Shown: positions 1 through 64,000 of the stretch, piece after piece
Layout: each line of letters opens with the position of its first letter
How positions within the stretch are numbered: position 1 is the stretch's first letter
Source: Alphaproteobacteria bacterium
GTDB lineage: Bacteria > Pseudomonadota > Alphaproteobacteria > SMXQ01
DNA length: 64,000 nt
Assembly (NCBI GenBank): GCA_038145705.1
Contig: JAYQQF010000011.1
Location: 43,753-107,752 of the forward strand
Direction: 5' to 3'
Program-made: the position numbers and the translations under genes
The notes under the pieces: generated by a model
What the model saw: only the letters and a program-made list of their open reading frames with translations
Databases searched by the model: none
What the model was told of the DNA's origin: nothing

Positions 1-670
1 GTTTGCGCACGCCGACCCAGTTGGGCTCTTCGACGATCTCGAAGTGCATCTTTTCGATCGGCCGGTAATAGTAGGTGCCCATGTCACCCTTGCCCTTCAG
101 AACAAGCGTATGGGCATGAAGGTAATAAGTGTGGCAGGGGTCGCAGGAGTTTTCCATCACCTGCAGCCAGTTGCAGTCGAGCAGCGGCAGGACGTCGATG
201 CGGCGCACCCCGTCCTTGCGCAGAAGCTGCGCCCAGCGCGGCAGTTCCGGAGCCTCACCGGGCCCCATATAGGTCCACAGCATGCCGCCCAGTTCGCGCA
301 CCGGGTAGGCGCGCTGGCGCACGTGGTTGATCAGCGTCGTGTCCTTGGGCTCGAACGGCATTTCGATGCACTTGCCGGTGCAGTCGAACTTCCACCCGTG
401 GTAGGGACAGCGCAAACCGTCGTCTTCGACGAACCCATACAGGAGCGAAGCGGACCGGTGGCAGCACTGTTCCTCCACCAGTCCGAAACGGCCCGAGCCG
501 TCGCGAAACAGGACCAGTTCTTCGCCCATCACGCGGATTTTCTTTTTCGGATTTTCCGCAGTAAGTTCCGCCGCGGGGCCGACCGGTTGCCAGTAGCGGC
601 GCATCAACTCACCCGCGGGCGTGCCCGCACCGACACGCGTCAACTCGGCATTCTGTTCGTGAGACAGCAT
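1..670 (-). CDS. Rieske [2Fe-2S] non-heme iron oxygenase alpha subunit (partial; C-terminus beyond window start)
   Basis: Minus-strand translation from ATG at 668-670: MLSHEQNAELTRVGAGTPAGELMRRYWQPV...CCHRSASL...CPYHGW Rieske CxH..CxxH motif; N-terminus parallels the two other Rieske proteins in the window. Absent from ORF track because it runs off the edge; the 44..736 plus ORF is its antisense. Confidence 0.8.
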   Translation of the reverse strand, partial: MLSHEQNAELTRVGAGTPAGELMRRYWQPVGPAAELTAENPKKKIRVMGEELVLFRDGSGRFGLVEEQCCHRSASLLYGFVEDDGLRCPYHGWKFDCTGKCIEMPFEPKDTTLINHVRQRAYPVRELGGMLWTYMGPGEAPELPRWAQLLRKDGVRRIDVLPLLDCNWLQVMENSCDPCHTYYLHAHTLVLKGKGDMGTYYYRPIEKMHFEIVEEPNWVGVRK

Positions 671-697
671 GGCTTCCTCCGTTCAGGCGCTTGCAGG

Positions 698-1456
698 CTA
701 GCCTTCGCCTGCCAGCGTCGCGTAGTAGCGCCATGACGACCGGACGTTACCCATCAGCGGCGGCATGGTGCCATCGGACGCGGTGTTTCCTCCACCTTCC
801 CGACCGTAACCCGGAATGAATGTTCTTATATCTTCGTCGGAAATCGGCCGGGGCGTACCCAAAAGATACGCCTCGTAATTCATTTCCGCCAGTTCGTTGA
901 TCTTGATCGCGGCGAGCGTCGCCTCTTCGACCGTGGGGCCAACGGTGGTGATGCCATGACCGCGCATCAGGCAGATGCGGGCGCGCCCCATGGCGGCGGC
1001 GAACTCCTCGCCCAGAAGATCGTTCTTTATCAAGATGGCGCGGTCATAAAGTGCCGGCCCTTCAACGGCAAGCCGCAGGCCCGTCGGGTCGTAAGCACCA
1101 AACACGGGTAAAATCTGTTTTTCCGTAATGGTAAAAAGCACCACGGTTTTCGGATGGACGTGAACGACGCTGTTCACCTCGGGCCGCATCCGGTAGAGCC
1201 AGGAATGGATGAACACTTCCTGCGGCGCCTTAAGGCCATCGGGACCGTCGAGCTTTTCGCCGTCGCCGTCGACACGGATGATTTCGCCCGCTGTCGTGTA
1301 GCGCACGCCCACTTCGTCGCGCCCGCGCGCGCGCACCAGGAAACCGCCGTCGCAACGGGCGCTGATGTGGCCCGTCGCCGCTTTCGTCAGGCCCAGATTG
1401 CCGATGATGCGGCAAGCCTTGGCGACCAGTTCGCGCTGTGCGGCGAATGCATCCAT
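698..1456 (-). CDS. class II aldolase/adducin family protein
   Basis: ORF 698..1630 trimmed to ATG giving MDAFAAQRELVAKACRIIGNLGL...; HVHP metal-binding motif typical of class II aldolase/adducin N-terminal domain. Confidence 0.75.
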   Translation of the reverse strand: MDAFAAQRELVAKACRIIGNLGLTKAATGHISARCDGGFLVRARGRDEVGVRYTTAGEIIRVDGDGEKLDGPDGLKAPQEVFIHSWLYRMRPEVNSVVHVHPKTVVLFTITEKQILPVFGAYDPTGLRLAVEGPALYDRAILIKNDLLGEEFAAAMGRARICLMRGHGITTVGPTVEEATLAAIKINELAEMNYEAYLLGTPRPISDEDIRTFIPGYGREGGGNTASDGTMPPLMGNVRSSWRYYATLAGEG

Positions 1457-1469
1457 CGCGTTCTCCGCC

Positions 1470-2111
1470 CTACTTCGGCAACGGCGTCCAGCCGTACAAC
1501 TCGATCGTCGACTTGCCCTGCTTGAGCGAGGCGATGGTGCGCGATTCCTTTTCTTCGCGCGACTGGGAGGCATCGAGGGCCGCCTTCGCCGCGCCCTGCG
1601 GGATGACGACGACGCCGTCGCGGTCGCCATTGATTATGTCGCCGGGCGCCACATCGACGTTACCGATGCGGATCACTTGCGCCAGAGAACCGCCTTCGTC
1701 CTTGGTCGTGCCCTGGATGGCGAGGCCCCGCGAAAACACGGGGAAGCCGATCTCTTCCAGAAGGTCGGCATCGCGCACGCAGGCATCGATCACCAGACCG
1801 GCGAGCCCGCGCTGCTGCGCGGCATGGGCCATGATTTCGCCGAAATAGCCCGCCTCATACCCGCCGCCGCAATCGACCACGAGGATGTCGCCGGGCTTCG
1901 CCTGGTAGATCGCGCGATGGATGTTGATGTTGTTGAAGGCCTTGGCCACCACGGTGAAGGCCGGCCCGCAGATCTTCCATGCGTTCGAGACCGGCTTGAT
2001 CGCCGCAGGCAAAGCGCCCTTGCGGCCCATAGCTTCATGAATGGTTGCCGAGGGAAACGTCGCCGCTCGCGCGATCGTCGCCGCGTCGGGCCGGGGAAAA
2101 TCGAAACTCAT
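1470..2111 (-). CDS. RraA-like protein (4-hydroxy-4-methyl-2-oxoglutarate aldolase / RNase E regulator family), paralog 1
   Basis: ORF 1470..2420 trimmed to MSFDFPRPDAATIARAATFPSATIHEAMG...; RraA/DlpA fold signature (SxxHEAxG, GDIxxGDxDGVVVIP). Confidence 0.75.
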   Translation of the reverse strand: MSFDFPRPDAATIARAATFPSATIHEAMGRKGALPAAIKPVSNAWKICGPAFTVVAKAFNNINIHRAIYQAKPGDILVVDCGGGYEAGYFGEIMAHAAQQRGLAGLVIDACVRDADLLEEIGFPVFSRGLAIQGTTKDEGGSLAQVIRIGNVDVAPGDIINGDRDGVVVIPQGAAKAALDASQSREEKESRTIASLKQGKSTIELYGWTPLPK

Positions 2112-2115
2112 GGCT

Positions 2116-2769
2116 CTACCTCTTTGTCTGGAGACTGTGATAGCCGTGCTTCTTGCGGGCATCGACCAGCTTCGCGCCCGCCCTGACCTCGGCGACGATG
2201 CGGGCCTCGGCCTCGGCGACCGCGGTGGCGATGTCGAGGACTTCCTTTTCCTTCTCGACCGGCACCACCAGCACGCCGTCGTCGGAGCCGACAAGGATAT
2301 CGCCCGGACGCACCTGAACATCGCCGAGGGACACGGTGACATTGGTGCCGTCGACCTCGACCCGGTCCTTGCCCGTGCGCATGAAGCGCCCGCGCGAGAA
2401 GATCGGGTAGCCGACCTCAAGCGAGCCGGCGACGTCGCGGCACACGCCGTGAATGACAGTGCCCGCGACCCCGCGCGCCTTGGCCGTCGTCGTCAGGATA
2501 TCGCCCCACACGGTGCAGTCGAGGCGGCCCGCATTGTCGAGCACCACGACGCCGCCCGGGGGCACGTCGTCGATGTAATCGCCGACCGTCCCCTTGACGA
2601 TCCCGCAGGGCCGGTATTTCAGAGTGAAGGCGCGGCCCACGACGTGATGGCCATTGGCGAGCGGCGCAAGCCCCTGTGCCATGCCGTGAATGCCGAGCCG
2701 GTCGAGCGCGTCGGAGATCGACGCGCTGGCCAGTTGCTTGAAACCTTCGATAACGGGATCGCTAGCCAT
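2116..2769 (-). CDS. RraA-like protein, paralog 2
   Basis: MASDPVIEGFKQLASASISDALDRLG...GDILVGSDDGVLVVP; same family; 4 nt from paralog 1. Confidence 0.8.
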   Translation of the reverse strand: MASDPVIEGFKQLASASISDALDRLGIHGMAQGLAPLANGHHVVGRAFTLKYRPCGIVKGTVGDYIDDVPPGGVVVLDNAGRLDCTVWGDILTTTAKARGVAGTVIHGVCRDVAGSLEVGYPIFSRGRFMRTGKDRVEVDGTNVTVSLGDVQVRPGDILVGSDDGVLVVPVEKEKEVLDIATAVAEAEARIVAEVRAGAKLVDARKKHGYHSLQTKR

Positions 2770-2770
2770 C

Positions 2771-3439
2771 TTATTTCTTGTCCTTGTTGAGCATCTGTTC
2801 GTAACCGCCGCTTTCCATCACATGGACGATGGATGCGCCGTTGCGCACGGCTTCGGCCATGCGCGCCTCGCGGGCAGCGATTTCCTCGCCCTTGGCGATG
2901 ACCTCTTCGGCGCGCGCCTGCGGAACGATGATCGTGCCGGAACCGTCGGCAACCACGTAATCGCCGGGGTGAACCTGCACGCCCGCGAACTGGATTTCCT
3001 CGTTCACGCTGTCCTGAATGACGCGCCCGCGCGCGGTGATCGGCACCACGCCCTTGGCGTAAACGGGGAATTTTGCCGCCGCCGAATCGTCGATGTCGCG
3101 ACACGCCCCGTCGATGACGATGCCGGCCAAGCCCTTGGTCGCCGCGGCAAGCGACAGCAGCCCGCCCCAGCCAGGCACGTCGGTGCGCCCGGCCAGTTCC
3201 ATCACCAGCACGTCGCCCGGCGCCGCCGCCTCGATCGCCTCGGTGCCGAGGTGACGGGTGGGCTTTTCCACCCCCTGCGGCTTCAGCTTCACCGTGACCG
3301 CGCGCCCGGCGATGCGCGGGCACGGCCACTGCGGGCGAATGCCGAGCGTCGCGCCCTTGAGGCCCAGCGCATCGAGCGCGTCCGACACCGTGCAGGCATC
3401 CAGTTTCGAAAGGCGCTCGACCAGCGCATCACGTGCCAT
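2771..3439 (-). CDS. RraA-like protein, paralog 3
   Basis: MARDALVERLSKLDACTVSDALDALG...GDYVVADGSGTIIVP; same family; 1 nt from paralog 2. Confidence 0.8.
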   Translation of the reverse strand: MARDALVERLSKLDACTVSDALDALGLKGATLGIRPQWPCPRIAGRAVTVKLKPQGVEKPTRHLGTEAIEAAAPGDVLVMELAGRTDVPGWGGLLSLAAATKGLAGIVIDGACRDIDDSAAAKFPVYAKGVVPITARGRVIQDSVNEEIQFAGVQVHPGDYVVADGSGTIIVPQARAEEVIAKGEEIAAREARMAEAVRNGASIVHVMESGGYEQMLNKDKK

Positions 3440-3495
3440 TTGGCAATCTCCCCCAGATCAAAAACCGATTTTGACGATACTACAGGACGGCGCGT

Positions 3496-5229
3496 TCACC
3501 GCAGCCCCGAAAATCCGAAACGGCGGCCGATCAGCCGCGCGATGATCGCCATGCATCCGGTCATCAGCACGATCAGCACGCCGACGACGGCGGCGGCCTC
3601 GAAGGTGCCGTCGACGATGTGATCGACCTGCAGCATGGCAAGCGGCCGGTTCTCGGCCGTCACCAGCATGGCGATGGTGGAAACGTTGCGCGCCGCCGAA
3701 ACGAAGGTAAGTAGTGCCACAGCAACCAGCACGGGACCGAGCAGCGGCAGCACGATGCGCCGGAACGTATAGGCCCAGGAGCCGCCCGCGATGAAGGAAG
3801 CCTCTTCCAGATCGCGACCGAGCTGCACCATGTTGCTTTTGACGAGCTGCACGCCCGTCGAAATGGAATTGAGGATACAGGCGACGATGAGCACGACGAG
3901 CGTGCCGTAAAGCGGCTGAAACAGATCGACGTTGAGGAACACCCACAGAAGTGCCAGGCCGAGGATGATCCCGGGCAGGCTGGCGGGCAGCCACGACAGG
4001 AAATCGAGAACCCCGCGCGCGGCATAACGCGTGCGCACGGAAATATAGGCGACCAGCGAATACCAGAAGACGCCGATCAGGGCGGCGGAACCGCCCATGA
4101 GAAGCGTGTTCGTCGTCGCGCGCAGCATCGGCGGGTCGGTCAGGACTGTTTCCCAGTGCTCGAAGGTCCAGGCGTCCTCGAGGCCGAAATGGCCGTAAAG
4201 GCTCATGAAGGTGCCCATCAGCAGGAACACGATGGGCACCACCGTGATCAGCGTGCCGAAGGCCGCGATAATGCCGAACACCGGCCAGCGCCAGCCGCGC
4301 AGACGCAGGATGTTGAAGGTGAAGCTGGAGGTGACCGTGACGTAGCTGCGCTTGTGCGACAGGTACTGCTGCCAGAAGATCAGCGGCAGCATGCTGACCA
4401 GGATGGCGAGCCCCAGCACCGTCGAGACGCCGAACATCGGCGGATCTTCCTGAATGAACTGGTAGATCTTGGTCGAGAACACATAGAAGTTGTCGGGCGG
4501 CCCCAGAATCAGCTCGATCTCGAAGGATTCGAGCGAATGGATCAGCGAAATGCACAGCGTGATCATGAACGCCGGCATCAGCACGGGAATGACGATGCGC
4601 CGAAGCGTTCCGAGCGGACTTGCCCCCGAAATGCGCGAGGCTTCCTCCATCGCGCCGTCGAGGTTGCGAAAGGCCGGCGACAGGAAGATGTACTTCGCCG
4701 CCACCGAGCGCGCCGCGATATGGGCGAAGATGATGCCGGAGAAGCTGTAGATATTGAACGGCCCCTCCTCCATCCCGAACAGGGCGACGGCGGCCTGGTT
4801 GGCAAGACCGAACTGCGGATCGAAGAGCAGGATCCAGCCCATCAGCACCGGCAGGGCGGGCAGGAAGAAGGCGACCCAGAAGAACGCATCGATCAGCTTC
4901 TTGCCGGGAAGATCGGTGCGCGCCACCGCCCAGGCGATCAGGATCGCCGCCGGGAAGGCGATGATCTCGGTGGCGATCACGCGCTTGAAGGTATTGAGGA
5001 TGGAGGGGACCATGCCCGGCGCGCTCCACGCCGTGCGCCACAATTCCAACCCGTAGTACTTCTTGCCGTCGGCGCCCTCGACCAGGAAGCTCGCGTCGAT
5101 CAGCAGTGCCAGCGGATAGGCGACCAGCATCAGCATCACGAACAGCACGACGCTGGCGCCGACCGTGCCCGGACGCAGGCGCCGCAGGAAGCCCGGCTTT
5201 GCGGCCGGAGTGATGCCTACTTCGGCCAT
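3496..5229 (-). CDS. ABC transporter permease, fused two-domain iron(III)/spermidine-type (FbpB-like)
   Basis: ORF 3496..5340 trimmed to MAEVGITPAAKPGFLRRL...; about 12 TM segments, two EAA-type permease repeats; 13-nt overlap with upstream ATPase stop. Confidence 0.8.
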   Translation of the reverse strand: MAEVGITPAAKPGFLRRLRPGTVGASVVLFVMLMLVAYPLALLIDASFLVEGADGKKYYGLELWRTAWSAPGMVPSILNTFKRVIATEIIAFPAAILIAWAVARTDLPGKKLIDAFFWVAFFLPALPVLMGWILLFDPQFGLANQAAVALFGMEEGPFNIYSFSGIIFAHIAARSVAAKYIFLSPAFRNLDGAMEEASRISGASPLGTLRRIVIPVLMPAFMITLCISLIHSLESFEIELILGPPDNFYVFSTKIYQFIQEDPPMFGVSTVLGLAILVSMLPLIFWQQYLSHKRSYVTVTSSFTFNILRLRGWRWPVFGIIAAFGTLITVVPIVFLLMGTFMSLYGHFGLEDAWTFEHWETVLTDPPMLRATTNTLLMGGSAALIGVFWYSLVAYISVRTRYAARGVLDFLSWLPASLPGIILGLALLWVFLNVDLFQPLYGTLVVLIVACILNSISTGVQLVKSNMVQLGRDLEEASFIAGGSWAYTFRRIVLPLLGPVLVAVALLTFVSAARNVSTIAMLVTAENRPLAMLQVDHIVDGTFEAAAVVGVLIVLMTGCMAIIARLIGRRFGFSGLR

Positions 5230-6329
5230 AGGCTGAGCGCGTCCTTCGGAATGTGAAGCGGGACGGTATCGCCCTCGCGCAGACGTTCGGCACGCGGTAC
5301 GTAGACCAGCAGGTTCGCGCCACCGACGCGGACATGGCATTCAAAACGATCGCCCACGAACAGCAAGGTCTCGACCCGGCCTTCGAAGGCGTTGTGGTCG
5401 GCGCCCGCCGCAGCCCGGCCGATGCGCACGCTTTCGGGCCGGATGGCCGCCGTCAGCCTGGCGCCCGGAGCGGGAACGACCCCGCAGAAGGCGGAGGAAA
5501 CGAGCGAGATGCCGCCGTCACCGAGCCGGACCTCGGCCTCGGCGCCGTTCAGACCCGCGACTTCGATCTCGATGCGCGTCGACAGGCCGATGAAATCGCG
5601 CACGAAGGGATTGGCGGGATTTTCATAGAGATCCACCGGATCGCCTACCTGCTCGACCCGGCCCGCATCCATCACCGCGACGCGATCGGCAAGGGACAGG
5701 GCTTCGGACTGGTCATGGGTGACGAGAATGACCGTGACGCCGACCTGGCGCTGCAGTTGTTTCAGTTCCACGCGCATCTGCTCGCGCAGCTTGACGTCGA
5801 GGTTGCTGAACGGCTCGTCCAGCAACAGCACGTCGGGCTTGTAGACGAGCGCGCGCGCCAGTGCCACGCGCTGCTGCTGGCCGCCCGACAGCGTCGGCGA
5901 CGGCCGGTCCTCGAACCCGCCAAGGCCGACCTGGGCGAGGGTCTCGCGCACGGCGACCTCGATCTCCGCCGACGGCAGGTTGCGCAGGCGCAGTGGATAG
6001 GCCACGGTTTCCCCTACCGTCAGGTGCGGCCAGATCGCATAGGACTGGAACACCATGCCCATGTTGCGCTTCTGGGGCGGAACGAAAATGTCGTCCTCGG
6101 CCGAATAGAGAACATTGCCGTTGAGCGTGATGGTGCCCGTATCGGGGGAATCGAGGCCGGCGATCTGGCGCAGGGTCGTCGACTTGCCGCAGCCGGACGG
6201 CCCCAGAAGGGCAAAGACCTCGCCCTCAACGATGTCGAGGGTCAGGTCGTCGACTGCTCGGAAACTGCCGAACAGCTTGGAAATATGGGCAAGCCCGAGA
6301 AACGGCTTGCCGCGGTCCGCGGAAACGAT
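5217..6329 (-). CDS. ABC transporter ATP-binding protein (FbpC/PotA-like); start codon non-canonical or mutated
   Basis: Frame is open from stop at 6375-6377 through 5217. Walker A GPSGCGKST, LSGGQQQRV signature and C-terminal TOBE/MOP-like domain present. No ATG/GTG/TTG upstream of Walker A; SD GGGGAGG sits 6 nt before ATC at 6327-6329, which aligns with the paralog's (11136) N-terminus. Confidence 0.6.
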   Translation of the reverse strand: MVSADRGKPFLGLAHISKLFGSFRAVDDLTLDIVEGEVFALLGPSGCGKSTTLRQIAGLDSPDTGTITLNGNVLYSAEDDIFVPPQKRNMGMVFQSYAIWPHLTVGETVAYPLRLRNLPSAEIEVAVRETLAQVGLGGFEDRPSPTLSGGQQQRVALARALVYKPDVLLLDEPFSNLDVKLREQMRVELKQLQRQVGVTVILVTHDQSEALSLADRVAVMDAGRVEQVGDPVDLYENPANPFVRDFIGLSTRIEIEVAGLNGAEAEVRLGDGGISLVSSAFCGVVPAPGARLTAAIRPESVRIGRAAAGADHNAFEGRVETLLFVGDRFECHVRVGGANLLVYVPRAERLREGDTVPLHIPKDALSLWPK

Positions 6330-6515
6330 GACTGGCCTCCCCGGGCCGGGCTTTCCCGGCCTCGTGATTATCGGTCAAGGGGCACGGCCAGAGCCGAGAC
6401 CCACGCTTTCTTGACCCTCGATTTCGAGTTCCTTAGTCTAATATTCGAAAGCGATTTCCCAAATCAAAAAACAAGCGACCGGCAACCCGGCACTTGCGTC
6501 TGCGAGGACCGCCCC

Positions 6516-7796
6516 ATGACGACCCGTGAAGAAAACGAACTGATGTGCCGCGTCGGGCCGGAAACGCCCGGCGGCAAGATGATGCGCCGCTACTGGCTGC
6601 CCGTTGCCTTGTCCGAAGACCTGCCCCAGGGCGGGCGCCCCGTGCCGGTGACCCTGCTCGGCGAAAAGCTCGTGCTGTTTCGCGACGAAAAGGGCCGCCC
6701 CGGACTTTTGCAGCGCGGCTGCCCGCATCGCTGCACCGATCTGAGCTATGGCCGCATCGAGGACGGCGGGCTGCGCTGCCTCTATCACGGCTGGCTGTTC
6801 GACGTCGCCGGCAACTGCACGGAGCAGCCGGGCGAACCGCCCGAAAGCACATACAAGGACGAGGTCAAGGCGCGGTCCTACCCGCTCGTGGAAAAGGCGG
6901 GGATGATTTTTGGATACATGGGGCAGGACGCGCCGCCGGAATTTCCCGACTGGGAGTTTCTGAGAGCCGGCGAGGAAAACCGCTGCCTTCTGCGCTCCCA
7001 CATCGCCTGCAACTGGCTTCAGGCGCTGGAAGGCAATATCGACCCGGTGCATCTTTCCTACCTGCACCGCCCGCTCAAGCAGGTCGACACGCGGCCCGTG
7101 CCGGGCAGCGAGAAATCCGCCGACCAGTTCTACGGCGACGACCGGCGGCCGAACCTCGATCTGGAACAGACCGATTACGGCATCCGCATCTATTCGATCC
7201 GCCGCGCCCCCGATGACAAGCAATACGTGCGCATCACCAACTTCATCATGCCGTGCCAGGCGGCCATCGTCGGCAATGAAGGCCGGGTGAACGAGGGGTA
7301 CTCGGTGCACTGGCATGTGCCCATCGACGACTACAACAACATGCGCTTCGACTTCGTCTACAACCGCGTGCGTCCGGTCGACAAGGAGAAGTACCGCAAG
7401 CGGCTCGGCAACCTGACCGGCCCTGACGGCGTGACGAAGCGCAGTCTCGAAAACCGCTATTTCCAGGATCCCGTCGCCATGCAGACGGAAAACTTCACCG
7501 GCATGGGCGGCTCGTTCAACATCCATGACGCCTTCGCCACCGAAAGCATGGGGCCGATCAGCGACCGCACCCAGGAGCATCTCGCCACCAGCGACCGCAT
7601 CATCGTGCGCGCCCGCCGGCAGGTGCTGGAAGCGATCGCCGACGTCGCCGAAGGCAAGGAGCCGCGCGGCGTGATCCGCGATCCCGCGGGGCGCGACCGC
7701 TCCCACGTCGTCGTGCTGTCGGAGGTTATCCCCCGCGACGTCGATCCCAAGGAACACTGGAAAACACGCGTTCAACGGCGTCAGGCCGCCGAATAG
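6516..7796 (+). CDS. Rieske [2Fe-2S] non-heme iron oxygenase alpha subunit (alpha-only, GbcA/Stc2/VanA-like size class)
   Basis: ORF 5253..7796 trimmed to MTTREENELMCRVGPETPGGKMMRRYWLPV...; CPHR..CLYHGW Rieske motif; 426 aa; the 5' part of the long ORF is antisense of the ABC ATPase. Confidence 0.85.
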   Translation: MTTREENELMCRVGPETPGGKMMRRYWLPVALSEDLPQGGRPVPVTLLGEKLVLFRDEKGRPGLLQRGCPHRCTDLSYGRIEDGGLRCLYHGWLFDVAGNCTEQPGEPPESTYKDEVKARSYPLVEKAGMIFGYMGQDAPPEFPDWEFLRAGEENRCLLRSHIACNWLQALEGNIDPVHLSYLHRPLKQVDTRPVPGSEKSADQFYGDDRRPNLDLEQTDYGIRIYSIRRAPDDKQYVRITNFIMPCQAAIVGNEGRVNEGYSVHWHVPIDDYNNMRFDFVYNRVRPVDKEKYRKRLGNLTGPDGVTKRSLENRYFQDPVAMQTENFTGMGGSFNIHDAFATESMGPISDRTQEHLATSDRIIVRARRQVLEAIADVAEGKEPRGVIRDPAGRDRSHVVVLSEVIPRDVDPKEHWKTRVQRRQAAE

Positions 7797-7837
7797 GCCG
7801 CACGGCCCGGCTTCATAACGATAAGGGAGACTTCACG

Positions 7838-8959
7838 ATGACCGATTCCAACAAGCTCTGGCCGCTGAGCCGGCGCGACTTCGCCCTCGGCCTCGCGGGA
7901 ACCGCCGCCGCCACCTCGCTTCTGCGCGGCATGCCCGCTTTTGCCCAGGACTGGAAGGCGCGCTGGGATCAGGTCGTCGCCGCCGCCAACAAGGAAGGCG
8001 GGCTCGACGTCGCGGGCCCGTCGGGGCGCCAGTGGCAGCAGCTGCTGACGGATTTCGGCAAGGAATATCCGAAGATCAAGATCCGGGTGACGCCCTTCGA
8101 CAGCCGTGACTTCTGGCCGCGCATCCTGAAGGAACGGGAAGTCGGCAAGCACCTGTGGGATATCCGCGTCGGCGGCGCCGATACCCAGGTCTATCCGCTG
8201 GCGAAGGAAGGCGGGCTCGCCGATGTGCGCGCCATGTTCATCCTGCCCGATGTCGCCGATGAGTCGAACTGGTACGGCGGCTTCGACCACATGTTCCTCG
8301 ACAATGCCAAGAAATACGTGCCGAGCTTCGGCGCCTACGAAAGCCCGCTCGCGCATACCAACAAAGCCTTCATCAAGGACGGCGAGATCAAGGACATCAA
8401 GGAACTGCTGCTGCCGAAGTGGAAGGGAAAGATCGCCATGGCCAATCCGCGCGGCGGCTCAACCGCCGTCAGCATGGCGCTACTCCACAAGAAATTCGGG
8501 GCGGACTTCATCCGCGAACTGTTCACCAAGCAGCAGCCGGTCGTCGTGAAGAATTCGCGTCAGCTGATGGACTGGTTCGTATCCGGCAAGTACCCCATCG
8601 GCATCGGCCTGCCCAATTCGCAGATCGTCGCCTACCGCAAGCGCGGCGTGAAGATCGACATGGGCAAGGTTTCCGGCCTCGACATCTGGTCGGTCGGCGT
8701 CGCCGGCATCCAGGTCCTGCAGCCGCGCCCGCACCCCAACGCGACGATCGTCTTCGTCAACTGGCTGCTGAGCAAGAAGGGCCAGGAACACGTCATGCCT
8801 AAGGTGCAGATCAACAGCCGGCGCAAGGACATCCCTGTCGTCGACAAGCACCGCGAGCTTGACTGGAAGGACTACAAGAGCGCCGTTTCCGGCCAGACGG
8901 AAGAATTCACCGCCGCCATGATGGAAGCCAAGCAACTGATTCGCGAGTTGGTGAAATAG
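7838..8959 (+). CDS. ABC transporter periplasmic substrate-binding protein (family 1, iron(III)-type) with twin-arginine signal
   Basis: MTDSNKLWPLSRRDFALGLAGTAAATSLLRGMPAFAQD: SRRxFxLG Tat motif; homologous to SBP at 9996. Confidence 0.8.
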   Translation: MTDSNKLWPLSRRDFALGLAGTAAATSLLRGMPAFAQDWKARWDQVVAAANKEGGLDVAGPSGRQWQQLLTDFGKEYPKIKIRVTPFDSRDFWPRILKEREVGKHLWDIRVGGADTQVYPLAKEGGLADVRAMFILPDVADESNWYGGFDHMFLDNAKKYVPSFGAYESPLAHTNKAFIKDGEIKDIKELLLPKWKGKIAMANPRGGSTAVSMALLHKKFGADFIRELFTKQQPVVVKNSRQLMDWFVSGKYPIGIGLPNSQIVAYRKRGVKIDMGKVSGLDIWSVGVAGIQVLQPRPHPNATIVFVNWLLSKKGQEHVMPKVQINSRRKDIPVVDKHRELDWKDYKSAVSGQTEEFTAAMMEAKQLIRELVK

Positions 8960-8981
8960 CAGCGGCCGCAGCCGCCGGGAT

Positions 8982-9890
8982 TCAGGCGGCAGCGTCCCAG
9001 ACGGCGAACCCCATGGCGCAGCCCACCCCTTGCGGGCTGCGGTAGCAGGGTACGTAATCGACCATGGCGCCGCCCGCGCCCGCCGCCGCCGCCGCGATCA
9101 TCCAGTTGCGGATTTCGGAAGTGCCCGCGGTCAGGTCCTCGTCGCGCATGGCGGCCATGAAATCGAGATCGCCCTTTTCCAGCGCGGCGATGAAGTCGCG
9201 GTCGAGCTTCTCGTCGATCTTGGTGTGGCTCAACCCGCCGGAACCGATGAAGACGACGCGCCCTGCCGCCTTCGATGCGCGCGCAGCTGCACCAAGAACC
9301 CGACCGAAGGCGACGCAGCGCGCCGCTGTCGGCGCCGGCGGAAAATAGGTGTTTACCATCACCGGCAGGATCGGCACGTCCGCCTTCGGCAGAACGAATT
9401 CCAGCACGCGCCCGAAGGCATGGCCGAGACCGCCTTCCATCCGCGTCTTTTTCGACCATGACGGATCGAAGCCTGCGGCCATCAGCGCACCCAGCATTTC
9501 CTTTGCCAGTGCGCCATTGGCCTTGTAGTGACGAGACTGGTTTTCGATGGACGTGCCGAAGTACCGGTACTTGCGCGTCGCGTCCACCTCGTCCTCGATA
9601 AAGAGCGTGAACGGCGGCATGTTGTCGTCGAGCATGTTTTCGTGCTGGTCGTCGCCGATGATGACGATAGTGTCGGGCCGCCACGATTCGAGCTTTTCGC
9701 GCAATGTGGCGATGGCGGCCTTGCAGCGGGCTTCGTGGGCGCGCATCGCCTCGGGCGTGATTTCTTCCTCGATCCCTTGTTTGGGACTGAAGGGGCCGCG
9801 CGCGCGGCCCGGAAGTTCCGCCCATTTCTCCGCGGGCGTCAACAATTGCGGGCTATGGGACAGGGCCATGCAGCCGACGATCTTCGCCAT
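8982..9890 (-). CDS. extradiol ring-cleavage dioxygenase, class III, LigB-family catalytic subunit
   Basis: 302 aa, MAKIVGCMALSHSPQLL...GSGGLSH...; LigB/AmnB/DODA family hallmarks. Confidence 0.75.
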   Translation of the reverse strand: MAKIVGCMALSHSPQLLTPAEKWAELPGRARGPFSPKQGIEEEITPEAMRAHEARCKAAIATLREKLESWRPDTIVIIGDDQHENMLDDNMPPFTLFIEDEVDATRKYRYFGTSIENQSRHYKANGALAKEMLGALMAAGFDPSWSKKTRMEGGLGHAFGRVLEFVLPKADVPILPVMVNTYFPPAPTAARCVAFGRVLGAAARASKAAGRVVFIGSGGLSHTKIDEKLDRDFIAALEKGDLDFMAAMRDEDLTAGTSEIRNWMIAAAAAGAGGAMVDYVPCYRSPQGVGCAMGFAVWDAAA

Positions 9891-9995
9891 TCTCTCTTTA
9901 CCTCCCGATGAAGCAACATCACCATGTTCGACAAAATCGACAAAGCGCGATAGTGTTTTCGAAATTTAGAAACGATTTCTGCAGGGAGACGAAAA

Positions 9996-11123
9996 ATGAA
10001 TTTCGCAAAATTCATCGTCGCGATTTCCGCTGTTCTTGGCTTTTTCCCGGGCACCGTCGCCGCGCAGGCACTGGGCGACTGGAATACCGTCCTTGCCAAG
10101 GCAAAGCAGGAGGGAATTGTCGTCGTCCACGGCGCGCCGGGCAAGCGCTATGCCGAGGCCCTGGTCGGCGCCTTCAACAAGAAATATCCCGACATCAAGG
10201 TGCAGTTTTCCGGCGCCTCCAACCGCACCGACGTGCCGAAGCTGTTGCGCGAACGCAAGGCCAACATCTTTGCCTGGGACGTCTGGGTTTCGGGCCCGTC
10301 GACGGCGGTCGGGCGCCTCAAGCCGCTCGGCGTGTTCCAGCCCCTCCAGCCCTTCCTGACCAAGGACACGATGGACGACCGCCACTGGCATGACGGTTTC
10401 GACGCAGGCTGGATGGATATCGAGAAAAAGTTCTTCTATTCCTTCGACGGCACAACCCAGAACCCGATCCAGGTCAATTACGACTTCATCAAGAAGGGCT
10501 CGATCACCTCGATCAAGGACCTGCTGAAGCCGGAATTCGCGGGCAAGATCGTGTGGGACGATCCGCGCTTCAACGGCTCGGGCAACGGCTCGTCGCAAAC
10601 GATATTCGAAAACATGGGCGAGGATTTCCTGCGTCAGCTCTACAAGCAGCAGATCGTCTACACGGCGAACCGCCGCCAGCTTGCCGAGTGGGTCGTACGC
10701 GGGCGTTATCCGATCGGCCTTGGCGTCGGCGAAAACGATCTTACCGTGTTCCAGAATCAGGGCCTTGGCAAGAACGTCGAGCCGCTGCCCGACAGCGCCT
10801 ACAAGGTCCAGCAGCTGAGCTCGGGCTTCGGCGCGCTCGGCATCGTCGACCGCGCGCCGCACCCGAATGCGGCCGCGGTTTATGTCAACTGGCTGTTGAG
10901 CAAGGACGGTCAGGAAGCCTGGGCCGGCGTGCCGCGCAACTCGCGCCGCGTCGACGTGAAGCCCGGCGACCCCAGTCTCGCGCCGCGTCCCGGCATCAAA
11001 TACTTCAACGGCCAGGCGGAGCAGTTCTTCAAGACACGCGCCCGCCTGATGGACATAGCGAAGGAAACCATCACCGCCGAGATGCCGAAGAAAAAGAAGA
11101 AGCGTTCCGAGAAAAAGGAATAG
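9996..11123 (+). CDS. ABC transporter periplasmic substrate-binding protein (family 1), Sec signal peptide, poly-Lys C-terminal tail
   Basis: MNFAKFIVAISAVLGFFPGTVAAQA signal; paralog of 7838 SBP; ends ...EMPKKKKKRSEKKE. Confidence 0.8.
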   Translation: MNFAKFIVAISAVLGFFPGTVAAQALGDWNTVLAKAKQEGIVVVHGAPGKRYAEALVGAFNKKYPDIKVQFSGASNRTDVPKLLRERKANIFAWDVWVSGPSTAVGRLKPLGVFQPLQPFLTKDTMDDRHWHDGFDAGWMDIEKKFFYSFDGTTQNPIQVNYDFIKKGSITSIKDLLKPEFAGKIVWDDPRFNGSGNGSSQTIFENMGEDFLRQLYKQQIVYTANRRQLAEWVVRGRYPIGLGVGENDLTVFQNQGLGKNVEPLPDSAYKVQQLSSGFGALGIVDRAPHPNAAAVYVNWLLSKDGQEAWAGVPRNSRRVDVKPGDPSLAPRPGIKYFNGQAEQFFKTRARLMDIAKETITAEMPKKKKKRSEKKE

Positions 11124-11135
11124 TCACGGCGCAAC

Positions 11136-12227
11136 ATGAGCAACCCGATCATTGAAATAGAGGGCCTCGGCAAATCCTTCGGCAGCGTGCGCGCGCTCGA
11201 CGGCGTCGGCTTTGCCATCGCCAAGGGCGAGGTCTTCACGCTGCTCGGCCCGTCGGGCTGCGGCAAATCGACCACCCTGCGCATCGTCGCCGGACTGGAA
11301 GATGCCAGCGAAGGCGAGATCCGCCTGTCGGGGCGCACTATTTATTCCTCGACACGGCGCATCAACCTGCCGCCGGAAAAGCGCAACATGGGCATGGTGT
11401 TCCAGTCCTACGCCATCTGGCCGCACATGACAGTGGCAGAAAACGTGGGCTACCCGCTGAAACTCCGTCGCCTGCCCGCGGCGGAAATCCGCGACCGCGT
11501 CGCCCGCGCCCTCAAGGCGGTCGAACTGGAGGCACAGGCCGACCGCGACGCACCGAAACTGTCTGGCGGGCAGCAGCAGCGTGTGGCGCTGGCGCGCGCG
11601 CTGGTCTACGAGCCGGAAGTGCTGCTGCTGGACGAACCGCTGTCGAACCTCGACGTCAAGCTGCGCGAGCAGATGCGCTTCGAGCTGAAACTTCTGCAGG
11701 AACGGCTCAACCTCACCATCATCTACGTCACCCACGACCAGTCGGAAGCGCTGAGCCTGTCGGATCGCATCGCACTGATGAACTTCGGCAGGATCGAACA
11801 GGTCGGCACCCCGTTCGAGCTGTATGAAAAGCCGAAGACGGAATTCGTGCGCGACTTCCTCGGCAAGACCATCACCCTGTCGGGCCGCCTTATCGATGTC
11901 GAAGGCGGCCGCGCGCGCATCGCCCTTCCCGGCACCTCGGGACCGCTGTCCTGCCCTGCGGGCGAGCGCACCTTGCCGTCTGCGGGCAGCGATATCGTCG
12001 TCGCCATACGGCCCGAACGGGTCCGCCTCGTTCTCGACGGGCAGGCGCCGACAAACCTCCAGGGGCGCATCGAGACCGTGCTTTACCAGGGCGAGCGGAC
12101 GGAATGCCTGGTGCGCGTCGGCGAGCAGATCGTCACCGTCTACGGGCCGCCCGAGACGGCCGGGCTGCGCCAGCGCGACGTTGCCCTCCTTCTGCCGGAA
12201 GAGGCGATCAGCCTGTGGCCGAGATAG
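11136..12227 (+). CDS. ABC transporter ATP-binding protein (FbpC/PotA-like)
   Basis: Walker A GPSGCGKST, LSGGQQQRVALARAL, Walker B LLLDEP, C-terminal TOBE domain; paralog of 5217..6329. Confidence 0.9.
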   Translation: MSNPIIEIEGLGKSFGSVRALDGVGFAIAKGEVFTLLGPSGCGKSTTLRIVAGLEDASEGEIRLSGRTIYSSTRRINLPPEKRNMGMVFQSYAIWPHMTVAENVGYPLKLRRLPAAEIRDRVARALKAVELEAQADRDAPKLSGGQQQRVALARALVYEPEVLLLDEPLSNLDVKLREQMRFELKLLQERLNLTIIYVTHDQSEALSLSDRIALMNFGRIEQVGTPFELYEKPKTEFVRDFLGKTITLSGRLIDVEGGRARIALPGTSGPLSCPAGERTLPSAGSDIVVAIRPERVRLVLDGQAPTNLQGRIETVLYQGERTECLVRVGEQIVTVYGPPETAGLRQRDVALLLPEEAISLWPR

Positions 12228-13942
12228 CCTTGCCAGAAGCGGGCTCGCGCGCCCGCCGCCTCTTTGAATTCCGCACGCTGCTGTTCGCGGCGGTGCTGCT
12301 GACGACGCTGTTCCTCGTCCTCTATCCCGTCGTCCTGATCGTCTTTTACAGTTTTTCCGCAGCGGAAACCGGCGCCGATTTCGTCTTCGGGCTGGACGCC
12401 TGGCAGCGCGCCCTGCGCGAGCCGGCGATGTTCGGCACCATCATCAATACCGTGAAGCTGCTGGTCGCCATCAACCTGATTTCCTTTCCCGTCGCCATCG
12501 TCATTTCATGGGTGCTGGCTCGCACGGATATCCCGTGGCGCGGCGGGCTGGAGTTCATGTTCTGGATTTCGTTCTTCCTGCCGTCGCTCTCGGTGACGCT
12601 CGGCTGGATCATGTGCCTTGACCCCGAATACGGGCTCTTGAACAAGCTGGTGATGTTCATCTTCCCCTTCATCGAGGAAGCGCCGTTCAACATCTATTCG
12701 TTCTGGGGCATCGTGTGGGCGCATCTCGGCGCCAATGCCATCGCGGTCAAGGTGATGCTGCTGACGCCGACCTTCCGCAACATCGATTCCTCGCTCGAGG
12801 AAGCTTCGCGGGTGGCAGGCGCCGGCCGTCTCGGCACCCTTGCGCGTATCGTCGTGCCCGCCATGGCGCCGGCGCTGATCGCCATCCTGCTGATGGCGAT
12901 GATCCGCGCCATGCAGTCCTTCGAAATCGAGTTGGTTCTGGGACCGGCGTTCCAGTTCTACGTCTATTCGACGAAGGTCTATACCCTGATCGCGCAGGAG
13001 CCGCCGGAATTCGGCTCCGCCTCCGCGCTTGCAACGCTGGGCCTCGCCGCCATCCTGCCGCTGATCTTCGCCCAGCGCTGGATCACCTCGCGCCGCCAGT
13101 ACGCGACGCTGACAGGCAAGCTGCAGACCCAGCCCGTCCGGCTCGGGCCGTGGCGTATACCGGTATTCCTCGCCGTGCTCACGGTCGTGCTGCTGCTGAC
13201 CGTGGTGCCGCTGGTCTTCGTCGGGCTGGCCTCGACCATGAAGCTGTTCGGCTTCTTCAACATTCCCGATCCCTACACCTTCGATCACTGGGTCACGGTG
13301 CTGACCGACGAAACCTTCGGTCAGTCGGTGACGAACACGCTGGGCATGGCGGGCGGGGCCGGAATCCTGTCGGTCGTGCTTTTCTCGCTGGTCGCCTATT
13401 TCACCGTACGCACCACTTTCAAGGCGCGCGCCGTTCTCGACTTCGTGTCCTGGCTGCCCTTCGCTGTCCCCGGCATCCTGTTCGGCGTCGGCCTCTTGTT
13501 CGTGTTCCTGGAATCGCCGCTGTTCCGGCCGCTTTACGGCACCATGTGGCTGCTGATCCTTGCCACCGTCATCAGTTCGATGACGCTCGGCGTCCAGATC
13601 ATCAAGTCGAACATGATGCAGCTCGGCAACGAGCTGGAAGAAGCCTCGCGCGTCGCAGGCGCTACCTGGTGGCATACCTTTACCCGCGTCGTGCTGCCGA
13701 TCATGGTGCCGGTGCTGCTGCTGGTCGGCATCATGAACTTCATTTCGGCGGCGCGCGACATCGCCTCGGTGGCGCTGGTGGCGACGGCGGAAACCAAGAC
13801 CCTCGCCCTTCTGCAGCTCGACTACATGGTGGAGGGCCGCTACGAGGCGGCCTCGGTCGCATCCTTCGTCGTCATCGTCCTGTCGACGGGGATCGCCCTT
13901 CTCGCCCGCGCGCTTGGCTTGCGCATCGGCATTCGCAACTAG
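12215..13942 (+). CDS. ABC transporter permease, fused two-domain (FbpB-like)
   Basis: ORF 12104..13942; GTG at 12215 gives (M)AEIALPEAGSRARRL, mirroring MAEVGITPAAKPGFLRRL of paralog 3496..5229, with the same 13-nt overlap with the ATPase stop. Confidence 0.75.
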   Translation: MAEIALPEAGSRARRLFEFRTLLFAAVLLTTLFLVLYPVVLIVFYSFSAAETGADFVFGLDAWQRALREPAMFGTIINTVKLLVAINLISFPVAIVISWVLARTDIPWRGGLEFMFWISFFLPSLSVTLGWIMCLDPEYGLLNKLVMFIFPFIEEAPFNIYSFWGIVWAHLGANAIAVKVMLLTPTFRNIDSSLEEASRVAGAGRLGTLARIVVPAMAPALIAILLMAMIRAMQSFEIELVLGPAFQFYVYSTKVYTLIAQEPPEFGSASALATLGLAAILPLIFAQRWITSRRQYATLTGKLQTQPVRLGPWRIPVFLAVLTVVLLLTVVPLVFVGLASTMKLFGFFNIPDPYTFDHWVTVLTDETFGQSVTNTLGMAGGAGILSVVLFSLVAYFTVRTTFKARAVLDFVSWLPFAVPGILFGVGLLFVFLESPLFRPLYGTMWLLILATVISSMTLGVQIIKSNMMQLGNELEEASRVAGATWWHTFTRVVLPIMVPVLLLVGIMNFISAARDIASVALVATAETKTLALLQLDYMVEGRYEAASVASFVVIVLSTGIALLARALGLRIGIRN

Positions 13943-14925
13943 GTATCGCGGAACTCCGGCAGAAACAGGTCATCGACGGGGATTTCCCTGTCGGTAAAGC
14001 CCTGCTCGTGCATGTAGCGCACCAGCGTCGCCAGAGTCTTGCGGTTGGCGGCGAGACCATAGGGCCATGGATCGCTGCCGAACAGGCGCTCGATCTCCGC
14101 CAGATCGTCGAGCAGCCACGGCAGCATCACGTGCTGGCCGTTCTGGGAGGCAAGCCTTCGCCGCGCCTCGGCCTTGGCGCGCCCGCAGGCGTCAAAAAAA
14201 CGCGCCGCCAGCCACGGGTTGGCCTCGTGCATGGCGCGGCGAATAACGACGAGATGCATGATCGGGAAAATTCCGGTGCGGCGGAAATAGTCGGCCTCGC
14301 GCGCCCGGAAATCGGGGAAGAGCCGCACGATTTCGGGATGCGCCGCGACCGCTTCGTCAACGAAGGTACCGAGAATGGCGTCGATTTCCCCCGCCGCCAG
14401 CAGTTCGGCCAGGGAACGCCCGCTGTCGTTCGCCTCGATCGCGGGCGGATGGCGCATGGGGCTTGCCGACGGATCGCCATGCCCGCCCGGCTGCATGACG
14501 GAACCTTCGATCCAGCGGAAGCTCGCGCAATCGACGCCGTATTCATCGGCAAGCATGCCGCGAATCCAGATCGCCGCGGTCTGGGTATAGAGCGGCACGC
14601 CGACGCGCCGGCCTTCCAGATCGCGGGGCTCGCGCACCGGGCCGTCCCTGCGCACGCAGATGAAGCCGTGGCGGAACATCCGCGACGGGAAAACCGGCAA
14701 CGCGACGAAGGGTTCCTTTCCCCAGTCGCGCAGCGCAATGAACTCGGAGCAGGAGAATTCGGACACGTCGAAGTCATCGCCGCCCGCCAGCCGGTCGAAA
14801 ATGAGCCGCGGCGGCCACATGGTCTCGCCCGCGATCTCGACCCCTTCGATACGCACGGAGCCGTCATGCAACCCCTCGAACCTGTCGTAGGGCCCGGAAG
14901 CGAAGTTCAGGCGAAGCGGCGGCAT
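13939..14925 (-). CDS. 4,5-dihydroxyphthalate decarboxylase-like protein (PhtD-like, PBP/NMT1 fold), paralog 1
   Basis: 328 aa, no signal peptide; conserved PVFPSRMFRH and GEIDA blocks shared with paralogs at 35064 and 37855; family assignment from recall, not searched. Confidence 0.5.
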   Translation of the reverse strand: MPPLRLNFASGPYDRFEGLHDGSVRIEGVEIAGETMWPPRLIFDRLAGGDDFDVSEFSCSEFIALRDWGKEPFVALPVFPSRMFRHGFICVRRDGPVREPRDLEGRRVGVPLYTQTAAIWIRGMLADEYGVDCASFRWIEGSVMQPGGHGDPSASPMRHPPAIEANDSGRSLAELLAAGEIDAILGTFVDEAVAAHPEIVRLFPDFRAREADYFRRTGIFPIMHLVVIRRAMHEANPWLAARFFDACGRAKAEARRRLASQNGQHVMLPWLLDDLAEIERLFGSDPWPYGLAANRKTLATLVRYMHEQGFTDREIPVDDLFLPEFRDT

Positions 14926-15013
14926 CGGCGGCGGTACTCCCTGTTGGCGGCGCCAGCATAAGGGCGCGCGCCGCTGCTTGCCAGCGGGAGGGGCGCTGGA
15001 CTAGGCTGCCCCC

Positions 15014-15883
15014 ATGTCCCTGACCGCAGCCAGCAACGCCGACGCCCCCTTCTCGATCGAGCCCATCGGGCCGACCATCGGGGCGGAGATTCACGGCCTC
15101 GACCTCCGCCAGCCGCTCAATGGGGCCACCTTCGCGGCACTTGAGGCGGCGCTGATCGAACAGAAGGTCATCTACCTGCGCGACCAGGCCATGACCACCG
15201 CCGAGCACGTCGCCTTCGGCCGTCGCTTCGGCGACCTGGAAGTTCATCCCTTCCGCCCGGAAGGCGAATTTCCGGAAATCATGGTGCTGGACAACCACAA
15301 GGACAACCCGGTGCTGTCCACCGACGTCTGGCATTCGGACACCACGTTCCGCGAATGCCCGACCAAGTATTCGATCCTGCGCTGCCTGCGCATGCCCGCC
15401 GTCGGCGGCGATACCCTGTGGGCGGACATGTGCGCGGCCTATGACGGGCTCAGCCCCGCCATCAGGAAGCTGATCGACGGCCTCGAAGCCGTCCACGATT
15501 TCCAGAATTTCCGCGCGCTTTACGGCAAGGACGAAGAGAGCCAGAAGAAGCTGCGCCGGATGGAAGAGCTTTACCCGAACCCGACCCATCCCGTGGTGCG
15601 CACGCATCCCGTGAACGGGCGCAAGGTGCTCTACGTCAATCCGCAGTTCACGCTTTACATCAAGGGCATGAACGAGGGCGAGAGCAAGGCCCTGCTGGAA
15701 TTGCTCTACGAGCAGACCCACGTGCCGGAATACCAGTTCCGCCTGCGCTGGCGGCCGGGCACCATCGTGCTGTGGGACAACACGTCGACCCAGCACTACG
15801 CGGCCAACGACTATTATCCGAACCGCCGCACCATGGAGCGCGTCGCCGTCATCGGCGACAGGCCCTTCTACCGGCCGTCCTGA
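15014..15883 (+). CDS. TauD/TfdA-family Fe(II)/2-oxoglutarate-dependent dioxygenase
   Basis: 289 aa; HxD...H facial triad context (VWHSDTTF, RVAVIGDRPFY), typical taurine dioxygenase-like length. Confidence 0.75.
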   Translation: MSLTAASNADAPFSIEPIGPTIGAEIHGLDLRQPLNGATFAALEAALIEQKVIYLRDQAMTTAEHVAFGRRFGDLEVHPFRPEGEFPEIMVLDNHKDNPVLSTDVWHSDTTFRECPTKYSILRCLRMPAVGGDTLWADMCAAYDGLSPAIRKLIDGLEAVHDFQNFRALYGKDEESQKKLRRMEELYPNPTHPVVRTHPVNGRKVLYVNPQFTLYIKGMNEGESKALLELLYEQTHVPEYQFRLRWRPGTIVLWDNTSTQHYAANDYYPNRRTMERVAVIGDRPFYRPS

Positions 15884-15892
15884 CTTCCGGTT

Positions 15893-16669
15893 CTAGCGCT
15901 GTCGCAGGGGCACGCGTTCGCGGGCAAACAGCGGGTTGCCCGCGCCTTCGGCGCGGGCGAGCTTGCGGCAGTAATAATCGTAGAGAACCTGTCCGCCGAC
16001 GATGGCCGGATCGAGCTGGGTGCCTTCTTCCAGCTTGTGGGCCAGTTCGCTTTCCGGCGGCGTCGTGAACTTCAGGTTCGAGCCGTTGATGATCAGACTT
16101 TCCTGGCACATTTTCTCGACGGCGATGGCAATCAGCACCGGGTCCTTGATCGTCGGGCCACAGGTGACCAGCCCGTGGTTGCGCAGCAGCACCGCGTGGT
16201 GGGGACCCATGACCTCGACCATTTCGCACGCCATTTCCTGGGTGCCGACCAGGCCCGAGGAATCTTCGAAGCGCGGCGTGCGCAGGGGCTGCGTCGTTGC
16301 CCGCGGCACGATGGTGGCAAGCGGCTCTTCCGATGCCGAATAAATGGACGCATAGAACGGATGGGTGTGCGCGGTGGCGTCGATATCGGGGCGCAGGCGC
16401 ATCAGCTCCGAATGGATTGGCCATTCGCCGTGCGGCTTGCCGTCGCCCGCGAGCTGGCGGCCCTCGAAGTCGAGCAGCACGAAATCGCGGCGATCGACCA
16501 CCTCGCCGAGAGCGATGCCGGCGCGCTTCATCCACAAGCCACGGCCTTCGGGGTCGCGCAGCGCCATGTGGCCGACGACTCGGTCGCCATGGCCTTCGAG
16601 CTCCAGCACCCGGCAGGCCCGCGCCAGTTCATCGAGATCTGCGGCGAGCGCGTTGCTCATCTCGGCCAT
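15893..16669 (-). CDS. class II aldolase/adducin family protein (paralog of 698..1456)
   Basis: ORF 15893..16768 trimmed to MAEMSNALAADLDELARACRVLELEGHGD...; HTHP metal site. Confidence 0.75.
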   Translation of the reverse strand: MAEMSNALAADLDELARACRVLELEGHGDRVVGHMALRDPEGRGLWMKRAGIALGEVVDRRDFVLLDFEGRQLAGDGKPHGEWPIHSELMRLRPDIDATAHTHPFYASIYSASEEPLATIVPRATTQPLRTPRFEDSSGLVGTQEMACEMVEVMGPHHAVLLRNHGLVTCGPTIKDPVLIAIAVEKMCQESLIINGSNLKFTTPPESELAHKLEEGTQLDPAIVGGQVLYDYYCRKLARAEGAGNPLFARERVPLRQR

Positions 16670-16782
16670 CGGTGTCTCTCCTCCATTTTCCGACCCGCAC
16701 GCTAGCGGCGGGGGCCGGACCTGTCCAGTGCGGCGGTTTGCCGCGAACGAAGGCTGGGATATGCTCATCAGGCAGGGAGAAA

Positions 16783-18375
16783 ATGACCAAAAAACCCAAC
16801 TTCGTTCTGTTCATCACCGACCAGCACCGGGCCGATCACCTCGGCTGCTACGGCAATAAACTGCTGCGCACGCCCGCCATCGACGCGCTCGCGGCGCGCG
16901 GCACGCGCTTCGACAATTTCCATGTCGCCAGCCCCGTCTGCATGCCCAACCGCGCCTCCCTGATGACGGGACGGATGCCGTCGCTGCATGGCGTGCGGCA
17001 CAACGGCATTCCGCTCTCCTTCGAGCACGTCACCTTCGTCGAACTGCTGGCTGCGGCAGGCTATGCAACGGCGCTCGCCGGCAAGTCGCACCTGCAGAAC
17101 TTCACCGGCCGGGCGCCCAATTTCGATTTCAAGGAACGCCCCGGCTACGCCGCCCCGCCGCCCGACCTGCGCGAAGCGGACAGGCGCCAGCGCCGGGGCG
17201 CGCCATACGAATCGGAAAACGACGCGCTCTGGCGCGAGGGCGGCCACGGGGTGGCGCTGCCTTTTTACGGCTTCGCCCGCGCCGATATCTGCACCGGCCA
17301 CGGCGACCAGGTCGGCGGCGATTACCGCAACTGGCTGGCCGCACGCCACCCCGACCCCGACAGCCTGACCGGTCCCGCCAATGCCCTGCCCGCAGGCAAC
17401 CGTAAAGCGCCGCAGTGCTGGCGCACCCGCGTGCCCGAGGAACTTTACCCGACGGCCTATGTCGAGGACCGCGCCGCGGATTTCCTGCGCATCCATGCCA
17501 CAGCGGACGATGGACGACCGTTCTTTCTGCAGGTGTCCTTTCCCGACCCCCATCATCCGTTCACGCCGCCCGGCCGGTTCTGGGACATGTATGATCCGCG
17601 CGATATCGAATTGCCCGAAAATTTCTCCTCGGGCGACGTGGCACCGCTCAAGCATTTGCGCGCCGAACTTGCCGCGGGCAGCGCCGTGCGCGACCAGCCG
17701 ACCCTGCCTTGGGCGGCGACGGAAGATGAAGCGCGCGTCATCATCGCCGCCACCTACGGCATGATCGCCATGGTAGACGAAGCCATCGGCCGCCTGACGG
17801 CGCTGATCAACGAGCTTGGCTTCGGCGACGACACGGTAGTGATGTTCACCGCCGATCACGGCGATTACATGGGCGATCACGGGCTGATGACCAAGTACCT
17901 GCTGCACTACCGCAGCCTGACGCGGGTGCCGTTCATCGTTGCCGATCCGGGCCGCAAGGCCGGCGACACGCGTGGCGATCTCGCCTCCACCCTCGACATT
18001 CCGGCCTCGATCCTTGGCCGCGCCGGTCTGCAGCCGTTCAACGGATTGCAGGGGCGCGATCTGTTCGACGGTGCCGTGGGCGCGCCGGACAGCCTGTTGA
18101 TCGAGGAGGACGCCTCGCTGCCGATGTTCGGAGAAAACAGTCGCGAGCGCGTGCGCACGCTGGTCACGGGCCGCTGGCGGCTGACGCACCATCAGGGGGC
18201 AGTCCCGGATGCCGCGTGGTGGGAGCTTTACGACCTCGCGATCGATCCCGGCGAAAGCCGCAATCTGTGGAATGATCCATCAGCCCAACAAGTCGCCCGC
18301 GAGCTGATGGCGCGCATGATCGCGCGCATGACCGAACTGCAGGACACGAGCCCGCTGCCCACGGGCCGTGCCTGA
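16783..18375 (+). CDS. Cys-type sulfatase (arylsulfatase family, formylglycine-dependent)
   Basis: ORF 16297..18375 trimmed to ATG 16783 (RBS AGGGAGA): MTKKPNFVLFITDQHRADHLGCYGN...; CMPNRASLMTGR = CxPxR FGly motif; FTADHGD metal site. Confidence 0.8.
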   Translation: MTKKPNFVLFITDQHRADHLGCYGNKLLRTPAIDALAARGTRFDNFHVASPVCMPNRASLMTGRMPSLHGVRHNGIPLSFEHVTFVELLAAAGYATALAGKSHLQNFTGRAPNFDFKERPGYAAPPPDLREADRRQRRGAPYESENDALWREGGHGVALPFYGFARADICTGHGDQVGGDYRNWLAARHPDPDSLTGPANALPAGNRKAPQCWRTRVPEELYPTAYVEDRAADFLRIHATADDGRPFFLQVSFPDPHHPFTPPGRFWDMYDPRDIELPENFSSGDVAPLKHLRAELAAGSAVRDQPTLPWAATEDEARVIIAATYGMIAMVDEAIGRLTALINELGFGDDTVVMFTADHGDYMGDHGLMTKYLLHYRSLTRVPFIVADPGRKAGDTRGDLASTLDIPASILGRAGLQPFNGLQGRDLFDGAVGAPDSLLIEEDASLPMFGENSRERVRTLVTGRWRLTHHQGAVPDAAWWELYDLAIDPGESRNLWNDPSAQQVARELMARMIARMTELQDTSPLPTGRA

Positions 18376-18415
18376 AAAACAAGAAGGGCGTCGAACACCA
18401 GAGGGGGAGCCGCTC

Positions 18416-19714
18416 ATGCTGTCATCGGAACTGAACGATCTGATTACCCTGACCGGGCCCGGCACGCCGGGCGGCAACATGTTTCGCCGCTTCTGGATAC
18501 CCGCCTGCCTGTCGAAGGAAGTGGCCGAGCGCGAGGGCCCGCCCGTGCGCGTACGCCTGCTGGGCGAAAAGCTCGTCGCCTTCCGCGGCCGCGACGGCCG
18601 CGTAGCACTCATCGGCGAGCACTGCCCGCACAGGGGCGCCTCGCTCTATTTCGGGCGAAACGAGGACGGCGGCCTGCGCTGCCTCTATCATGGCTGGCTG
18701 GTCAACGCCGAGGGCCGCGTGACCGATGCCCCCGCCGAACCCGATCCTTCCGTCATCTGCCGCGACGCGCGGGGCATCGCCTATCCCACCCATGAAGTGG
18801 CGGGGATGGTTTTCACCTACATGGGCCCGCCCGAGAAAAAACCGCTGTTCCCGGCCTACCGCTTCACCACCGCGCCCGAAAATCACATGTACGTCACCAA
18901 GTCGCTGCAGGACTGCAATTACCTGCAGGGGCTGGAAGGGGAATGCGATTCGGCACATCTGTCCTTCCTGCACCGGGCGCTGCGCGGCCCGCTCGCCAAC
19001 CGCACCATCTTCACCAGCCGCAAGCCGCAGTATTCATATGAGCGCACCGACTTCGGCATCCGCCTGATCGCCACCCGCGAAACCGACGATGACCGGCTTT
19101 ACGTCCGGATATCGTCCTTCGTGCTGCCCTATGGCTGCTGGGTACCGGCGCGCAACCGCGAACTTCATATGCACGTGCCCGCCGACGACACCCACAGCTG
19201 GCGCTTCGATCTGGGGGTGCTCGATCACCCTGTTTCCGAGACTCCCAGCATCGACGACCGCGACCAGTTTCTGGACGAGGATTTCCGCAAGATTCCCAAC
19301 ATGTCGAACGATTACCTGCAGGACCGCGAGGTCCAGAAGCTCGACAATTTTTCAGGCATGAAAGGGTTTCTCGCGCAGGATTCGGCGGTCACCGAAAGCA
19401 TGGGGCCGCGCTTCGACCGCTCGCAGGAGTACCTCGGCCAGAGCGATGCCGGCATCGTCGCCGTGCGCAACCTGATGGTGAAGACCATTCGCGATCTGGA
19501 AAAGGGTATCGAGCCGCCGCAGGTGGTGACGAGGGCCGAAGACAACGTCTTCACCCATGTCGATACCTGTCAGGTCACCATCGACAAGGGCGAGGACTGG
19601 CGCAGGCACCTGCCCCATGTCGCCGCACCCAAGGCGGTGCCGGGGGCGCCATTGCCGCCCTTCCGCGATCCCGAGGGCAGCCTCAGGCGCGAAACCGGGA
19701 CCCACGTGCGTTAG
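18416..19714 (+). CDS. Rieske [2Fe-2S] non-heme iron oxygenase alpha subunit (alpha-only), paralog 3
   Basis: ATG 18416 preceded by GAGGGGGAG SD; MLSSELNDLITLTGPGTPGGNMFRRFWIP...CPHRGASL...CLYHGW; 40 nt downstream of sulfatase stop. Confidence 0.85.
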   Translation: MLSSELNDLITLTGPGTPGGNMFRRFWIPACLSKEVAEREGPPVRVRLLGEKLVAFRGRDGRVALIGEHCPHRGASLYFGRNEDGGLRCLYHGWLVNAEGRVTDAPAEPDPSVICRDARGIAYPTHEVAGMVFTYMGPPEKKPLFPAYRFTTAPENHMYVTKSLQDCNYLQGLEGECDSAHLSFLHRALRGPLANRTIFTSRKPQYSYERTDFGIRLIATRETDDDRLYVRISSFVLPYGCWVPARNRELHMHVPADDTHSWRFDLGVLDHPVSETPSIDDRDQFLDEDFRKIPNMSNDYLQDREVQKLDNFSGMKGFLAQDSAVTESMGPRFDRSQEYLGQSDAGIVAVRNLMVKTIRDLEKGIEPPQVVTRAEDNVFTHVDTCQVTIDKGEDWRRHLPHVAAPKAVPGAPLPPFRDPEGSLRRETGTHVR

Positions 19715-19721
19715 GGAAACC

Positions 19722-20441
19722 TCAGGCCTGGGCGCGGCGCAGCACGGCGTCGCCCGGCATCTGGCCGATGGCCTTGAACGACGAAATCGAGGCGTTCTCG
19801 ACATGGGCACGGGCCGCGGCACGGGCCGCCGTTATGTCGCGCGCCTCGATGGCGGCAACCAGCGCATCCACCTCGCCGATGCTTTCGGCCTTGCGCTCGG
19901 CGCGCGAGATGGACGCCGCGCGCATCGGACTGGTGCGCAGATGCAGCGTCATCAGCAGGTCGAAGGCCACCGGGTTGCGCGCACCTTCGCATAAGGCGTC
20001 GTAATAGATTTTCTTGGCGTCCAGGATAGCTTCCAGGTCGGCCAGCTGATAGGCGCGCTTGAGACCTTCGCCCGCTTCGCGGAATGCCGCGCAATCGGGC
20101 GCGCTCGCGCGTTCGATGAATTGTTCCGCGATCAGGGCTTCGAGCTCGGCGCGGATGCGATAGATGTTTTCGGCATCTTCCGTCGAAATCGGCGTGACCA
20201 TCAGCCCGCGTACGGTGGAATTGGAAATGACCCGCAGCGCCTCCAGCTCGCGCAGGGCTTCGCGCAGGCAGGTGCGGCTAACGCCGAGCTGCGCGCAGAG
20301 GTCCTTCTCGATCAGGCGTTCGCCCGGCTTGAGCACGCCCATTTCGATGGCCCGGCGCAGCGCCGTGATGATCTTCTGGCGCAGCGGCGCGAATTCGGTC
20401 TTGAGCGGCATCAGCTTGGTCGCAGCTTCGGATACGCTCAT
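19722..20441 (-). CDS. GntR-family transcriptional regulator (FadR/FCD subfamily)
   Basis: 239 aa; N-terminal wHTH (LKPGERLIEKDLCAQLGVSRTCLREALRELE) plus C-terminal FCD-like helical domain. Confidence 0.8.
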   Translation of the reverse strand: MSVSEAATKLMPLKTEFAPLRQKIITALRRAIEMGVLKPGERLIEKDLCAQLGVSRTCLREALRELEALRVISNSTVRGLMVTPISTEDAENIYRIRAELEALIAEQFIERASAPDCAAFREAGEGLKRAYQLADLEAILDAKKIYYDALCEGARNPVAFDLLMTLHLRTSPMRAASISRAERKAESIGEVDALVAAIEARDITAARAAARAHVENASISSFKAIGQMPGDAVLRRAQA

Positions 20442-20517
20442 GGTACGGGCCTTTCTTCGGGGGTTGAACGAAACGGCGTCCCGCCCCGGGGACGGGACGC
20501 CGCAATCACCTTGAAGA

Positions 20518-21621
20518 TCAGGACTTCTTGTCCTTGTTCTTCGACTTCTTCTTCACGTCACAGTTGACCTTGCAGTTCTTCTTGTAGCCCTTCATCGCTT
20601 CCTGGGCCTGTGCCACCAGATGCTTCGGCGTCCCCAGGGCTTCGCGGGTCATGGCATCGAGCGCCTCGCCCGTTTCGGGATCGATGTTGGCCTTCTGCTT
20701 CCCGGCATCGGCAAGGAAGCCCGCGTCCTTCGTCATCCTGGCGAAGCCGTCACGCAGGGCCTTCAGGCGGTCCGCGGGCAGGCCTTCCGGCGCGTTGAAT
20801 GCACGGCCGATGAAACCGCCGATCGACAGGAACTTCAGGATCTGCTGCTTTTCCTTGTCCTTGGTCAGTTCATGCATGAGGGGAAGGTTGGGCAGTTCCT
20901 TCTCGCGCTTGAGGCCGACCTGGACGATCGGGATCAGCTTGCCGGTCTTGAAGTCGTCGAAGTAACGGATGCGCCAGCTGGCCCAGGCGCTCGACTGTGC
21001 CTGGATTTCGCCACGGATCATCGCCAGCGTCTGCGCCGCCGAACCGCGGTAGCCGCAGATCATCTGGAAGTTGGCACCGAGCAGCGACATCATCGCGCGC
21101 GGCATGATGTAGCTCTGCGACCCCGCGCCTGTACAGCCGACAATGACCTTGGTTTTCTGTGCATCGGCGAAGGTCTTGACGTTGGCGTCACTGCGTACCG
21201 CAAAGACCGGATTGATCGGCGTAAAGCTGCCGATATAAGGCAGCTTGGCCGCGTCGAACTTGGCCTTCGACGGGAACAGGAGCTGGCTGACGGCCAGCGT
21301 GTCGGCGAACATGCCGATCATCGAGCCGTCCTTCGGCGCCACGTTGGCGAAGTAGTTGGCGGCCACCAGGCTGCCGGCGCCCGCCATGTTCTGAACGATG
21401 ACGTTGGGCTTGCCGGGGATGAACTTGCCGTAATGCCGTGCGGCGAGCTGGGCGTAGGCGGTGTAGGAACCCGCCGGCGGATAGCCGACGAGGATCTTCA
21501 TCGTCTTGCCCTTGTAGAAATCGGCAACCGAATCGGCCTTGGCCGGGGTGCCGGAAGCCGCGAAGGCCAGCGCCGCGACGGCGCCGATGGCGGCAGGTAC
21601 GAGATTTTTCAGACCACGCAT
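20518..21621 (-). CDS. TctC/Bug-family tripartite tricarboxylate transporter substrate-binding protein with Lys-rich, Cys-containing C-terminal tail
   Basis: ORF 20518..21921 trimmed to MRGLKNLVPAAIGAVAALAFAASGTPAKA (signal peptide, RBS GGGAG); TctC signature GKPNVIVQNMAGAGS; unusual tail ...KGYKKNCKVNCDVKKKSKNKDKKS. Confidence 0.75.
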   Translation of the reverse strand: MRGLKNLVPAAIGAVAALAFAASGTPAKADSVADFYKGKTMKILVGYPPAGSYTAYAQLAARHYGKFIPGKPNVIVQNMAGAGSLVAANYFANVAPKDGSMIGMFADTLAVSQLLFPSKAKFDAAKLPYIGSFTPINPVFAVRSDANVKTFADAQKTKVIVGCTGAGSQSYIMPRAMMSLLGANFQMICGYRGSAAQTLAMIRGEIQAQSSAWASWRIRYFDDFKTGKLIPIVQVGLKREKELPNLPLMHELTKDKEKQQILKFLSIGGFIGRAFNAPEGLPADRLKALRDGFARMTKDAGFLADAGKQKANIDPETGEALDAMTREALGTPKHLVAQAQEAMKGYKKNCKVNCDVKKKSKNKDKKS

Positions 21622-21755
21622 GATCAATCTCCCATTCTGTCCTGTTGATGTCCTCGATTCTGGCGCCCCTTGGTGGGGCTGTTGTATCGGGACCGGGTTG
21701 TTTGGGCCGGCAATGCCGGTACGCGTGCTGGTTACTCCTCCTCTGCTAGTGAATG

Positions 21756-23462
21756 TTACTTCGGATCGCCCTCCACCTCGCGACAGGGGGTCTCCGGAAT
21801 GATTCCCGAAGCGCGGCGCTGGGCCGTGCGACGGCCATTCTCGGCATAGTCGCCCTTGACCGCACGTTCGGCAGCGCGGTCCCAGGCCTCGAACCAGTCG
21901 CCGAGATCGTAGCCGTGCCACGGCGACTGGGCCTTGAGCTGCGGCAGGCCGAGCTTCTCCCAGAGCCGCTTCGCGCCTTCCATGTATTCCTTCTTCGGCA
22001 GCGCGAGCGGCGGCATGTCGCCCTTGAGGGTGGCGTCGATCAGCAGCGTGCCGTCCTCGTTGACGTTGCCCGATTTCGGCCCGTGGCCGCGCGGGCGATG
22101 GTGCAGGACCTCGATGTCGGTCAGCACGTTGGCGCGATAGGCCATCGCCCAGAACACCGCATCGCCGTCATCGGGATCGATGTCGTCGTTGACCGCGATC
22201 ACGTACTTGCCGCAGTCGGCGCGTAGTACGGCGGCGCCGTAAAGCGCGCGCCAGACCTCGGTGCGCGAGGTGGCTCGGTCCATGACCAGGAAGATCACCT
22301 TGCGGATATTGGTGAGCGGCTCGTGCAGCGCCACGCGCTTGACGCCGCGCAGGCCAAGCTGGTCGCGCAGGTGGGCCAGGAACATCGGCTCGTAGGCGAC
22401 GCGCTTGATGACGCTCGATTCGCTCGGCGTGACCTGCGAGATGATCGAGGCCAGCACCGGCTTCTTCTTCATGGTGATCGCCGTCACCTCGAAGATCATG
22501 TTGAAATCCTCGAGCGCGATATGGCCGTGGGATTCGCCGAAGGGGGCTTCCGGTTCAAGATAGGTGGTATCTACCTTGCCCTCGATCACCAGTTCGGCTT
22601 CCGCCGGCACCATCAGGTCGTTGGTCTTGCACTTGACCATGTTGATGGGCGCACCCGCGATGCCGCCGGCCACGTCGGCCTCGTCGCGGTGGGTGCCGAG
22701 CTTCTGCGGGCCGAGATAGGCAACAATGGGCGGCGCGCCGACGACGACGGCACACGGCATCGTCTTGGCGCCCTTCTTCTGGTACTTGAGCCAGTGCAGG
22801 TAGCCGCCGGCACCGCCTTCGCGGCTCGCCATGCGCACGGCGAGGCGGTTCGTCGCCTTGAGCCCGGCGCGATAAGTGCCCATGTTCTGCACGCCGGTTT
22901 CGGGATCGACGGTGACGACATTGGTCGCCGTGAAATAGGGTGCCGCGTCGAAACCAGGTGTGGAGATCGGCACCGGCAGGGCGTCGAGGCCCTTGTTGTC
23001 GCCGAGCAGGTCCTTGCCGGTCCACACCACTTCCTGGCAGGGCGCCGTCTTGACCACCTTGGGCGGGATCGGCTTCGCCATGCCGCGTTCCCAGCGCGCA
23101 CCGATCTCTTCAAGGGGCGCGTTCATGCCGATGGCATAGATATCCTGGTTGGCGGCCAGCGCGCCGACCACCACGGGCATGTCGAACTTGCGCCCACGCG
23201 CGTCGGTGACGTTGGTAAACAGGAAGGCCTTGCGCTCGCCCTCCTTGAGCCCGCCGCGGAACTGCCAGCGCACCAGCGGGTGCAACTCGGTGTCCTTGTT
23301 GACGGGCTCATCGATGGTGACAAGAAGCCCGGCCGCCTCGAGTGCCGCGAGGTGCTCCTGCAAATCGCGGTAGCCGCGCTTGGGCAGGGCGGGAATGCGG
23401 CCCTTGCCCGCCTTTGCGGACTTCGTCTTCTTGGTCTTGTCGAGCGCGGCTTTCTTCGCCAT
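21756..23462 (-). CDS. UbiD-family (prFMN-dependent) decarboxylase with Lys-rich N-terminal extension
   Basis: ORF 21756..23588 trimmed to MAKKAALDKTKKTKSAKAGKGRIPALPKRGYRDLQEHLAALEAAG...; UbiD core about 530 aa; no UbiX-like gene in window. Confidence 0.75.
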   Translation of the reverse strand: MAKKAALDKTKKTKSAKAGKGRIPALPKRGYRDLQEHLAALEAAGLLVTIDEPVNKDTELHPLVRWQFRGGLKEGERKAFLFTNVTDARGRKFDMPVVVGALAANQDIYAIGMNAPLEEIGARWERGMAKPIPPKVVKTAPCQEVVWTGKDLLGDNKGLDALPVPISTPGFDAAPYFTATNVVTVDPETGVQNMGTYRAGLKATNRLAVRMASREGGAGGYLHWLKYQKKGAKTMPCAVVVGAPPIVAYLGPQKLGTHRDEADVAGGIAGAPINMVKCKTNDLMVPAEAELVIEGKVDTTYLEPEAPFGESHGHIALEDFNMIFEVTAITMKKKPVLASIISQVTPSESSVIKRVAYEPMFLAHLRDQLGLRGVKRVALHEPLTNIRKVIFLVMDRATSRTEVWRALYGAAVLRADCGKYVIAVNDDIDPDDGDAVFWAMAYRANVLTDIEVLHHRPRGHGPKSGNVNEDGTLLIDATLKGDMPPLALPKKEYMEGAKRLWEKLGLPQLKAQSPWHGYDLGDWFEAWDRAAERAVKGDYAENGRRTAQRRASGIIPETPCREVEGDPK

Positions 23463-23521
23463 TTCGCTGGTGCTCCGGAACAAAAATGGGGATGGCCCCG
23501 GCAAGCCGGGGCTATCACATC

Positions 23522-25288
23522 TTACAGGTATTCCACCATGGGGCGGCGCACATATTCGGGCGCGACGCGGACGTCGAGCACGAAGCACTTACCCGCCTTC
23601 ACGGCAGCAAGCGCGCGCTTCAGGCCATCGGCAACGGCGGCGATGTCGTCGATGCGCTCACCTTCCCATCCTTGCGCGCGGGCGATGCCGACGAGATCGG
23701 CGTCCGGGCCCTCCATGCGCTGGCCGATCGGCGCGTTTTCTTCCGGCCGGCCGCGATGATGCGCGATGTGCTTCTGGTGTTCTTCGTCGTTGTAGTAGGA
23801 ACGGTTGTTGGCGACGACCAGCAGCATCGGGATCTTCTGGTTGGCCGCCGTCCACAGGGCGTTGACCCCCATCATGAAATCGCCGTCGCCCAGCACCGCG
23901 ACCGGGATGCGGCCGGGCGCCGTGTCGCGCAGCGCAAGCGCCGCGCCGACCGCCATGCCCGGGCCGGAGCCAACGCCGCCGCCGCCGTTCGAGCCGAGGA
24001 AATCGAGCGGGCCTTCGATGAAGTTGCCGTTGGGCGGCCAGCCCAGCGAACGCGACATGATGCTGATCGGCTCACCCTGGGTCACGGCCGCGAACACGCG
24101 GGCAAGGTCGTTGATGTTGACCGGGCCCGACTTGGCATCGGGTTCGGGAACCTCGGGCAGCGGACGCGCGGCTGGCTTCGGCTTCTTCGCCACGTTGGCG
24201 CGCGCGAGGCCTTCGAGCAGGCAGACGACCGCCGTTTCCGGCACCGTCGCCATCCACACATCGACGGCGGGCATGATCTCGTAATCCATGCTCCAGCCGT
24301 TGTGGATACGATAGTCGTTGCTGACGTTGATAACGACGGGGCCCTTGCCGGAGCCGGGCGGGAAGGCCTGCTGCACGGTACCGGCGGGATCGACCCAGTC
24401 GAGGCTGAGCACGACGTCGGCCTGTTTCACCAGTTCGACCAGCGACGGGCGCAGCTTCCAGCCGGTTTCACCGGCGTAAAGCGGATGGGAGGTCGGGAAG
24501 CTCGCCGCATCCTTGAGGCTGGTGAGAACCCGCGCCCCCAGCCATTCAGCCAGTTCCACGCGCTTGTCCCAGCCATCCTGGGAGCGCGAAACGCGGCCCG
24601 ACAGGATCAGCGGGTTCTTGGCCTTGGCGAGCGCGGCGACGGCCTGTTCGATGGCGCTGCGCGGCGGCTCGTTGTCGGCGGCGGGCTGGTAGCGCGAGAC
24701 GTCCTCGAACTTCGGCCACTCGTCCAGCTCCATTTCCTGGATCGCGGCGTCGAGGTTGATGTAGCAGGGGCCCGCGGGGCGCGCGCGCGCGATGGTGAAG
24801 GCGCGGCGGATCGATTCGACGGCAGCCGCAGGCGAGGCCGGCTGGTCGTCCCACTTCGTGTAGCCGCGCACCAGCGCGCCCTGGTCGGCGCAGGTGTGGA
24901 TCCAGTCGATCCACGGACGGCGCTTCATGGCGTCGACCGGGCCCGTGGCGCCCAGCAGCACCACCGGCATGCGGTTGCACCAGGCGTTGAAGACGGCCAT
25001 GCTGGCATGCATCAGCCCGACGTTGGAATGGACGATGGCGGCAAGCGGCGTGCCCGTGACCGTCGCCCAGCCGTGAGCCATGGCGACGGCGTGTTCTTCA
25101 TGCATGCAGACGATCATCTGCGGCGTCTTGTTGCCGAGAAAGTTAACGAGGCTGTCGTGCAGGCCACGGTAGCTGGCGCCGGGGTTGAGGCAGACGTAGG
25201 GCACATTTTGTTCCCGCAGCGCCTGGGCAATGACGTCGGACCCCCAAATCTTGTTGGCGTTCTTGGGGTCAGGACCGTGATCGGGCAT
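23522..25288 (-). CDS. thiamine diphosphate-dependent enzyme (acetolactate synthase/benzoylformate decarboxylase superfamily), paralog 1
   Basis: 588 aa; N-terminal Pyr domain (NPGASYRGLHDSL...MHEEHAVAMAHG), central domain, C-terminal PP domain with GDGDFMMG...NN TPP-binding motif. Confidence 0.8.
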   Translation of the reverse strand: MPDHGPDPKNANKIWGSDVIAQALREQNVPYVCLNPGASYRGLHDSLVNFLGNKTPQMIVCMHEEHAVAMAHGWATVTGTPLAAIVHSNVGLMHASMAVFNAWCNRMPVVLLGATGPVDAMKRRPWIDWIHTCADQGALVRGYTKWDDQPASPAAAVESIRRAFTIARARPAGPCYINLDAAIQEMELDEWPKFEDVSRYQPAADNEPPRSAIEQAVAALAKAKNPLILSGRVSRSQDGWDKRVELAEWLGARVLTSLKDAASFPTSHPLYAGETGWKLRPSLVELVKQADVVLSLDWVDPAGTVQQAFPPGSGKGPVVINVSNDYRIHNGWSMDYEIMPAVDVWMATVPETAVVCLLEGLARANVAKKPKPAARPLPEVPEPDAKSGPVNINDLARVFAAVTQGEPISIMSRSLGWPPNGNFIEGPLDFLGSNGGGGVGSGPGMAVGAALALRDTAPGRIPVAVLGDGDFMMGVNALWTAANQKIPMLLVVANNRSYYNDEEHQKHIAHHRGRPEENAPIGQRMEGPDADLVGIARAQGWEGERIDDIAAVADGLKRALAAVKAGKCFVLDVRVAPEYVRRPMVEYL

Positions 25289-25404
25289 GATGTCTCCGTT
25301 CGGATGGGGTGTTGTATATGACGATCATAATGTATTACTAAAACCAGTCCACCTTGTGGACCCCCACAGTCACGATCACCGCAAATTTTTCAGATAGGCC
25401 GAAG

Positions 25405-27819
25405 ATGCCCAAGGACGCCCATCACGCGAGCCTCGAAACCGAACTCGACACTCCCGACGCGGAAGGCTTCCGCGCCATCGGCCAGCCGATCCGCCGCAAG
25501 GAAGACGAGCGGCTGCTGACCGGCAAGGGGCGCTTCTCTGACGATTTTGCCCTGCCCGGACAGACCTACGCGGTGATGGCGCGCTCGCCCTACCCGCACG
25601 CGCGCATCAAGGAAATCCGCAAGGAGAGCGTCGCCAGCATGCCTGGCGTACTCGGCGTGTTCACGGGCAAGGATGTGCTGGCGGAAAACATCGGCCCCAT
25701 CCCGCACGACCCGGTGCCTTCGACCAAGTACGACATGAAGCTGACGGCGCCCGACGGCACCCGCAACGTCTTCATCGGCCCCCATTACCTGCTGCCCGCC
25801 GACCGCGCCCGACATGTCGGCGAGGCCGTCGCCATGGTCGTCGCCGAAACCCGCGACCAGGCGCAGGATGCGGCGGAAGCCCTCGATATCGTTTACGAGG
25901 AACTGCCTTTCGTTGCGGGGACCGCGGCGGCGGCGGAACCCGGCGCGCCCGCCGTCTGGGACGAGGTTCCCGACAACGTCTTCATCGACACCTGGTTCGG
26001 CGACAAGGACGCTACCGACCGCGCCTTCACCCGCGCCGATCACGTGTTTTCGATGGATTTCCATATTGACCGCGTCACCGGCGTACCGATGGAACCGCGC
26101 GCGGCGCTGGCCGCGCTCGACGAGCGGACCGGCAACTTCACCCTGTGGGCGGGATCAGGCGGCGCCGTGCGCCAGAAGCGCGAGCTCGCAAGCATCCTCG
26201 GCATCCCGCAGGACAAGCTGCGCGTGCTGTCCTTCGATGTCGGCGGCAACTTCGGCACGCGCAACCGCGTCTATGTCGAGTTCGGCCTCGTGCTGTGGGC
26301 GGCGCGCACGCTCAAGCGCCCGGTCAAGTTCACCGCGACGCGGTCCGAAGCCTTCCTGTCGGACTACCAGGGCCGCGACCTTGTCACCAAGGTGTCGCTG
26401 GCGATGGATAAGTCGGGGAAGTTCCTCGCCATGCGGGCCGACAACATTTCCAATGTCGGCGCGCGCTGCGTGTCGCTGTCGCCGCTCGGCAAGGGTTCAG
26501 CGCTGATTACCGGCTCCTACGACATTCCGGTGGCGAGCCTTCATGCCCGCGCCGTGTTCACCAACACCATGTGCACCCAGGCCTACCGTTCATCGGGACG
26601 GCCGGAGGTGAACTTCGCGCTCGAACGCCTGATCGATACGGCGGCGCGCGAGCTGGGCTTCGACCGCATCGATCTGCGCCGCAGGAATTTCGTGCCGCCC
26701 GCGAAGATGCCCTACATGAACCCGGTCGGCGCCCAGTACGACAGCGGCACCTATGAAGCCAACCTCGATCTTTCGATGAAGATCGCGGACTGGGACGGCT
26801 TCGCCGCGCGGCGCAAGGAAAGCGAAGCGCGCGGGCGCCTGCGCGGCCTCGGCCTCGGCCATTACGTCGAATCCTCGATCGGCTCGCCGAAGGAACGCGC
26901 CGACATCTCGGTGCACGGGGAAGGCACGGTGACCGTGGTCATCGGCACCCAGCCCTCGGGCCAGGGCCACGAAACCAGCTTTTCGCAGGTAGTGGCGGAC
27001 CGCCTCGGCGTGCCGTTCTCCGCCGTGCGCATCGTCATCGGCGACACCGACGTGGTGAAGGCGGGCGGCGGCAGCCATTCGGGCCGCTCCATGCGCCATG
27101 CCGGCACGGTGATGAGCATGGCGTCGAACGACCTGATCGCCAAGGGCAAGCGCATCGCGGCGGTGCTGTGGAACGTGCCCGCCGACACGGTCATGTGGGA
27201 AGACCATCGCTTCACCCTGCCCGGCACCAACCATGCGCTCAACGTGTTCGACCTTGCGCGCGAGGCGGCCAAGGCGTCGCTGCCCGACGACCTTGCCGAC
27301 GGGCTTGCGGTCAGCCGCGAAAACGAAATGCACGACCCGGTATTCCCCAACGGCTGCGCCATCTGCGAGGTCGAGGTTGACCCCGAGACCGGCCGCGTCG
27401 ACCTGGTGCGCTATACCTCCATCGACGACGTCGGGCGCTGCATCAATCCGCTGATCGTCCACGGCCAGACCCATGGCGGCGTGGCGCAAGGCGTCGGCCA
27501 GGCGATGTGGGAACAGTGCGTCATCGATCCCGATTCGGGCCAGCCGATGATCGGCACCTTCATGGACTACGGCATGCCGCGGTCCGACAACATCCCCTCG
27601 ATCACCTCCGAAATCGTCGAAGTGCTGTCGCCGACCAACCCGCTCGGCATCAAGGCAGGCGGCGAAGGCGGCACGACGCCCGCCCTTTCGGTCGTCACCA
27701 ACGCCGTCATCGACGCGCTGTGGCCGCTCGGCGTGCGCGACATCAAGATGCCGCTGACCCCCATTACCGTATGGCGCGCCATTCAGGCCGCGAAGAAGAA
27801 AGGGAATATCGGAAAATGA
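25405..27819 (+). CDS. xanthine dehydrogenase/CoxL-family molybdopterin-binding large subunit (molybdenum hydroxylase)
   Basis: ORF 25354..27819 trimmed to MPKDAHHASLETELDTPDAEGFRAIGQPIRRKEDERLLTGKGRFSDD...; about 804 aa aldehyde oxidase/xanthine dehydrogenase a/b hammerhead + MoCo-binding domains; no FeS small or FAD medium subunit gene adjacent. Confidence 0.8.
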   Translation: MPKDAHHASLETELDTPDAEGFRAIGQPIRRKEDERLLTGKGRFSDDFALPGQTYAVMARSPYPHARIKEIRKESVASMPGVLGVFTGKDVLAENIGPIPHDPVPSTKYDMKLTAPDGTRNVFIGPHYLLPADRARHVGEAVAMVVAETRDQAQDAAEALDIVYEELPFVAGTAAAAEPGAPAVWDEVPDNVFIDTWFGDKDATDRAFTRADHVFSMDFHIDRVTGVPMEPRAALAALDERTGNFTLWAGSGGAVRQKRELASILGIPQDKLRVLSFDVGGNFGTRNRVYVEFGLVLWAARTLKRPVKFTATRSEAFLSDYQGRDLVTKVSLAMDKSGKFLAMRADNISNVGARCVSLSPLGKGSALITGSYDIPVASLHARAVFTNTMCTQAYRSSGRPEVNFALERLIDTAARELGFDRIDLRRRNFVPPAKMPYMNPVGAQYDSGTYEANLDLSMKIADWDGFAARRKESEARGRLRGLGLGHYVESSIGSPKERADISVHGEGTVTVVIGTQPSGQGHETSFSQVVADRLGVPFSAVRIVIGDTDVVKAGGGSHSGRSMRHAGTVMSMASNDLIAKGKRIAAVLWNVPADTVMWEDHRFTLPGTNHALNVFDLAREAAKASLPDDLADGLAVSRENEMHDPVFPNGCAICEVEVDPETGRVDLVRYTSIDDVGRCINPLIVHGQTHGGVAQGVGQAMWEQCVIDPDSGQPMIGTFMDYGMPRSDNIPSITSEIVEVLSPTNPLGIKAGGEGGTTPALSVVTNAVIDALWPLGVRDIKMPLTPITVWRAIQAAKKKGNIGK

Positions 27820-28739
27820 CCGATCTTAAACTCATCTGCTTTCCCGGCGCGCCCAACCTGCCGATCTTCGCCGCCATCGAAAAGGGCTGGTTTGCCGCGA
27901 ACGGCGTCAACGTCAAGCTGACGACGACGCCTTCTTCCGCCTTTCAGGCCGAGAACCTCGCCAACGGCACGTTTGACATCGCCGGCACCGCTTTCGACAA
28001 CGTCGTCGCCTACCGCGAAAAGCAGGGCGCGGTGATGATCGACCCGGTTCCCGATTTCTTCGCCTTCATGGGCGCGACGCAGATTGAACTGGCGCTGGTC
28101 GCGGCCAAGGACGTGAAGTCCGTTGCCGATCTCAAGGGCCGCTCTGTGGCGCTCGATGCGCTGGCGACGGGCTTCGCCTTCGTGCTTTACGAAATGCTGG
28201 AACGTGCCGGCCTCAAGCAGGCGGACGTCGAAATGGCCGCCGTCGGCGCCACGCCCCTGCGCTGGGAATCGGTGCGCGCGGGCACCCATGCGGCGACGCT
28301 GACCATCGAGCCGTTCACCTCGATCGCCCGCGCCCAGGGCTTCAACGTGGTCGAAACCAGCACCAACATGTTCGCCGCCTACCAGGGTGGCTCTTTCGCC
28401 GCCCGCTATTCCTGGGCATCGGCCAACGCCGACGCGGTCAAGGGCTTCATCCGGGGCTACCTCAAGGGCCTCGACTGGACGCTCGATCCCGCCAACAAGG
28501 ACGAGGCGGTGAAGCTGCTTCTCGCCAACATGGACGGCATCAAGCCGGAAGTCGCGCCCAAGGTCGTCGCCAACCTCGTCAACCCGCGCTCGGGCCTGAC
28601 GCCCAAGGCGGCCTTCCTGCCCGACGGCGTGGCGACGGTGCTGGAACTGCGCCGGCGCTACGGCGGCGGCAAGGCCAATGCCGACCCGGCCCGCTACATC
28701 GACACCAGCTTCTACGACGACGCCGTCAAGGGCGTCTGA
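27816..28739 (+). CDS. NMT1/THI5-like (SsuA/TauA-like PBP fold) protein without signal peptide
   Basis: MTDLKLICFPGAPNLPIFAAIEKGWFAANGVNVKL...; ATG overlaps Mo-hydroxylase stop (ATGA), so translationally coupled; no export signal, so likely cytoplasmic. Confidence 0.7.
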   Translation: MTDLKLICFPGAPNLPIFAAIEKGWFAANGVNVKLTTTPSSAFQAENLANGTFDIAGTAFDNVVAYREKQGAVMIDPVPDFFAFMGATQIELALVAAKDVKSVADLKGRSVALDALATGFAFVLYEMLERAGLKQADVEMAAVGATPLRWESVRAGTHAATLTIEPFTSIARAQGFNVVETSTNMFAAYQGGSFAARYSWASANADAVKGFIRGYLKGLDWTLDPANKDEAVKLLLANMDGIKPEVAPKVVANLVNPRSGLTPKAAFLPDGVATVLELRRRYGGGKANADPARYIDTSFYDDAVKGV

Positions 28740-28760
28740 CACGCATCAGGGGGAAAGATC

Positions 28761-29234
28761 ATGGAAATTCGCCGCGTCGTTATCGGCCACGACAAGGACG
28801 GCAAGGCCGTCGTCGAACAGGACGCCCTGATGTCTAACGTCAAGGTCATGCCGTCGGGCCATTCGGGCTGCGTCATGTGGGCGACCGACGGTTCGCCCGC
28901 CGATCCCGACGTGGCCGAGGACCCCGCCGCCAAGGACCGCCCCCTGCCGCCGCCCGAAAACGGCACCGTGCTCCGCATCCTCCAGCTGGTGCCGCACAAG
29001 CCCGCCTTCATGCATCGCACCGACACGGTCGATTACTGCATCGTCCTTGAGGGCGAATGCTTCATGAAGATGGACGACGACAAGGAAGTGAAGCTGAAGC
29101 AGGGCGACATCCTGATCCAGAAGGGCACCTGGCACGGCTGGGAAAACCGCTCGGACGCGACCTGCCGGCTGGCCTTCGTGCTGATCGACGGCAAGGCGCC
29201 GGCCAAGACCCTGCACCCGACGCTCGGGCACTAG
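28761..29234 (+). CDS. cupin domain protein
   Basis: 157 aa; GTWHGWEN cupin motif. Confidence 0.7.
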   Translation: MEIRRVVIGHDKDGKAVVEQDALMSNVKVMPSGHSGCVMWATDGSPADPDVAEDPAAKDRPLPPPENGTVLRILQLVPHKPAFMHRTDTVDYCIVLEGECFMKMDDDKEVKLKQGDILIQKGTWHGWENRSDATCRLAFVLIDGKAPAKTLHPTLGH

Positions 29235-29238
29235 GTTT

Positions 29239-30042
29239 TTATTTCACGAGCTTGCGAAGGCTGGCGACCTCGGCGCTGGCGGCCTGCTGCAGCAGCACGC
29301 CGTCGACGCGGCCCATGAGGAAACGTCCGCCCATTTCCACCACCTGGTTCAGAACCGGGCCTTCCTTGATGCCGCCGACGCCGAGCGCCTTGCCGTGCCT
29401 GCGGCAGGCCTCCGCCGTGCGGCGATAGGCGTCAAGCACCTTCGGATCGTCGAGCTTGCCGGGAATGCCCATCTCGGCACAAAGATCGTTGGTGCCGATC
29501 AGGAGCATGTCGACGCCCTCGACGGCGGCGATGGCATCGGCATTGTCGATCGCTTCGGGGCTTTCCAGCATGGTCACGAGAACCGTGTTGGCGTTGATCA
29601 GTCGGTAGGATTCCTCGATACCGACGGACAGCCCAGCGAGCGGCCCGTAGCCCGCGAGCGAGCGGTTGCCGAGCGGCGGATAGCGGCAGGCCGCGACGCA
29701 GGCGCGCGCCGTTTCGGCATCGTCCACATGGGGGACGATGACGCCATGACAGCCGCCATCGAGCACGCGGCTGATCCAGTCGTGATCGTGGGACGGAACG
29801 CGGGCCATCGGCACCACGCCCGCAAGGGCCGCCGCCTGGGCGATCTGGGCGACATGATCGAGGGAGAGCGTCGAATGTTCGAGGTCGCAATAGAGCGCGT
29901 CGTAGCCCGCCAGCCGGACGATCTGGGCGATTTCGACCGTGCGCGAGAACCGCACCGTGGCGCAGAGCGTCAGCGCGCCGGCGGCAAGCCGCGCCTTCAT
30001 CTGCGCGCCGAGAAGTCCCGGAATGTCCTTTGCGTCCGCCAT
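29239..30042 (-). CDS. HpcH/HpaI-family 2-keto-3-deoxy-acid (pyruvate) aldolase
   Basis: 267 aa; HpcH/HpaI aldolase/citrate-lyase fold hallmarks (LGNRSL, IGTNDL). Confidence 0.75.
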   Translation of the reverse strand: MADAKDIPGLLGAQMKARLAAGALTLCATVRFSRTVEIAQIVRLAGYDALYCDLEHSTLSLDHVAQIAQAAALAGVVPMARVPSHDHDWISRVLDGGCHGVIVPHVDDAETARACVAACRYPPLGNRSLAGYGPLAGLSVGIEESYRLINANTVLVTMLESPEAIDNADAIAAVEGVDMLLIGTNDLCAEMGIPGKLDDPKVLDAYRRTAEACRRHGKALGVGGIKEGPVLNQVVEMGGRFLMGRVDGVLLQQAASAEVASLRKLVK

Positions 30043-30099
30043 CGCGTCCCCCTGTCTATTTCCCGTGGCCGTTTTCCTGCTTATAGCAGCCCGGGAAGC

Positions 30100-30132
30100 G
30101 AAAAAAAGGGCCGGGTTGACCCGGCCCTTTTC
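30100..30132 (-). terminator. intrinsic (rho-independent) terminator, bidirectional hairpin
   Basis: AAAAAAA-GGGCCGGG-ttga-CCCGGCCC-TTTT immediately after TctC gene stop (30152) on the minus strand; A-run/T-run on both sides. Confidence 0.7.
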
Positions 30133-30151
30133 CGTTTCGGATACCCGAAAC

Positions 30152-31159
30152 CTACTTGATCGCCGCGGCCGCCTTCGGAATCAGGTTCTTGGGCGTGGCG
30201 TAGAGCTTTTCGACCATCTTGGCGACATCCTCGCCGCGCAGGGGATCGATGATGCCGCGCTTGGTCTTGATCGATTCGTCGATCAGGGCCTTGTCGTGGA
30301 TCGTCTTCCAGAACGACTCGCGCAGCACCGCAACCTTGTCCATCGGCACCTTGCTGGACACGATGAAGGGCCGGAAGATCAGGTTGTGGGTGGTCACCAG
30401 ATCGATGATCTGCTTCTGCTCGTCGTTGGCGAACTCGCTGATGTGCGGGATGCCCTTGAGCTCCGGCACGTTGACCTTGGAGATGCGGATGAAGATGTTG
30501 GTCTTTTTCTCCGCAAGCCAGTGCGGCGGCACGCTTTCCCACGTGCCGCAGTCGCCGTCCAGCTCGCCGCGCTCGACCGCGAGGCGCTGCTCGGTGGCGC
30601 CCGGATAGCCGACGATCTGCTTGATCTTGGCGCCGAACACGTTCTTCAGGATCGCTGCATCGAGGTAGGTCGAAGCGGAATTGCCCGTGTGGCCGGTGGA
30701 GAACTGGCTCTTCTTCAGGAGATCCTGGAAGGTCTTCACTCCCGTCGTGTGCCAGGCATGGCAGACGCGGGCATCGGCGGTGGCGCTGCCGATGAAGTGG
30801 ACGTCCTTGGAAAAGTCCGCCTTGACCTTGTTGGGCGTCAGCAGCGAGCCCAGCACCAGGCCGGGATTGAACAGCACGATGTAGGTGCCGTCGGTCGGCG
30901 CAGCCTTGAGGGACTGCACCGCCTTGAACGAACCGGCGCCCGGCATGTTGCTGACGACGATGCTGGGCTTGCCCGGGATATGGGCGCCCAGGTGACGGCC
31001 GACCATGCGGCCGAAGGCATCGAAGCCCGCACCCGCCGACGAACCGACGACGATGCGCATGTTCTTGCCGCCCGAGAAGCTCTCGGCGGCGAAGGACGAG
31101 GTCGCGGCAACCACGCCCGCGACCAACGCCAGACCCGGGAAAACGCCAGCAATCTTCAT
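30152..31159 (-). CDS. TctC/Bug-family substrate-binding protein, paralog 2
   Basis: ORF 30152..31240 trimmed to MKIAGVFPGLALVAGVVAATSSFAAES (signal); FSGGKNMRIVVGSSAGAGFDAFGR; GKPSIVVSNMPGAGS. Confidence 0.8.
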   Translation of the reverse strand: MKIAGVFPGLALVAGVVAATSSFAAESFSGGKNMRIVVGSSAGAGFDAFGRMVGRHLGAHIPGKPSIVVSNMPGAGSFKAVQSLKAAPTDGTYIVLFNPGLVLGSLLTPNKVKADFSKDVHFIGSATADARVCHAWHTTGVKTFQDLLKKSQFSTGHTGNSASTYLDAAILKNVFGAKIKQIVGYPGATEQRLAVERGELDGDCGTWESVPPHWLAEKKTNIFIRISKVNVPELKGIPHISEFANDEQKQIIDLVTTHNLIFRPFIVSSKVPMDKVAVLRESFWKTIHDKALIDESIKTKRGIIDPLRGEDVAKMVEKLYATPKNLIPKAAAAIK

Positions 31160-31178
31160 GGGAAAGGTCTCCTGTAGG

Positions 31179-32186
31179 TTATTCGACCGCCTTGGCCGAA
31201 ACCGCGACCAGCTTGGCCGGGGTCTTGTAAAGTTCTTCAATCATCTTCTCGACGTCCTCGCCCTTCATCGGCGAGATGACCGTGCGGCCGGACCGCTTGG
31301 CGTCATCGAGGAACGGCTTGCCGTTGACCATGTCCCACATCGCCTTGCGCAGGGTGGCGAGCTTGCCCGCCGGGGTCTGCTTGGAGACGATGATCGGACG
31401 GAAGATGTCGCTGTGCGCCGTCAGCAGGTTGACGATCTGGCGCTTTTCGCCGGTCACGAGGTTGCCGACAAAGGGAACGTTGCCGATTTCCGGCATGGTG
31501 ACGCTGGAAACGCGGGCGAAGATGTTGATCTTCTTGTCCTTGATCCAGTTCTCCGGAATGCTGTCGTAGGAACCGCAGTCGCCGTCCAGCTCGCCCTTTT
31601 CGACGGCAAGACGCTGCTCGGCGGAACCGGGGTAACCGACGATCTGCTTCAGGTTGGCGCCGAACACGTTCTTCAGCACGGCGGCGTCGATGTAGTTGCT
31701 GGCGTTCTTGCCGGTGTGGCCGGTGGCGAACTGCTTGCGCTTGAGCAGGTCATCGAGCGTCTTGACGCCGACCGTGTGCCACGAATAGCAGACGCGCGCA
31801 TCGGCGGTCAGGCTGGCGACGAAGCTCACCTCGGTGAACTTCATTTTGACCTTCTTCGGCACGACCAGCGAATTCAGGACCTGGCCCGGGTTGAACATCA
31901 CCATGTAGGTGCCGTCGGCAGGCTGCGCCTTCAGCGACTGCACCGACTTCATCGAGCCCGCGCCCGGCAGGTTGCTGACGACGATATTGGGCTTGCCCGG
32001 CAGGTACTGGCCGAGGTTGCGCCCGGCGAGACGCCCGAACGCATCGAACCCGCCGCCGGCGGACGATCCCACCACGATGCGGACGTTCTTGCCGCCTGAA
32101 AAATCCTGGGCCGCGGCAACGCCCGCGAAGCCCGTCAGGGTGGAAAGGACGACTGCAGCAGTCAGGACACGATGATTGGTCTTCAT
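31179..32186 (-). CDS. TctC/Bug-family substrate-binding protein, paralog 3
   Basis: MKTNHRVLTAAVVLSTLTGFAGVAAAQD signal; FSGGKNVRIVVGSSAGGGFDAFGR; tandem with paralog 2 (19-nt spacer). Confidence 0.85.
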   Translation of the reverse strand: MKTNHRVLTAAVVLSTLTGFAGVAAAQDFSGGKNVRIVVGSSAGGGFDAFGRLAGRNLGQYLPGKPNIVVSNLPGAGSMKSVQSLKAQPADGTYMVMFNPGQVLNSLVVPKKVKMKFTEVSFVASLTADARVCYSWHTVGVKTLDDLLKRKQFATGHTGKNASNYIDAAVLKNVFGANLKQIVGYPGSAEQRLAVEKGELDGDCGSYDSIPENWIKDKKINIFARVSSVTMPEIGNVPFVGNLVTGEKRQIVNLLTAHSDIFRPIIVSKQTPAGKLATLRKAMWDMVNGKPFLDDAKRSGRTVISPMKGEDVEKMIEELYKTPAKLVAVSAKAVE

Positions 32187-32411
32187 GTGACACTCCGGAT
32201 TTTATTATGGGAGGGTGGCCGTTGACGGCCGACGTATTATTGTATTATCGGCAATATGCTAGCATCCCCCCGAGCCGGTCAACTCGAATTGACAGTGGTG
32301 AAAACGGGGGTTTTCCGGCGCTTTGGAACATGCCGAGACCGCAAAAAAAGATGTTTCCGGGCAGAAATTCCCGCAATCGACGGAATTCCCGGGAGCAGCA
32401 TAGGGGGGACC

Positions 32412-33227
32412 ATGACGGCGGCCATATCGGCAGACCGTATCCGTATCGGCGGGCGCGCGCTCAACTACCGCATCGAGGGCGCTGGTCCCGGTGCACCCTG
32501 GCTCACCTTCAGCAACTCCCATGCCACCGATCTTCACCTTTGGGATGAGCAAGCCCCCCTGTTTGCCCGGAACTTCCGCATCCTGCGCTACGACACGCGC
32601 GGCCACGGTTTGAGCGCGGCGGGCTTGGGTCCCTGCGACATGGCCGCCCTTGCCGGCGACGTCGTCGCGCTGTGGGATGTGCTCGCCATCGAGCGCTCGC
32701 ACGTCATCGGGCTGTCGCTCGGCGGCACGACCGGCCTCGAGCTTGCCGCCCGCCATCCCGGCCGCGTCCTGTCGCTGATCGCCTGCGACTGCCGCCACAC
32801 ATCGGGGGCCGAATTCGCCGCGGGCTGGCTGCCGCGCATCGCGCTCGCGCGCGACAAGGGCATGGAAGCACTTGTGTCCTCGACCATCGAACGCTGGTTC
32901 ACCGAAAGCTACCGCGCCAAGAATCCGCCCGACCTCGATCGCGTGCGAGACATGATCCGCGGCACGTCGGTGGCAGGCTATATCGCCTGCGCCGAGGCGC
33001 TGATGGGCATCGACAGCATCGAACGGCTGGGCAGCATCCGCTGTCCGGTGCTTGCCATCGGCGGCGCCTTCGATCCGCCGGCGCCGCCCGCCCTGATGGC
33101 CGACATGGCCGCGCGCATCAAGGGTGCCCGCCACGAAATCATCGCCGATGCCAGCCACATGGCCGTCATCGAACAACCCTCTTCCTTCAACCGTGCCGCC
33201 GCCGCCTTTCTGGCGTCGGTTGCATGA
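32412..33227 (+). CDS. alpha/beta-fold hydrolase (3-oxoadipate enol-lactonase/PcaD-like)
   Basis: ORF 32256..33227 trimmed to ATG 32412 (SD GGGGGGA): MTAAISADRIRIGGRALNYRIEGAG...; GLSLGG nucleophile elbow. Confidence 0.75.
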   Translation: MTAAISADRIRIGGRALNYRIEGAGPGAPWLTFSNSHATDLHLWDEQAPLFARNFRILRYDTRGHGLSAAGLGPCDMAALAGDVVALWDVLAIERSHVIGLSLGGTTGLELAARHPGRVLSLIACDCRHTSGAEFAAGWLPRIALARDKGMEALVSSTIERWFTESYRAKNPPDLDRVRDMIRGTSVAGYIACAEALMGIDSIERLGSIRCPVLAIGGAFDPPAPPALMADMAARIKGARHEIIADASHMAVIEQPSSFNRAAAAFLASVA

Positions 33228-33255
33228 TCTTCCCTTCCTGACAGGAGACAACAGC

Positions 33256-35049
33256 GTGGCTTCCAAGACCCCCGCCAATCGCCCCGGCACCGCCAAGCTC
33301 GACGCCATCGACCGCCCCGCCGACATCGGCAACCCGCAGATGGGTTGGAATTCCGACGCCGTCGCGGAAATGATCCGCCGTCTCGACCTCAAGTACATCG
33401 CGCTGGTGCCGGGCGCGAGTTACCGCGGCCTGCACGACAGCCTGGTGAACTACCTCGGCAACACCAATCCGCAGATGCTCGTCTGCCTGCACGAGGAACA
33501 CGCCGTTGCCATCGCCCACGGCTATGCCAAGGTGACGGACCAGCCGATGGCGGTCGCGCTGCATACCAACGTCGGCCTGATGCACGCCTGCATGGCGGTG
33601 TTCAACGCCTGGTGCGACCGCAAGCCGATGATCATGTTCGGTGCCAACGGCCCCCATGACGCCGACAAGCGCCGGCCGTGGATCGAATGGATTCATACTT
33701 CCGCCGACCAGGGCGCCGTGGTGCGCGACTACACCAAGTGGGACGACAGCCCGCGTTCGGTGCCCGCCGCCCTAGAATCCATCCTGCGTGCCAACCAGAT
33801 CACGCGCACGGCGCCCATGGGCCCGACCTACATCTGCCTCGACGAGGAACTGCAGGAAGCGAAGATCGAAAAGGACATCGCCTTCCCCGACCCGGCGCGC
33901 TACGCCCCTGCCCGCCCTGCCGCACCACGCCCCGACGAGGTGCGCGAGGCGGCCGATATCCTGCTTGCCGCCAAGCGCCCGCTGATCATGGCGGGCCGGG
34001 GCCTGCGCGACCAGCAGGCCTTCGACAACCGCGTGCGGCTGGCCGAGGCGCTGGGCGCACTGGTGGTGACGGACCTGCACAATTCGGCGGCCTTCCCGTC
34101 CGATCATCCGCTGCACGTGCTGGAGCCCCGCTTCCACCCGCGCGACCAACACATGGACGCCTTCAAGCAGGCCGACGCGATCCTCAGCCTCGACTGGATG
34201 GATGTCGGCGGCTGGGTCAAGCGCGCGGGCGGCCCCGACAAGGTGCCGGCCAAGGTCGTCCACGTATCGGTCGATCAATACGTGCACCGCGGCTGGTCGA
34301 TGGACTATCACATCCTGCCGGTGGCCGACATGCGGGTGCTGGCGACGCCCGATGCCTTCGTCGCCGCCCTGCTGGAAGAACTCACCCGGCGCGGCGCCGA
34401 CAAGGCCCGCCCGCTCGGCCTCAAGATCGAAAACAAGAACCCCGACAAGAAGACGCCGATCGCCAGCGGCAAGATGGCGCTGCGCGACATGGCGCTGATC
34501 TGGCGGGCGTTCCGCGACAGCCGCGACGATGTCAGCCTGATTTCGATGCCACTCGGCTGGCCGGGCGACTGCGTCGGCATCGACGGGCCGCTCGACTTCT
34601 TCGGCTCGAACGGTGGTGCTGGCATCGGCGCGGGGCCAGGTATCGCAGTGGGTGCCGCGCTTGCGCTCAAGGGCACCGGGCGGCTTCCGGTGGCGCTGGT
34701 CGGCGACGGCGACTTTTCCATGGGCGCCACGGCGCTGTGGACGGCATCCCACATGGATATCCCGCTGCTTGTCGTGATCGCCAACAATCAGGCCTATTTC
34801 AACGACGTCGTCCACCAGGACCAGGTCGCGGTGAAGCGCGGCCGCCCGCGCGAGAACAAGTGGGTCGGCCAGTTCATGACCGGCCCCGCCGTCGATCAGC
34901 TTCATATCGCGGCAGCCTACGGCTTCGACGGGCGCCGGGTGGATGACGCGGCCGACCTGCGTACCGCGCTGGAAACCGCGGCGCGCGACGTACTCGCGGG
35001 CAAGCGCGTGCTGCTCGACGTCGCGGTGACGCCGGGCTACGCGGAATAG
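33256..35049 (+). CDS. thiamine diphosphate-dependent enzyme, paralog 2 of 23522..25288
   Basis: ORF 33124..35049; GTG 33256 preceded by AGGAGA (alternative ATG 33340, MGWNSDAVAEM...); VPGASYRGLHDSLVNYLGN...GDGDFSMG TPP motif. Confidence 0.75.
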   Translation: MASKTPANRPGTAKLDAIDRPADIGNPQMGWNSDAVAEMIRRLDLKYIALVPGASYRGLHDSLVNYLGNTNPQMLVCLHEEHAVAIAHGYAKVTDQPMAVALHTNVGLMHACMAVFNAWCDRKPMIMFGANGPHDADKRRPWIEWIHTSADQGAVVRDYTKWDDSPRSVPAALESILRANQITRTAPMGPTYICLDEELQEAKIEKDIAFPDPARYAPARPAAPRPDEVREAADILLAAKRPLIMAGRGLRDQQAFDNRVRLAEALGALVVTDLHNSAAFPSDHPLHVLEPRFHPRDQHMDAFKQADAILSLDWMDVGGWVKRAGGPDKVPAKVVHVSVDQYVHRGWSMDYHILPVADMRVLATPDAFVAALLEELTRRGADKARPLGLKIENKNPDKKTPIASGKMALRDMALIWRAFRDSRDDVSLISMPLGWPGDCVGIDGPLDFFGSNGGAGIGAGPGIAVGAALALKGTGRLPVALVGDGDFSMGATALWTASHMDIPLLVVIANNQAYFNDVVHQDQVAVKRGRPRENKWVGQFMTGPAVDQLHIAAAYGFDGRRVDDAADLRTALETAARDVLAGKRVLLDVAVTPGYAE

Positions 35050-35063
35050 AAGGGGGATACGCG

Positions 35064-36059
35064 ATGACCGTCACGCAACTGCAACTCAACATCGCCACGG
35101 CCGATTACGACCACGTGCGCGACATCGCCCTTGGCCGCATACCGGTGGACGGGGCGATCCTCAATTACCAGATCAACCCGATCGAGGAGACGTTCTACCG
35201 CTTCACCCAGTACCGCGAGTGGGACGTTTCGGAAATGTCCTTCGCCAAGTTCGTCTCGATCATGTCGGGGGACGCGCCCGACATCATCGGCCTGCCGGTG
35301 TTTACCTCGCGCATGTTCCGGCTGGCCTCGATCTATGTCCGCGAGGGTGGGCCGGTGAAGACCGGGGCCGATCTCGCAGGCAGGCGCATCGGCGTGCCCG
35401 AATGGGCGCAGACGGCGGCGATCTATACGCGCGGCTGGATGACCGACGAACTTGGCATCCCGCTTTCGGGCGTAACCTGGGTACAGGCGGGGCTGAACGA
35501 GGCGGGACGGCGCGAACAGGTCAAGCTGAAGCTGCCCGACGGCATCAACCTTGTCGCCGAGCAGGAAAAATCCCTGCGCGACATGCTGCGCGACGGCGAC
35601 ATCGATGCCTTCTTTTCGGCCCGCCCGCCCGCCGGCATCCACGGTCCCTACGCGATGATCAGGCCGCTGTTCCCCGATGCGCGGGCGGTGGAAACCGAGT
35701 ACTTCCAGCGCACCGGCGTGTTCCCGATCATGCACACCATCGCCATCCGGCGTCCGGTCTACGAGCGCAACCCGTGGCTCGCGCAGAATCTCTACAAAGC
35801 GTTCCATGCGGCGCGCGCATCGAGCCTCGCGCGCATCTTCGACCGCCAGGCCTCGCGCCTGTTCGTCCCGTGGATCGCCGAATACGCGGAAGAAACCCGC
35901 AAGGTGCTGGGCAAGGACTTCTTCCCTTACGGCATTGAGGAAAACCGTCGCACGCTGGAGGTCTACCTCAAATGGTGCTTCGAGCAGGGCATCGCCCGGC
36001 GCCAGCTGAAGCCCGAAGACCTGTTCGCCCCGGAAACGCGCACGGCCTTCCGCGTTTGA
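35064..36059 (+). CDS. 4,5-dihydroxyphthalate decarboxylase-like protein (PhtD-like), paralog 2
   Basis: 331 aa; LPVFTSRMFRL, GDIDAFF blocks; 14 nt after TPP enzyme stop. Confidence 0.5.
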   Translation: MTVTQLQLNIATADYDHVRDIALGRIPVDGAILNYQINPIEETFYRFTQYREWDVSEMSFAKFVSIMSGDAPDIIGLPVFTSRMFRLASIYVREGGPVKTGADLAGRRIGVPEWAQTAAIYTRGWMTDELGIPLSGVTWVQAGLNEAGRREQVKLKLPDGINLVAEQEKSLRDMLRDGDIDAFFSARPPAGIHGPYAMIRPLFPDARAVETEYFQRTGVFPIMHTIAIRRPVYERNPWLAQNLYKAFHAARASSLARIFDRQASRLFVPWIAEYAEETRKVLGKDFFPYGIEENRRTLEVYLKWCFEQGIARRQLKPEDLFAPETRTAFRV

Positions 36060-36060
36060 T

Positions 36061-37680
36061 TCAAGCGGGCGCCGGTGCGGTGCGGCCCAGCACCATGTCG
36101 GCGCCCTTTTCCGCCATCATGATGACGCAGGCGTTGATGTTGCCCGAAACGAGATCGGGCATGGCCGCGGCGTCGATGACGCGGAGCGCCTCCATCCCGC
36201 GCACGCGCAGCTCACCATCGACGACCGCCTCTTGGCCCGTGCCCATCGGGCAGGTGCAGGACGGATGATGGGCGGTCAACGCACGCGACCGGATCCAGGC
36301 ATCGACCTCGGTGACCGACTGGCGATCGGGACCTGGCGCGGTTTCCCGGCCGCGGAAACGATCCATCGATTTTTCCGCCAACAGGGCGCGCGCCCGGCGC
36401 ACGCCCTCGCGCAAGACCGCGATGTCGTTGGGCTCGGCGAAGAAATTCTGGCGAATCTCGACGCGCGCCAGCGGGTCGGTCGAGCGCAGGCGCACGGTGC
36501 CCCGGCTTTCGGGATGCAGCAGGATGGGCCGCACGCCGCAGCGGTCGGGTTCGGGCTTGCGAATGCCCGGGAACCACAGGTGCGGTGCCGCCGACACGCC
36601 GCGGTAGATGAACTGGATGTCGGGAACGTCGATGTCGGAGCGCGTGCGGATGTAGCCGTGCAACCCGCTCGGCAGCACCGTCGCCGGGCCGGTGCCGAAC
36701 AGGTAGGCGCGCACGACGCTGACCGGCATGCGGTCGGCGCGCAGCTCGCGCACGAAGGGGCCCGGTTCCAGCCGTTCGGCGCCGACGACGACGCCGATGT
36801 GATCCTGCAGGTTGCCGCCGACGCCGGGCAAGTCATGCACCGGCGCGATGCCGACGGATTTCAGATGATCGGCGGGGCCGATGCCCGACAGCATCAGGAG
36901 CTGGGGTGAATTGAACACGCCGCCCGACAGGATGACCTCGCGCGCGGCATGGGCGATATGCTCGCGCCCGCCGCGCACATAAGCGATACCGGTGGCACGC
37001 GTGCCGTCCAGCACGATGCGCGTCGCATGGGCGCGCGTCAGCAGCGTCACGTTGCCGCGCGCCAGCGCCGGACGCAGGTAGGCTACCGCCGCCGACTGCC
37101 GCCGGCCGCGCCAGATGCAGGACTGGCTGCGGCTGACGCCTTCCTGGCGGGCGCCGTTGTGATCGGGGGTGAAGGGGTAGCCCTGGGCCTCCGCCGCTTC
37201 GCGGTAGGCATCGAACACCGGGTCCGTGGTGCGCGCGCCCTGCACCCGGATCGGCCCGTCGCCGCCGCGCCATTCGTCGGCGCCGCCTTCCCATGATTCG
37301 CAGCGCCGGAAATAGGGCAGCACCTCGCGATAGGACCAGCCGGCGAGGCCCGCGCGCGCCCAGCGGTCGTAATCGCCCGGGTTGCCCCGCACCCAGCTCA
37401 TGTGATTGATGGCGCTGGAGCCACCCACGACCTTGCCGCGCATCGCCTCGATCGCGCGCCCGCCGAGGCCGGGTTCCGATTCGGTATCATAGCCCCAGTC
37501 GTGGCTGCGCCGTTCGTGCATCACGCCGATGCCGAGCGGCACGTGGATCAGCGGATCGCGATCGGGCCCGCCCGCCTCCAGCACCAGGATTTTCGCCTCG
37601 GGCGCGCCTTCGGAAAGGCGCAGGGCCAATACGCAGCCGGCCGACCCGGCGCCGACGATGATGTAATCGTATTCGGACAT
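36061..37680 (-). CDS. GMC-family FAD-dependent oxidoreductase (choline dehydrogenase-like)
   Basis: ORF 36061..38046 trimmed to MSEYDYIIVGAGSAGCVLALRLSE (GxGxxG FAD fold)...; C-terminal HHPSCTCPMG active-site region. Confidence 0.85.
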   Translation of the reverse strand: MSEYDYIIVGAGSAGCVLALRLSEGAPEAKILVLEAGGPDRDPLIHVPLGIGVMHERRSHDWGYDTESEPGLGGRAIEAMRGKVVGGSSAINHMSWVRGNPGDYDRWARAGLAGWSYREVLPYFRRCESWEGGADEWRGGDGPIRVQGARTTDPVFDAYREAAEAQGYPFTPDHNGARQEGVSRSQSCIWRGRRQSAAVAYLRPALARGNVTLLTRAHATRIVLDGTRATGIAYVRGGREHIAHAAREVILSGGVFNSPQLLMLSGIGPADHLKSVGIAPVHDLPGVGGNLQDHIGVVVGAERLEPGPFVRELRADRMPVSVVRAYLFGTGPATVLPSGLHGYIRTRSDIDVPDIQFIYRGVSAAPHLWFPGIRKPEPDRCGVRPILLHPESRGTVRLRSTDPLARVEIRQNFFAEPNDIAVLREGVRRARALLAEKSMDRFRGRETAPGPDRQSVTEVDAWIRSRALTAHHPSCTCPMGTGQEAVVDGELRVRGMEALRVIDAAAMPDLVSGNINACVIMMAEKGADMVLGRTAPAPA

Positions 37681-37854
37681 TTTTCCCCCATGTGCGGGCC
37701 CCGTGTCCCGCAGCCTTTTTCTAGCACGCAAGCGGCCGCGCGGGCCAAGATTCGGCGCGACCACAGGGAACCGAGCGGCTAGGATAAGATCAGAAAAATG
37801 CCCCGGCCACGGCCCCTTCGGGCCATCCATCCGGGCACGTCCATCGGGGGAGCC

Positions 37855-38865
37855 ATGACCGACATCGACATCACCATCGCCGGCGGCGATTACGACCGCA
37901 CACGGCCCATCGCCGACGGGCGCGTCAAGGTTGACGGCTGCCGGGTGACCTACCTGAAGATCCAGCCGGCGGAACTGTTCTTCCGCGCCATGCGCTACGC
38001 GGAGTTCGACGTCACCGAGCTGTCGATCTCGAGCTACATGCTGCAACTGCAGCAGGGCATTTCCCCCTACACGGCGATACCCGTGTTCCTGTCACGCAGC
38101 TTCCGCCACAACAACCTGTTCATCCGCACCGACCGCGGCATCAAGTCGCCCGCCGACCTCAAGGGCAAGACGGTGGGCTGCCCCGAATACCAGCTGACCG
38201 CGGCCGTCTGGCTGCGCGGCCTGCTGAAGGACGAACACGGGGTCGAGTCGTGGGAGATGAAGTGGCGCACCGGCGGGCTCGAGGTGCCGGGCCGCGAGGA
38301 ACGCACGCCCATCAAGCTGCCGCCCAAGTACGATTACGCCTCCATCGGCAACCGGACGCTTTCGGACATGCTGGAAAAGGGCGAGATCGACGCGCTGATG
38401 AGCCCGCACGATCCCAGCTGCTACAAGCGCGGTGCGCCCAACGTCGCGCGCATGTGGCCCGACTACAAATCGGAAGAACAGGCCTATTACAAGCGCACCG
38501 GCCTGTTCCCGGTGATGCACCTTGTCGCCATCAAGAAGGTGCTGGTGGAAAAGTACCCGTGGCTGCCGCTGGCACTCAGCAAATCCTTCGCCAGGGCCAA
38601 GGACATGGCCATCGAGGACCTCAAGTTCCGCACGGTCGCGACGTCCACCCTGCCCTGGCTGCAGGCCGAGGTCGAAGCGACCGAGGCCAGCATGGGCAAG
38701 GACTACTGGCCCTATGGTTTCACCAAGAACCGCGAGGTTCTGGAAAAGCTGATCCGCTATTCGGCCGAACAGCACCTGACGGAACCCGGCCTCAAGCCCG
38801 AGGACCTGTTCCACGAAACGACGCTTGCCCCGGTGCCGGGCACCGGCGGGCAGGCGGCGCCGTAA
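37855..38865 (+). CDS. 4,5-dihydroxyphthalate decarboxylase-like protein (PhtD-like), paralog 3
   Basis: ORF 37798..38865 trimmed to ATG 37855 (SD GGGGGAG): MTDIDITIAGGDYDRTRPIADGRVKVDG...IPVFLSRSFRH...GEIDALMS. Confidence 0.5.
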   Translation: MTDIDITIAGGDYDRTRPIADGRVKVDGCRVTYLKIQPAELFFRAMRYAEFDVTELSISSYMLQLQQGISPYTAIPVFLSRSFRHNNLFIRTDRGIKSPADLKGKTVGCPEYQLTAAVWLRGLLKDEHGVESWEMKWRTGGLEVPGREERTPIKLPPKYDYASIGNRTLSDMLEKGEIDALMSPHDPSCYKRGAPNVARMWPDYKSEEQAYYKRTGLFPVMHLVAIKKVLVEKYPWLPLALSKSFARAKDMAIEDLKFRTVATSTLPWLQAEVEATEASMGKDYWPYGFTKNREVLEKLIRYSAEQHLTEPGLKPEDLFHETTLAPVPGTGGQAAP

Positions 38866-38877
38866 AGGGGGGCCGCG

Positions 38878-39708
38878 ATGAGCGAAAACTGGCAGATCCT
38901 GAAACAATGGCCGGAACTGATCCTCGACCGGCTGGCCGATGCGGGCGTGGCGCGCATCACCCTCAACCGGCCGGAAAAGCGCAACGCCTGGAACGAGGCG
39001 ATGGTCGAGGCGTTCTTCGAATCCCTTGAGATCGTACGCGCCGACCGCGAGTTGAAAGTCGTCATCACCCGGGGCGCGGGGCCGTTGTTTTCGTCTGGCC
39101 TCGATCTCTACTTCCTGAAGGAGGCCAATGCCTCCCCGCGCGACTGGGACCGGCCGACGCCGACGGTGGCGCTGGCCGAGGCGCTGCGCACCTTCCCCCG
39201 CGTCATGATGGCGCAGGTACACGGCTATTGCCTGGGTGGCGCGCTCGGCATCATGAACTGCCATGATTTGGTGATTGCCGCCGACGACGCGCAGTTCGGC
39301 ATGCCTGAAGTGCTGCGCGGCTCCTTCGGCCAGTTGGTGACCTCTACGCTGCTGCATGGCGGCGTACCGGTGAAGAAGGTGGTGTGGATGCAGATGGTCG
39401 GCCGCAACATTTCGGGTGTGGAGGCCGAGCGCCTCGGCATCGTCTCCCATGTCGTGCCCGCGGCGGAGCTGGAAGCGACGACGATCGAGACCGCGCGCGC
39501 CATCGCATCGCGTCACCTGGCGCCGCTTGAACACGCCAAGATCACCGTGCAGATGGGCCGCGATCTCAGCCTCAGCCAGGCGATTGCCCTTGACCAGCTG
39601 GTCGGCCAGCGCCTGCGCCGCGCCGTCGATCCGACGGGCGACGTGGAAAATTACCTGAAGTCCCAGAAGGGTGGGCCGAACCCCAATTACAAGCGGCCCG
39701 ACGTCTAG
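38878..39708 (+). CDS. enoyl-CoA hydratase/isomerase (crotonase) family protein
   Basis: 276 aa; ARITLNRPEKRNAW, oxyanion-hole GGALG motif. Confidence 0.8.
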   Translation: MSENWQILKQWPELILDRLADAGVARITLNRPEKRNAWNEAMVEAFFESLEIVRADRELKVVITRGAGPLFSSGLDLYFLKEANASPRDWDRPTPTVALAEALRTFPRVMMAQVHGYCLGGALGIMNCHDLVIAADDAQFGMPEVLRGSFGQLVTSTLLHGGVPVKKVVWMQMVGRNISGVEAERLGIVSHVVPAAELEATTIETARAIASRHLAPLEHAKITVQMGRDLSLSQAIALDQLVGQRLRRAVDPTGDVENYLKSQKGGPNPNYKRPDV

Positions 39709-39711
39709 GCG

Positions 39712-40302
39712 TCAGTCGATCGGCAGCACGGGCGCGTCGGGTGGCGGCTGGTTGTCGAAGACGCACAGGAGCGTCGCCGTCGCCATGTAATTGCCGATCA
39801 GCCCCATCAGGTCGACGAGCTGCTTCGCCCCGAACTGCTTGATCGCACGCTGGTAGGTTTCCGGGGACACCTTGTGCCTGCCCATCGCCTCGCGTCCCAG
39901 ATCGATGATCACCGCCTCGTCCTCGGGCAGGCCGGCTGTCGGCTTGCGGAACTTGATGATGTCGATGGTCGCCTGGCTGACGCCCCGGCGCAGGCCTTCA
40001 GGCTCGTGCGCCGCCCATTCGAAGCGCGAATCCATCTCGCGCGCGGTGATCAGGATGGCGATCTCGCGGTGCTTGTGGGAAAGACCGGTGTCGAAGCGCA
40101 GGTACTTGGCGACGGGTCGCAGAAGCGCGGACAGCGTCGGGCTATGCAGACGCACCCCGCCCGGGCCGCGCAGGCCCGCGAGCGAATCGGTGCCCGGCGC
40201 CACGTGGTGGTCGAAGACCTTCTTACCGGCCTCGTCGAGGTCCTCGCGGCGCACCAGCGGCAGCCGGCAGCCGGAATCCGAATGAATGTCGCTTGCGGTC
40301 AT
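39712..40302 (-). CDS. carboxymuconolactone decarboxylase (AhpD-like) family protein
   Basis: ORF 39712..40338; internal SD GGGGAGG places start at MTASDIHSDSG (40302); CMD-family helical domain. Confidence 0.65.
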   Translation of the reverse strand: MTASDIHSDSGCRLPLVRREDLDEAGKKVFDHHVAPGTDSLAGLRGPGGVRLHSPTLSALLRPVAKYLRFDTGLSHKHREIAILITAREMDSRFEWAAHEPEGLRRGVSQATIDIIKFRKPTAGLPEDEAVIIDLGREAMGRHKVSPETYQRAIKQFGAKQLVDLMGLIGNYMATATLLCVFDNQPPPDAPVLPID

Positions 40303-40373
40303 GGTGCCTCCCCAGAAGCCGTGTTCTCGTTGCGCCAAAGCTAACAGGCTTTGGCGGCGCGGGTAAGAGGGGG

Positions 40374-40562
40374 CTATTTGCGCCGCGTGTGTTCGGGCAG
40401 GCGCTTGCTGGCCGTCGCGGCGTAATCGTGAAGCTGCTTTTCGGTCATGGTGTCGAACATCTCGCGCGCGGCGCCTTTCAGCTTGCGCGGATCGATCTCG
40501 CCCCTTTTGGCCGCCAGCGCCATGCCGGCGGCGCGCTGCTGGGCCTTCGAGATCGCGGGCAT
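40374..40562 (-). CDS. small conserved protein (DUF3008-like)
   Basis: MPAISKAQQRAAGMALAAKRGEIDPRKLKGAAREMFDTMTEKQLHDYAATASKRLPEHTRRK; 62 aa; family call from recall. Confidence 0.5.
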   Translation of the reverse strand: MPAISKAQQRAAGMALAAKRGEIDPRKLKGAAREMFDTMTEKQLHDYAATASKRLPEHTRRK

Positions 40563-40572
40563 GGCGCCCCTA

Positions 40573-41550
40573 TTACGCCGCGCCGGCGCGGTTCTGGGCG
40601 TGGTTGCTGTCGCCCACCGCACCCTTCGGGCAGATGGCAGCGATGCGCGAGATATCCTCGGCAGACAAGGCAAGATCCAGCGCCTTGATGTTCTGCTCCA
40701 GGTGCCGGCGGCTCTTCGACGACGGGATGGGAATGACCTGCCCCGGCTGGTGCATCAGCCAGGCCAGCACCAACGCCGAAACGGCGACGCCCTTTTCCGC
40801 CGCCATGTCGGCAAGGGCCTTCACCATCTTGGCGTTCGCCTCGAAATTGCCGGGCGCGTAGCGGGCGTCGTCCAGCCGTTCGTCGCCCGCCGGGATATCG
40901 GCGCGCGAGCCGAAAAGCCCGGCAAGGATGCCGCGGCCGAGCGGCGCGAAGGCCATGAAGGCCATGCCGTGGGAGCGCGCCGAAGCCAGCAGCTTTTCCT
41001 CCGGCACGCGCACGAACAGCGAATATTCGTCCTGCATCGAGGCGACCGGATGCACCTTCCAGGCGCGGTCCAGCAGTTCCGGCGTCAGGCCCTTGGAAAT
41101 GCCGATGTTGCGCGTTTTGCCTTCCTTGACCAGTTCGGCCATGAAGCCGACCGAGTCCTCGACCGGGATATGGAGATCGACGCGCGAGATGCAGATCGCA
41201 TCGAGGCAGTCGATGCCGAGCCGCTTGAGCGCGCCTTCGGTCGAATTGCGGATATGCTCGCGCGAGCCGGCGACCTGGGTCTTGCCGTCGGGACGAACGG
41301 TGCCGAGCTTCGAATGGATCACGTACCTGTCGCGCTTGCCCTTGATGGCGCGCGCGATCAGCTGGTGATTGTGACCCTTGCCGTAGTTGGACGAGGTGTC
41401 GAGCAGGTTGACCCCGCCGTCGAGCGCAGCATGGATCGTCGCCACGCATTCATCGTCGTCCTGTGCGCCATAGCAGCCCGACATGCTCATGCAGCCGAGC
41501 CCCATGGGCGAGACCATCAGGTCGCTGGTGCCGAATTTTACCCGTTTCAT
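40573..41550 (-). CDS. aldo/keto reductase
   Basis: 325 aa; MKRVKFGTSDLMVSPMGLGCMSMSG...DTSSNYG AKR hallmarks. Confidence 0.85.
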   Translation of the reverse strand: MKRVKFGTSDLMVSPMGLGCMSMSGCYGAQDDDECVATIHAALDGGVNLLDTSSNYGKGHNHQLIARAIKGKRDRYVIHSKLGTVRPDGKTQVAGSREHIRNSTEGALKRLGIDCLDAICISRVDLHIPVEDSVGFMAELVKEGKTRNIGISKGLTPELLDRAWKVHPVASMQDEYSLFVRVPEEKLLASARSHGMAFMAFAPLGRGILAGLFGSRADIPAGDERLDDARYAPGNFEANAKMVKALADMAAEKGVAVSALVLAWLMHQPGQVIPIPSSKSRRHLEQNIKALDLALSAEDISRIAAICPKGAVGDSNHAQNRAGAA

Positions 41551-41576
41551 CGCTCTCCTCCCCGGCGCAAAGACGC

Positions 41577-43292
41577 CTAGTTGTGGCAGAGCGGCCCGCG
41601 CATCAGGCGGCCCGCATACGCGCCGGTATGCTCGTTGTCGTTCATGAAGCGCTGGCCGTTGACGATGGTGTGCCTGATGCCGTCGGTCTTCTGGATGATG
41701 CGCGGCGCGCCCGCGGGCAGGTCGCGCACCAGGTTGGGCATGGCGGGCGCCACCGTTTCGGGGTCGAACACGCAGACATCGGCGTAGTTGCCTTCGCGCA
41801 GCCAGCCGCGGCCTTCGAGGCCGAAGAAGGACGCGACATCGAAGCTGATCTTGCGCACCGCCGCTTCCAGCGTCATCGCGCCTTCGTTGCGCACCCAGTG
41901 GCCGAGAAGATGCCCGTGGATCGGGTTGATCGTCGTCGCCACATGGGCGCCCGCATCGGAGAAGGTGACGGCGGTCGCCGGGTGGCTGATCAGCGCGCGG
42001 ACGAAATCCTGGTCCTCGTTGTTGCTGGGCTGGATGAAGAACAGCTTCAGGTGCCGCTCGAGCGCCAGGTCGATAAAAACATCGACGGGGTCGTGCCCGC
42101 GTTCGCGCGCAATATCGGCGACCGAGGGGAACGGCGGCAGCGTACGGGTCAGCGGGAAGATCCAGTCCCAGTCGACGGGGCGCTGGAACAGGTTGGGCAA
42201 CGCCGGGTCCGGCTTGTGCCGGTGGGCATGGACGGCATCGACCAGTTTCGCCCGCATGGCCGGATCGCGCAGGCCCTTGTCCTGTTCTTCCAGGGGCAGC
42301 TTGCGGAAGGTCTTCCAGACCGGCAGCACGTCATAGGGCGTGCGCGTCTCGAAGGACCGAAGCGACACGTTCCACGTCGCGGTGCCCTGGATCATCATGC
42401 GAGCACCTTCGGAAATGGCCTGATCGACCATGCCGATCTGGCTGCGCCAGTGATCGGGATGGGTGCGACGGTAGAACGAACTGCCGAAGGTAAACGGCAC
42501 GCCGGTATCGACGGCAAGGCGACGGATGCTGTCCTGTTCGGCGCGGAATTCGTCGGGGTCGTCGATGCCGTTCTGGCGCGCGATCTCGACGATGCCGGTA
42601 CCCAGCTCGCCCAGCAGGCCGACGAGGCCGGCAAACTCGTCCCAGCTCGCCATGCGGCTTGCGACCGGCTTGCCGAGCGGCGTGCGATGCGCGTTGGTGC
42701 GCGAGGTCGAGAACCCGACCGCGCCCGCGCGCATGCTGGCTTCCAGCTCGCGCTTGAGCGCCGCGTAATCGTCGGCATCGGCTTCCTCTTCCATCGCGCG
42801 TTCGCCCATGACATGGGTGCGCAAAGCGGAATGGCCGACATAGCAGGCATAGTTGATGCCCTTGGGCAGCGCATCGACGACATCGAGATATTCGGGGAAG
42901 GTATCCCACTGCCAGGGAATGCCCGCTTCCATCGCCTCGATGGGGATGTCCTCGGCGCGCTCGAAGTTATGCAGCACGAGGGACTTCTGCGCCTCGGAGC
43001 ACGGCGCCAGCGTGAAGCCGCAATTGCCCATCACCACAGACGTCACCCCCGCCCAGCAGGAATTGCCGCCGAGATGATCCCAGAACACCTGGGCGTCCAT
43101 GTGGGTGTGGCCATCGACGAAGCCGGGCGACACGGTGAGCCCGTCGGCATCGATGGTGTCCTTTGCGCTTTCGCCCTTCAGGTTGCCGATGGCGGCGATG
43201 CGGTCGTCGCTGATGCCGACGTCGGCGCGGAAGCCCGGCAGCCCGGTACCATCGACCACGGTGCCGCCCTTGATGAGAATATCGTAGGCCAT
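41577..43292 (-). CDS. N-acyl-D-amino-acid deacylase (D-aminoacylase) family amidohydrolase
   Basis: ORF 41577..43460 trimmed to MAYDILIKGGTVVDGTGLPGFRADVGISDDRIAAIG (SD GGGGAGG); PGFVDGHTHMD metal site. Confidence 0.8.
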   Translation of the reverse strand: MAYDILIKGGTVVDGTGLPGFRADVGISDDRIAAIGNLKGESAKDTIDADGLTVSPGFVDGHTHMDAQVFWDHLGGNSCWAGVTSVVMGNCGFTLAPCSEAQKSLVLHNFERAEDIPIEAMEAGIPWQWDTFPEYLDVVDALPKGINYACYVGHSALRTHVMGERAMEEEADADDYAALKRELEASMRAGAVGFSTSRTNAHRTPLGKPVASRMASWDEFAGLVGLLGELGTGIVEIARQNGIDDPDEFRAEQDSIRRLAVDTGVPFTFGSSFYRRTHPDHWRSQIGMVDQAISEGARMMIQGTATWNVSLRSFETRTPYDVLPVWKTFRKLPLEEQDKGLRDPAMRAKLVDAVHAHRHKPDPALPNLFQRPVDWDWIFPLTRTLPPFPSVADIARERGHDPVDVFIDLALERHLKLFFIQPSNNEDQDFVRALISHPATAVTFSDAGAHVATTINPIHGHLLGHWVRNEGAMTLEAAVRKISFDVASFFGLEGRGWLREGNYADVCVFDPETVAPAMPNLVRDLPAGAPRIIQKTDGIRHTIVNGQRFMNDNEHTGAYAGRLMRGPLCHN

Positions 43293-43445
43293 GTTGTCCT
43301 CCCCGGATGCGGAACCGGGCCTCGGGCAATCCGCCACGGGCCGCTTTTCTTGTTGCGGGTGCGTTTGCCCGCCGTTCCTTGGGGATAGCCTACCCCCTCG
43401 CGCCGCCGACCGGCAACCGCCGAAGGCCCCGCTGACCGGCGGCCG

Positions 43446-44192
43446 TTGAAATACGCCCACCCCCGGTGTCTACTGGCGGGGATGCTACGCGCGCTTGTCC
43501 TTACGGTATTTATGGTCTTGTCGCTCACCGGTGCCGCCCGGGCCCAGGAGAAGGTCGATCTCGAACTGATCCTGATGGCCGACGTGTCGGGCAGCGTCAA
43601 TTACGAGGAATTTCGCCTGCAACGGCTGGGCTACGCGCAGGCTCTGCGCAACCCGCGCGTCCTGTCCGCCATCCGCAACGGACCCATAGGGCGCATCGCT
43701 GTTTCCTACGTCGAGTGGAGCGGCCATTTCCTGAAATCGGTGATCGTGCCGTGGACCGCCGTACGCGATCCGGCCGATGTCGAGAAAATCGCCCAGTTGC
43801 TGGAAACAGTGCCGCGCGAAATCTACGGCGGCGGCACCGCGGTCGGCAGCGCCATCCTCTACGGCGCCCAGTCGATCAACAACAACGCCTTCGATGGCAC
43901 GCGCAAGGTCGTCGATCTGTCCGGCGACGGCCCCGACAAGGACGGCCTGCCCGCAGCGGTCGGCCGCGACCAGGCGGTGGCGCAGGGTGTGACCGTCAAC
44001 GGGCTGCCGATCCTGGGCGACTTCCCGGGCCTCGACGTGTTCTTTCTCGATCACGTCATCGGCGGGCCGGGCGCCTTTTCCATCCCCGCGCGCGACTTCA
44101 AGGATTTCCAGTCGGCGATCCTGACCAAGCTGATCCGCGAAATCGCCGGCATCAACGACCCCGACGCGCCGCAGGCGGCCGAACGGCCCTAA
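43446..44192 (+). CDS. DUF1194 (vWA-like) domain secreted protein
   Basis: Signal peptide MLRALVLTVFMVLSLTGAARA (start TTG 43446 or ATG 43482); LILMADVSGSVNYEEF MIDAS-like motif. Confidence 0.65.
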   Translation: MKYAHPRCLLAGMLRALVLTVFMVLSLTGAARAQEKVDLELILMADVSGSVNYEEFRLQRLGYAQALRNPRVLSAIRNGPIGRIAVSYVEWSGHFLKSVIVPWTAVRDPADVEKIAQLLETVPREIYGGGTAVGSAILYGAQSINNNAFDGTRKVVDLSGDGPDKDGLPAAVGRDQAVAQGVTVNGLPILGDFPGLDVFFLDHVIGGPGAFSIPARDFKDFQSAILTKLIREIAGINDPDAPQAAERP

Positions 44193-45649
44193 GCGGCCGA
44201 GCGCCGCCCCATGCGCACCAGCATGGTGACGAAAACCACCGCCAGCACCAGCGGCAACAGGTTGAACGCATAAACCAGCGTCACCGCGCGGCCGACGTTT
44301 TCGGGCTCGGTCGCATCGCCAAGTCCGGCCATCGTCGAAATGCCGCCCGCGACGGCGGCGCCGAAGGCGGTGCCGAGCGAGCGCATGGAAGGCACGGCCG
44401 CCGACGTGATGCGTTCCTCGCCCTTGCGGGCATGGCCGATGGTGCGGGCAACGATATGCACGTTGTGGATGCCGACACCGATGCCGAGCACGAAGGCGGC
44501 GATCGCCAGGAATCCGAGCATCGGCTTCGCCGCAATCAGCGCCATGGTGCCGATGCCGACGAACATCAGGATGGGCCCCGCGCGCAGCGCCCAATCCTCG
44601 CGCCGGCCGGACCAGCCCGATACGGCGAAGGTGCCGAGCGTCCAGCCGAACGAAATGATGATGGCGATGAAGCTGATGAACAACGGCGTCACGCCGTGGA
44701 CGACCTGAAGCAGCAACGGCATGAACAGGTTCACCGAGGTCTGCGCCATGCCGCCCGTGAACAGCACCAGAAGCCCGAGCCCGACGGGCGAGCGCGGCGA
44801 AAAGGCCGCCGTCGGATAGAGCCGGTTGGCAGAGCGCGAATCGAGGCGCAGGGTCAGCCAGACGAGTGCGGCGGCGAGCACAAACAGCGCGATGCGCGGG
44901 GCAAGGTCATGAACCGGCCCCGACAGGCCGATGGCGAAAACGCCGGCCGCCAGCAGCGAAAGCCGCAGGAAGGGAATGGCCTGGGTGCGCGGAGGCTCGC
45001 CCGATGGCTCTTCCTCCGGAACGCGAAACCAGACGAGCGCCATGAAGATGAGCGCCAGAGGCACCATCGACCAGAACGAGCCGCGCCACCAGCCCAGTTC
45101 CGCGAAGCCGCCGCCGAGCGCGGGGCCGAGCAACTGGGCGATCATCCAGATGCCCTGCTGGGCGGCGATGATCCGTCGGCGCAAGGTTTCGTGAAACAGG
45201 CCCGCGATCAGGGCCATGCCGCCGCCGAAGATCAGCCCGCCGCCGTAACCCTGCACAAGGCGTGCGGCGCAAAGGGCGAACATGTTGGGCGCTAGCGCGC
45301 AGGCAATGGTGGCGACGAGGAAGATCGCCGCCGAAATAACGGTACCCCCGCGCCGCCCGCAGGCCGCCCACAACGGGCCGACGCTCGCCGTGCCGACAAT
45401 GGCGCCGACGGTGTAGAGCATGGAAGGCCAGGTGTAAAAATCGGCGCCGCCCACATCGGCGACGACGGTGGGCATGATGATGACGACGACGAGGATCTGC
45501 AGGGCGTGAACGATCACGCCCAGCATGACGATGGACGAATAAATGGCACGGCCGTCGCGGAACAGATCGCCCCAGGGGGCGGCCTGGGACGCGGACTTGG
45601 ACGTGGACTGGGCGGCGGATTCGCCTTTGTTTTCCGGTGTCTGGGTCAT
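44189..45649 (-). CDS. MFS transporter (DHA2/EmrB-like, 14 TM)
   Basis: 486 aa, multiple hydrophobic TM segments, MFS motif GRRGG-like loops. Confidence 0.8.
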   Translation of the reverse strand: MTQTPENKGESAAQSTSKSASQAAPWGDLFRDGRAIYSSIVMLGVIVHALQILVVVIIMPTVVADVGGADFYTWPSMLYTVGAIVGTASVGPLWAACGRRGGTVISAAIFLVATIACALAPNMFALCAARLVQGYGGGLIFGGGMALIAGLFHETLRRRIIAAQQGIWMIAQLLGPALGGGFAELGWWRGSFWSMVPLALIFMALVWFRVPEEEPSGEPPRTQAIPFLRLSLLAAGVFAIGLSGPVHDLAPRIALFVLAAALVWLTLRLDSRSANRLYPTAAFSPRSPVGLGLLVLFTGGMAQTSVNLFMPLLLQVVHGVTPLFISFIAIIISFGWTLGTFAVSGWSGRREDWALRAGPILMFVGIGTMALIAAKPMLGFLAIAAFVLGIGVGIHNVHIVARTIGHARKGEERITSAAVPSMRSLGTAFGAAVAGGISTMAGLGDATEPENVGRAVTLVYAFNLLPLVLAVVFVTMLVRMGRRSAA

Positions 45650-45762
45650 GGGCCGGCGCAGTTTGCCACGGGGGCGCGCAAAACAGCATCACTTTCCGCA
45701 AACAGGCCCGGACGCTAAACTGCATCCCGGCCCGGCAGCGGGCCCAAACGAGGGAGGCCGCC

Positions 45763-46584
45763 ATGCCCGATTCAGACCGCGCACCGCGTTTCGTCGAGGC
45801 CGATATGGCCTATATCGTCGAAGGCGAGGAAAAGCCGGAATCGCGCAGCTTCGGCGACGCCAGTTCCCTGCACACCCATACCGGCACCTACGAACAGCAC
45901 CGGGTGCGCATCGAAAACGGCCGCGGCATGGAGTTCGTGCTCGATCGCGAGGGTTTTCGCCTCGCGTCCCATCCCACGCAAATGCGCGACTTCTATGACG
46001 AAGACGAAGTCCGCGGCGTTTATTTCGGCGAACTCGAAGACCTGGTGAAGCGCGAAACGGGATGCGCGCGCGTTCACATCTTCGACCACACGCGACGCGC
46101 CGGCGACGAGGAAACCCGCGAAGCGCGCAAGGTCAAAGGCCCCGTGCGCCACGTGCACAACGACTACACCGAATGGTCGGGCCCCCAGCGCGTGCGCGAT
46201 CTTCTGCCCGCAGAGGCCGATGAATTGCTGAAGCATCGTTTCCAGGTCGTGCAGGTCTGGCGCGCCGTGCGCGGGCCGATCCTGTCGTCGCCGCTTGGCA
46301 TCTGCGATGCGCGCTCGATCGCGCCACGCGACCTGATCGCCACAGCGCGGGTCTATCCCAACCGGCGCGGCGAGATCTACCACGTCGCCTACAACCCCGC
46401 GCACAAGTGGTTTTATTTTCCGGAAATGACGCGCGACGAGGCGCTGGTCTTCAAGTGCTACGATTCGCGCAACGACGTGGCGCGCTTCACCATCCATTCG
46501 GCCTTCGCCGATCCGACGACGCCCGCGGGCGCGCCGCCGCGCGAAAGCATGGAAGCGCGGCTGCTCTGCTTCTTCGACGACTGA
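45763..46584 (+). CDS. hypothetical protein, possibly CmcJ/NvfI-family oxidoreductase
   Basis: ORF 45637..46584 trimmed to ATG 45763 (SD GGGAGG): MPDSDRAPRFVEADMAYIVEGEEKPE...; RVHIFDHTRR and VRHVHNDYT His-rich motifs; family from recall only. Confidence 0.45.
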   Translation: MPDSDRAPRFVEADMAYIVEGEEKPESRSFGDASSLHTHTGTYEQHRVRIENGRGMEFVLDREGFRLASHPTQMRDFYDEDEVRGVYFGELEDLVKRETGCARVHIFDHTRRAGDEETREARKVKGPVRHVHNDYTEWSGPQRVRDLLPAEADELLKHRFQVVQVWRAVRGPILSSPLGICDARSIAPRDLIATARVYPNRRGEIYHVAYNPAHKWFYFPEMTRDEALVFKCYDSRNDVARFTIHSAFADPTTPAGAPPRESMEARLLCFFDD

Positions 46585-46593
46585 AGCGCCGCG

Positions 46594-47733
46594 CTATTCG
46601 GCGGCGGCCTTGTAGGTGCAGAACGGGTGGTATCCCCCCATCCTGCAATCGGCCCCGGCGGTCTTGAGGGATTTTTCGAACTCTTTGTGAATATTGGGAT
46701 TTTCGTCGACGAACTCGATCTGGCTGCCGCCTTCCTTGATGCTGGTGAAGGTCTCGTTGCGCCGCTTGGCCGATTTCATGAAACGGAAGCGCCAGTTGTT
46801 CCAGCGCAGCGCCAGGTAACGCGCGGGCTTCGCACCCGAATTGAAATGCTGGTGGAACCACTGGTCGGGCGGCACCACGACGCTGCCCGGGCCCCAGTCG
46901 ACCCGGCGAGGCTCTTCGCCGTCGCGCCACAGGATCGAGTAGCCCTGGCCCGACACGATGATGACATGGGCGCCCGGGCCATGACGGTGGCCCTTCTTGT
47001 AGGTGCCGACCGGGAATTCCGAGATATGCGCGCCCATCGTGTTGCCGGCGAGATCGAACTTCATGTTCGTCGACCCCTTGCCGCGCTCGGAGTAATCAGC
47101 GAGATGCAGGGTCTTGAGATCCGGCACGAAGTTGGTCGTCATGAAGAAGCGGCCGAAGATTTCCTGCTTGCCGAAATATTCGTCCTCATTCGCGTTGAAG
47201 CGGTCCTTGAAGACGTAATCGCTGTTGAAGATGAAATCGGGGCTGTGAAACAGGTTCATCACGAAACAGCAATTCGTCACCGCGTAATAGCGCACGACGT
47301 CGCTGCCCGACGAATTGAAGTGCTGGTAGTTGGCGTTGATGGGGATGGAGAACAGGCTGCCCGGCCCCCATTCGAACGTATGCTTGCGCCCGTCGCGCTG
47401 CCAAACCGTGGTCGCCCCCTGCCCCTTGGTGACGTAGACGGTTTCCTCATAGAGGTGCTTCTGAGGCTTCGTCTTGCCGCCCGCCGGAATTTCGCAGATG
47501 TAGGCGTCGTTGGTGTCGCCCGCCCCGTCGAGGATGACGAAGGCCGCGGGAACGCCCTTGAGGTCCCAGTGGCCGAGTTCGACCGCGTTGATGTCCTTGA
47601 TGAAGAAATCGGTGATGACGGGAATGCCCTGGGCATTGCGCCATTCAAGGAACGTGTCGATGGGCAGCGGCTGCCAATCCTTGTCCTTGGGGTCGGCGCC
47701 CTTGGCGGCCTTCGGGAAGGGAAGCTGCGACAT
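46594..47733 (-). CDS. bicupin dioxygenase-like protein (gentisate 1,2-dioxygenase-like)
   Basis: ORF 46594..48180 trimmed to MSQLPFPKAAKGADPKDKDW (SD GGAGGA); two cupin halves, GHRHGPGAHVIIVSGQG metal motif. Confidence 0.6.
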   Translation of the reverse strand: MSQLPFPKAAKGADPKDKDWQPLPIDTFLEWRNAQGIPVITDFFIKDINAVELGHWDLKGVPAAFVILDGAGDTNDAYICEIPAGGKTKPQKHLYEETVYVTKGQGATTVWQRDGRKHTFEWGPGSLFSIPINANYQHFNSSGSDVVRYYAVTNCCFVMNLFHSPDFIFNSDYVFKDRFNANEDEYFGKQEIFGRFFMTTNFVPDLKTLHLADYSERGKGSTNMKFDLAGNTMGAHISEFPVGTYKKGHRHGPGAHVIIVSGQGYSILWRDGEEPRRVDWGPGSVVVPPDQWFHQHFNSGAKPARYLALRWNNWRFRFMKSAKRRNETFTSIKEGGSQIEFVDENPNIHKEFEKSLKTAGADCRMGGYHPFCTYKAAAE

Positions 47734-47848
47734 GGTCCTGTATCCTCCGGTTTCCGGCACAAAGAAGTGAAATCCTAGTCCCGCTTCGGCCGCACGATAA
47801 GCGCGCCCGCGCGCAAAACAGACTTGCCCAAAGTTCGGGGCCTGAAAT

Positions 47849-49543
47849 TCAGGCCTTGTGGCCGTAATCGCGCGCGGCCGCCGCGGCTGAGACATAGCCG
47901 CGGGCAACGTCGCGGGCGATGGCGTCGCGCGACCGTTCGGCCGGGTCGCCCCAACCGCCGCCGCCGCCCGTCTCCAGAACGACACGGTCACCGGCCTCAA
48001 GACGATAACCCTTGGCCTTGCAGACCGTCTCGGGTGCGCCGCCCGCCTTGCGATAGACCGTGACGCAACCGGGCAGCGCATCCTTGCCGCCGGCGACGCC
48101 CCAGGGCGCGAACTTGGTGCGATCGAGGTTGGTCTGCAGCAGGCAGGGCGAAATGATGTCATAGACCTTGCGGAAGCCAAGCCCGCCGCGATAGCGCCCG
48201 GCCCCCGCCGAATCCTGGCGCAGGGTAAACTCGCGGATGCGGATGGGCAGGATCGTTTCCTGCAGTTCCAGCGGGATCAGACGCGTATCGCCATGGGCCA
48301 TGGTGCGGAACGGCCCGGCACCGTCGCCGAAGGCCGATGCGCCCCAGCCGCCGTGGCCGCTGTCGTGACCGTTGAAGGGCCTGCCGTCGGGCCATTTGCC
48401 GTAAAGGCGGAAGCCCGAATGGGTGGCGAAATGGCCGCCGGTGGCGAGCTCCGGCACCGCCTTGCCGAGCGCGCGGATCACCGTGTCGATCACGGTCGGG
48501 AACGGCATCGAGTAATTGCCCATCGGCGCCGTCGCATCGGCGCTGAGGATGGTGCCCTCGGGCAGCACCAGCCTGAGCGGGCGGAAGATGCCTTCGTTCG
48601 CCGGCTCGTTCGGCATGATCAGGTACTTGAAGGCGACGCGCGCCGTCGTCACGCCGCCGCCGAAATAGCCCGAATTGACGCAGCCCTTCTGCTGGGGTGC
48701 GAGGCCCGAGTAATCCACCGTCACCTCGTCGCCCGCGATCACCACCCTGACGCGGACCGGGATCGGCGTATCGTTGTCGCCGTCGTTGTCGAGGAAGGTT
48801 TCGGCCTCGTAGGTGCCGTCGGGAAGCTCGCGGATGCGGGCGCGGGCCGCCGCCTCGCCCTGGTCGAGGATTGTCTCGACCGCGCCGAAGAAGGTCGACA
48901 AGCCGTAGCGGTCGGCGAGCGCCGCGACATGATCGCGCCCCAAAATGCAGCCCGCGAGCTGGGATTCGATGTCGCCCAACAGGTCCACGGGAAAGCGCGT
49001 GTTGCTTTCGATGATGCGATAGACCTCTTCGATCGGCTCGCCCTTCGACCACAGCTTGATGCTGCGCAGCTGCAGGCCTTCCTCGAAAATGTCCGAAGAC
49101 CGCGGTGTCGAGCCGCCGATGTCGATCCAGTGCACGTTGATGGCGAAGAACCCGATCAGCGTGGCGCGCTCGGGCCCCGCATAGATCGGCGTGTACATCA
49201 CCGTGTTGTTGAGGTGCTGGCCCTGCACCGCGGCATGGTTGCACACGATGACGTCGCCATGGTGCAGGCGGTCGCGCCCATAGACCTTGAGGCCGTCGCG
49301 CACCGCCGTACCGACCGAATCGGCGACGAAGGGCGGCATGCCGCCCTTGCATTGGGCCATCAGGTTGCCGTCGGCGGTGACGATGCCGACGGCGAAGTCC
49401 TTGTATTCGTAGATATAGGGGCTGAAGGCCGTGCGCGTGATATTGGCGTCGATCTGGTCGGTGATCGAGATCAGGCCATGACGGATGACCTCAAGGGTGA
49501 TCGGATCGATGCCGGTCCCGGGCTTGTCTTTCGTCGCGTCCAT
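47849..49543 (-). CDS. hyuB: hydantoinase B/oxoprolinase family protein (HyuB)
   Basis: ORF 47849..49612 trimmed to MDATKDKPGTGIDPITLEVIRHGL...; HyuB family conserved blocks. Confidence 0.85.
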   Translation of the reverse strand: MDATKDKPGTGIDPITLEVIRHGLISITDQIDANITRTAFSPYIYEYKDFAVGIVTADGNLMAQCKGGMPPFVADSVGTAVRDGLKVYGRDRLHHGDVIVCNHAAVQGQHLNNTVMYTPIYAGPERATLIGFFAINVHWIDIGGSTPRSSDIFEEGLQLRSIKLWSKGEPIEEVYRIIESNTRFPVDLLGDIESQLAGCILGRDHVAALADRYGLSTFFGAVETILDQGEAAARARIRELPDGTYEAETFLDNDGDNDTPIPVRVRVVIAGDEVTVDYSGLAPQQKGCVNSGYFGGGVTTARVAFKYLIMPNEPANEGIFRPLRLVLPEGTILSADATAPMGNYSMPFPTVIDTVIRALGKAVPELATGGHFATHSGFRLYGKWPDGRPFNGHDSGHGGWGASAFGDGAGPFRTMAHGDTRLIPLELQETILPIRIREFTLRQDSAGAGRYRGGLGFRKVYDIISPCLLQTNLDRTKFAPWGVAGGKDALPGCVTVYRKAGGAPETVCKAKGYRLEAGDRVVLETGGGGGWGDPAERSRDAIARDVARGYVSAAAAARDYGHKA

Positions 49544-49553
49544 CGGCTTCCCC

Positions 49554-51605
49554 CTATTTCGCCCCGCACCGGATGCGGATTTCGCGCATCTTGCCCACCT
49601 CGAAACTGTCACCGGGTGCGACGATGGTGGTCGAGCCGTATTCCTCGATCACCGCCGGGCCTTCGGCCGCGAACCCTGCCGGCAGGCTGTCGCGCTCATA
49701 GACGCGCGTCTCGACCATGCCGCCCGCAGCGCCGAAATAGACGGGCCGTCTCGCCTGCGGGCCCGCGGCCACCGCCCTGCGCGGCAGGCGGGCGGTATCG
49801 GGGCGCTGGCGGCGCGCGAAGGCCGACAGGTGCAGGGCCTGGAACTCGGCTTGCGCCTTGTCGTCGGCATGGCCGTAGCGGCGCTTGTAGTCGTGCTGGA
49901 AGGCGGCGCGGATGGCGGCGACATCGGCAAGCCCCGTCACCGGCACCTTGATGTTGTGGCGCTGGCCGCGATAGCGCATTTCGGCGTGATGCTCGAAGCT
50001 GATATCGGTGGTGCCGAACTCGGCGGCGAGCGCCGCGGCTGCTTCCTTTTCCATCTCCTCGAAGCGGCCGCGGATCGCGGCGACGGTATCGGGGCCAAGC
50101 ACGCCCGTGAAAGTCACCGAGGTATCGAGGCGGGCATCGGCCAGCAGCATGCCGATGGCGGAGAAGTTGCCGGGTTCCGGCGGGATGATCACGGTCGGAA
50201 TGGACAGTTCGCGCGCCAGTGCGGACGCGTGCAGCGGCCCGCCGCCGCCATAGGCGAAGAGCGCGAAGTCGCGCGGATCGAGGCCGTGCTCGACGGAGAC
50301 GCGCCGTATCGCGCCGGCCATGATGACCGTGGCGATAGACAGGATTCCCTCGGCCATGCGGATGAGGCCGTCCTCACCATCAAAGCCGAGCGGGCCGGCG
50401 ATCTTCCCGGCGATGGCGCGCCGCGCCGCTTCGGTGTCGAGGCCGAGCTCGCCGCCCAGAAAATGCGAAGGATTGAGGCGGCCCAATACAAGATTCGCAT
50501 CGGTCACGGTCGGCGCCTCGCCGCCGCGCCCGTAGCAGACGGGACCCGGCGTCGAGCCTGCGCTTTCCGGGCCGACATGCAGGCGCTTCTGGTCGTCGAG
50601 CCAGGCGATGGAGCCGCCGCCCGAGCCCACTTCGACGATGTCGATGACCGGCGACTTGATCGGGAAGCCCTTGATGTAGCCGTTGGCGTAATAGACCGAT
50701 TCGACCGAGAAGCGGCCGTTTTCCACCAGCGCGCACTTGGCCGTGGTACCGCCCATGTCGAAGGCGACGACGTTGTCGATACCGAGCGCCTCGGCATAGG
50801 CGCCGGCGCCGATGCAGCCGCCGATCGGCCCCGATTCGACCAGCGCGATGGGCTGGCGGCAGGTGCGCTCCACCGACAGGAGGCCGCCGTTCGATCCCAT
50901 CATGAACAGCGAGCCGTCGAAACCCTTGTCCTGCATTTCGGCCTCGAGGCGGCGAATGTAGGTATTCACCTGCGGGCCGACATAGGCGTTGGCGGCGACG
51001 GTGGCGCAGCGCTCGTATTCGTACCATTCCCGCGTCAGTTCCGTCGAAACGGTGACGTAAGCTTCGGGCAGCAGGCGGCGCAGGATTTCGGCGGCGCGGT
51101 CTTCGTGGGCAGGATTGAGGTAGGAGTTCATGAAGAAGATGCCGACCGCTTCGACCCCCAGGCCGCGCAGTTCCCCGGCCAGCTTTTCGAGCGCCCCTTC
51201 GTCGAGCGGCGTGATCACCTGGTTTCCGGCGTCGATGCGCTCGGCGACCTCGAGGCGCAGGTCGCGGGGGATCAGCGCCTCATCGCGCTGGTAGTAGAGG
51301 TCGAAGGGATCGGGCCGGTTGCCGCGCGCGATTTCGAGCACGTCGCGAAAGCCCTCGGTCGTCACCAGCGCCGTCCTGGCGCCCTTGCGCTGAATCAGCG
51401 AATTGATGACCAGCGTCGTGCCGTGGTTGAGGAACGTCGCCGAAGCAGGCGCCACTTTCGCCTTGGCGAAACAGTCGAGAATGCCGTCGACGAAATTGCC
51501 GTAGGTCGTCGGGCTCTTGGTATAGAGGACGCTCTGGCGTTCGTGATCGAAAGCGACAAGATCGGTAAAGGTTCCGCCGATATCGACGGCAACGACGTAA
51601 GCCAT
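49554..51605 (-). CDS. hyuA: hydantoinase A/oxoprolinase family ATP-dependent protein (HyuA)
   Basis: 683 aa; MAYVVAVDIGGTFTDLVAF ATPase (ASKHA) N-terminus. Confidence 0.9.
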   Translation of the reverse strand: MAYVVAVDIGGTFTDLVAFDHERQSVLYTKSPTTYGNFVDGILDCFAKAKVAPASATFLNHGTTLVINSLIQRKGARTALVTTEGFRDVLEIARGNRPDPFDLYYQRDEALIPRDLRLEVAERIDAGNQVITPLDEGALEKLAGELRGLGVEAVGIFFMNSYLNPAHEDRAAEILRRLLPEAYVTVSTELTREWYEYERCATVAANAYVGPQVNTYIRRLEAEMQDKGFDGSLFMMGSNGGLLSVERTCRQPIALVESGPIGGCIGAGAYAEALGIDNVVAFDMGGTTAKCALVENGRFSVESVYYANGYIKGFPIKSPVIDIVEVGSGGGSIAWLDDQKRLHVGPESAGSTPGPVCYGRGGEAPTVTDANLVLGRLNPSHFLGGELGLDTEAARRAIAGKIAGPLGFDGEDGLIRMAEGILSIATVIMAGAIRRVSVEHGLDPRDFALFAYGGGGPLHASALARELSIPTVIIPPEPGNFSAIGMLLADARLDTSVTFTGVLGPDTVAAIRGRFEEMEKEAAAALAAEFGTTDISFEHHAEMRYRGQRHNIKVPVTGLADVAAIRAAFQHDYKRRYGHADDKAQAEFQALHLSAFARRQRPDTARLPRRAVAAGPQARRPVYFGAAGGMVETRVYERDSLPAGFAAEGPAVIEEYGSTTIVAPGDSFEVGKMREIRIRCGAK

Positions 51606-51648
51606 CCCCTGCTCCGGCTGAGGCGTTAAGTACTGCAGGACGCAGGTA

Positions 51649-52815
51649 TCATTGCGCCTTTTTCTTCTTCTTCGGTCCCGGGCCGCCCGCGGCCAGCCAG
51701 TACTTGTTCCATTCCTCGATCACGCGCTTCGACAGCTCCTCGGCATTGTCGTCCAGCACGGCGATCTTCTTGCCGGCGACGGCTTCGGGATAGAACAGGA
51801 ATTCCTTGCGCAGCAGCTCTTTGTGCGACGGGGGCGAATAGTTGCCCCAGTACTGGGCGATCTGGCCTTCCTTGGACAGGAACCAGTTGACGAAGACCTT
51901 GGCGGCGTTGGTATGCGGGCTGTTCTTGACGATCGCCATGTCGGAAATCGTGTAGGGCACGGGTTCCGGACAATGGAAGGCGACGGGGGCGCCCTTCTGC
52001 GCTTCCGGCCCGACGCGCATCATGGCCGACGGCACCGCCGCGCTGGCCTCGCCGAGCGAAACAAGGTTGATGCCGGCGTTCAGGCCTTCCTTGCGCAACT
52101 GCGGCGACAGTTTGCCGAACAGGTCGCGCGTGTAGGCCTTGCCCCAGTCGTCACCCTTCGCCGTCCAGACGTTCAGCAGCCACAGGTTGGCGCGGTTGAG
52201 CAGCGCCAGGTTCTTGTCGGCGAATTTCGGATTCGTCAACAGGTCGTCCCAGGTTTTGGGCAGGTCCGCCTTGCTGATCTTCTTGGTGTTGTAGGACATG
52301 CACCAGTAGCGCGAGCGCACGGCGACGGCGATGTGGTCCTTCTGGCGCACCTCGGCCGGGAAGTTGGCATAGCCGGGCAGGTCATCGAGCGGAATCAGGG
52401 CGCCCGCCTCGCGGAATTTGTAGACGCTGCCCGACATGTCCATGATCACGTCGGCGATCACGCGGCCTTGGGTGAAGGCGGCGAGCGGGCGCACCCAGCG
52501 GCGCTCGGCCGTGTTGACTTCCTCGTGGCGGAAATTGATGCCGGGATACCGTTCCTTCAGGACACCGGCGATTTTGGCCCAGGCCTTCGGCCGGGTAGAG
52601 GTGTAGATCACCACCTCCTTTTCCTTCCTGGCGGCATCGAGCCAGGCCTGCGGCACGGCCAGTTCCTTGTCGAGGCCCGACAGGATCGAGGCGTCGAGCT
52701 TGAGCGCGGCCAGCATCTTCTGCGTCGCCTGCGGCAGTTCCGCCCCCTGGGCAGGCACGGCGAAAGCGGCGGCAGCAAGCACGCAGGCGCGAAGGATCGC
52801 GGATTTTCCGGTCAT
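51649..52815 (-). CDS. orphan ABC transporter periplasmic substrate-binding protein (family 1) with poly-Lys C-terminus
   Basis: MTGKSAILRACVLAAAAFAVPAQGAE signal; homologous to SBPs at 7838/9996; ends GGPGPKKKKKAQ; no permease/ATPase adjacent. Confidence 0.8.
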   Translation of the reverse strand: MTGKSAILRACVLAAAAFAVPAQGAELPQATQKMLAALKLDASILSGLDKELAVPQAWLDAARKEKEVVIYTSTRPKAWAKIAGVLKERYPGINFRHEEVNTAERRWVRPLAAFTQGRVIADVIMDMSGSVYKFREAGALIPLDDLPGYANFPAEVRQKDHIAVAVRSRYWCMSYNTKKISKADLPKTWDDLLTNPKFADKNLALLNRANLWLLNVWTAKGDDWGKAYTRDLFGKLSPQLRKEGLNAGINLVSLGEASAAVPSAMMRVGPEAQKGAPVAFHCPEPVPYTISDMAIVKNSPHTNAAKVFVNWFLSKEGQIAQYWGNYSPPSHKELLRKEFLFYPEAVAGKKIAVLDDNAEELSKRVIEEWNKYWLAAGGPGPKKKKKAQ

Positions 52816-52896
52816 TTCTCTCTCCCCAGTATTATTCCGGCGCTTGCGCCGTTTTGTGCATTTTCGAATATCGCAAAGGGATGCGAAAGCAAAAAT

Positions 52897-53949
52897 TCAA
52901 CCGAGCCCGTAGAGCGCCCGGGCATTGTCCCAGAGAATCTTGCGCACGGACGTCTCCGAAAGGCCCTTCTTGCCCTTGAGGTTACGGATCGCCTCGATCT
53001 CGCTCGAAAAATCGGCATGGCCGTAATCGGTGCCGATCACGAGGTTGTCCTCGCCCGCGACCGAAATCACGTGCTCGAGGTCATCATAGGTCTGGCAGGT
53101 GACGTAGACGCGATTGGCGGCCAGCAGGTTTTCCGGCAGCCGCCTGCCCTGCTTGAGAAAGCGCTGGCGCACGTCGGCAACGAGGAACGGCACCCAGTCG
53201 GCGCTGGCCTCGATGATGCCCCAGCGCAGCCTCGGGAACTTCGCGGGCGTGCCCGCCATCAGCAGAGAATGCAGCGCGCCGATCATCGGCAGCTTGAACT
53301 TGGTGAAGGTCGTGTCGCGCGTGTAGAAGTCATGAACCTGGAAACTGCCGTTCCCCAGATGCACGCAGATGGCGAGGTCGAGCTCCTGCGCCAGTTCGTA
53401 CATGGGATGGAAATAAGGGTCCGACAGCGGCAGTTCGCATTCGAGCGGGCGCATGAACACCGCGCAGGCGCCGTTGTCGCGCGCAAAGCGCAGCTCCTCA
53501 CCCACCCGGTCCATGTCGGAAAGAGGCGGCACGGCAGCCCAGCGCAGGCGGTCGGGCGCCTGCTTCCAGATTTCGGCGAGCCAGCGGTTGTAACTCTTGG
53601 ATAAGGCGTGATCGAGGCGCGGGTTGTTGGCGATCGGGCGCAGCAGCAGGGTCGGAAAAAGAATCTGGATTTCGACGTCGAGCTCGTCCATGTGGCGCAG
53701 GCGGGCAGAAACATCGCGCATTTCGCGCGAGTCCTCGGGCGTATTCGAGCCGAGGTTGCGGTCCCGGTTGTGGACGCGGCCATTGATCACCCAGAACTGC
53801 TGCTGGACGCGGCCCTCGCTGTTGCGGATTTCGCGGCCCGACACGCGCTCGGTGATCATCGGCATCAGGTCGGGCGCCTCGCGCGCGACCGTGTCCCAGG
53901 TGGCCATGGTTTCGATGACATGGGCATCGGCATCTATGGCGCGCATCAC
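52897..53949 (-). CDS. amidohydrolase-2 family protein (ACMSD/LigW/LigI-like metal-dependent hydrolase/decarboxylase)
   Basis: 350 aa; MMRAIDADAHVIE N-terminal HxH metal motif; ...HLGNGS..., DYGHAD C-terminal His/Asp. Confidence 0.75.
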   Translation of the reverse strand: MMRAIDADAHVIETMATWDTVAREAPDLMPMITERVSGREIRNSEGRVQQQFWVINGRVHNRDRNLGSNTPEDSREMRDVSARLRHMDELDVEIQILFPTLLLRPIANNPRLDHALSKSYNRWLAEIWKQAPDRLRWAAVPPLSDMDRVGEELRFARDNGACAVFMRPLECELPLSDPYFHPMYELAQELDLAICVHLGNGSFQVHDFYTRDTTFTKFKLPMIGALHSLLMAGTPAKFPRLRWGIIEASADWVPFLVADVRQRFLKQGRRLPENLLAANRVYVTCQTYDDLEHVISVAGEDNLVIGTDYGHADFSSEIEAIRNLKGKKGLSETSVRKILWDNARALYGLG

Positions 53950-54084
53950 TTCCTCCCCCTGCTTGGCGGCGCCATTCTTCGCGGCGCTCGCCTCCTTTAT
54001 ACGCGCGCCCGGTCCAACCGTGAAGGCGGCCAGAAGCTTTTCGAGCTTGTTCTGCCCGCCCCGGAGGATGACAATGTTTCCACA

Positions 54085-54969
54085 ATGACGTTAACGGCCA
54101 CGCCCCTTCATCCCCTGTTCGCTGCCCGCATTTCCGGGCTCGACATGCATCATGCGACCGATCCGGCGACGCTCGCCGAACTGGTCGCCCTGATGGACCG
54201 CTTTGCCGTCTGCGCCGTCGGCCACGACCGGCCACTCAGCAACGAAGAGCACATCGCCTTCAGCCTGCAGCTCGGCCCCATGGATCGCGGCAAGTCGCCC
54301 AAGATCGCGGGCACCGGCATCCGCATCCCCCATAACGAGATCGTCGACCAGAGCAACATGGACCAGGACGGCGCCATCTATGCCGAAGGCGACCGGCGAC
54401 TTGCCTTCAAGCGCGCCAACCGCCTGTGGCACACGGACATGTCGTTCCGCCAGGTGCGCGCCACCTATTCGCTGCTGTCGGCCCATGTCGTGCCGCCTGA
54501 AGGCGGGGATACCGACTTCATCGACATGCGCGTGGTCTATGACGCGCTGCCCGAAGCGACGAAGGCGCGCCTCGACGGCCTGGTCGCCGAACACAGCTAC
54601 TGGTATTCGCGCAAGCTCGGCGGCGGCCCCGACCCGACCGAGACCGAGCGCGCCTCGCGCCCGCCCGCCCGCCACCCGGTGGTCTATGTCTGCCCGCGCA
54701 CCGGGCGGAAGTCGCTCTATATCGCTTCGCACGTCTCGGGCATCGTCGGCTGGCCCGCAGACGAAGCACGCTCGCTGATCGACGAGCTGATGGCCTTCGC
54801 AACGCAGCCCGAATATGTCTACAGCCACAAGTGGCGCGCGGGCGACGTGGTGATCTGGGACAACCTGATCACGCTGCACCGCGCAACACCCTTCGACGAC
54901 ACGCGCTACCGCCGCGACATGCGTCGGGCCACCTGCCGCGAGGCCCCGGTCCATTCGGTTCCCGCCTGA
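54085..54969 (+). CDS. TauD/TfdA-family Fe(II)/2-oxoglutarate-dependent dioxygenase (TfdA-like)
   Basis: ORF 53608..54969 trimmed to MTLTATPLHPLFAARISGLDMHHA...; LWHTDMSF (HxD), HRATPFDD. Confidence 0.75.
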   Translation: MTLTATPLHPLFAARISGLDMHHATDPATLAELVALMDRFAVCAVGHDRPLSNEEHIAFSLQLGPMDRGKSPKIAGTGIRIPHNEIVDQSNMDQDGAIYAEGDRRLAFKRANRLWHTDMSFRQVRATYSLLSAHVVPPEGGDTDFIDMRVVYDALPEATKARLDGLVAEHSYWYSRKLGGGPDPTETERASRPPARHPVVYVCPRTGRKSLYIASHVSGIVGWPADEARSLIDELMAFATQPEYVYSHKWRAGDVVIWDNLITLHRATPFDDTRYRRDMRRATCREAPVHSVPA

Positions 54970-55054
54970 TCCCGCAATGTTGATGGACGCGGGTAGGCGC
55001 CGCGCCTAATCTTCCCGTTACCGCCGGCAACAAGGCGGATCGGAGGAGACGTTC

Positions 55055-56074
55055 ATGCTGCTCGGCGCGCTTTTCGCCGTATTGTCCTCGGCTACCTTTG
55101 CCCTCAACGGCGTCTCGGTCCGGCGCGGCGTGCTCACCGGCTCCGTCGCCCAGGCGATGGCTATTACCGTGCCGATGGGCGTGCCCATCTTCTTCGTTGC
55201 AGCGCTTGCCACCGGCGGCCTCGGCGCGCTGTTCGATTTTTCCGGCCTGGCGCTTTTTTATCTCGCGCTGGCCGGCGTGTTCCACTTCGTCTGGGGGCGC
55301 TACTGCAACTACCGCGCCACCAAGGCCATCGGCGGCAACGCGGTGACGCCGCTGCAGCAGCTCGACTTCCCGCTCAAGCTGGCGCTTGCCATGATCTTCC
55401 TTGGCGAAAAGCTGACCGTGCTCAGCCTCGTCGGCATCGCCCTCATCTTCCTTGGCGGCGCCGTCGCCATCAAGCCGCGCGGCAAGCGCGCCGCCCAGAA
55501 GGAAGAAAAGAAGGAAGAAAAGAAGGAAGCCCCGAAAGAGGGATCGGCCCCGGTTTTCGTCCCCCAGTATGTCGAGGGCTATACCTTCGCCCTGCTGTCG
55601 ATCACCGGCTATGGGGTGAGCCCCTTGTTCATTCGCCTTGCGCTTGAGGACGCGGGCATCGCCGCAAGCCTCGCCGGCGGGCTTGTGTCCTACATGGCGG
55701 CGACCGTCGTCATCATCGCCATGGCCTGCCTGCCCGGACGCTTCGCCCATATCCGTTCGATCAACACGGTATCGGCGCGCTGGTTCATGGCGTCCTCGCT
55801 GTTCGTCGGCGTGTCGCAGATCTTCCGCTACATGGCGCTGGCGCTGGCGCCGGTCATCGTCGTCGCCACCGTGATGCGCGGGGCAGGCCTGTTCAAGCTG
55901 CTGTTCAACTGGTTCGTCAACCGCCAGTACGAAATCTTCGAGGCGCGCCTGCTGGTCGGCATTTTCATCTCGATTGCGGGCGGCGTCGCCATGACCATAA
56001 GCCCGGCCTTCGTCGCGGAAATCCTGCCGCTTCCGGCATCGGCCCTTGGTACGCTCGAGTGGCGCTGGCCCTAG
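55055..56074 (+). CDS. DMT-superfamily (EamA-like) membrane transporter with KE-rich inter-domain linker
   Basis: 339 aa, two 5-TM EamA-like halves separated by KRAAQKEEKKEEKKEAPKEGSAP. Confidence 0.7.
   Translation: MLLGALFAVLSSATFALNGVSVRRGVLTGSVAQAMAITVPMGVPIFFVAALATGGLGALFDFSGLALFYLALAGVFHFVWGRYCNYRATKAIGGNAVTPLQQLDFPLKLALAMIFLGEKLTVLSLVGIALIFLGGAVAIKPRGKRAAQKEEKKEEKKEAPKEGSAPVFVPQYVEGYTFALLSITGYGVSPLFIRLALEDAGIAASLAGGLVSYMAATVVIIAMACLPGRFAHIRSINTVSARWFMASSLFVGVSQIFRYMALALAPVIVVATVMRGAGLFKLLFNWFVNRQYEIFEARLLVGIFISIAGGVAMTISPAFVAEILPLPASALGTLEWRWP
55498..55529 (+). repeat. tandem 12-nt repeat (gaaggaagaaaa) x2.7 within DMT transporter gene
   Basis: gaaggaagaaaagaaggaagaaaagaaggaag read directly; encodes EEKKEEKKE. 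Confidence 0.8.
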
Positions 56075-56083
56075 GCCACGCAG

Positions 56084-57055
56084 CTACTTCACTGCCCGGC
56101 GCACGCCTTCCTTGATGCGATCGACATTGGGGGTCACGTAGTCCTCGATCGGCTGGCTGTAGCCGACCGGCACGTCCGGCCGCGCCACGCGCACGGGCGG
56201 CGATTTCAGGGGCACGCCCTCTTCCGCCACCAGCGCCACGATTTCCGACGCGATCGAGCAGGTTACCGAAGCCTCGTCGAGCGCCACCAACCGCCCGGTC
56301 TTGCGGACCGAGGCGAAGATCGTTTCGCGGTCGAGCGGTACCACCGTGCGCGGATCGACAACTTCCACGTCGATGCCTTCGCCTGCAAGATCGTCTGCGG
56401 CCGCGAGCGCGCGCTGCACCATCAGCCCGTTGGCGACGACGGTGACGTCCTTGCCCTTGCGCTTGACGTCGGCCTGGCCGAAGGGAATGGCGAAGTCGCC
56501 GTCGGGCACTTCGCCTTCCAGCCCCTGCAGCTTGACGTGGTTGATCAGCACCGTCGGGTTCGGGCTCTTGAAGGCGGTGCGCAACAGGCCCTGCATGTCG
56601 GCGGGCGATGCCGGCATGACCAGCTGCAGGCCCGGCGAGTTGGCAAAGGCCGACTGCGGGCTCTGGCTGTGCTGGACGCCGCCCGAACCGCGGATCCCTG
56701 AAAACATGTGGAAGATCACCGGCACCTGCATCTGGCCGCCGGACATGAAATGGGCGTTGGCCGCTTCGTTGACCATCTGGTTCCACGCCTCAAAGGCGAA
56801 GGTGGACGTGCCGAAGTTGACGAAGGGCCGCAAGCCCGCCATCGCCGCACCCGCGCCGAGCGAGGCAATCGCGCTTTCGGAAATGGGCGGCTGCAACAGG
56901 CGGTTCTTGTAGGTCTCGAAGAAGGCCTTCTTGGTGTCGTCGCGCAGCGGACGGCCCGCGGCAAAATGTGGGCCGACGACGCGGGTCGTCGGGTCCGTCT
57001 CGAAGGAATAGACGATGGCGTCCATCATCGCCTGGATGAAGCTTTTCTTTGCCAT
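56084..57055 (-). CDS. TPP-dependent 2-oxoacid dehydrogenase E1 component beta subunit (transketolase-like pyrimidine-binding/C-terminal domains)
   Basis: ORF 56084..57766 trimmed to MAKKSFIQAMMDAIVYSFETDPTTRVVG...; acetoin/pyruvate dehydrogenase E1-beta-like. Confidence 0.8.
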   Translation of the reverse strand: MAKKSFIQAMMDAIVYSFETDPTTRVVGPHFAAGRPLRDDTKKAFFETYKNRLLQPPISESAIASLGAGAAMAGLRPFVNFGTSTFAFEAWNQMVNEAANAHFMSGGQMQVPVIFHMFSGIRGSGGVQHSQSPQSAFANSPGLQLVMPASPADMQGLLRTAFKSPNPTVLINHVKLQGLEGEVPDGDFAIPFGQADVKRKGKDVTVVANGLMVQRALAAADDLAGEGIDVEVVDPRTVVPLDRETIFASVRKTGRLVALDEASVTCSIASEIVALVAEEGVPLKSPPVRVARPDVPVGYSQPIEDYVTPNVDRIKEGVRRAVK

Positions 57056-57066
57056 GGCGCAATTCC

Positions 57067-58068
57067 TCAGGCGAAGACGCCGGAAAGCGCGCTTTCCGGC
57101 TTCGGGTATGGACTGTTGTCGGCAAACTCGCGCGCGGCCTTGATCCTGGCGGCCACTCGCGCGTCGGCCGCCTGCAGGGCTGCGGCATCGGCCGCCTTGT
57201 CGGCGAGCAGCCTGCGCGCGAAAGCCAGCACCGGATCGTATTTCGCGATCCATTCGGCATGCGTCCCCGCAATGCGCGCGGGCTCCCACGCCATGGCGAC
57301 ATCGGTCACGCCGGTGACGAAATCGGGTTTGGCCTGGTGCGAGCCGGGCCAGCGCTCGAGCCGGGATTCGAGGAATACCGGCTCGCCCTTGCGCACAGAC
57401 TTGAGCGCTTCCATGGTTGCGGCATAGACCGCATCGGCATCGTGGCCGTCGACGGTGACGACCGGGATGCCAAGCGCACGCGGCACGTCGCCCAGCTGCT
57501 GGGCGGCAAGGCGCGAGGTTTCGTGGGCGCCTTCCTTGCTGTTGTTTTCGCAGACGAACAGCACCGGCAGTTCGTAGCGCGAGGCGAAGTTCATCGCCTC
57601 GTAGCTGATGCCTTCGTCCAGTACGCCGTCGCCGAAGAAGGCGACGGAAACGTTGTCGGTGCCGAGTTCGCGCGTCGCCCAGCCGCCGCCGATGGCGAGC
57701 CCGATGCTGCCGCCGACCATGGCCGAAGTGGACTGGATGCCCGCCGCGCGGTCGCACAGGTGCCACGTGCCGCCGCGCCCGCGGTTGAGCCCGCCCTCGC
57801 GCCCCATGATCTCGGCCAGCGCCTTGCCCGGATCGGCGCCGCGCCCGATGACGTGGCCGTGGTTGCGGTGGGTGGTGTGCACGAGGTCGCCCTGCTTGAG
57901 CGCGGCCAGCACCGCCGCCCCGGTCGCCTCGTGACCTATATATAGGTGGTTGCGGCCGATATCCTTGTGAACGGCGGCGGCATGGATGATTTCTTCCTCG
58001 AAGCGGCGCATCAGCAGCATGCGCTCGAACAGCGCAAGGCGCGCGGCATCGGACAGCCTTTCGGCCAT
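57067..58068 (-). CDS. TPP-dependent 2-oxoacid dehydrogenase E1 component alpha subunit
   Basis: 333 aa; GDG...NN TPP-binding motif (FFGDGVLDEG...CENN). Confidence 0.8.
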   Translation of the reverse strand: MAERLSDAARLALFERMLLMRRFEEEIIHAAAVHKDIGRNHLYIGHEATGAAVLAALKQGDLVHTTHRNHGHVIGRGADPGKALAEIMGREGGLNRGRGGTWHLCDRAAGIQSTSAMVGGSIGLAIGGGWATRELGTDNVSVAFFGDGVLDEGISYEAMNFASRYELPVLFVCENNSKEGAHETSRLAAQQLGDVPRALGIPVVTVDGHDADAVYAATMEALKSVRKGEPVFLESRLERWPGSHQAKPDFVTGVTDVAMAWEPARIAGTHAEWIAKYDPVLAFARRLLADKAADAAALQAADARVAARIKAAREFADNSPYPKPESALSGVFA

Positions 58069-58254
58069 GATCGTTCCCCCCGGTTCGTTTTTCTGCGCCC
58101 GGCCTCGGCCCGGCGCCTGTTATGCCGATATCGTGGCCCGGCCCGCCATTCCGGGCAAGCCTGCATTCGCGCCAATTTCACGCCAAAGGCGGTTGCCGGG
58201 CGCGCAGCGGGGAGTAAGATTTTCACAATCGAACACCAGCAGAAGGAACAGGCC

Positions 58255-58578
58255 ATGATCATCAGGACCGTCATCGGGCTCGCCGCCGCCGCCATCGTTT
58301 CTGCCGTCGTTGCGACGGGCGCCTTCGCCCAGGGCGCACCGGACAGCCGCGGCCTCGACCGCGCCATCGAACGCGCCAATCCGAAGGCCCAGGATCAGCT
58401 GCGCGAAAACAGAGAGCGCAAGAAGTCGCGCGAGGCGGAGAAGGCGCGCAAGCGCTCCGAACGCGACGCCCGCAAGGCCCGCGAGAAATCCGAAGAGATG
58501 AAGGAAAAAGGCAAGCGCAAGGCCAAGGGAAAAGGCAAGGGCAAGAAGCGCGAGCGCGACGAAAAGAAGTCGGACTGA
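58255..58578 (+). CDS. small secreted, highly charged (K/R/E-rich) hypothetical protein
   Basis: MIIRTVIGLAAAAIVSAVVATGAFAQGA signal then ...ERKKSREAEKARKRSERDARKAREKSEEMKEKGKRKAKGKGKGKKRERDEKKSD; RBS AAGGAA upstream. Confidence 0.6.
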   Translation: MIIRTVIGLAAAAIVSAVVATGAFAQGAPDSRGLDRAIERANPKAQDQLRENRERKKSREAEKARKRSERDARKAREKSEEMKEKGKRKAKGKGKGKKRERDEKKSD

Positions 58579-58603
58579 CGCGAGCCGTCAGGCCGTTAGG
58601 CAC

Positions 58604-59563
58604 TCAGGCCGGCATCTTCTCGTTACGCCGGATCTGGGTGAGCCCGACACCCTTCAGCTTGCCGAAATCCGCCCGCAACCGCGCCATGCTGGCCTCATGC
58701 AGGGGCGGGCTGAGCAGCGAGGCGACGTTGGCCTCCAGGTGGTCCGGATTGCCGGTGCCGAACAGGACGACATCGGCGCCCGAGGCATGGCGGGCAAAAC
58801 GGTAGGCGGCATCGAGAAGATTTTTGGCACCACCGTCGCGCATCAGGAAGCCAAGCGGATCATCGGTTTCGCCGATCGCCGCCGGCAGCTTGCCTTCCGC
58901 CGCCAGCGTCTTGAGCGCTTCCGCCAGCCGGTCGGGCGTGCCGACCTGGCAACGCGCCGGCGCCATGATCAGCGTGCCGACGCCGCGCCTGCGCGCCTCC
59001 GGCAGGACATGGTCGAGCGCGCCCTGATGCATCATGTTGAAGGACACCATGATGACATCCCAGAAATCTTCCTTCAGCGCGCGCGTCAGCATCACGTGCT
59101 CAAGATCATGGGCGGTTCCTTCGGTAATGCCCAGAAACCGGAACTTGCCGCGCTCGCGCTCGCGCAGCAGGATCGGCACGAGCACATCGACGGCATGGTC
59201 ATAATGATCGGGCAGGACACCATGCAGATGAAAGACATCGAGATAATCGGTGTCCATGGTGCGTAGCGCATTGTCGAGCGCGTCTACGATCTCGCCCGCC
59301 GAAACGTCTTCGGCGTGGTATTTGGTCGACAGGACCACAGAATCGCGCGGCACCAATTTCACCGCCGCGCCGACGACCCCTTCGGTTCCGTAATTTTCCG
59401 CGGTGTCGAAAAAATTGATCCCGAGATCGATGGCGTGGCGAATCAGGGCAACACCCTGGTCCTTTTCCACTCCCTTTTTCCGGCCCAGCCGGCTGGGTCC
59501 GCCCGACCCCATCCCGGCGACGCTGACCTTCAGCCCCGTCCGCCCCAGTGTCGTGAATTCCAT
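58604..59563 (-). CDS. aldo/keto reductase
   Basis: 319 aa; MEFTTLGRTGLKVSVAGMGSGG...FDTAENYG. Confidence 0.85.
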   Translation of the reverse strand: MEFTTLGRTGLKVSVAGMGSGGPSRLGRKKGVEKDQGVALIRHAIDLGINFFDTAENYGTEGVVGAAVKLVPRDSVVLSTKYHAEDVSAGEIVDALDNALRTMDTDYLDVFHLHGVLPDHYDHAVDVLVPILLRERERGKFRFLGITEGTAHDLEHVMLTRALKEDFWDVIMVSFNMMHQGALDHVLPEARRRGVGTLIMAPARCQVGTPDRLAEALKTLAAEGKLPAAIGETDDPLGFLMRDGGAKNLLDAAYRFARHASGADVVLFGTGNPDHLEANVASLLSPPLHEASMARLRADFGKLKGVGLTQIRRNEKMPA

Positions 59564-59782
59564 GCAACGCCTCTTACAAAATCTTGAAAAAACCAGGATA
59601 CGACGGCGCGGCCTTCTTAATGAACCCGACCGCCCGCGCCAAGCGTTCGCGGACCATAGCGACGTCTGCGCGAATCATCAAATGCACCAACGCAACAAGG
59701 CCCGTCGCGGAAGGCCTTCGTCACGGACCCTCTTCCACCCCTGCCTGAACGAGCCCATGCGAACGAAGGCAAACGCCCTGGC

Positions 59783-60526
59783 TCAATCGCCGCGCGCGCT
59801 AGCGGCACTGCTTGCGAGATTGCGCAGATACTCCGTTGCCGTGCCGATAGAAATGACATCGCCATATTTCTGGTGCATGTCGAAAAGGTTGATGGCATGG
59901 CACGCTTCGTGGCGATCGAATACGCAGTCCTCGACGATCTGTACGCGGAACCGGTGGCTGGCAGCATCTACCACCGTGGCACGTACGCAGCCGCTCGTGC
60001 TCTCGCCCGCAACCAGGATCGTGTCGACCCCGCGACGGATGAGCTCGGCCACAAGCGGAGTACCCCAGAACGCACTAGGTGCGGTCTTTCGCACGACCAC
60101 GTCCCCCTCCTGCGGCGAGACCTCGTCGATGATGTCGTACCGTCGGGCGAAACGCTCGCGCGCATCGGGATCGGCAAGGTCAAACCGGCGTGGTGAGCCT
60201 GAGTGAATGGCCTGCGACCAGCCGGGAATTCCGGATTCTTCGTCAAGCAGCCCTGTGGCATGACAGATGGGAACGCCTGCTTCCCGCGCTGCGCGGATCA
60301 AGGCCTGGACGTGGGGGATCGTGCTCCAGCCTGCCGGGCCACAGTAGCCCGGCCAGTTCTTGACGCCCTCAAGAAGCGGCAGGTTTTCATCGCCAAATAC
60401 GCCGCGATAAATGTCGATGGTGAGGACGGCAGGCCGCTGGCCGAACCCGACGCGCCGATCGCCCCGCCTTTGGGCGAGGTGGGCCTTGTCTTGTGCAGTA
60501 AGGAAACGGTCCCAGACGCGATTCAT
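59783..60526 (-). CDS. isochorismatase-family cysteine hydrolase
   Basis: ORF 59783..60544 trimmed to MNRVWDRFLTAQDKAHL... (SD GGGGGG); VLTIDIYRG (catalytic Asp) and VAGESTSGCVRATV (catalytic Cys). Confidence 0.8.
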   Translation of the reverse strand: MNRVWDRFLTAQDKAHLAQRRGDRRVGFGQRPAVLTIDIYRGVFGDENLPLLEGVKNWPGYCGPAGWSTIPHVQALIRAAREAGVPICHATGLLDEESGIPGWSQAIHSGSPRRFDLADPDARERFARRYDIIDEVSPQEGDVVVRKTAPSAFWGTPLVAELIRRGVDTILVAGESTSGCVRATVVDAASHRFRVQIVEDCVFDRHEACHAINLFDMHQKYGDVISIGTATEYLRNLASSAASARGD

Positions 60527-60672
60527 CGTCAACCCCCCGGTCATTTTATGAAAGCTTGAGGGGCACTATAGCAATCCGGCGCGGAGCTTGCAGTCACGGC
60601 GCCTTCGAGCCGATGGGGCGGATTGCCCAGGAAACATGCGGCGCGGCCGATTCTTTTCGGGGCGTGGGGAAA

Positions 60673-60762
60673 TGGCGGTGGGGGTGGGATTCGAACCCAC
60701 GGTACCCTTACGGGCACAACGGTTTTCGAGACCGCCCCGATCGACCGCTCCGGCACCCCACC
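60673..60762 (-). tRNA. tRNA-Ser (anticodon CGA), class II with long variable arm, encoded CCA
   Basis: Reverse complement GGTGGGGTGCCGGAGCGGTCGATCGGGGCGGTCTCGAAAACCGTTGTGCCCGTAAGGGTACCGTGGGTTCGAATCCCACCCCCACCGCCA: 7-bp acceptor stem, anticodon loop CTCGAAA, T-loop GGTTCGAATCC. Confidence 0.85.
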
Positions 60763-60986
60763 GTCGGGGCCTCCCCTATATAAAGGCGGGGCGGCCCGGG
60801 TCTTCGACGCCCGGCCTTTTAAACCCGAAGGGTTAATATAAGGTGGCGGGCGCAACGGGAGCCGGAAACTAGCCCACCGCCCGTCCCCTTGCAAGGCCCG
60901 GAATCCGCCGGACCCCGCAGCTTTCGGGGCCCGGGGCCCCCGCCGCCGGGTCCCGCCGAAACGGGCGGAAAACCGGGCAAAAACCG

Positions 60987-61014
60987 TTGACAGGGGCGCG
61001 TCTGGCGCTATATT
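60987..61014 (+). promoter_or_regulatory. sigma70-type promoter upstream of rplU-rpmA (TTGACA-16 nt-TATATT)
   Basis: ccgTTGACAggggcgcgtctggcgcTATATTccg about 55 nt upstream of rplU ATG; followed by GGCGGC-ttg-GCCGCC hairpin in the leader. Confidence 0.6.
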
Positions 61015-61069
61015 CCGCGCTTCCGGCGGCTTGGCCGCCTTCCTGTATTTGCAAGAGCGAGAGAGCGTC

Positions 61070-61552
61070 ATGTACGCCGTCATCCGCACGGGCGGAAAAC
61101 AATACAAGGTTGCCGAGAACGACGTCGTTGCGGTCGAGAAGATCGAAGGCGAAGCCGGCAGCGAGCTGACCTTCTCCGAGGTCCTGGCGCTTCACAACGG
61201 TTCGCAGGCCAAGATCGGCGCTCCGCTGGTCGAAGGCGCGCAGGTGATCGCCGACGTGCTGGAACAGCGCAAGGGCGAGAAGGTCATCATCTTCAAGAAG
61301 AAGCGGCGCCAGAACTATCGCCGCAAGAACGGCCATCGCCAGCTCGAGACCGTGGTGCGCATCACCGCCATCCTCGATGCCGGCCAGCCGCGCCCCGAGC
61401 GCAAGGCCGCCGCCGAAAAGCCGAAGGCCGCGCCCAAGGCGAAGAAGGCTCCGGCCAAGAAGGCCGCGCCGAAGCGCGCCGCGCCCAAGTCCGCCGCTAA
61501 GAAGAAGCCGGCGAAGAAGGCCGCGGCCAAGAAGTCCGCGAAGAAGGAGTAG
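61070..61552 (+). CDS. rplU: 50S ribosomal protein L21 with alphaproteobacterial Lys/Ala-rich C-terminal extension
   Basis: [30 protein letters not shown]... then [24 protein letters not shown]... tail. Confidence 0.95.
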
Positions 61553-61558
61553 TCGTCC

Positions 61559-61816
61559 ATGGCTCACAAAAAAGCAGGCGGTTCATCCCGTAACGGTCGC
61601 GACTCCGCGGGCCGTCGCCTCGGCGTGAAGAAGTTCGGCGGCGAACAGGTCATCGCCGGCAACATCCTCGTCCGCCAGCGCGGCACCAAGTTCCATCCGG
61701 GCCCCAACGTCGGCATCGGCAAGGACCACACGCTGTTCGCCCTCATCGACGGCGAAGTGCGTTTCGCCCGCAAGGAAGGCGGACGGTCCTTCGTATCGGT
61801 GGAGCCGCGCGACTGA
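61559..61816 (+). CDS. rpmA: 50S ribosomal protein L27
   Basis: [31 protein letters not shown]... Confidence 0.95.
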
Positions 61817-61843
61817 CGACGCAACGCCATTTCCGAATCCGAG

Positions 61844-61877
61844 AAAGGGGAATGGCGAACATTCCCCTTTTTCTTTG
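61844..61877 (+). terminator. intrinsic terminator/attenuator between rpmA and obg
   Basis: GGGGAAT-ggcgaac-ATTCCCC followed by TTTTTCTTT. Confidence 0.65.
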
Positions 61878-61905
61878 GACACCCTTTTGACGGTCACCGA
61901 CGACG

Positions 61906-62958
61906 ATGCAGTTCCTCGATGAAGCCAAGATCTACGCCAAGGCGGGCGACGGCGGCGGCGGCAGCGCCAGCTTCCGGCGCGAGAAGTTCATCGAGTTCGG
62001 CGGGCCCGACGGCGGCAACGGCGGACGCGGCGGCTCGGTGATCGCGGTCGCGGTCGACGGCCTCAACACGCTGATCGATTTCCGCTTCCGCCAGCATTTC
62101 GTCGCCAAGAACGGCCGCGGCGGTTCGGGGCGCAACAAGACCGGCGCCGATGCCGAAGACATCGTGCTGGAGGTTCCCGCCGGCACCCTGATCCTGGCCG
62201 AAGACAAGGAAACCGTTCTCGCCGATCTCGCCACCGTCGGCAGCCGCTACGTCATCGCCAAGGGCGGCGACGGCGGCTTCGGCAACGCCCATTACAAGAG
62301 TTCAACCAACCAGGCGCCGAGGCGCGCCGATCCCGGCTGGCCCGGCGGCGAATGCTGGATATGGCTGCGCCTCAAGGTGCTGGCCGACGTCGGCCTCGTC
62401 GGCCTGCCCAACGCGGGCAAGTCGACGCTGCTGGCCGCAAGCTCGCGCGCGCGGCCCAAGATCGCCGACTACCCCTTCACCACCCTGTCGCCCCAGCTTG
62501 GCGTCGTCTATGTCGACGACAGCGAATTCGTCATGGCCGACATTCCCGGCCTGATCGAGGGCGCCCACGAAGGCGTCGGGCTGGGCACGCGCTTCCTCGG
62601 CCATGTGGAACGCTGCGGCGTGCTGCTGCATCTCGTCGACGGCACTCAGGACGACATCGCCGGCGCCTATCGCACGGTGCGCCGCGAACTTGCCGAATAC
62701 GGCGAAGGCCTTGCCGACAAGCCCGAAATCCCGGTGCTGACCAAATGCGACGCGATGGATGAAGCGGAAGTCACGGCACGGGCCAAGAAGCTCGCCCGCG
62801 CGGCCAAGTGCAAGCTGGCCGAGGTGCACCGGATTTCCGGTGTCACCGGCGCCGGCGTCATCGAACTTATGCGCGCGGCCTTCACCCATGTGAAGGCGAA
62901 ACGCGCCCGCGACGCCGAGGCCGCGGGCATCGCGCCCGCCGACGGGGACTGGCGATGA
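61906..62958 (+). CDS. obgE: GTPase Obg/CgtA
   Basis: [43 protein letters not shown] (Obg fold Gly-rich) + G-domain [22 protein letters not shown]. Confidence 0.95.
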
Positions 62959-64000
62959 CCCAATCGATTTCCGCTTCGAAGCGGCTGGTCGTCAAGATCG
63001 GCTCGGCCCTGCTTGCCGACGAACGCAAGGGACAGGTGCGCACGCGCTGGCTCGGCGCGCTGGCGCGCGACGTCGCCGCACTGAAAGCGCGCGGCACCCA
63101 GGTCGTGCTGGTGTCGTCGGGCGCGGTCGCCATCGGGCGCGGGCTTCTGGGCCTCGACCGGCCCAAGCTGCGTCTTGAGGAAAAGCAGGCGGCGGCGGCG
63201 GCCGGCCAGATCAAACTGGCCCACGCCTATCAGGCGGCCCTTGCGCGGCACGGCGTTTCCGTCGCGCAAGTGCTGGTGACCCTGGAAGACACCGAGGAAC
63301 GGCGGCGCTATCTCAACGCGCGCTCGACCATCGAAACCCTGCTCAAGCTCGGCGCCGTGCCGGTCATCAACGAAAACGACACAGTCGCCACCAACGAAAT
63401 CCGCTACGGCGACAATGATCGCCTCGCCGCCCGCGTCGCCGCCATGATCAGTGCCGACACGCTGGCGCTGTTTTCCACCATCGACGGTCTTTACACCGCC
63501 GATCCGGGCAGCGACCCCGACGCCGAATTCATTCCCGAGGTGCGCAAGCTCACACCGCAGATCATGGCCATGGCGGGAGACGCACCGCCGGGCTATTCGT
63601 CGGGCGGCATGGTGACGAAGCTGGAAGCCGCGCGCGTGGCGCTTGGCGCCGGCTGCCGCATGGTCATTGCCGACGGCCGCAAGGCGCATGTGCTACGCGA
63701 TCTCGACAAGGCGCCACGCAAGACCTGGTTCGTGCCCGAGGGCAGCCCGCGGGCCGCGCGCAAGCACTGGATCGAGGCCTCCCTGAAGCCGGCCGGCACA
63801 CTCACCGTCGACGACGGCGCGCTCAAGGCGCTGCGCGACGGCAAGAGCCTGCTGCCCGCCGGCGTGACGAAGGTGGAGGGCCGCTTCGACCGCGGCGATG
63901 CCGTCATCGTGCGCGACCGCACCGGGCGCGAGGTGGCGCGCGGCCTGATCGCCTATGCGGACGCCGATGCGCGCCTGCTGGCGGGGCATAAAAGCCGTGA
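62955..64000 (+). CDS. proB: glutamate 5-kinase (partial; C-terminus beyond window end)
   Basis: ATG overlaps obg stop (ATGA); [26 protein letters not shown]...[23 protein letters not shown]; not in ORF track because it runs off the edge. Confidence 0.9.

What the first reader, a model, noticed from the sequence alone, without database searches (positions are those of the whole stretch)
19722..25288. TPP-dependent enzyme - UbiD decarboxylase - TctC binding protein - GntR/FCD regulator co-oriented unit, with no UbiX
Four co-oriented genes with short spacers (59, 134 and 76 nt) look like a self-contained uptake-plus-transformation unit for an aromatic or dicarboxylic acid. The components are a Bug/TctC SBP, a prFMN-dependent (de)carboxylase and a TPP-dependent lyase/decarboxylase, all under an FCD-type regulator. 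A UbiD enzyme needs UbiX-made prFMN, and no ubiX is nearby. The UbiD carries an unusual 30-aa Lys-rich N-terminal extension, and the TctC has a Lys/Cys-rich tail. The pairing of TPP enzyme with decarboxylase recurs at 32412..36059 (hydrolase-TPP-PhtD-like), so the TPP enzyme may be the common step of two parallel routes. A candidate undescribed pathway.
Basis: inference. Interest (0 to 1): 0.6.

Follow-up and report, generated by a model that had tools for sequence, protein, structure and literature searches.

The report
Uncharacterised aromatic-acid decarboxylation gene cluster
The four genes are real and belong together, but they are only half of a widespread, still uncharacterised bacterial gene set that always pairs this unusual UbiD decarboxylase with a molybdenum hydroxylase, probably to break down a multiply carboxylated aromatic or heteroaromatic acid.

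Summary
On the minus strand lie a TPP enzyme (23522-25288), a UbiD-family decarboxylase (21756-23462), a TctC-like binding protein (20518-21621) and a GntR/FCD regulator (19722-20441), with spacers of 59, 134 and 76 nt. The 64-kb window has no ubiX.

Orthologues of all four proteins recur together on Neorhizobium and Sinorhizobium megaplasmids (42-62% identity) and in several MAGs. The unit is not self-contained, though. The most constant partner of this UbiD clade is an XOR-family molybdenum hydroxylase, found within 10 kb in 40 of 49 dereplicated loci. Here it is transcribed divergently (25405-27819), followed by a cytoplasmic NMT1-like protein and a cupin.

UbiX is adjacent in about 27% of related loci, so its absence here is ordinary. 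A strong hairpin after tctC suggests gntR is transcribed separately.

The UbiD is neither the ubiquinone enzyme nor the recently described xanthine-8-carboxylate decarboxylase (31% identity to a proxy). Its closest solved structure is HmfF (about 30%). The binding protein's Cys/poly-Lys tail is conserved and, in every locus examined, sits near this UbiD clade.

The substrate is unknown. Best reading: catabolism of an aromatic or heteroaromatic polycarboxylate. I found no description of this pathway.

The parts
23522..25288 (-). TPP-dependent enzyme (588 aa), benzoylformate-decarboxylase-like. It is below the cut-off of every named NCBIfam equivalog.
   Evidence: Pfam TPP_N/M/C. Best NCBIfam match is PRK08327, 245 bits against a cut-off of 456. 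Best PDB match is benzoylformate decarboxylase 4Q9D, E=3.5e-28. 59% identical to the Neorhizobium cluster protein.
21756..23462 (-). UbiD-family (prFMN-type) decarboxylase, 568 aa. It belongs to a long-form clade with a conserved C-terminal extension of about 85 aa.
   Evidence: Pfam UbiD_N/UbiD/UbiD_C. Below all NCBIfam cut-offs. The listed homologues are 532-568 aa apart from two of 687 aa. Catalytic and metal residues are invariant in A1. Closest PDB match is HmfF 6H6V, about 30% identity.
20518..21621 (-). Periplasmic TctC/Bug-like solute-binding protein (367 aa). It has a Sec signal peptide (..AKA|DS) and the conserved C-terminal tail KGYKKNCKVNCDVKKKSKNKDKKS.
   Evidence: Pfam TctC, 48 bits. 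Best PDB matches are terephthalate-binding proteins, E~1e-8. Tail conserved in the subfamily.
19722..20441 (-). GntR/FCD (FadR-subfamily) transcription regulator, 239 aa.
   Evidence: Pfam GntR plus FCD. 55% identical to the regulator inside the Neorhizobium cluster.
20473..20503 (-). 14-bp GC-rich hairpin followed by GUUUCGUU. It looks like a terminator and lies between tctC and gntR.
   Evidence: Scan hit. RNA fold -40.2 kcal/mol, z=-3.24. Terminator-like hairpins lie after the TctC-like gene in L001 and L004.
25289..25404 (.). Divergent control region between the TPP gene and the Mo-hydroxylase operon. It holds a sigma-70-like promoter (TGGACT-16-TATGAT, minus strand), a GT-N3-AC box (GTAATAC) and the inverted repeat TATGA-TCG-TCATA.
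   Evidence: Promoter scan. The block GGTGGACT..GTTTT.GTAnnACATTATGATCGTCATAT is conserved between the window, L092 and L001. GTATGAC/GTCATAC boxes lie upstream of UbiD and TctC in Neorhizobium and Sinorhizobium.
25405..27819 (+). Molybdopterin-binding large subunit of an XOR/CoxL-type Mo hydroxylase (804 aa). Its active-site loop reads AYRSSGR, so it lacks the Cys of CO dehydrogenase. No FeS or FAD subunit gene is in the window.
   Evidence: Pfam Ald_Xan_dh_C/MoCoBD_1/MoCoBD_2. PDB matches: CoxL 8UEM E=1e-127, KdhL and Qor. 65% identical to the Neorhizobium orthologue. A Mo large subunit lies within 10 kb of this UbiD clade in 40 of 49 loci. CoxS and CoxM are absent.
27816..28739 (+). Cytoplasmic NMT1/SsuA-like protein (307 aa, no signal peptide). 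Its start overlaps the Mo-subunit stop (ATGA).
   Evidence: Pfam NMT1/NMT1_2. The overlap was read directly. An orthologue sits between the Mo large subunit and CoxG/S/M in Neorhizobium and S. meliloti.
28761..29234 (+). Cupin_2 protein (157 aa), third gene of the Mo-hydroxylase operon.
   Evidence: Pfam Cupin_2. PDB 3ES1, of unknown function, E=5e-30. In the same position in L001-L006 and L092.
29239..30042 (-). HpcH/HpaI-type 4-hydroxy-2-oxo-acid aldolase (267 aa), conserved next to the Mo operon in close relatives.
   Evidence: Pfam HpcH_HpaI. NCBIfam HpaI/GarL about 121 bits, below cut-off. Seen in L001-L006 and L092.
30152..32186 (-). Two further TctC-like binding-protein paralogues, without the poly-Lys tail (ORFs 30152-31240 and 31179-32186).
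   Evidence: Same de novo cluster (c8) as the tailed TctC. tblastn Bug hits.
15893..16768 (-). Class II aldolase/adducin-family protein, a possible non-oxidative decarboxylase. A protein of the same family, but not a clear orthologue, follows the TctC-like gene in L001-L006.
   Evidence: Pfam Aldolase_II. Weak match to 3,4-dihydroxyphthalate decarboxylase PhtC, 82 bits against a cut-off of 200. Positions in L001-L006 and L092. Only 21-26% identical to the class II aldolase-family genes of L001.
32256..36059 (+). Second, parallel module: PcaD-like hydrolase (32256-33227), TPP2 (ORF 33124-35049) and a 4,5-dihydroxyphthalate-decarboxylase homologue (35064-36059).
   Evidence: 9JP7 match at E=4e-68.

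Best explanation
This is one arm of a GntR-controlled catabolic gene set for an unidentified aromatic or heteroaromatic di- or polycarboxylic acid.

Proposed steps (all inferred):
1. The periplasmic TctC-like protein, with its Cys-x3-Cys/poly-Lys tail, captures the anionic substrate. It hands it to a TctA/B membrane unit encoded outside the window.
2. The benzoylformate-decarboxylase-like TPP enzyme removes the carboxyl of a 2-oxo-acid (glyoxylyl) group.
3. The CoxL-type Mo hydroxylase, transcribed divergently from the same control region, oxidises an electron-poor carbon. This is either the resulting aldehyde, giving the acid, or a ring C-H, giving C-OH.
4. The long-form UbiD removes a ring carboxyl group, using prFMN made by an unlinked UbiX.
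5. The cupin, the NMT1-like protein, the HpcH aldolase and the class II aldolase-like protein process the product.
6. The GntR/FCD protein represses the divergent promoter through GT-N3-AC-type boxes until the substrate or an intermediate binds it.

Shown here: the gene families, their co-conservation, the conserved catalytic residues of UbiD, the adjacency of UbiX in relatives, and the conserved promoter/operator block.

Not shown: the substrate, the order of reactions, the role of each accessory protein, and the regulation.
For: Families of the four genes and their neighbours.

Size of the clade: more than 8000 database clusters at E<=1e-10. The best 120 are 66-98% identical (two listed without a value), mostly from uncultured Alphaproteobacteria.

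Neighbourhood of 49 dereplicated loci with at least 6 kb on both flanks:
- Mo large subunit 82%
- CoxM 55%
- TctC family 47%
- CoxS 45%
- TPP enzyme 31%
- amidohydrolase_2 31%
- UbiX 27%

Orthologous sets: six proteins are shared with the Neorhizobium plasmid at 42-65% identity, or about 58% for the NMT1-like protein. That cluster also carries UbiX, CoxS/M/G, a second Mo subunit and TctAB.

Shuffled but recurrent sets occur in L091 and L095-L097, including TPP-UbiD with no spacer and tandem UbiDs.

UbiD residues: the equivalents of Fdc1 N168, R173, H191, E233, E277 and E282 are N193, R198, H223, E261, E305 and E310. All are invariant in A1. The Fdc1 numbering is from my own knowledge.

Closest relatives: benzoylformate decarboxylase for the TPP enzyme, and terephthalate-binding proteins for the binding protein, weakly.

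Several other non-oxidative decarboxylase families lie in the window.

The promoter/operator block is conserved.
Against: - No substrate can be deduced. The accessory genes differ widely among loci of this UbiD clade, so specificity may differ within the clade.
- The window has no FeS or FAD subunit for the Mo enzyme, no TctA/B and no UbiX. The system cannot work from this locus alone.
- The TPP enzyme is present in only 31% of loci and the orthologous GntR in 10%.
- The role assigned to the Mo enzyme (aldehyde or ring carbon) is not discriminated by any test here.
- The hairpins after the TPP gene and after tctC leave the transcript structure open.
Confidence: 0.6

Rival explanations
1. Side-chain trimming of an aryl-glyoxylate that carries a second carboxyl group, for example a carboxyphenylglyoxylate. 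The TPP enzyme makes the aldehyde, the Mo enzyme acts as an aldehyde oxidoreductase to give the aromatic dicarboxylate, and UbiD removes a ring carboxyl. This is a specific version of the best explanation.
For: - The TPP enzyme is closest to benzoylformate decarboxylase.
- The best NCBIfam match of the Mo subunit is an aldehyde-oxidising enzyme, glyceraldehyde dehydrogenase alpha: 534 bits against a cut-off of 790.
- The TPP and Mo genes share a divergent promoter region.
- TPP2 is paired with a dihydroxyphthalate-decarboxylase homologue.
- The best PDB matches of the binding protein are terephthalate binders.
- The surrounding island has LigXa-like Rieske oxygenases, LigB, RraA-like and PcaD-like genes.
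Against: - The TPP enzyme is missing from 69% of loci that still keep the Mo enzyme.
- CoxL-type enzymes closest in PDB include N-heterocycle hydroxylases, KdhL and Qor.
- There is no direct evidence for any aryl-glyoxylate.
Confidence: 0.3
2. Catabolism of an N-heteroaromatic carboxylate, such as a pyridine, pteridine-like or similar di- or tricarboxylate. The Mo enzyme hydroxylates a ring carbon next to nitrogen and UbiD then decarboxylates. The logic is analogous to the lumazine pathway.
For: - The only published cluster I found that combines an XOR-family hydroxylase with a UbiD/UbiX decarboxylase degrades lumazine and pterins (PMC12391406).
- Many related loci have the order CoxM-CoxS-MoCoL-amidohydrolase_2-UbiD.
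- PDB neighbours of the Mo subunit include 6-hydroxypseudooxynicotine dehydrogenase and quinoline 2-oxidoreductase.
- The closest solved UbiD, HmfF, acts on a heteroaromatic dicarboxylate.
Against: - No amidase, deaminase or other nitrogen-releasing gene is conserved next to the window-type cluster.
- Neighbours in other loci look like carbocyclic ring-cleavage genes: gentisate- or homogentisate-like cupins, FAH and extradiol dioxygenase.
- Dipicolinate catabolism is known to need neither molybdenum cofactor nor UbiD (PMC11472048).
Confidence: 0.3
3. It is the known pterin/lumazine degradation cluster, and the UbiD is xanthine-8-carboxylate decarboxylase.
For: It combines a Mo hydroxylase with a UbiD, and the Paracoccus version also has a GntR regulator.
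Against: - A Paracoccus plasmid locus matches the published gene content: two amidohydrolases, UbiD, UbiX, a GTPase, a CDA-like amidohydrolase and XDH subunits. Its UbiD is 456 aa and only 31% identical to the window protein.
- The window has none of the following next to UbiD: the amidohydrolase pair, the GTPase or the deaminase.
- Caveat: the LA-1 XCDC sequence itself was not available, so the Paracoccus protein is a proxy.
Confidence: 0.03
4. It is an HMF/furan-2,5-dicarboxylate pathway and the UbiD is an HmfF orthologue.
For: - HmfF is the best PDB match.
- A GMC oxidoreductase (36061-38046) and an enoyl-CoA hydratase (38878-39708) lie within 17 kb.
- The hmf cluster of Cupriavidus basilensis also has a Bug-type binding protein and a Mo dehydrogenase (my own knowledge).
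Against: - Identity is only about 30%, and the window protein has an extra C-terminal extension.
- There is no HmfG (UbiX), no furoyl-CoA synthetase and no FeS or FAD subunit in the window.
- Gene content differs across the clade.
Confidence: 0.05
5. It is the housekeeping UbiD of ubiquinone biosynthesis, lying by chance beside unrelated genes.
For: Some source databases label homologues '4-hydroxy-3-polyprenylbenzoate decarboxylase'.
Against: - PRK10922 scores 131 bits against a cut-off of 788, and TIGR00148 scores 185 against 245.
- The gene sits in catabolic clusters with a binding protein, a Mo hydroxylase and a TPP enzyme across genera.
- It is plasmid-borne in rhizobia.
Confidence: 0.01

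Closest known systems
Pterin/lumazine degradation cluster I of Cupriavidus sp. LA-1: LuDH Mo-dehydrogenase, DHLI isomerase, XCDC UbiD-type decarboxylase and UbiX (PMC12391406)
   Same: An XOR-family Mo hydroxylase and a prFMN-type UbiD decarboxylase work in one catabolic cluster. UbiX is in the cluster in part of the relatives. The Paracoccus version has a GntR regulator.
   Different: - The XCDC-type UbiD (Paracoccus proxy) is 456 aa and 31% identical. It lacks the C-terminal extension.
- The window has no DHLI amidohydrolase pair, GTPase or pterin deaminase.
- The window adds a TPP enzyme, a TctC-like binding protein, an NMT1-like protein, a cupin and an HpcH aldolase.
HmfF/HmfG furan-2,5-dicarboxylate decarboxylase and the hmf cluster (Pelotomaculum HmfF structure 6H6V)
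   Same: HmfF is the best solved-structure match, and the active-site motifs QN.G.YR and E.PFGE are the same. It is a UbiD acting on a heteroaromatic dicarboxylate, in a cluster that also has a Mo dehydrogenase and a Bug-type binding protein (my own knowledge).
   Different: Identity is about 30%. There is no adjacent UbiX, CoA ligase or FeS/FAD subunit here. The window protein is a longer form with a conserved C-terminal region.
Benzoylformate decarboxylase of the mandelate pathway
   Same: The TPP enzyme has the same three-domain architecture. Benzoylformate decarboxylases are its best PDB match and its second-best NCBIfam match.
   Different: It scores 166 bits against a cut-off of 493, so it is not an orthologue. 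It belongs to an unnamed subfamily nearest PRK08327. Its genomic partners here are UbiD and a Mo enzyme, not mandelate genes.
TphC/TBP terephthalate-binding proteins and other Bug/TctC binding proteins of tripartite tricarboxylate transporters
   Same: It hits the same Pfam family, and terephthalate binders are the top PDB matches. In related loci a fused TctA/B gene is adjacent.
   Different: The similarity is very weak (E~1e-8). This protein is longer and carries a conserved Cys-x3-Cys plus poly-Lys C-terminal tail, which I did not find described. The window has no TctA/B.
DipR, the GntR/FadR repressor of the dipicolinate (dip) cluster (PMC11472048)
   Same: It is a FadR/FCD-type regulator of an aromatic dicarboxylate catabolic cluster. 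Its short operator GWATAC resembles the GTAATAC and GTATGAC boxes seen here.
   Different: The dip pathway uses a monooxygenase and needs neither molybdenum cofactor nor UbiD. No orthology between the regulators was tested.

Membership tests
UbiD family of prFMN-dependent (de)carboxylases | UbiD N-terminal, core and C-terminal domains | tested here: met
   Pfam PF20695, PF01977 and PF20696 are all above their cut-offs.
UbiD family of prFMN-dependent (de)carboxylases | Mn2+/prFMN-phosphate ligands (Asn, His, Glu) and the Glu-Arg-Glu catalytic network | tested here: met
   N193, R198, H223, E261, E305 and E310 are invariant in 26 sequences. The motifs align with HmfF. The mapping to Fdc1 numbering is from memory.
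UbiD family of prFMN-dependent (de)carboxylases | A UbiX flavin prenyltransferase supplies the cofactor | tested here: inconclusive
   There is no UbiX in the 64-kb window. UbiX is adjacent in 13 of 49 related loci and in the Neorhizobium and S. meliloti clusters. The rest of the source genome is not available.
UbiD family of prFMN-dependent (de)carboxylases | Decarboxylase activity | not testable with these tools
   This needs biochemistry.
Canonical UbiD (4-hydroxy-3-polyprenylbenzoate decarboxylase) | Score above the NCBIfam equivalog cut-off | tested here: not met
   PRK10922 scores 131.5 bits against 788. TIGR00148 scores 184.6 against 244.85.
Xanthine-8-carboxylate decarboxylase / lumazine cluster I | The UbiD is orthologous to XCDC. 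The paper counted genes with more than 60% amino-acid similarity to those of cluster I | tested here: not met
   Identity is 31% and similarity 45% to the UbiD of a Paracoccus plasmid locus with the published gene content.
Xanthine-8-carboxylate decarboxylase / lumazine cluster I | Adjacent DHLI alpha/beta amidohydrolase_2 pair, LA1_0143-type GTPase and pterin deaminase | tested here: not met
   None lies within 10 kb of the UbiD in the window or in L001-L006 and L092.
HmfF (furan-2,5-dicarboxylate decarboxylase) | Orthologue-level similarity and an adjacent HmfG | tested here: not met
   The match to PtHmfF scores 117.8 bits at about 30% identity. There is no UbiX/HmfG in the window.
Tripartite tricarboxylate transporter (TTT) | TctC/Bug-type periplasmic binding protein | tested here: met
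   PF03401 scores 48 bits against a cut-off of 27. A signal peptide is read in the sequence.
Tripartite tricarboxylate transporter (TTT) | TctA and TctB membrane components in the locus | tested here: not met
   tblastn found nothing in the window. A fused TctA/B is adjacent in L004-L007, L087, L088, L091, L095 and L097.
GntR family, FadR/FCD subfamily | N-terminal winged HTH plus C-terminal FCD domain | tested here: met
   PF00392 and PF07729 are above their cut-offs.
TPP-dependent decarboxylase/ALS superfamily | TPP_enzyme_N, M and C domains | tested here: met
TPP-dependent decarboxylase/ALS superfamily | Membership of a named equivalog (BFDC, ALS, Xsc, glyoxylate carboligase and others) | tested here: not met
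   All the matches listed are below their cut-offs. The best is PRK08327, 244.7 against 456.
XOR-family molybdenum hydroxylase | Large-subunit a/b-hammerhead and two MoCo-binding domains | tested here: met
   PDB CoxL, KdhL and Qor match at E<=1e-100.
XOR-family molybdenum hydroxylase | [2Fe-2S] and FAD subunits encoded alongside | tested here: not met
   CoxS and CoxM have no homologue in the window. They are present in 45% and 55% of related loci.
Aerobic CO dehydrogenase (form I) | Active-site loop with the Cu-binding Cys (VAYRCSFR) | tested here: not met
   The translation reads QAYRSSGRPE. The signature is from my own knowledge.

The most novel reading that the evidence does not exclude
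The system degrades highly anionic, electron-poor aromatic polycarboxylates. Examples are benzene polycarboxylic acids from oxidised lignin, humic matter or black carbon, or heteroaromatic tricarboxylates. In this reading:
- the poly-Lys tail of the binding protein acts as an electrostatic antenna for the polyanion;
- the Mo hydroxylase attacks a carbon made electrophilic by flanking carboxyl groups rather than by ring nitrogen;
- one or two long-form UbiDs, together with TPP-type, class II aldolase-type and PhtD-type decarboxylases, strip the carboxyl groups one after another.

This would be a widespread, undescribed route for a large environmental carbon pool.
Probability: 0.08. Interest if true: 0.85.

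Novelty: new variant of a known kind. Interest (0 to 1): 0.5.

Why it matters
UbiD enzymes are sought as reversible (de)carboxylation catalysts, yet few clades have a known substrate. This clade is very abundant in soil, freshwater and marine Alphaproteobacteria and Betaproteobacteria, with more than 8000 database clusters. It has a fixed partnership with a Mo hydroxylase. The only published UbiD/Mo-hydroxylase partnership I found, in 2025, is for pterins and involves a different clade.

Finding the substrate would add a new catabolic pathway. It would give a function to a large orphan group of CoxL-like proteins and to an unnamed TPP-enzyme subfamily. It might also explain a conserved Cys/poly-Lys tail on a periplasmic binding protein.

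Cultured carriers make this directly testable: Neorhizobium petrolearium OS53, Sinorhizobium fredii NGR234 and Paraburkholderia caledonica.

Tried and rejected
- Exact-sequence look-up of the window UbiD found nothing.
- A tblastn transfer of window proteins to 86 loci suggested at first that only close relatives share the neighbourhood. De novo ORF clustering was needed to see the family-level partners.
- I called an ORF at 16768-18192 (minus strand) as a gene. It is spurious. The real gene is a plus-strand sulfatase.
- The motif ATACAACA(N)CCCCA, shared by the TPP and TctC upstream regions, is only marginally above chance: 2 matches against 0.29 expected, and 1 of 100 shuffles reached 2.
- Generic repeat finding in 19.4-30.2 kb gave only noise.
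- The hairpin in the UbiD-TctC spacer is visible in each sequence by eye. It gave no consensus structure in a four-sequence alignment and z=-1.9 alone.
- The hairpin after the TPP gene is not better than shuffles (z=-1.1).
- No riboswitch or other Rfam family was found in the window apart from one tRNA-Ser.
- Nine full-text searches found no description of this cluster. They covered UbiD with pyridine carboxylates, Mo enzymes, TTT transporters, rhizobial megaplasmids, sequence-similarity networks and poly-Lys binding proteins.
- The dipicolinate dip cluster was considered and rejected. It needs neither molybdenum cofactor nor UbiD.
- The Bosea plasmid UbiD (27% identity) belongs to an unrelated acyl-CoA-type cluster.
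- No supplementary text of the lumazine paper is held, so the LA1_0150 sequence could not be obtained.
- NMT1-like protein versus PhtD-like protein: no detectable similarity by BLASTP.

Full report
**1. Observation**

The minus strand carries four ORFs:
- 23522-25288, 588 aa
- 21756-23462, 568 aa
- 20518-21621, 367 aa
- 19722-20441, 239 aa

The spacers are 59, 134 and 76 nt. Pfam assigns these ORFs to a three-domain TPP enzyme, a UbiD-family protein (UbiD_N, UbiD, UbiD_C), a TctC-type binding protein (48 bits, cut-off 27) and a GntR/FCD regulator.

None reaches the cut-off of a named NCBIfam equivalog:
- The UbiD scores 131 bits against 788 for the ubiquinone enzyme, and 185 against 245 for the general subfamily model.
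- The TPP enzyme is nearest PRK08327 (245 against 456), then benzoylformate decarboxylase (166 against 493).

Metagenome contigs that are 96-98% identical (L092-L094) have the same gene lengths and order, which supports the starts.

**2. Surroundings**

On the plus strand, divergent from the TPP gene, lies an operon of three genes:
- an XOR/CoxL-type Mo-hydroxylase large subunit (25405-27819);
- a cytoplasmic NMT1/SsuA-like protein (27816-28739), whose start overlaps the preceding stop (ATGA);
- a Cupin_2 protein (28761-29234).

Further genes follow:
- an HpcH-type aldolase (29239-30042, minus strand);
- two untailed paralogues of the TctC-like protein (30152-32186);
- a second module of a PcaD-like hydrolase, TPP2 (51% identical to TPP1) and a homologue of solved 4,5-dihydroxyphthalate decarboxylase (E=4e-68).

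The wider window is a chromosomal aromatic-catabolism island. It holds LigXa-type Rieske oxygenases, LigB, RraA-like proteins, amidohydrolase_2 and CMD. It ends in rplU-obg-proB.

tblastn with proteins from related, annotated loci finds none of the following anywhere in the 64 kb: UbiX, CoxS, CoxM, CoxG, TIGR02444 or TctA/B. No riboswitch is present.

**3. The UbiD clade**

The protein has more than 8000 database relatives at E<=1e-10. The best 120 cluster representatives are 66-98% identical (two are listed without a value). They are 532-568 aa long, apart from two of 687 aa, and come mostly from uncultured Alphaproteobacteria.

An alignment of 26 of them (A1) shows three things:
- The Lys-rich N-terminus is variable and absent from most members.
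- A C-terminal region of about 85 residues beyond the UbiD_C domain is conserved.
- N193, R198, H223, E261, E305 and E310 are invariant. These correspond to the Mn/prFMN ligands and the Glu-Arg-Glu network of Fdc1 (numbering from my own knowledge). The same motifs align with HmfF, the best solved-structure match at about 30% identity.

**4. Neighbourhood statistics**

I took 80 genome loci together with the metagenome and plasmid loci fetched. I called ORFs, clustered them and built family HMMs.

Among 49 loci that were dereplicated at 95% UbiD identity and had at least 6 kb on both sides, the following lay within 10 kb of the UbiD:

| Partner | Share of loci |
|---|---|
| Mo-hydroxylase large subunit | 82% |
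| CoxM | 55% |
| TctC-family protein | 47% |
| CoxS | 45% |
| TPP enzyme of this subfamily | 31% |
| amidohydrolase_2 | 31% |
| UbiX | 27% |
| TIGR02444 protein | 18% |
| orthologous GntR | 10% |

A rough expectation for a Mo large subunit within 20 kb of a random gene is a few percent. This is my own estimate from typical copy numbers. The partnership is therefore the defining feature of the clade.

**5.

A Neorhizobium petrolearium plasmid carries two adjacent sets of genes:
- CoxM-CoxS-CoxG-NMT1-like-MoCoL in one direction;
- divergent from it, UbiD-MoCoL2-GntR-UbiX, followed by a TIGR02444 gene, TctC, the TPP enzyme and TctA/B.

| Protein | Identity to the window protein |
|---|---|
| UbiD | 62% |
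| TPP enzyme | 59% |
| Mo subunit | 65% |
| GntR | 55% |
| TctC | 42% |

A Sinorhizobium meliloti megaplasmid has the same set. UbiD homologues of about 62% identity lie on S. fredii, Phyllobacterium and Rhizobium jaguaris replicons.

More distant MAG loci reshuffle the same parts:
- TPP-UbiD with no spacer, TctC, TctA/B and UbiD-MoCoL (L095);
- CoxM/S/L opposite UbiD-UbiD-NMT1-like-TctC-TPP (L096);
- TctC, TctA/B and MoCoL-UbiD (L097; L091).

Recurrence with changing gene order is good evidence for a functional system. It also always reaches beyond them.

**6. Transcription and regulation**

- A 14-bp GC hairpin followed by GUUUCGUU lies after tctC (-40 kcal/mol, z=-3.2). L001 and L004 have hairpin plus T-run terminators at the same place. 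gntR is therefore probably transcribed on its own or by read-through.
- The hairpin after the TPP gene is not significant (z=-1.1).
- The 116-nt divergent region holds a sigma-70-like promoter.
- It also holds the block GGTGGACT..GTTTT.GTAnnACATTATGATCGTCATAT, which is conserved between the window, L092 and L001. This block contains a GT-N3-AC box and the inverted repeat TATGA-TCG-TCATA.
- GTATGAC/GTCATAC boxes occur upstream of UbiD and TctC in Neorhizobium and Sinorhizobium.

These are candidate operators for the FadR-type regulator. This is inference only.

**7. The binding-protein tail**

The tail KGYKKNCKVNCDVKKKSKNKDKKS is not noise.
- Of the 120 best database relatives, 51 end in a run of at least four Lys, preceded by C-x3-C or, in a few, C-x2-C.
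- These 51 include nearly all full-length relatives that are at least 48% identical.
- All eight dereplicated loci with such a tailed protein, for which DNA context was obtained, have a long-form UbiD within 8 kb.
- The protein has a Sec signal peptide, so the tail is periplasmic.
- I found no description of such a tail, and its role is unexplained.

**8. Comparison with known systems**

*Lumazine/pterin cluster of Cupriavidus LA-1.* This is the only published cluster I found that pairs an XOR-family hydroxylase with a UbiD/UbiX decarboxylase (PMC12391406). A Paracoccus plasmid locus with exactly that gene content has a 456-aa UbiD. That protein is only 31% identical to the window protein. The window lacks the amidohydrolase pair, the GTPase and the deaminase. 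This is therefore a different clade and a different pathway. The caveat is that LA1_0150 itself could not be retrieved.

*HmfF.* It is the closest structure but not an orthologue.

*Dipicolinate catabolism.* It uses neither molybdenum cofactor nor UbiD.

*Ubiquinone UbiD.* It is excluded by score and by context.

**9. Mechanism**

The partner families are:
- a carboxylate-type binding protein, whose best PDB matches (weak) are terephthalate binders;
- a benzoylformate-decarboxylase-like TPP enzyme;
- a Mo hydroxylase of the CoxL/Kdh/Qor type, whose best NCBIfam match is an aldehyde-oxidising enzyme;
- one or two UbiDs;
- further non-oxidative decarboxylase families, namely class II aldolase-like and PhtD-like.

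Together these point to the stepwise removal of carboxyl and glyoxylyl groups from an aromatic or heteroaromatic polycarboxylate. prFMN would be supplied by an unlinked UbiX.

Two versions remain open. In one, the Mo enzyme oxidises the aldehyde left by the TPP enzyme. In the other, it hydroxylates a ring carbon, as in N-heterocycle pathways. Nothing computed here separates them. The accessory genes differ among loci, so substrates may differ within the clade.

**10. Verdict**

The pathway does appear to be undescribed, and the four genes belong together.
- The missing ubiX is ordinary.
- gntR is probably a separate transcript.
- Novelty: a new variant of a known kind, that is, a UbiD-containing aromatic-acid catabolic cluster.
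- Interest is moderate. It is raised by the abundance of the clade, the strict Mo partnership, the odd binding-protein tail and the availability of cultured carriers.

Noticed in passing
window 20518-20592 (C-terminus of the TctC-like protein); also L001, L004, L007, L091, L095-L097: The tail 'KGY(K/Q)KNC(K/T)xNC' followed by 6-11 Lys is conserved in this binding-protein subfamily: 51 of the 120 best relatives have it. In all eight dereplicated loci examined, the tailed protein sits within 8 kb of a long-form UbiD. The tail is periplasmic and its function is unknown.
   Followed up: partly
L065, L070, L071, L075, L081, L082, L085, L042, L047; L087 17476-17973; L089 11227-11745: A TIGR02444-family (DUF) gene lies within 300 nt of UbiX, on the same strand, for 9 of 19 UbiX genes. 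It also lies beside UbiX in the annotated Neorhizobium locus and in a Bosea plasmid locus whose UbiD belongs to an unrelated clade. It may be a UbiX/prFMN accessory factor.
   Followed up: partly
window 27816-27819: The Mo-hydroxylase large-subunit stop and the start of the NMT1/SsuA-like gene overlap (ATGA). The NMT1-like protein has no signal peptide. In rhizobial clusters its orthologue sits between the Mo large subunit and CoxG/CoxS/CoxM, which suggests it is a subunit or accessory of the Mo enzyme rather than a transport protein.
   Followed up: partly
window 30152-31240 and 31179-32186 (minus strand): Two further paralogues of the TctC-like binding protein lie in tandem. They lack the poly-Lys tail and had no Pfam hit at E<=0.001.
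   Followed up: partly
window about 16.8-18.375 kb (plus strand; ORF 16297-18375): A sulfatase gene (Pfam Sulfatase and SGSH_C) lies between the class II aldolase-like gene and the LigXa-type Rieske oxygenase, next to a TauD-family dioxygenase (15014-15883). The long minus-strand ORF 16768-18192 is spurious.
   Followed up: yes
L013, L020, L022, L023, L029, L083, L084, L095, L096: Many related loci carry two UbiD-family genes, and L013 three. In L013, L095 and L096 the copies are long-form; in L013 and L096 they are adjacent, and elsewhere they are a few kb apart. This is compatible with successive decarboxylations or with hetero-oligomers.
   Followed up: no
window 25289-25404; L001 5727-5862; L087 11712-11970; L088 11807-11970: A promoter/operator block is conserved between the window and relatives whose UbiD is 87% identical. 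Related GTATGAC/GTCATAC boxes occur in rhizobial clusters. These are candidate GntR/FCD operators.
   Followed up: partly
window 47849-51719 (minus strand): A hydantoinase B / hydantoinase A (oxoprolinase-like) gene pair lies next to a bicupin-like ORF (46594-48276) and a binding protein. Its function is unexplored.
   Followed up: no
window 2-682, 5232-7796 (C-terminal part), 18368-19714: The window has at least two copies of Rieske/LigXa_C-type oxygenase genes, plus a cut Rieske ORF at its left end (2-682). It also has LigB (8982-9965) and two RraA-like genes (2116-3457). This is the flavour of a lignin-derived aromatic catabolism island.
   Followed up: no
L087 760-3381: In Neorhizobium the cluster lies about 3 kb from a modABC molybdate transporter operon. 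That fits a high molybdenum demand.
   Followed up: no

What the first reader, a model, noticed from the sequence alone, without database searches (positions are those of the whole stretch)
25405..29234. Lone molybdenum-hydroxylase large subunit translationally coupled to a cytoplasmic NMT1-like protein and a cupin
An ~804-aa CoxL/XdhA-family MoCo subunit has no adjacent [2Fe-2S] small subunit or FAD subunit gene. In the established architecture of this family these are needed to carry electrons away from Mo. Its stop overlaps the start (ATGA) of a signal-less SsuA/NMT1-fold protein, followed by a small cupin. Either the partner subunits are encoded elsewhere (unusual for CoxSML-type operons), or this is a variant hydroxylase system in which the PBP-fold protein presents substrate or the cupin acts downstream.
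Basis: partly seen in the sequence, partly recalled or inferred. Interest (0 to 1): 0.6.

Follow-up and report, generated by a model that had tools for sequence, protein, structure and literature searches.

The report
Mo hydroxylase subunit with PBP-like partner
An intact molybdenum-hydroxylase large subunit really does sit here without its iron-sulfur and flavin partner genes, but related bacteria keep those partner genes inside the same gene cluster, so they are probably encoded elsewhere in this genome; the more unusual feature is a cytoplasmic 'transporter-like' binding protein that is almost always encoded next to this enzyme.

Summary
An 804-aa CoxL/Xdh-family large subunit (25405-27819) overlaps by ATGA a signal-less 307-aa NMT1/SsuA-fold protein (27816-28739), followed by a 157-aa cupin (28761-29234). 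No [2Fe-2S], FAD, CoxG, XdhC or UbiX gene occurs anywhere in the 64 kb.

The trio belongs to a widely conserved, uncharacterised cluster: TPP enzyme, UbiD decarboxylase, TctC receptor and GntR regulator lie divergently, and an HpcH aldolase is convergent.

- The PBP-like gene sits directly beside this large-subunit clade in 42 of 45 metagenomic loci with at least 1 kb of upstream sequence.
- All 11 well-flanked genome loci carrying the pair also carry UbiD.
- Homologous clusters on Rhizobiaceae plasmids read MoL-NMT1-CoxG-CoxS-CoxM, plus UbiX, XdhC and a second large subunit.
- The two nearest fully flanked relatives (77% identity) carry coxS just before GntR. The window has only a 77-bp gap with a terminator-like hairpin there.

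The best reading is therefore a canonical multi-subunit hydroxylase whose electron-transfer subunits are supplied in trans, as the missing UbiX must be. The PBP-like protein has no redox-cofactor motif, so it does not replace them. Its own role (ligand hand-off, enzyme or chaperone) and the substrate remain unknown. Verdict: a new variant of a known kind, of moderate interest.

The parts
25405..27819 (+). Molybdenum-hydroxylase large (Moco-binding) subunit, 804 aa, CoxL/Qor/Kdh-like. The active-site loop is AYRSSGR, so the Cu-binding Cys of CO dehydrogenase is absent.
   Evidence: Pfam finds three domains. Best PDB match is 8uem CoxL at 1e-127, followed by 7dqx, 1n5w and 1t3q. No NCBIfam equivalog cut-off is reached. 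dN/dS is 0.05 against L078.
27816..28739 (+). Cytoplasmic NMT1/SsuA-fold (class II periplasmic-binding-protein fold) protein, 307 aa. Its start overlaps the large-subunit stop as ATGA.
   Evidence: Pfam NMT1, NMT1_2 and Phosphonate-bd. AF2 model has pLDDT 91.5. Foldseek hits include 3qsl, ThiY, TauA, SsuA, Thi5 and CmpC regulatory domains. It lies adjacent to MoL in 42 of 45 loci.
28761..29234 (+). Small single-domain cupin, 157 aa.
   Evidence: Pfam Cupin_2. PDB match 3es1 at 5e-30. The same gene lies directly downstream of NMT1 in L002, L006, L078, L179 and about 10 metagenome loci.
29239..30042 (-). HpcH/HpaI-type class II aldolase, convergent with the cupin.
   Evidence: Pfam HpcH_HpaI at 1.6e-34. 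Syntenic in L002, L006, L078, L103, L137 and L139.
23522..25288 (-). Thiamine-diphosphate enzyme (PRK08327 / benzoylformate-decarboxylase-like). It is the first gene of the divergent operon.
   Evidence: Pfam TPP_enzyme N, M and C domains and NCBIfam. Orthologues of 59-60% identity lie in the Rhizobiaceae clusters and in L179.
21756..23588 (-). UbiD-family (prFMN-dependent) decarboxylase. The true start is probably downstream of the ORF start.
   Evidence: Pfam UbiD N, core and C domains. Best PDB match is HmfF (6h6v/6h6x) at 6e-33. UbiD is present in all 11 well-flanked MoL-NMT1 genome loci.
20518..21921 (-). TctC/Bug-type tripartite tricarboxylate transporter solute receptor. The ORF is over-extended at its 5' end and overlaps UbiD.
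   Evidence: Pfam TctC. Syntenic with L002, L005 and L086.
19722..20441 (-). GntR/FCD-family regulator.
   Evidence: Pfam GntR and FCD. Orthologues of 51-69% identity occur in related clusters.
25289..25404 (.). Divergent promoter region. It holds the conserved motif TTGTATATGACGATCATAATGTATTACTAAAA, a candidate GntR/FadR operator.
   Evidence: The same motif occurs in L078 and L179, and partly in L002. One sigma-70-like site lies on the minus strand.
20442..20517 (-). 77-bp TctC-GntR spacer with a GC-rich hairpin followed by a T-run. This is the position where the closest relatives carry coxS.
   Evidence: Sequence read directly. L002 reads UbiD-TctC-CoxS-GntR and L179 reads UbiD-AldolaseII-CoxS-GntR.
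32256..33227 (+). Alpha/beta-hydrolase. It belongs to a gene family that recurs in related clusters and is possibly part of the pathway.
   Evidence: Pfam Abhydrolase_1. Cluster C5 occurs in 13 loci including L013, L047, L080, L081 and L084.

Best explanation
The locus is one arm of a conserved, still uncharacterised catabolic gene cluster. The substrate is most likely a (hetero)aromatic carboxylic acid taken up through a TctC-type receptor.

The cluster has four groups of components:
- a CoxL-family molybdenum hydroxylase, which inserts water-derived oxygen or oxidises an aldehyde;
- a prFMN-dependent UbiD decarboxylase;
- a ThDP enzyme;
- in this lineage, a cupin and an HpcH aldolase.
A GntR repressor probably controls the two divergent operons.

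The large subunit is a normal member of the heterotrimeric CoxLSM/QorLMS type. Its [2Fe-2S] subunit, and probably the FAD subunit, are needed but encoded outside this 64-kb window. They may be a dedicated pair or borrowed from a paralogous enzyme. The same applies to UbiX, CoxG and XdhC.

The translationally coupled cytoplasmic PBP-fold protein is a conserved non-redox accessory of the large subunit. Most likely it binds the anionic substrate or an intermediate and passes it to or from the Mo site.

Shown:
- gene content;
- conservation of the cluster;
- intactness of the large subunit and purifying selection on it;
- presence of S, M, CoxG and XdhC in homologous clusters.

Inferred:
- supply of the partner subunits in trans;
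- the substrate class;
- the role of the PBP-like protein.
For: Complete systems exist in homologous clusters.
- N. petrolearium OS53 (annotated), S. fredii NGR234 pNGR234b and S. meliloti LMB1 pA read TPP<TctC<, DUF2390>, UbiX<GntR<MoL2<UbiD<, then >MoL-NMT1-CoxG-CoxS-CoxM, with XdhC nearby in the two Sinorhizobium plasmids.
- L084 and L047 show the same with CoxG and XdhC.
- L018, L019, L056 and L062, plus seven well-flanked metagenome loci, carry CoxS and usually CoxM.

The nearest relatives point the same way.
- L002 and L179 have 77% MoL identity and are the nearest relatives with complete flanks. L002 is the sister of the window/L078 pair in the NJ tree; L179 was fetched after the tree was built and is not in it. 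Both carry CoxS immediately upstream of GntR.
- The window has only a 77-bp spacer at that position.

There is an internal control and a precedent for sharing.
- UbiX is absent from the window but in-cluster in relatives. From general knowledge of UbiD/UbiX, it is required by UbiD-family enzymes.
- Rhizobiaceae clusters hold two large subunits but only one S/M set, so subunit sharing already occurs.
- CoxS is generic. The top 120 database hits are all at least 73% identical to the L002 CoxS.

Other support.
- The PBP-like protein has a single Cys and no Fe-S or flavin motif.
- MoL keeps all its Moco motifs and the catalytic Glu.
- Purifying selection is strong: dN/dS 0.04-0.05.
- The lumazine pathway is a documented analogue that combines a Mo hydroxylase with UbiD and UbiX. 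That paper also notes clusters carrying only the MPT subunit (PMC12391406).
Against: - The rest of this genome could not be searched, so no partner gene has actually been found.
- About half to two-thirds of well-flanked MoL-NMT1 loci lack coxS nearby: 5 of 11 genome loci within 6 kb, and 14 of 21 metagenome loci within their 4-8 kb flanks.
- In the wider clade, 37 of 46 loci lack it. That is unusual if a dedicated partner is obligatory.
- L002 and L179 show CoxS but no CoxM within 10 kb.
- There is no direct evidence that the PBP-like protein binds the large subunit. No fusion proteins were found. A mirror-tree comparison gave no MoL-NMT1 signal beyond co-inheritance: r = 0.72, against 0.75 for MoL-UbiD.
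- The substrate is unknown.
Confidence: 0.62

Rival explanations
1. Self-sufficient variant. In this lineage the large subunit, perhaps as a complex with the PBP-fold protein, works without [2Fe-2S] or FAD subunits. Electrons would pass directly from Mo to O2, a quinone or another soluble acceptor, or the reaction would be redox-neutral (hydration or hydroxyl transfer).
For: - No S or M gene lies within 64 kb.
- The coxS slot seen in the closest relatives is empty here, yet MoL and NMT1 remain under strong purifying selection, with dN/dS about 0.05.
- Most loci of the clade are S-less. These include lone MoL genes held stably in a conserved housekeeping context in L003, L007, L010 and L034.
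Against: - To my knowledge, no xanthine-oxidase-family enzyme is known to work without an Fe-S electron path.
- The PBP-like protein has no redox-cofactor motif.
- Orthologous clusters do encode CoxS, CoxM, CoxG and XdhC in one operon with MoL and NMT1.
- Overall MoL identity to the window is the same whether or not coxS is adjacent: 66-67% for L018 and L084 with coxS, 68-70% for L005 and L003 without.
- UbiX is missing in the same way, which shows that gene dispersal is normal in this genome.
Confidence: 0.12
2. The PBP-fold protein is an enzyme of the pathway rather than a partner of the large subunit. It would be a non-redox isomerase, decarboxylase or hydrolase, as Thi5 is within this fold. 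On this view its adjacency to MoL reflects consecutive metabolic steps only. The S/M question is unaffected.
For: - Sequence conservation is very high for a binding protein: 65-70% identity across orders, with many invariant polar residues such as T37, T38, S41, Q44, E46, D61, N62, D114, R149, E151 and Q190.
- The fold includes a true enzyme, Thi5.
- In the lumazine pathway, a non-redox isomerase acts between the Mo hydroxylase and UbiD.
- The mirror-tree comparison shows no extra MoL-NMT1 coupling.
Against: - It lies next to MoL in either gene order (MoL>NMT1 and NMT1>MoL), often with only 0-130 bp between them. In complete operons it sits between MoL and CoxG/CoxS. That pattern is more typical of a subunit or accessory factor.
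- No catalytic motif was identified.
- The closest structures are ligand-binding proteins.
Confidence: 0.25
3. The cluster is a decaying remnant. After coxS was lost, the large subunit is non-functional or on its way to becoming a pseudogene.
For: coxS, coxM, coxG, xdhC, ubiX and the second large subunit are all missing relative to the Rhizobiaceae clusters.
Against: - All eight genes have intact reading frames.
- dN/dS is 0.04-0.05 against L078 at dS about 0.26.
- All cofactor motifs are retained.
- The same reduced architecture occurs in several independent assemblies: L001, L006, L078, L092 and L093.
Confidence: 0.03

Closest known systems
Aerobic CO dehydrogenase CoxLMS (form I; PDB 8UEM, 1N5W) and 'form II' CoxL-like enzymes
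   Same: Best sequence matches in the PDB, with E 1e-127 to 1e-105 over the full length. Same three-domain large subunit, the same Moco motifs and the same catalytic Glu. Relatives carry CoxG, CoxS and CoxM.
   Different: The active-site loop is AYRSSGR. The PDB form-I CoxL aligned has AYACSFR, and the literature form-I signature is AYRCSFR. The Cu-ligating Cys is Ser here, so this is not a CO dehydrogenase. It is not identical to the form II signature AYRGAGR either. NCBIfam CODH models are far below cut-off: 455 against 991 and 499 against 950. No S/M genes and no coxDEF-type accessory genes were seen in the window.
N-heteroaromatic hydroxylases QorLMS (quinoline 2-oxidoreductase, 1T3Q) and KdhLMS (6-hydroxypseudooxynicotine dehydrogenase, 7DQX)
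   Same: Same CoxL-like subfamily, with E 1e-101 to 1e-107. They have a catabolic role on aromatic rings and a heterotrimeric L/M/S architecture like that in the Rhizobiaceae homologues.
   Different: Only distant sequence similarity. The Pfam and PDB hits name no PBP-like partner or UbiD for these enzymes, and I know of none. Their three subunit genes are contiguous (general knowledge).
Lumazine/pterin degradation cluster I of Cupriavidus sp. LA-1 (LuDH + XC decarboxylase + UbiX; PMC12391406)
   Same: It combines a Mo hydroxylase, a UbiD-family decarboxylase, UbiX, regulators and dedicated transporters. The authors also report clusters (in Streptomyces) with only the MPT-binding subunit.
   Different: LuDH is described as a separate clade outside the COX group. 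The middle step there uses an amidohydrolase-2 isomerase plus a GTPase, neither of which is in this cluster. No PBP-like protein, ThDP enzyme, cupin or HpcH aldolase is mentioned in the sections I read.
HMF/furoate pathway (HmfABC furoyl-CoA dehydrogenase + HmfF/HmfG FDCA decarboxylase + TctC-like receptor)
   Same: The UbiD here has HmfF as its best solved relative, 6h6v at 6e-33. That pathway also pairs a Mo hydroxylase with a UbiD enzyme and a Bug/TctC receptor (established knowledge, recalled).
   Different: Similarity to HmfF is weak. No CoA ligase or hydratase is present. HmfABC subunits are contiguous.
NMT1/THI5, ThiY, SsuA/TauA and NrtA/CmpA class II binding proteins, including the cytoplasmic regulatory domains of CmpC/NrtC
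   Same: Same fold, with TM about 0.73-0.81 and Pfam NMT1. Thi5 and the CmpC/NrtC C-terminal domains show that this fold can also work inside the cell, as an enzyme or as a ligand sensor.
   Different: There is no signal peptide, and no ABC permease or ATPase genes lie beside it. It is instead obligately linked to a Mo-hydroxylase large subunit. Identity to any solved member is only 13-21%.

Membership tests
Xanthine oxidase / Mo-hydroxylase family, large (Moco) subunit | Ald_Xan_dh_C, MoCoBD_1 and MoCoBD_2 domain architecture | tested here: met
   Pfam E 2.5e-23, 1e-63 and 3e-69, all above the gathering scores.
Xanthine oxidase / Mo-hydroxylase family, large (Moco) subunit | Moco-binding motifs (GGxFG, QGHET) and the catalytic Glu near the C-terminus | tested here: met
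   The alignment to 8uem shows GGNFG, GQGHET and GGEGG, with Glu754 aligned to the CoxL Glu. These positions are invariant in 16 clade members.
Xanthine oxidase / Mo-hydroxylase family, large (Moco) subunit | Companion [2Fe-2S] (Fer2/Fer2_2) and FAD (FAD_binding_5/CO_deh_flav_C) subunits encoded with it | tested here: not met
   None in 64 kb. The feature is met in homologous clusters L018, L019, L047, L056, L084, L089, L172 and L173.
Form I Mo-Cu CO dehydrogenase (CoxL) | Active-site loop AYRCSFR with the Cu-binding Cys | tested here: not met
   The loop is AYRSSGR, with Cys replaced by Ser. NCBIfam TIGR02416 scores 455 bits against a cut-off of 991.
NCBIfam equivalogs (glyceraldehyde DH alpha, XdhA, 4-HBCR alpha, PaoC and others) | Score above the curated cut-off | tested here: not met
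   The best is glyceraldehyde dehydrogenase alpha at 534 bits against 790. All 13 hits are below their cut-offs.
ABC-transporter periplasmic substrate-binding protein (SsuA/NMT1 type) | NMT1/SsuA class II PBP fold | tested here: met
   Pfam NMT1 72.6 bits and NMT1_2 62.7 bits. Foldseek probability 1.0 to 3qsl, 3ix1, 6ssy and 2x26.
ABC-transporter periplasmic substrate-binding protein (SsuA/NMT1 type) | N-terminal signal peptide or lipobox, and adjacent permease and ATPase genes | tested here: not met
   The core beta-strand starts at residue 2. Orthologues are about 305 aa and align from residue 1-4. More distant periplasmic relatives align from residue about 25-45. The neighbours are MoL and the cupin, not ABC components.
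Thi5/NMT1 HMP-P synthase | PLP-binding Lys and catalytic His of Thi5 | not tested
   There is only fold similarity at 13-15% identity. No residue-level structural alignment was made. No invariant Lys or His was seen around positions 58-66, but equivalence of those positions is unverified.
UbiD/UbiX prFMN decarboxylase system | UbiD three-domain protein together with a UbiX flavin prenyltransferase | tested here: inconclusive
   The UbiD domains are present. UbiX is absent from the window but in-cluster in relatives. Catalytic residues were not examined.
Lumazine degradation cluster (PMC12391406) | Amidohydrolase-2 DHL isomerase (alpha/beta) plus an LA1_0143-type GTPase next to the Mo enzyme and UbiD | tested here: not met
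   No such genes lie in the cluster or in the homologous clusters examined. An unrelated Amidohydro_2 gene lies 25 kb away at 52897-53949.

The most novel reading that the evidence does not exclude
The cytoplasmic PBP-fold protein is an obligate, physically bound fourth component of a CoxL-family molybdenum hydroxylase. It would act as a soluble substrate- or intermediate-capturing subunit that gates or feeds the Mo active site. In lineages such as this one it might allow the large subunit to operate with borrowed electron-transfer subunits, or even without dedicated ones. I know of no xanthine-oxidase-family enzyme with a solute-binding-protein subunit, so this would be the first. It would also define a widespread, uncharacterised pathway (MoL-NMT1-UbiD-ThDP) in soil and aquatic Alphaproteobacteria, Burkholderiales and Gemmatimonadota.
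Probability: 0.3. Interest if true: 0.7.

Novelty: new variant of a known kind. Interest (0 to 1): 0.45.

Why it matters
Molybdenum hydroxylases are textbook three-cofactor machines. This clade matters for three reasons.

- It is abundant in public sequence data: over 7,600 database proteins at E <= 1e-50, and the loci fetched come mostly from soil, freshwater and marine metagenomes and MAGs.
- It is usually encoded without its electron-transfer subunits.
- In a large subclade it is tied to a cytoplasmic solute-binding-like protein and a prFMN decarboxylase.

Working out the substrate and the role of the PBP-like protein would assign function to a conserved cluster. That cluster is present in tractable rhizobia (S. 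fredii NGR234, S. meliloti LMB1) and in a cultured Beijerinckia. The work would also test whether Fe-S/FAD subunits are shared among paralogous Mo enzymes.

On the practical side, current annotation labels these genes 'CO dehydrogenase large subunit' and 'ABC transporter substrate-binding protein'. The evidence here contradicts both labels for this clade, and they could inflate CO-oxidiser and transporter counts in metagenomic surveys.

Tried and rejected
- Missed small ORFs for S/M next to the genes. Rejected by the six-frame motif scan, tblastn and Pfam.
- Pseudogene. Rejected by the retained motifs and dN/dS.
- Mis-called start hiding a signal peptide on the NMT1-like protein. Rejected for four reasons. 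The in-frame upstream extension lies inside the MoL coding region. Orthologues all start at the same point. Some precede MoL. The AF2 core starts at residue 2.
- Dipicolinate (dip) cluster as the identity of this GntR-controlled cluster. Rejected because DPA degradation is Moco-independent and starts with a monooxygenase.
- Lumazine cluster orthology. The defining isomerase and GTPase are absent. It is kept only as an analogue.
- Rosetta-stone fusions of the NMT1-like protein with MoL, CoxS or CoxM. None was found among the top 150 representatives. The long hits are a tandem NMT1 duplication, N-terminal extensions and one multihaem-cytochrome fusion.
- Mirror-tree co-evolution of MoL-NMT1 against MoL-UbiD. 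No discriminating signal.
- Finding this genome's own coxS through the contig-length fingerprint in the CoxS homologue list. No hit carried the 343,116-bp contig. The window's own genome record was not returned by the contig look-up.
- Literature searches for the UbiD + Mo + NMT1 combination, DUF2390/TIGR02444 and PDB 8X0U. Nothing describing this cluster was found.
- AFDB Foldseek search. The library was unavailable.
- Recollection that 4,5-dihydroxyphthalate decarboxylase has this fold. It could not be verified and was not used.

Full report
**1. Observation**

- The large subunit spans 25405-27819 on the + strand and is 804 aa. It carries the Ald_Xan_dh_C, MoCoBD_1 and MoCoBD_2 domains.
- Its TGA stop overlaps the ATG of the next gene as ATGA at 27816-27819.
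- The next gene encodes a 307-aa NMT1/SsuA-type protein, 27816-28739.
- A 157-aa Cupin_2 protein follows at 28761-29234.

The large subunit is intact.
- In the alignment to M. smegmatis CoxL (8uem, E = 1e-127) it keeps GGNFG, GQGHET and the catalytic Glu in GGEGG.
- Its active-site loop reads AYRSSGR, against AYACSFR in 8uem and the literature form-I signature AYRCSFR. It therefore lacks the Cu-binding Cys and is not a CO dehydrogenase.
- No NCBIfam equivalog cut-off is reached. The best is glyceraldehyde dehydrogenase alpha, 534 bits against 790.

The NMT1-like protein has no signal peptide.
- Its AF2 model (pLDDT 91.5) puts residues 2-8 in the first core strand.
- About 120 close homologues are roughly 304-326 aa and align from residue 1-4.
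- More distant periplasmic relatives align from about residue 25-45 of their own sequence.

**2. Absence of partner genes**

Three tests agree.
- A six-frame scan for the Fer2_2 Cys motifs found nothing in a credible ORF.
- tblastn with CoxS, CoxM and UbiX seeds taken from homologous clusters found nothing better than E = 0.3 in the 64 kb. CoxG and XdhC seeds gave nothing at E <= 1e-3.
- Pfam scans of the GC3-supported ORFs found no Fer2_2 or FAD_binding_5 domain.

The 'lone' status therefore holds for at least 25 kb on one side and 34 kb on the other.

**3. Surroundings**

A divergent operon starts 116 bp upstream of the large subunit. On the minus strand it reads:
- ThDP enzyme, 23522-25288;
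- UbiD-family decarboxylase, 21756-23588;
- TctC receptor, 20518-21921;
- after a 77-bp spacer with a terminator-like hairpin, a GntR/FCD regulator, 19722-20441.

An HpcH/HpaI aldolase (29239-30042) is convergent with the cupin. Further downstream lie two more TctC paralogues, an alpha/beta-hydrolase and a second ThDP paralogue.

The divergent intergenic region contains a 32-bp AT-rich motif with GT-N3-AC cores. The motif is conserved in L078 and L179, and partly in L002. It is a candidate operator for the GntR regulator.

**4. Comparative genomics starting from the large subunit**

The protein belongs to a very large clade. There are 7,603 database proteins at E <= 1e-50, and the top 120 are all at least 67% identical.

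I fetched 80 genome loci. I analysed them by ORF clustering, Pfam annotation of the clusters, and tblastn with seeds.

Results for the 46 loci with at least 5 kb on both sides:
- 11 have the NMT1-like gene directly adjacent.
- All 11 of those also have UbiD within 6 kb, and 6 of them have a CoxS gene within 6 kb.
- Of the 35 loci without the NMT1-like gene, only 3 have CoxS.

For this clade, then, a large subunit without neighbouring S/M genes is the rule: 37 of 46 loci. This includes cases where a lone large subunit sits in a conserved housekeeping context, between Fur/acyltransferase and MFS/MiaB, in L003, L007, L010 and L034.

**5. The reciprocal test**

I started from the NMT1-like protein and scanned metagenome contigs.
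- 42 of the 45 loci with at least 1 kb of upstream sequence have the large subunit directly adjacent, at 330 bp or less. It can lie in either gene order.
- CoxS lies within the flanks in 7 of 21 well-flanked loci.
- A cupin lies directly downstream in about 10 loci.

The NMT1-like gene thus depends on the large subunit, but not the reverse.

**6. Complete versions of the cluster**

On plasmids of Neorhizobium petrolearium OS53 (annotated record), S. fredii NGR234 and S. meliloti LMB1 the homologous cluster reads as follows:
- TPP<TctC<
- DUF2390>
- UbiX<GntR<MoL2<UbiD<
- then >MoL-NMT1-CoxG-CoxS-CoxM, with XdhC nearby in the two Sinorhizobium plasmids.

Phyllobacterium L084 and L047 show the same, including CoxG and XdhC. 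These clusters share several orthologues with the window:
- ThDP enzyme, 59-60% identity;
- UbiD, 62-63%;
- GntR, 51-55%;
- MoL, 65%;
- NMT1-like, 58-59%.

Two points follow. In complete operons the NMT1-like gene sits between the large subunit and CoxG/CoxS. And two large subunits share one S/M set.

**7. The nearest relatives**

L002 and L179 are the nearest relatives with complete flanks, at 77% MoL identity. In the NJ tree L002 is sister to the window/L078 pair. L179 was retrieved after the tree was built and was not placed in it.
- L002 has the same MoL-NMT1-cupin / HpcH arm. Its divergent operon is UbiD-TctC-CoxS-GntR.
- L179 has cupin<NMT1<MoL< and >TPP-UbiD-AldolaseII-CoxS-GntR.

In both, coxS lies immediately before GntR. 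The window has TctC, a 77-bp hairpin-containing spacer and then GntR, with no trace of coxS. Neither L002 nor L179 has a CoxM within 10 kb.

After this apparent loss the window lineage still shows dN/dS of 0.05 for MoL and 0.04 for NMT1 against L078, at dS about 0.26.

**8. Interpretation of the missing subunits**

The most economical reading is that this is a canonical Mo hydroxylase whose Fe-S subunit, and probably its FAD subunit, are provided in trans. The arguments are:
- Orthologous clusters encode them.
- UbiX is equally missing from the window. UbiD-family enzymes are generally held to need UbiX-made prFMN (general knowledge). Cluster erosion or dispersal is therefore evident in this genome.
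- Sharing of one S/M set by two large subunits already occurs in the Rhizobiaceae clusters.
- CoxS is a highly generic protein. The top 120 hits to the L002 CoxS are all at least 73% identical, and 8,000 hits score E <= 1e-20.
- The NMT1-like protein has one Cys and no Fe-S or flavin signature. It cannot replace an electron path.

I could not test the rest of the genome. The contig look-up did not return the source record. The contig-length fingerprint trick found no CoxS on the 343-kb contig among the top hits. An S/M-independent variant therefore remains a minority possibility, about 0.12. It is kept alive by the sheer frequency of S-less loci.

**9. The PBP-like protein**

Fold search places it firmly in the NMT1/SsuA class II binding-protein fold. 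The hits include:
- 3qsl and ThiY (3ix1);
- a thiamin-binding SBP (4nmy);
- TauA and SsuA;
- NrtA/CmpA and PqqT;
- the enzyme Thi5;
- the cytoplasmic regulatory domains of CmpC/NrtC.

Identity to any solved structure is 21% or less.

Within its own family it is 65-70% identical across orders. Many polar residues are invariant at positions typical of the inter-lobe cleft. This implies a specific small-ligand site.

I found no fusion proteins linking it to Mo-enzyme subunits. Mirror-tree correlations do not single out MoL-NMT1: r = 0.72, against 0.75 for MoL-UbiD and 0.65 for NMT1-UbiD.

I favour a non-redox accessory that binds substrate or an intermediate. The reasons are its tight, order-independent adjacency to the large subunit and its position inside the MoL-CoxG-CoxS-CoxM operon. 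A stand-alone enzyme (about 0.25) or a cofactor chaperone cannot be excluded.

**10. Pathway and comparison with known systems**

The substrate is unknown. Several features point to catabolism of a (hetero)aromatic carboxylate:
- TctC-type uptake, replaced in other loci by an NMT1-type ABC system or a xanthine/uracil-family permease;
- a Mo hydroxylase of the Qor/Kdh/CoxL-like group;
- a UbiD whose best solved relative is the furandicarboxylate decarboxylase HmfF;
- a benzoylformate-decarboxylase-like ThDP enzyme;
- alpha/beta-hydrolase and isochorismatase-type genes in some relatives;
- an HpcH aldolase.

The lumazine pathway of Cupriavidus LA-1 is the closest published logic. It combines a Mo hydroxylase, an isomerase, UbiD and UbiX, and the authors note MPT-subunit-only clusters (PMC12391406). 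Its defining isomerase and GTPase are absent here. The dipicolinate dip cluster is Moco-independent and was excluded. Literature searches found no description of the MoL-NMT1-UbiD cluster.

**11. Verdict**

- The second alternative survives only as the conserved, non-redox association of a PBP-fold protein with the large subunit.
- This is a new variant of a known kind: an uncharacterised but widespread Mo-hydroxylase / prFMN-decarboxylase cluster with an unusual obligate PBP-like companion.
- Interest is moderate, 0.45. It would rise to about 0.7 if the PBP-like protein proves to be a genuine subunit.

Noticed in passing
window 25311-25342 (within intergenic 25289-25404): The AT-rich motif TTGTATATGACGATCATAATGTATTACTAAAA has GT-N3-AC cores. 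It is conserved in L078 and L179 and partly in L002, and is a candidate operator of the cluster's GntR/FCD regulator.
   Followed up: partly
window about 20466-20503, minus strand: A strong GC hairpin plus T-run lies in the 77-bp TctC-GntR spacer. This is exactly where the closest relatives (L002, L179) carry coxS. It suggests a clean loss, or an ancestral absence, of the small-subunit gene.
   Followed up: partly
L003, L007, L010, L034 (around position 10000 in L003, L007 and L034; around 5000 in L010): A lone large subunit of the same clade (64-70% identity) sits in a conserved housekeeping neighbourhood: Fur, acyltransferase, MoL, MFS, MiaB, PhoH, YbeY. No S, M, UbiD or NMT1 gene is nearby.
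   Followed up: no
L089, L172, L173 (5200-15000): Rhizobiaceae plasmid clusters encode two large-subunit paralogues (about 40% identical) but a single CoxG-CoxS-CoxM set. This implies that the electron-transfer subunits are shared.
   Followed up: partly
L091 (Y. pestis CO92 pMT1, 5911-6933) and L090 (A. xylosoxidans pA81, 7917-8909): NMT1-like homologues 40-42% identical occur without any Mo enzyme. One stands alone near repA on 63 Yersinia plasmids. The other lies ahead of an aromatic-degradation operon (VOC, FAH and NAD(P) oxidoreductase genes).
   Followed up: no
P0484 (494 aa): A multihaem cytochrome c (c7/c3-type) is fused to an NMT1-like domain that is 34% identical to the query.
   Followed up: no
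L005 13366-14915 (Gemmatimonas sp.): MoL-NMT1 is followed directly by a sulfite-oxidase-family Mo enzyme (Oxidored_molyb + Mo-co_dimer) and a 94-aa ORF. No CoxS lies within 10 kb.
   Followed up: no
window 30152-35049: Two further TctC paralogues, an alpha/beta-hydrolase and a second ThDP enzyme (50% identical to the first) follow the aldolase. The same block is syntenic in L006 and L078.
   Followed up: partly
window 21756-21921: The mechanical TctC ORF (467 aa) overlaps the 3' end of UbiD by 165 bp, and the TctC domain starts at residue 173. The real start is probably well downstream. The UbiD ORF (610 aa) is likewise longer than its homologues, which are about 545-575 aa.
   Followed up: no
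window 1-19700 and 36000-56100: The whole region is a catabolic island. It holds an RraA-like pair, two ABC systems, a LigB dioxygenase, TauD-family dioxygenases, a class II aldolase, a sulfatase and a LigXa-like Rieske oxygenase. It also holds a GMC oxidoreductase, hydantoinase A/B, a bicupin and an amidohydrolase. The housekeeping genes rplU-rpmA-obg lie at 61031-62958.
   Followed up: no

What the first reader, a model, noticed from the sequence alone, without database searches (positions are those of the whole stretch)
46594..53949. Five-gene operon: amidohydrolase-2 - orphan SBP - HyuA - HyuB - bicupin dioxygenase
ATP-dependent hydantoinase/oxoprolinase-family pairs open 5-membered lactam/hydantoin rings or carboxylate ketones (acetone/acetophenone carboxylases). 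Here the pair is sandwiched between an ACMSD/LigI/LigW-type amidohydrolase and a gentisate-dioxygenase-like bicupin, with a dedicated family-1 SBP. This combination suggests ATP-dependent activation (carboxylation or ring opening) of an aromatic or heterocyclic substrate followed by ring cleavage. I do not recall a characterised pathway with this exact composition.
Basis: inference. Interest (0 to 1): 0.5.

Follow-up and report, generated by a model that had tools for sequence, protein, structure and literature searches.

The report
Lactam-opening enzyme cluster with two oxygenases
An uncultured soil alphaproteobacterium carries a small gene cluster that probably imports a ring-shaped amide, opens it with an ATP-driven enzyme and oxidises it with two metal oxygenases; the first gene was misread as a hydrolase, and the substrate remains unknown.

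Summary
The five genes are real, all on the minus strand with 10-115 bp gaps. Two start codons need correcting.

- **First gene.** It is not ACMSD/LigI/LigW-like. Its closest solved relatives are all amidohydrolase-related dinuclear oxygenases (AROs). It keeps every ARO metal ligand, in a Gly-for-Pro motif variant.
- **HyuAB.** It groups with ATP-dependent lactamases/hydantoinases, not carboxylases. One conserved metal-binding Asp is Asn in this family.
- **Bicupin.** This large uncharacterised family keeps a 3-His site. Its similarity to gentisate dioxygenase is marginal.

Conservation:
- The full set occurs only where HyuB is at least about 84% identical.
- Some of those relatives have a complete ABC transporter between the binding protein and HyuA, so the "orphan" binding protein looks like a reduced form.
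- A conserved promoter-like element upstream of the binding-protein gene suggests the ARO gene is a separate transcription unit.
- None of 79 more distant bicupin loci has HyuAB. Their neighbours are phthalate-dioxygenase-like Rieske oxygenases, UbiD decarboxylases and molybdenum hydroxylases.

Verdict: a plausible catabolic module for a heterocyclic or aromatic amide, assembled from recurring parts. I found no characterised counterpart. The substrate is unknown. Interest is moderate.

The parts
52897..53946 (-). PF04909 protein (349 aa), read here as an amidohydrolase-related dinuclear oxygenase (ARO)-like enzyme. It carries D7-A8-H9, H196, E246 and D307-Y-G-H310-A-D312.
   Evidence: Pfam. 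All best matches among solved structures are AROs: 4dzi, 8sm9, PtmU3, SfbO, 8sm8, 8sm7, AibH2 and DitZ. The ligand columns are invariant in 27 homologues. The ARO motifs are defined in PMC13154177. Start codon (identical 349-aa protein).
52860..52889 (-). Conserved promoter- or operator-like element CTTTCGCA-N16-GAAAAT, 45 bp upstream of the binding-protein start. It contains the inverted repeat TCGCA-N6-TGCGA.
   Evidence: It is conserved upstream of the orthologous binding-protein gene in L012, L013, L016, L007 and L174, although the upstream gene differs. All 7 occurrences in 2.28 Mb of held sequence are at this position. It overlaps the only sigma-70-like hit in the region. Function is inferred.
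51649..52815 (-). Periplasmic solute-binding protein (388 aa, signal peptide ...AVPAQG/AE) of the SBP_bac_1/6/8 type. No permease or ATPase is adjacent.
   Evidence: Pfam and NCBIfam. Only distant solved relatives: a PLP-binding protein and Fe3+-binding proteins at E about 1e-7. Orthologues of 83-86% identity in L007, L174 and L175 are followed by a second binding protein; the fused permease and TOBE ATPase that follow it are seen in L007 and L174.
49554..51605 (-). HyuA, the ATP-binding (ASKHA) subunit of a hydantoinase/oxoprolinase-family enzyme (683 aa).
   Evidence: Three Pfam domains. The motifs DIGGTFTD, DMGGT and GSTPGP are visible in the translation, as defined in PMC8453981. Scores against solved structures: fused 'N-methylhydantoinase' 7hk5 419 bits, CapA 383, acetophenone carboxylase 272, acetone carboxylase 205.
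47849..49543 (-). HyuB, the metal-site subunit (564 aa). Its metal site is D49/H110/N113/H138, with Asn where characterised members have Asp.
   Evidence: Pfam. Scores: 7hk5 248 bits, CapB 184, acetophenone carboxylase delta 69, acetone carboxylase alpha 42. N113 is invariant in 20 family members. A 32% paralogue has Asp at that position.
46594..47733 (-). Bicupin (379 aa) of a large uncharacterised family. The N-terminal cupin keeps H93/E97/H138. The C-terminal cupin keeps H249/H251/H296 (3-His) plus H256 and H294. The tail keeps C363-x-M365...C372.
   Evidence: Pfam Cupin_2 x2. Invariant columns in 31 homologues. The 3-His site is kept in 38-44% paralogues, whereas the N-terminal site and the Cys tail are not. 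AF2 model pLDDT 87; the nearest folds are generic bicupins at TM about 0.47.

Best explanation
The locus is a catabolic module for an imported cyclic amide (a lactam or hydantoin), probably one that carries or derives from an aromatic or heteroaromatic acid.

Proposed steps:
1. The periplasmic binding protein captures the compound. It hands it to one of the same-type ABC permease/ATPase pairs encoded elsewhere in the window.
2. HyuA phosphorylates the amide in its iminol form with ATP, and HyuB hydrolyses the activated ring. This follows the mechanism proposed for caprolactamase and 5-oxoprolinase.
3. The bicupin uses a 3-His metal centre, most likely Fe(II), in its C-terminal barrel. It cleaves or otherwise oxidises either the ring-opened product or the precursor.
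4. The upstream PF04909 protein is a dinuclear (Fe2 or Mn/Fe) O2-dependent hydroxylase, not a hydrolase or decarboxylase. It acts on the same or a related compound.

Transcription of the binding-protein, hyuA and hyuB genes (and perhaps the bicupin gene) probably starts at its own conserved promoter. The ARO gene is then a separate, usually neighbouring unit.

What is shown: gene content, the family placement of each protein, ligand conservation and neighbourhood statistics. What is inferred: the chemistry, the order of steps, that the four enzymes share one substrate, and what that substrate is.
For: - **HyuAB is hydrolase-like.** It has all the ATP motifs and scores far higher against lactamase/hydantoinase relatives than against carboxylases. 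HyuA scores 419 and 383 bits against 272 and 205. HyuB scores 248 and 184 against 69 and 42. NCBIfam gives CapA 476 against ApcC 283. No gene for an extra carboxylase subunit is present.
- **The first gene is ARO-like.** Homologues of 54-56% identity sit directly upstream of GMC oxidoreductases. One of them also has a small Rieske ferredoxin two genes upstream, which is the published ARO signature.
- **The genes are linked in the close clade.** HyuA-HyuB-bicupin is conserved in every relative where it can be checked: L007/8, L013 and L016. The ARO gene lies upstream in L012, L013, L016, L174 and L175.
- **A second, independent HyuAB-bicupin link exists.** Paralogous bicupins (38-44% identical) lie downstream of 75-77% HyuB orthologues in L014, L019 and L021, and upstream on the opposite strand in L010/L020.
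- **The context is aromatic.**
- **The binding-protein gene has its own conserved upstream element**.
- **Compatible ABC pairs are in the window**, at 3520-6269 and 11148-13864.
Against: - No substrate is identified.
- From the bicupin side the link is rare: 0 of 79 metagenome loci with 43-72% homologues have HyuAB.
- From the HyuB side, the 66-79% orthologues mostly have only binding proteins or transporters as recurrent neighbours. The enzymes may therefore be independent modules in a mosaic catabolic region.
- The ARO C-terminal motif is D-x-G-H-x-D, not the published D-x-P-H-x-D/E. The fold alone does not separate AROs from ACMSD, and no Rieske ferredoxin is nearby.
- HyuB has Asn at a metal-ligand position where every characterised member has Asp, so its chemistry may differ.
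- One bicupin homologue lies in a Desulfobacterales MAG beside UbiD and hydrogenase maturation genes. That fits poorly with an obligately O2-dependent role.
- Co-transcription is not demonstrated.
Confidence: 0.5

Rival explanations
1. Mosaic neighbours. The binding protein and HyuAB form a self-contained salvage unit for a simple carboxylated lactam, such as 5-oxoproline or a close analogue, whose product enters central metabolism directly. The bicupin and the ARO serve other substrates and are adjacent only because the region is a catabolic island.
For: Across 80 HyuB loci the only recurrent neighbours are weakly TctC/Bug-like binding proteins (37 loci), fused ABC permeases (22), SBP_bac_8 proteins (16), ATPases and NMT1 proteins. 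Bicupin homologues pair with other enzymes and never with HyuAB in 79 loci. ARO homologues pair with GMC or FAD oxidoreductases. The conserved promoter-like element separates the ARO gene from the rest.
Against: HyuA-HyuB-bicupin is kept in every close relative that can be checked, with a 74-115 bp spacer and no terminator. A second, paralogous bicupin is independently linked to 75-77% HyuB orthologues. The ARO gene stays upstream across the clade despite rearrangements between it and the binding-protein gene.
Confidence: 0.27
2. An ACMSD/LigI/LigW-type decarboxylase or lactonase works with a HyuAB that may carboxylate a ketone, as acetophenone carboxylase does, and a gentisate-type dioxygenase completes the pathway.
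For: The first gene has the PF04909 fold, and ACMSD structures are among the top fold matches. There are weak hits to gentisate and 5-aminosalicylate dioxygenase models. The surroundings are aromatic catabolism.
Against: The first gene has D-A-H instead of H-x-H or E-x-H, plus the extra H-x-D loop ligands of dinuclear oxygenases. Decarboxylases match only at E 0.03-0.09. Carboxylase scores are much lower, HyuB is 564 aa against 684-776 aa for the carboxylase subunits, and there are no extra subunits. The gentisate dioxygenase model scores 20.7 against a cut-off of 442.
Confidence: 0.08
3. The bicupin is not an oxygenase. It is an O2-independent metal enzyme (isomerase, tautomerase, decarboxylase or hydrolase), or a partner that needs an ASKHA-type ATPase.
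For: One homologue lies in a Desulfobacterales MAG beside UbiD. In seven metagenome loci an EutA-like ASKHA ATPase is encoded close to the bicupin, immediately beside it in six, and HyuA is also an ASKHA ATPase. Some NCBI records name the family 'ethanolamine ammonia lyase-activating protein'. The nearest folds are oxalate decarboxylase and MncA, not dioxygenases.
Against: The invariant 3-His site is typical of Fe(II) dioxygenases such as gentisate and salicylate dioxygenases. This rests on established knowledge; see the review PMC4019311 listed. The commonest enzymatic partners are oxygenases and hydroxylases that make hydroxylated aromatics. Fold matches at TM about 0.47 are uninformative.
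Confidence: 0.12

Closest known systems
Caprolactamase CapAB (Pseudomonas jessenii) and the related two-subunit ATP-dependent lactamases/hydantoinases (OplAB, HyuAB of Pseudomonas NS671, N-methylhydantoinase)
   Same: Two subunits of the same sizes and domain content. The ATP-binding motifs are present. Three of the four metal ligands are present. These are the best-scoring characterised relatives.
   Different: It scores far below the CapA and CapB equivalog cut-offs (476 and 220 against 1000). Asp102 (CapB numbering) is Asn. The gene order is A-B rather than B-A. It is associated with a periplasmic binding protein, a bicupin and an ARO-like gene, and the substrate is unknown.
Amidohydrolase-related dinuclear oxygenases (PtmU3, AibH2, SfbO, DitZ; putative 4DZI)
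   Same: PF04909 fold and an N-terminal D-x-H. His196, Glu246 and the Asp/His/Asp loop residues align with the metal ligands. All the best solved-structure sequence matches are AROs. A 56% homologue has a small Rieske ferredoxin close by.
   Different: The loop reads D-Y-G-H-A-D, with Gly invariant instead of Pro, so the published motif filter would miss the family. No Rieske ferredoxin is in the window. The gamma-1 residue is Ala. Metal content and activity are untested.
Gentisate 1,2-dioxygenase-type bicupin ring-cleaving dioxygenases
   Same: Two cupin barrels, an H-x-H...H (3-His) site, and genomic company of Rieske hydroxylases and other enzymes of aromatic-acid catabolism.
   Different: Sequence similarity is marginal (E about 1e-4 over about 70 residues). 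The conserved 3-His site is in the C-terminal barrel. There is an extra conserved Cys/Met/His tail. The fold search does not rank these dioxygenases first.
Anaerobic indoleacetate pathway IaaCE of Aromatoleum aromaticum, listed in PMC8453981 as a 'hydantoinase-like hydrolase'
   Same: A precedent for a HyuAB-type enzyme inside an aromatic or heterocyclic catabolic pathway. PMC8453981 names it only as a homologue. That it acts on an oxindole-type lactam is my recollection, not something I checked.
   Different: I made no sequence comparison. That pathway is CoA-dependent and anaerobic, and no bicupin or ARO is known in it. This is a lead, not a test.

Membership tests
Amidohydrolase-related dinuclear oxygenases (ARO) | PF04909 (Amidohydro_2) TIM-barrel fold | tested here: met
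   Pfam E 2.5e-21. AF2 model pLDDT 89.6, with TM 0.76-0.78 to 4dzi, PtmU3 and DitZ.
Amidohydrolase-related dinuclear oxygenases (ARO) | N-terminal D-x-H on the first beta-strand (PMC13154177) | tested here: met
   The sequence reads MRAIDADAHV. D7, A8 and H9 are invariant in 27 homologues, and strand E4-10 in the model covers them.
Amidohydrolase-related dinuclear oxygenases (ARO) | C-terminal D-x-P-H-x-D/E motif, taken literally | tested here: not met
   The window has D307-Y-G-H310-A-D312, with Gly invariant in the family. The three functional residues D, H and D are present and align with SDYPHWD of SfbO, SDYPHLE of PtmU3 and SDWPHGE of 4dzi. Only the non-ligand Pro is replaced.
Amidohydrolase-related dinuclear oxygenases (ARO) | Remaining metal-1 and bridging ligands (His and Glu) | tested here: met
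   H196 (AICVHLG) aligns with the His in VSIHIG of PtmU3 and LCVHFG of SfbO. E246 (IIEAS) aligns with the Glu in IAEAG and FIEHD. Both are invariant.
Amidohydrolase-related dinuclear oxygenases (ARO) | Redox-active dinuclear Fe2 or Mn/Fe cofactor and O2-dependent activity | not testable with these tools
   This needs metal analysis, UV/vis or EPR spectroscopy and activity assays.
ACMSD/LigW/gamma-resorcylate-type decarboxylases and the LigI lactonase (PF04909 non-redox enzymes) | N-terminal H-x-H (or E-x-H) mononuclear site, and closest similarity to these enzymes | tested here: not met
   The window has D-A-H. The phmmer E-values to ACMSD, LigW and 2,3-DHBA decarboxylase are 0.03-0.09, and gamma-resorcylate decarboxylase 3s4t gives 3.4e-5, against 5e-15 to 1e-7 for AROs. 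PMC13154177 states that non-redox members lack both ARO motifs.
ATP-dependent lactamase/hydantoinase (HyuAB/CapAB/OplAB type) | HyuA with Hydant_A_N, Hydantoinase_A and Hydant_A_C domains and the ATP motifs DxGGTxTD, DxGGT and GxxPGP | tested here: met
   Pfam. DIGGTFTD, DMGGT and GSTPGP are present in the translation. The motifs are defined in PMC8453981.
ATP-dependent lactamase/hydantoinase (HyuAB/CapAB/OplAB type) | HyuB metal site Asp/Glu-His-Asp-His (CapB D41, H99, D102, H124) | tested here: not met
   The window has D49, H110, N113 and H138, so three of four are kept. Asp102 is replaced by Asn113, which is invariant in the family.
Caprolactamase (NCBIfam equivalogs CapA/CapB) | Score above the curated cut-off (1000 bits each) | tested here: not met
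   The scores are 476.3 and 220.2 bits.
Acetone/acetophenone carboxylases | Extra subunits, a long (684-776 aa) HyuB-like subunit, and a high score to the Apc or Acx models | tested here: not met
   There is no additional small gene. HyuB is 564 aa. ApcC scores 283 against a cut-off of 1500, and ApcD 71 against 1500. Acetone carboxylase alpha scores 42 bits.
Canonical 5-oxoprolinase (OPLAH/OplAB) | Phylogenetic placement with experimentally shown 5-oxoprolinases | not tested
The closest solved protein, 7hk5, is a fused 1288-aa protein named 'N-methylhydantoinase' whose substrate I do not know.
Gentisate 1,2-dioxygenase | TIGR02272 score above the cut-off (442) | tested here: not met
   The score is 20.7 bits, E 1.7e-4. 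The best solved match is 3bu7 at E 6.9e-5 over residues 223-292 of the truncated query used in that call.
Gentisate 1,2-dioxygenase | 3-His Fe(II) site in a cupin barrel of a bicupin | tested here: met
   H249, H251 and H296 are invariant, including in the 38-44% paralogues. Metal identity is untested.
Complete binding-protein-dependent ABC importer | Permease and ATPase genes encoded next to the binding protein | tested here: not met
   Only 43 bp separate the binding-protein gene from hyuA. Relatives L007 and L174 have a second binding protein, a permease and an ATPase there, and L175 shows at least the second binding protein. Same-type pairs lie elsewhere in the window.

The most novel reading that the evidence does not exclude
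The cluster encodes an undescribed aerobic route for a stable heterocyclic lactam, for example an oxindole-, pyridone- or imide-type compound derived from plant or lignin material. ATP-driven ring opening by a HyuAB clade with an altered (Asn) metal site would be coupled to a new 3-His bicupin ring-cleaving dioxygenase family. A new ARO subfamily with the D-x-G-H-x-D motif, which the published motif filter does not capture, would supply a hydroxylation step.
Probability: 0.22. Interest if true: 0.6.

Novelty: new variant of a known kind. Interest (0 to 1): 0.4.

Why it matters
- **Enzymology.** ATP-dependent lactamases are few, and they are wanted for opening stable lactams such as nylon monomers. 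A widespread clade (66-98% identical across Alphaproteobacteria, Binatia, Chloroflexota and Gemmatimonadota MAGs) with an altered metal ligand is an untested source of new specificities.
- **Annotation.** The first gene shows that the published ARO motif filter (D-x-P-H-x-D/E) misses at least one conserved family that has every ligand. Such genes are still annotated as 'hydrolases'.
- **The bicupin family.** About 5,900 database clusters match it, it is over 60% identical across phyla, and it accompanies many peripheral aromatic-acid enzymes. Nobody has assigned it a reaction.
- **Limits.** None of this overturns a principle. It is a set of well-defined targets for experiment, not a surprise in kind.

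Tried and rejected
- **Promoter and terminator scan of 45500-55200.** One promoter-like and ten terminator-like hits, no more than in shuffled sequence.
- **Rfam and tRNA scans.** Nothing at the locus.
- **Foldseek of the bicupin model against PDB.** Only generic bicupins (oxalate decarboxylase, MncA, vicilins) at TM about 0.47, so it says nothing about function.
- **Foldseek of the ARO model.** The fold does not separate AROs from ACMSD. The argument therefore rests on sequence and ligands.
- **Plasmid collection search with HyuB.** The best match is 43% identical, so there is no close cultured relative with useful annotation.
- **Literature searches.** Searches on hydantoinase with cupin and amidohydrolase, on N-methylhydantoinase structure, on the bicupin's NCBI name, on HyuAB with TctC, and on bicupin with Rieske found no description of this combination. 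The Variovorax iad paper mentions no lactamase or cupin.
- **Creatinine pathway idea.** L010 has creatinase-like and isochorismatase genes downstream. I dropped the idea because those genes are not adjacent to HyuAB and are not conserved.
- **My first bicupin start was wrong.** I used 47706, which is 9 codons short. It was corrected to 47733.
- **My early view of the ARO gene was revised.** I first thought it was not co-conserved because it was absent from L007. L174 and L175 show that it is upstream across the clade.

Full report
**1. Observation**

The window has 63-69% G+C and many spurious ORFs. Third-position G+C and homology pick out five real genes on the minus strand within 46594-53949.

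| Gene | Coordinates | Length |
|---|---|---|
| PF04909 Amidohydro_2 | 52897-53946 | 349 aa |
| Family-1-type periplasmic binding protein | 51649-52815 | 388 aa |
| HyuA | 49554-51605 | 683 aa |
| HyuB | 47849-49543 | 564 aa |
| Bicupin | 46594-47733 | 379 aa |

- Pfam and NCBIfam confirm every domain call.
- The gaps between genes are 81, 43, 10 and 115 bp, and each start has a GGAG-type ribosome-binding site.
Homologues fix two starts differently, at 53946 and 47733.
- The nearest database relative is an uncultured alphaproteobacterial MAG, with HyuB 98% identical (L012).

**2. The first gene is an oxygenase-type PF04909 protein**

- Its best matches among solved structures are 4dzi, 8sm9, PtmU3, SfbO (8sm6), 8sm8, 8sm7, AibH2 and DitZ, at E 5e-15 to 1e-7. 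ACMSD, LigW and related decarboxylases match only at E 0.03-0.09.
- Those top matches are the amidohydrolase-related dinuclear oxygenases (AROs) described by the Rittle laboratory (PMC10811679, PMC13154177).
- The 2026 paper defines AROs by an N-terminal D-x-H and a C-terminal D-x-P-H-x-D/E. It states that characterised hydrolases and decarboxylases of the fold have neither.
- The window protein has D7-A8-H9 and D307-Y-G-H310-A-D312. His196 and Glu246 align with the remaining ligands of SfbO and PtmU3.
- All of these residues, including the Gly that replaces Pro, are invariant in 27 homologues down to 51% identity.
- So every ligand is present but the literal motif is not. The published filter would have missed this family.
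- Homologues of 54-56% identity sit directly upstream of GMC oxidoreductases. One of them also has a 107-aa Rieske ferredoxin two genes upstream. That is what one expects if a hydroxylase makes an alcohol.
- Fold comparison does not discriminate: ACMSD and the AROs all give TM 0.70-0.78.
- The window has no small Rieske ferredoxin, only three large Rieske oxygenases.

**3. HyuAB**

- HyuA carries the three ATP-site motifs.

| Comparison | HyuA (bits) | HyuB (bits) |
|---|---|---|
| Fused 'N-methylhydantoinase' 7hk5 | 419 | 248 |
| Caprolactamase | 383 | 184 |
| Acetophenone carboxylase | 272 | 69 |
| Acetone carboxylase | 205 | 42 |

- The NCBIfam ranking is the same, and both subunits fall far below the caprolactamase cut-offs.
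- With no extra subunit gene and a 564-aa HyuB, a hydrolytic ring-opening role is much more likely than carboxylation.
- One detail departs from all characterised members. The metal-ligand Asp (CapB Asp102) is Asn113, invariant in the family and in its HyuB' paralogue. A 32% paralogue keeps Asp.
- The family is very conserved: 66-98% identity in 80 GTDB loci from Alphaproteobacteria, Binatia, Chloroflexota, Gemmatimonas and others.
- It has no close cultured, plasmid-borne relative. The best is 43% identical.

**4. Bicupin**

- About 5,900 database clusters match it. The listed ones are 62-92% identical across several phyla. Their names are generic, or the odd 'ethanolamine ammonia lyase-activating protein'.
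- Invariant residues give a 2-His-1-Glu site in the N-terminal barrel, a 3-His site (H249/H251/H296) in the C-terminal barrel, and a Cys-x-Met...Cys tail.
- Only the 3-His site survives in the 38-44% paralogues.
- Similarity to gentisate dioxygenase is marginal. The AF2 model (pLDDT 87) finds only generic bicupins.

**5. Neighbourhood conservation**

*Seen from HyuB* (80 GTDB loci plus look-ups):

- The binding protein, HyuA, HyuB and the bicupin, followed by a convergent CmcJ/NvfI-like gene and an MFS gene, occur together only where HyuB is at least about 84% identical.
- Loci L007/8 and L174 carry a second binding protein, a fused permease and a TOBE ATPase between the binding-protein gene and hyuA. 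L175 shows at least the second binding protein before its contig ends. L174 also has an extra HyuB' there.
- The window, L012, L013 and L016 lack all of these. The 'orphan' binding protein is therefore most simply a reduced form.
- Two ABC pairs of the same type lie elsewhere in the window.
- The ARO gene is directly upstream in the window, L012 and L174. In L013, L016 and L175 it lies two genes further upstream, separated by a haem-oxygenase-like PF14518 gene and a TctC-like gene.
- Among the 66-79% orthologues the recurrent neighbours are weakly TctC-like binding proteins (37 loci), ABC permeases (22), SBP_bac_8 proteins (16), ATPases and NMT1 proteins.
- L014, L019 and L021 have a CMD-family gene and a paralogous bicupin downstream of HyuB. 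L010/L020 has a paralogous bicupin upstream on the opposite strand.

*Seen from the bicupin* (79 metagenome loci, 43-72% identical):

- None has HyuAB.
- The closest ones read binding protein > Rieske > bicupin > permease > ATPase.
- The Rieske protein resembles phthalate dioxygenase, E 9e-57.
- Other partners are VdcC-like UbiD decarboxylases (13 loci), molybdenum hydroxylases (13), NMT1 proteins (15) and EutA-like ATPases (7).
- Earlier look-ups showed LigB, LigC-like, RraA-like and Amidohydro_2 genes of the protocatechuate 4,5-cleavage type nearby.
- The window contains the same families.

**6. Transcription units**

- A 30-nt element, CTTTCGCA-N16-GAAAAT, lies 45 bp upstream of the binding-protein start.
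- It is found at the same place in L012, L013, L016, L007/8 and L174, whatever gene lies upstream. It occurs nowhere else in 2.28 Mb of held sequence. L175 has a diverged version.
- I read it as the promoter or operator of the unit that starts with the binding-protein gene. On that reading the ARO gene is a separate unit.
- The HyuB-bicupin spacer shows no terminator and is only modestly conserved.

**7. Interpretation**

- The best-supported reading is a module for uptake and ATP-dependent opening of a cyclic amide. It is joined to two O2-dependent metalloenzymes and set in a region devoted to aromatic and heteroaromatic acids.
- The components recur elsewhere in other combinations. That fits modular assembly and leaves real room for the rival reading in which the enzymes do not share a substrate.
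- I found no characterised system with this composition.
- I rate it a new variant of known kinds, of moderate interest. Its value lies in three concrete, testable oddities:
  - the Gly-variant ARO family;
  - the Asn-variant HyuB clade;
  - the unassigned bicupin family.

Noticed in passing
L174 16472-21050; also L028, L033, L034, L047, L054, L062, L064, L066, L073 and L083: Many loci carry a HyuB'-HyuA-HyuB triple. The second HyuB-like gene is 56-66% identical to the window HyuB and lies upstream of hyuA. This suggests a three-subunit enzyme in much of the family. The window lacks HyuB'.
   Followed up: partly
L122 4333-5847; also L128, L150, L154, L164, L165 and L172: An EutA-like ASKHA ATPase (NCBIfam EutA, E 1.5e-105, below cut-off) is encoded close to bicupin homologues in seven metagenome loci, immediately beside them in six. 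This may be the origin of the NCBI name 'ethanolamine ammonia lyase-activating protein' for the bicupin.
   Followed up: partly
window 46594-46650 (bicupin residues about 360-379): The tail G-A-x-C363-x-M365-G-x-Y-H-P-x-C372 is conserved in the bicupin family but lost in the 38-44% paralogues. It could be an additional metal or redox site.
   Followed up: no
window 1-36000: The rest of the window is a catabolic island with the same families that accompany the bicupin elsewhere:
- Rieske/LigXa_C at 6450-7796 (+), 18368-19714 (+) and a partial copy at 1-682 (-)
- LigB at 8982-9890 (-)
- binding proteins at 7838-8959 (+) and 9996-11123 (+)
- two ABC permease/ATPase pairs (3520-6269 on the minus strand, 11148-13864 on the plus strand)
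- a second TauD at 15014-15883 (+)
- UbiD at 21756-23588 (-)
- a TPP enzyme at 23522-25288 (-)
- a molybdenum hydroxylase at 25354-27819 (+)
- three TctC-like genes (20596-21543, 29966-31168, 31182-32156, all on the minus strand)

   Followed up: partly
window 45763-46584 (+) and 44189-45649 (-): A CmcJ/NvfI-family oxidoreductase gene (NCBIfam 307 bits) converges on the bicupin gene with 9 bp between the stop codons. An MFS transporter gene diverges from it. The pair is syntenic in L007, L013 and L016.
   Followed up: partly
L013 4294-5097, L016 1029-1772, L175 6289-7032: A haem-oxygenase-like, CADD-like PF14518 'iron-containing redox enzyme' gene follows the ARO gene in three relatives. It is absent from the window, L012 and L174.
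   Followed up: no
window 47780-47830 (-) and L016 about 8305-8350: The HyuB-bicupin spacer has a stretch of about 41 nt (…GGCAAGTCnGTTTTGC…) shared by the window and L016 but absent from L013 and L007.
   Followed up: no
window 60673-60762 (-): A tRNA-Ser(CGA) gene is the only RNA family match in the window.
   Followed up: no
L093 1-9053: A 62% ARO homologue lies near two 43% homologues of the window's binding protein and a UbiD decarboxylase, with no HyuAB. The link between the ARO and this binding protein may therefore be older than the HyuAB link.
   Followed up: no
L005 5416-8360 (Desulfobacterales MAG): A 64% bicupin homologue follows a UbiD decarboxylase and a MarR regulator gene, next to hydrogenase maturation genes, in a lineage that is usually anaerobic.
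   Followed up: no
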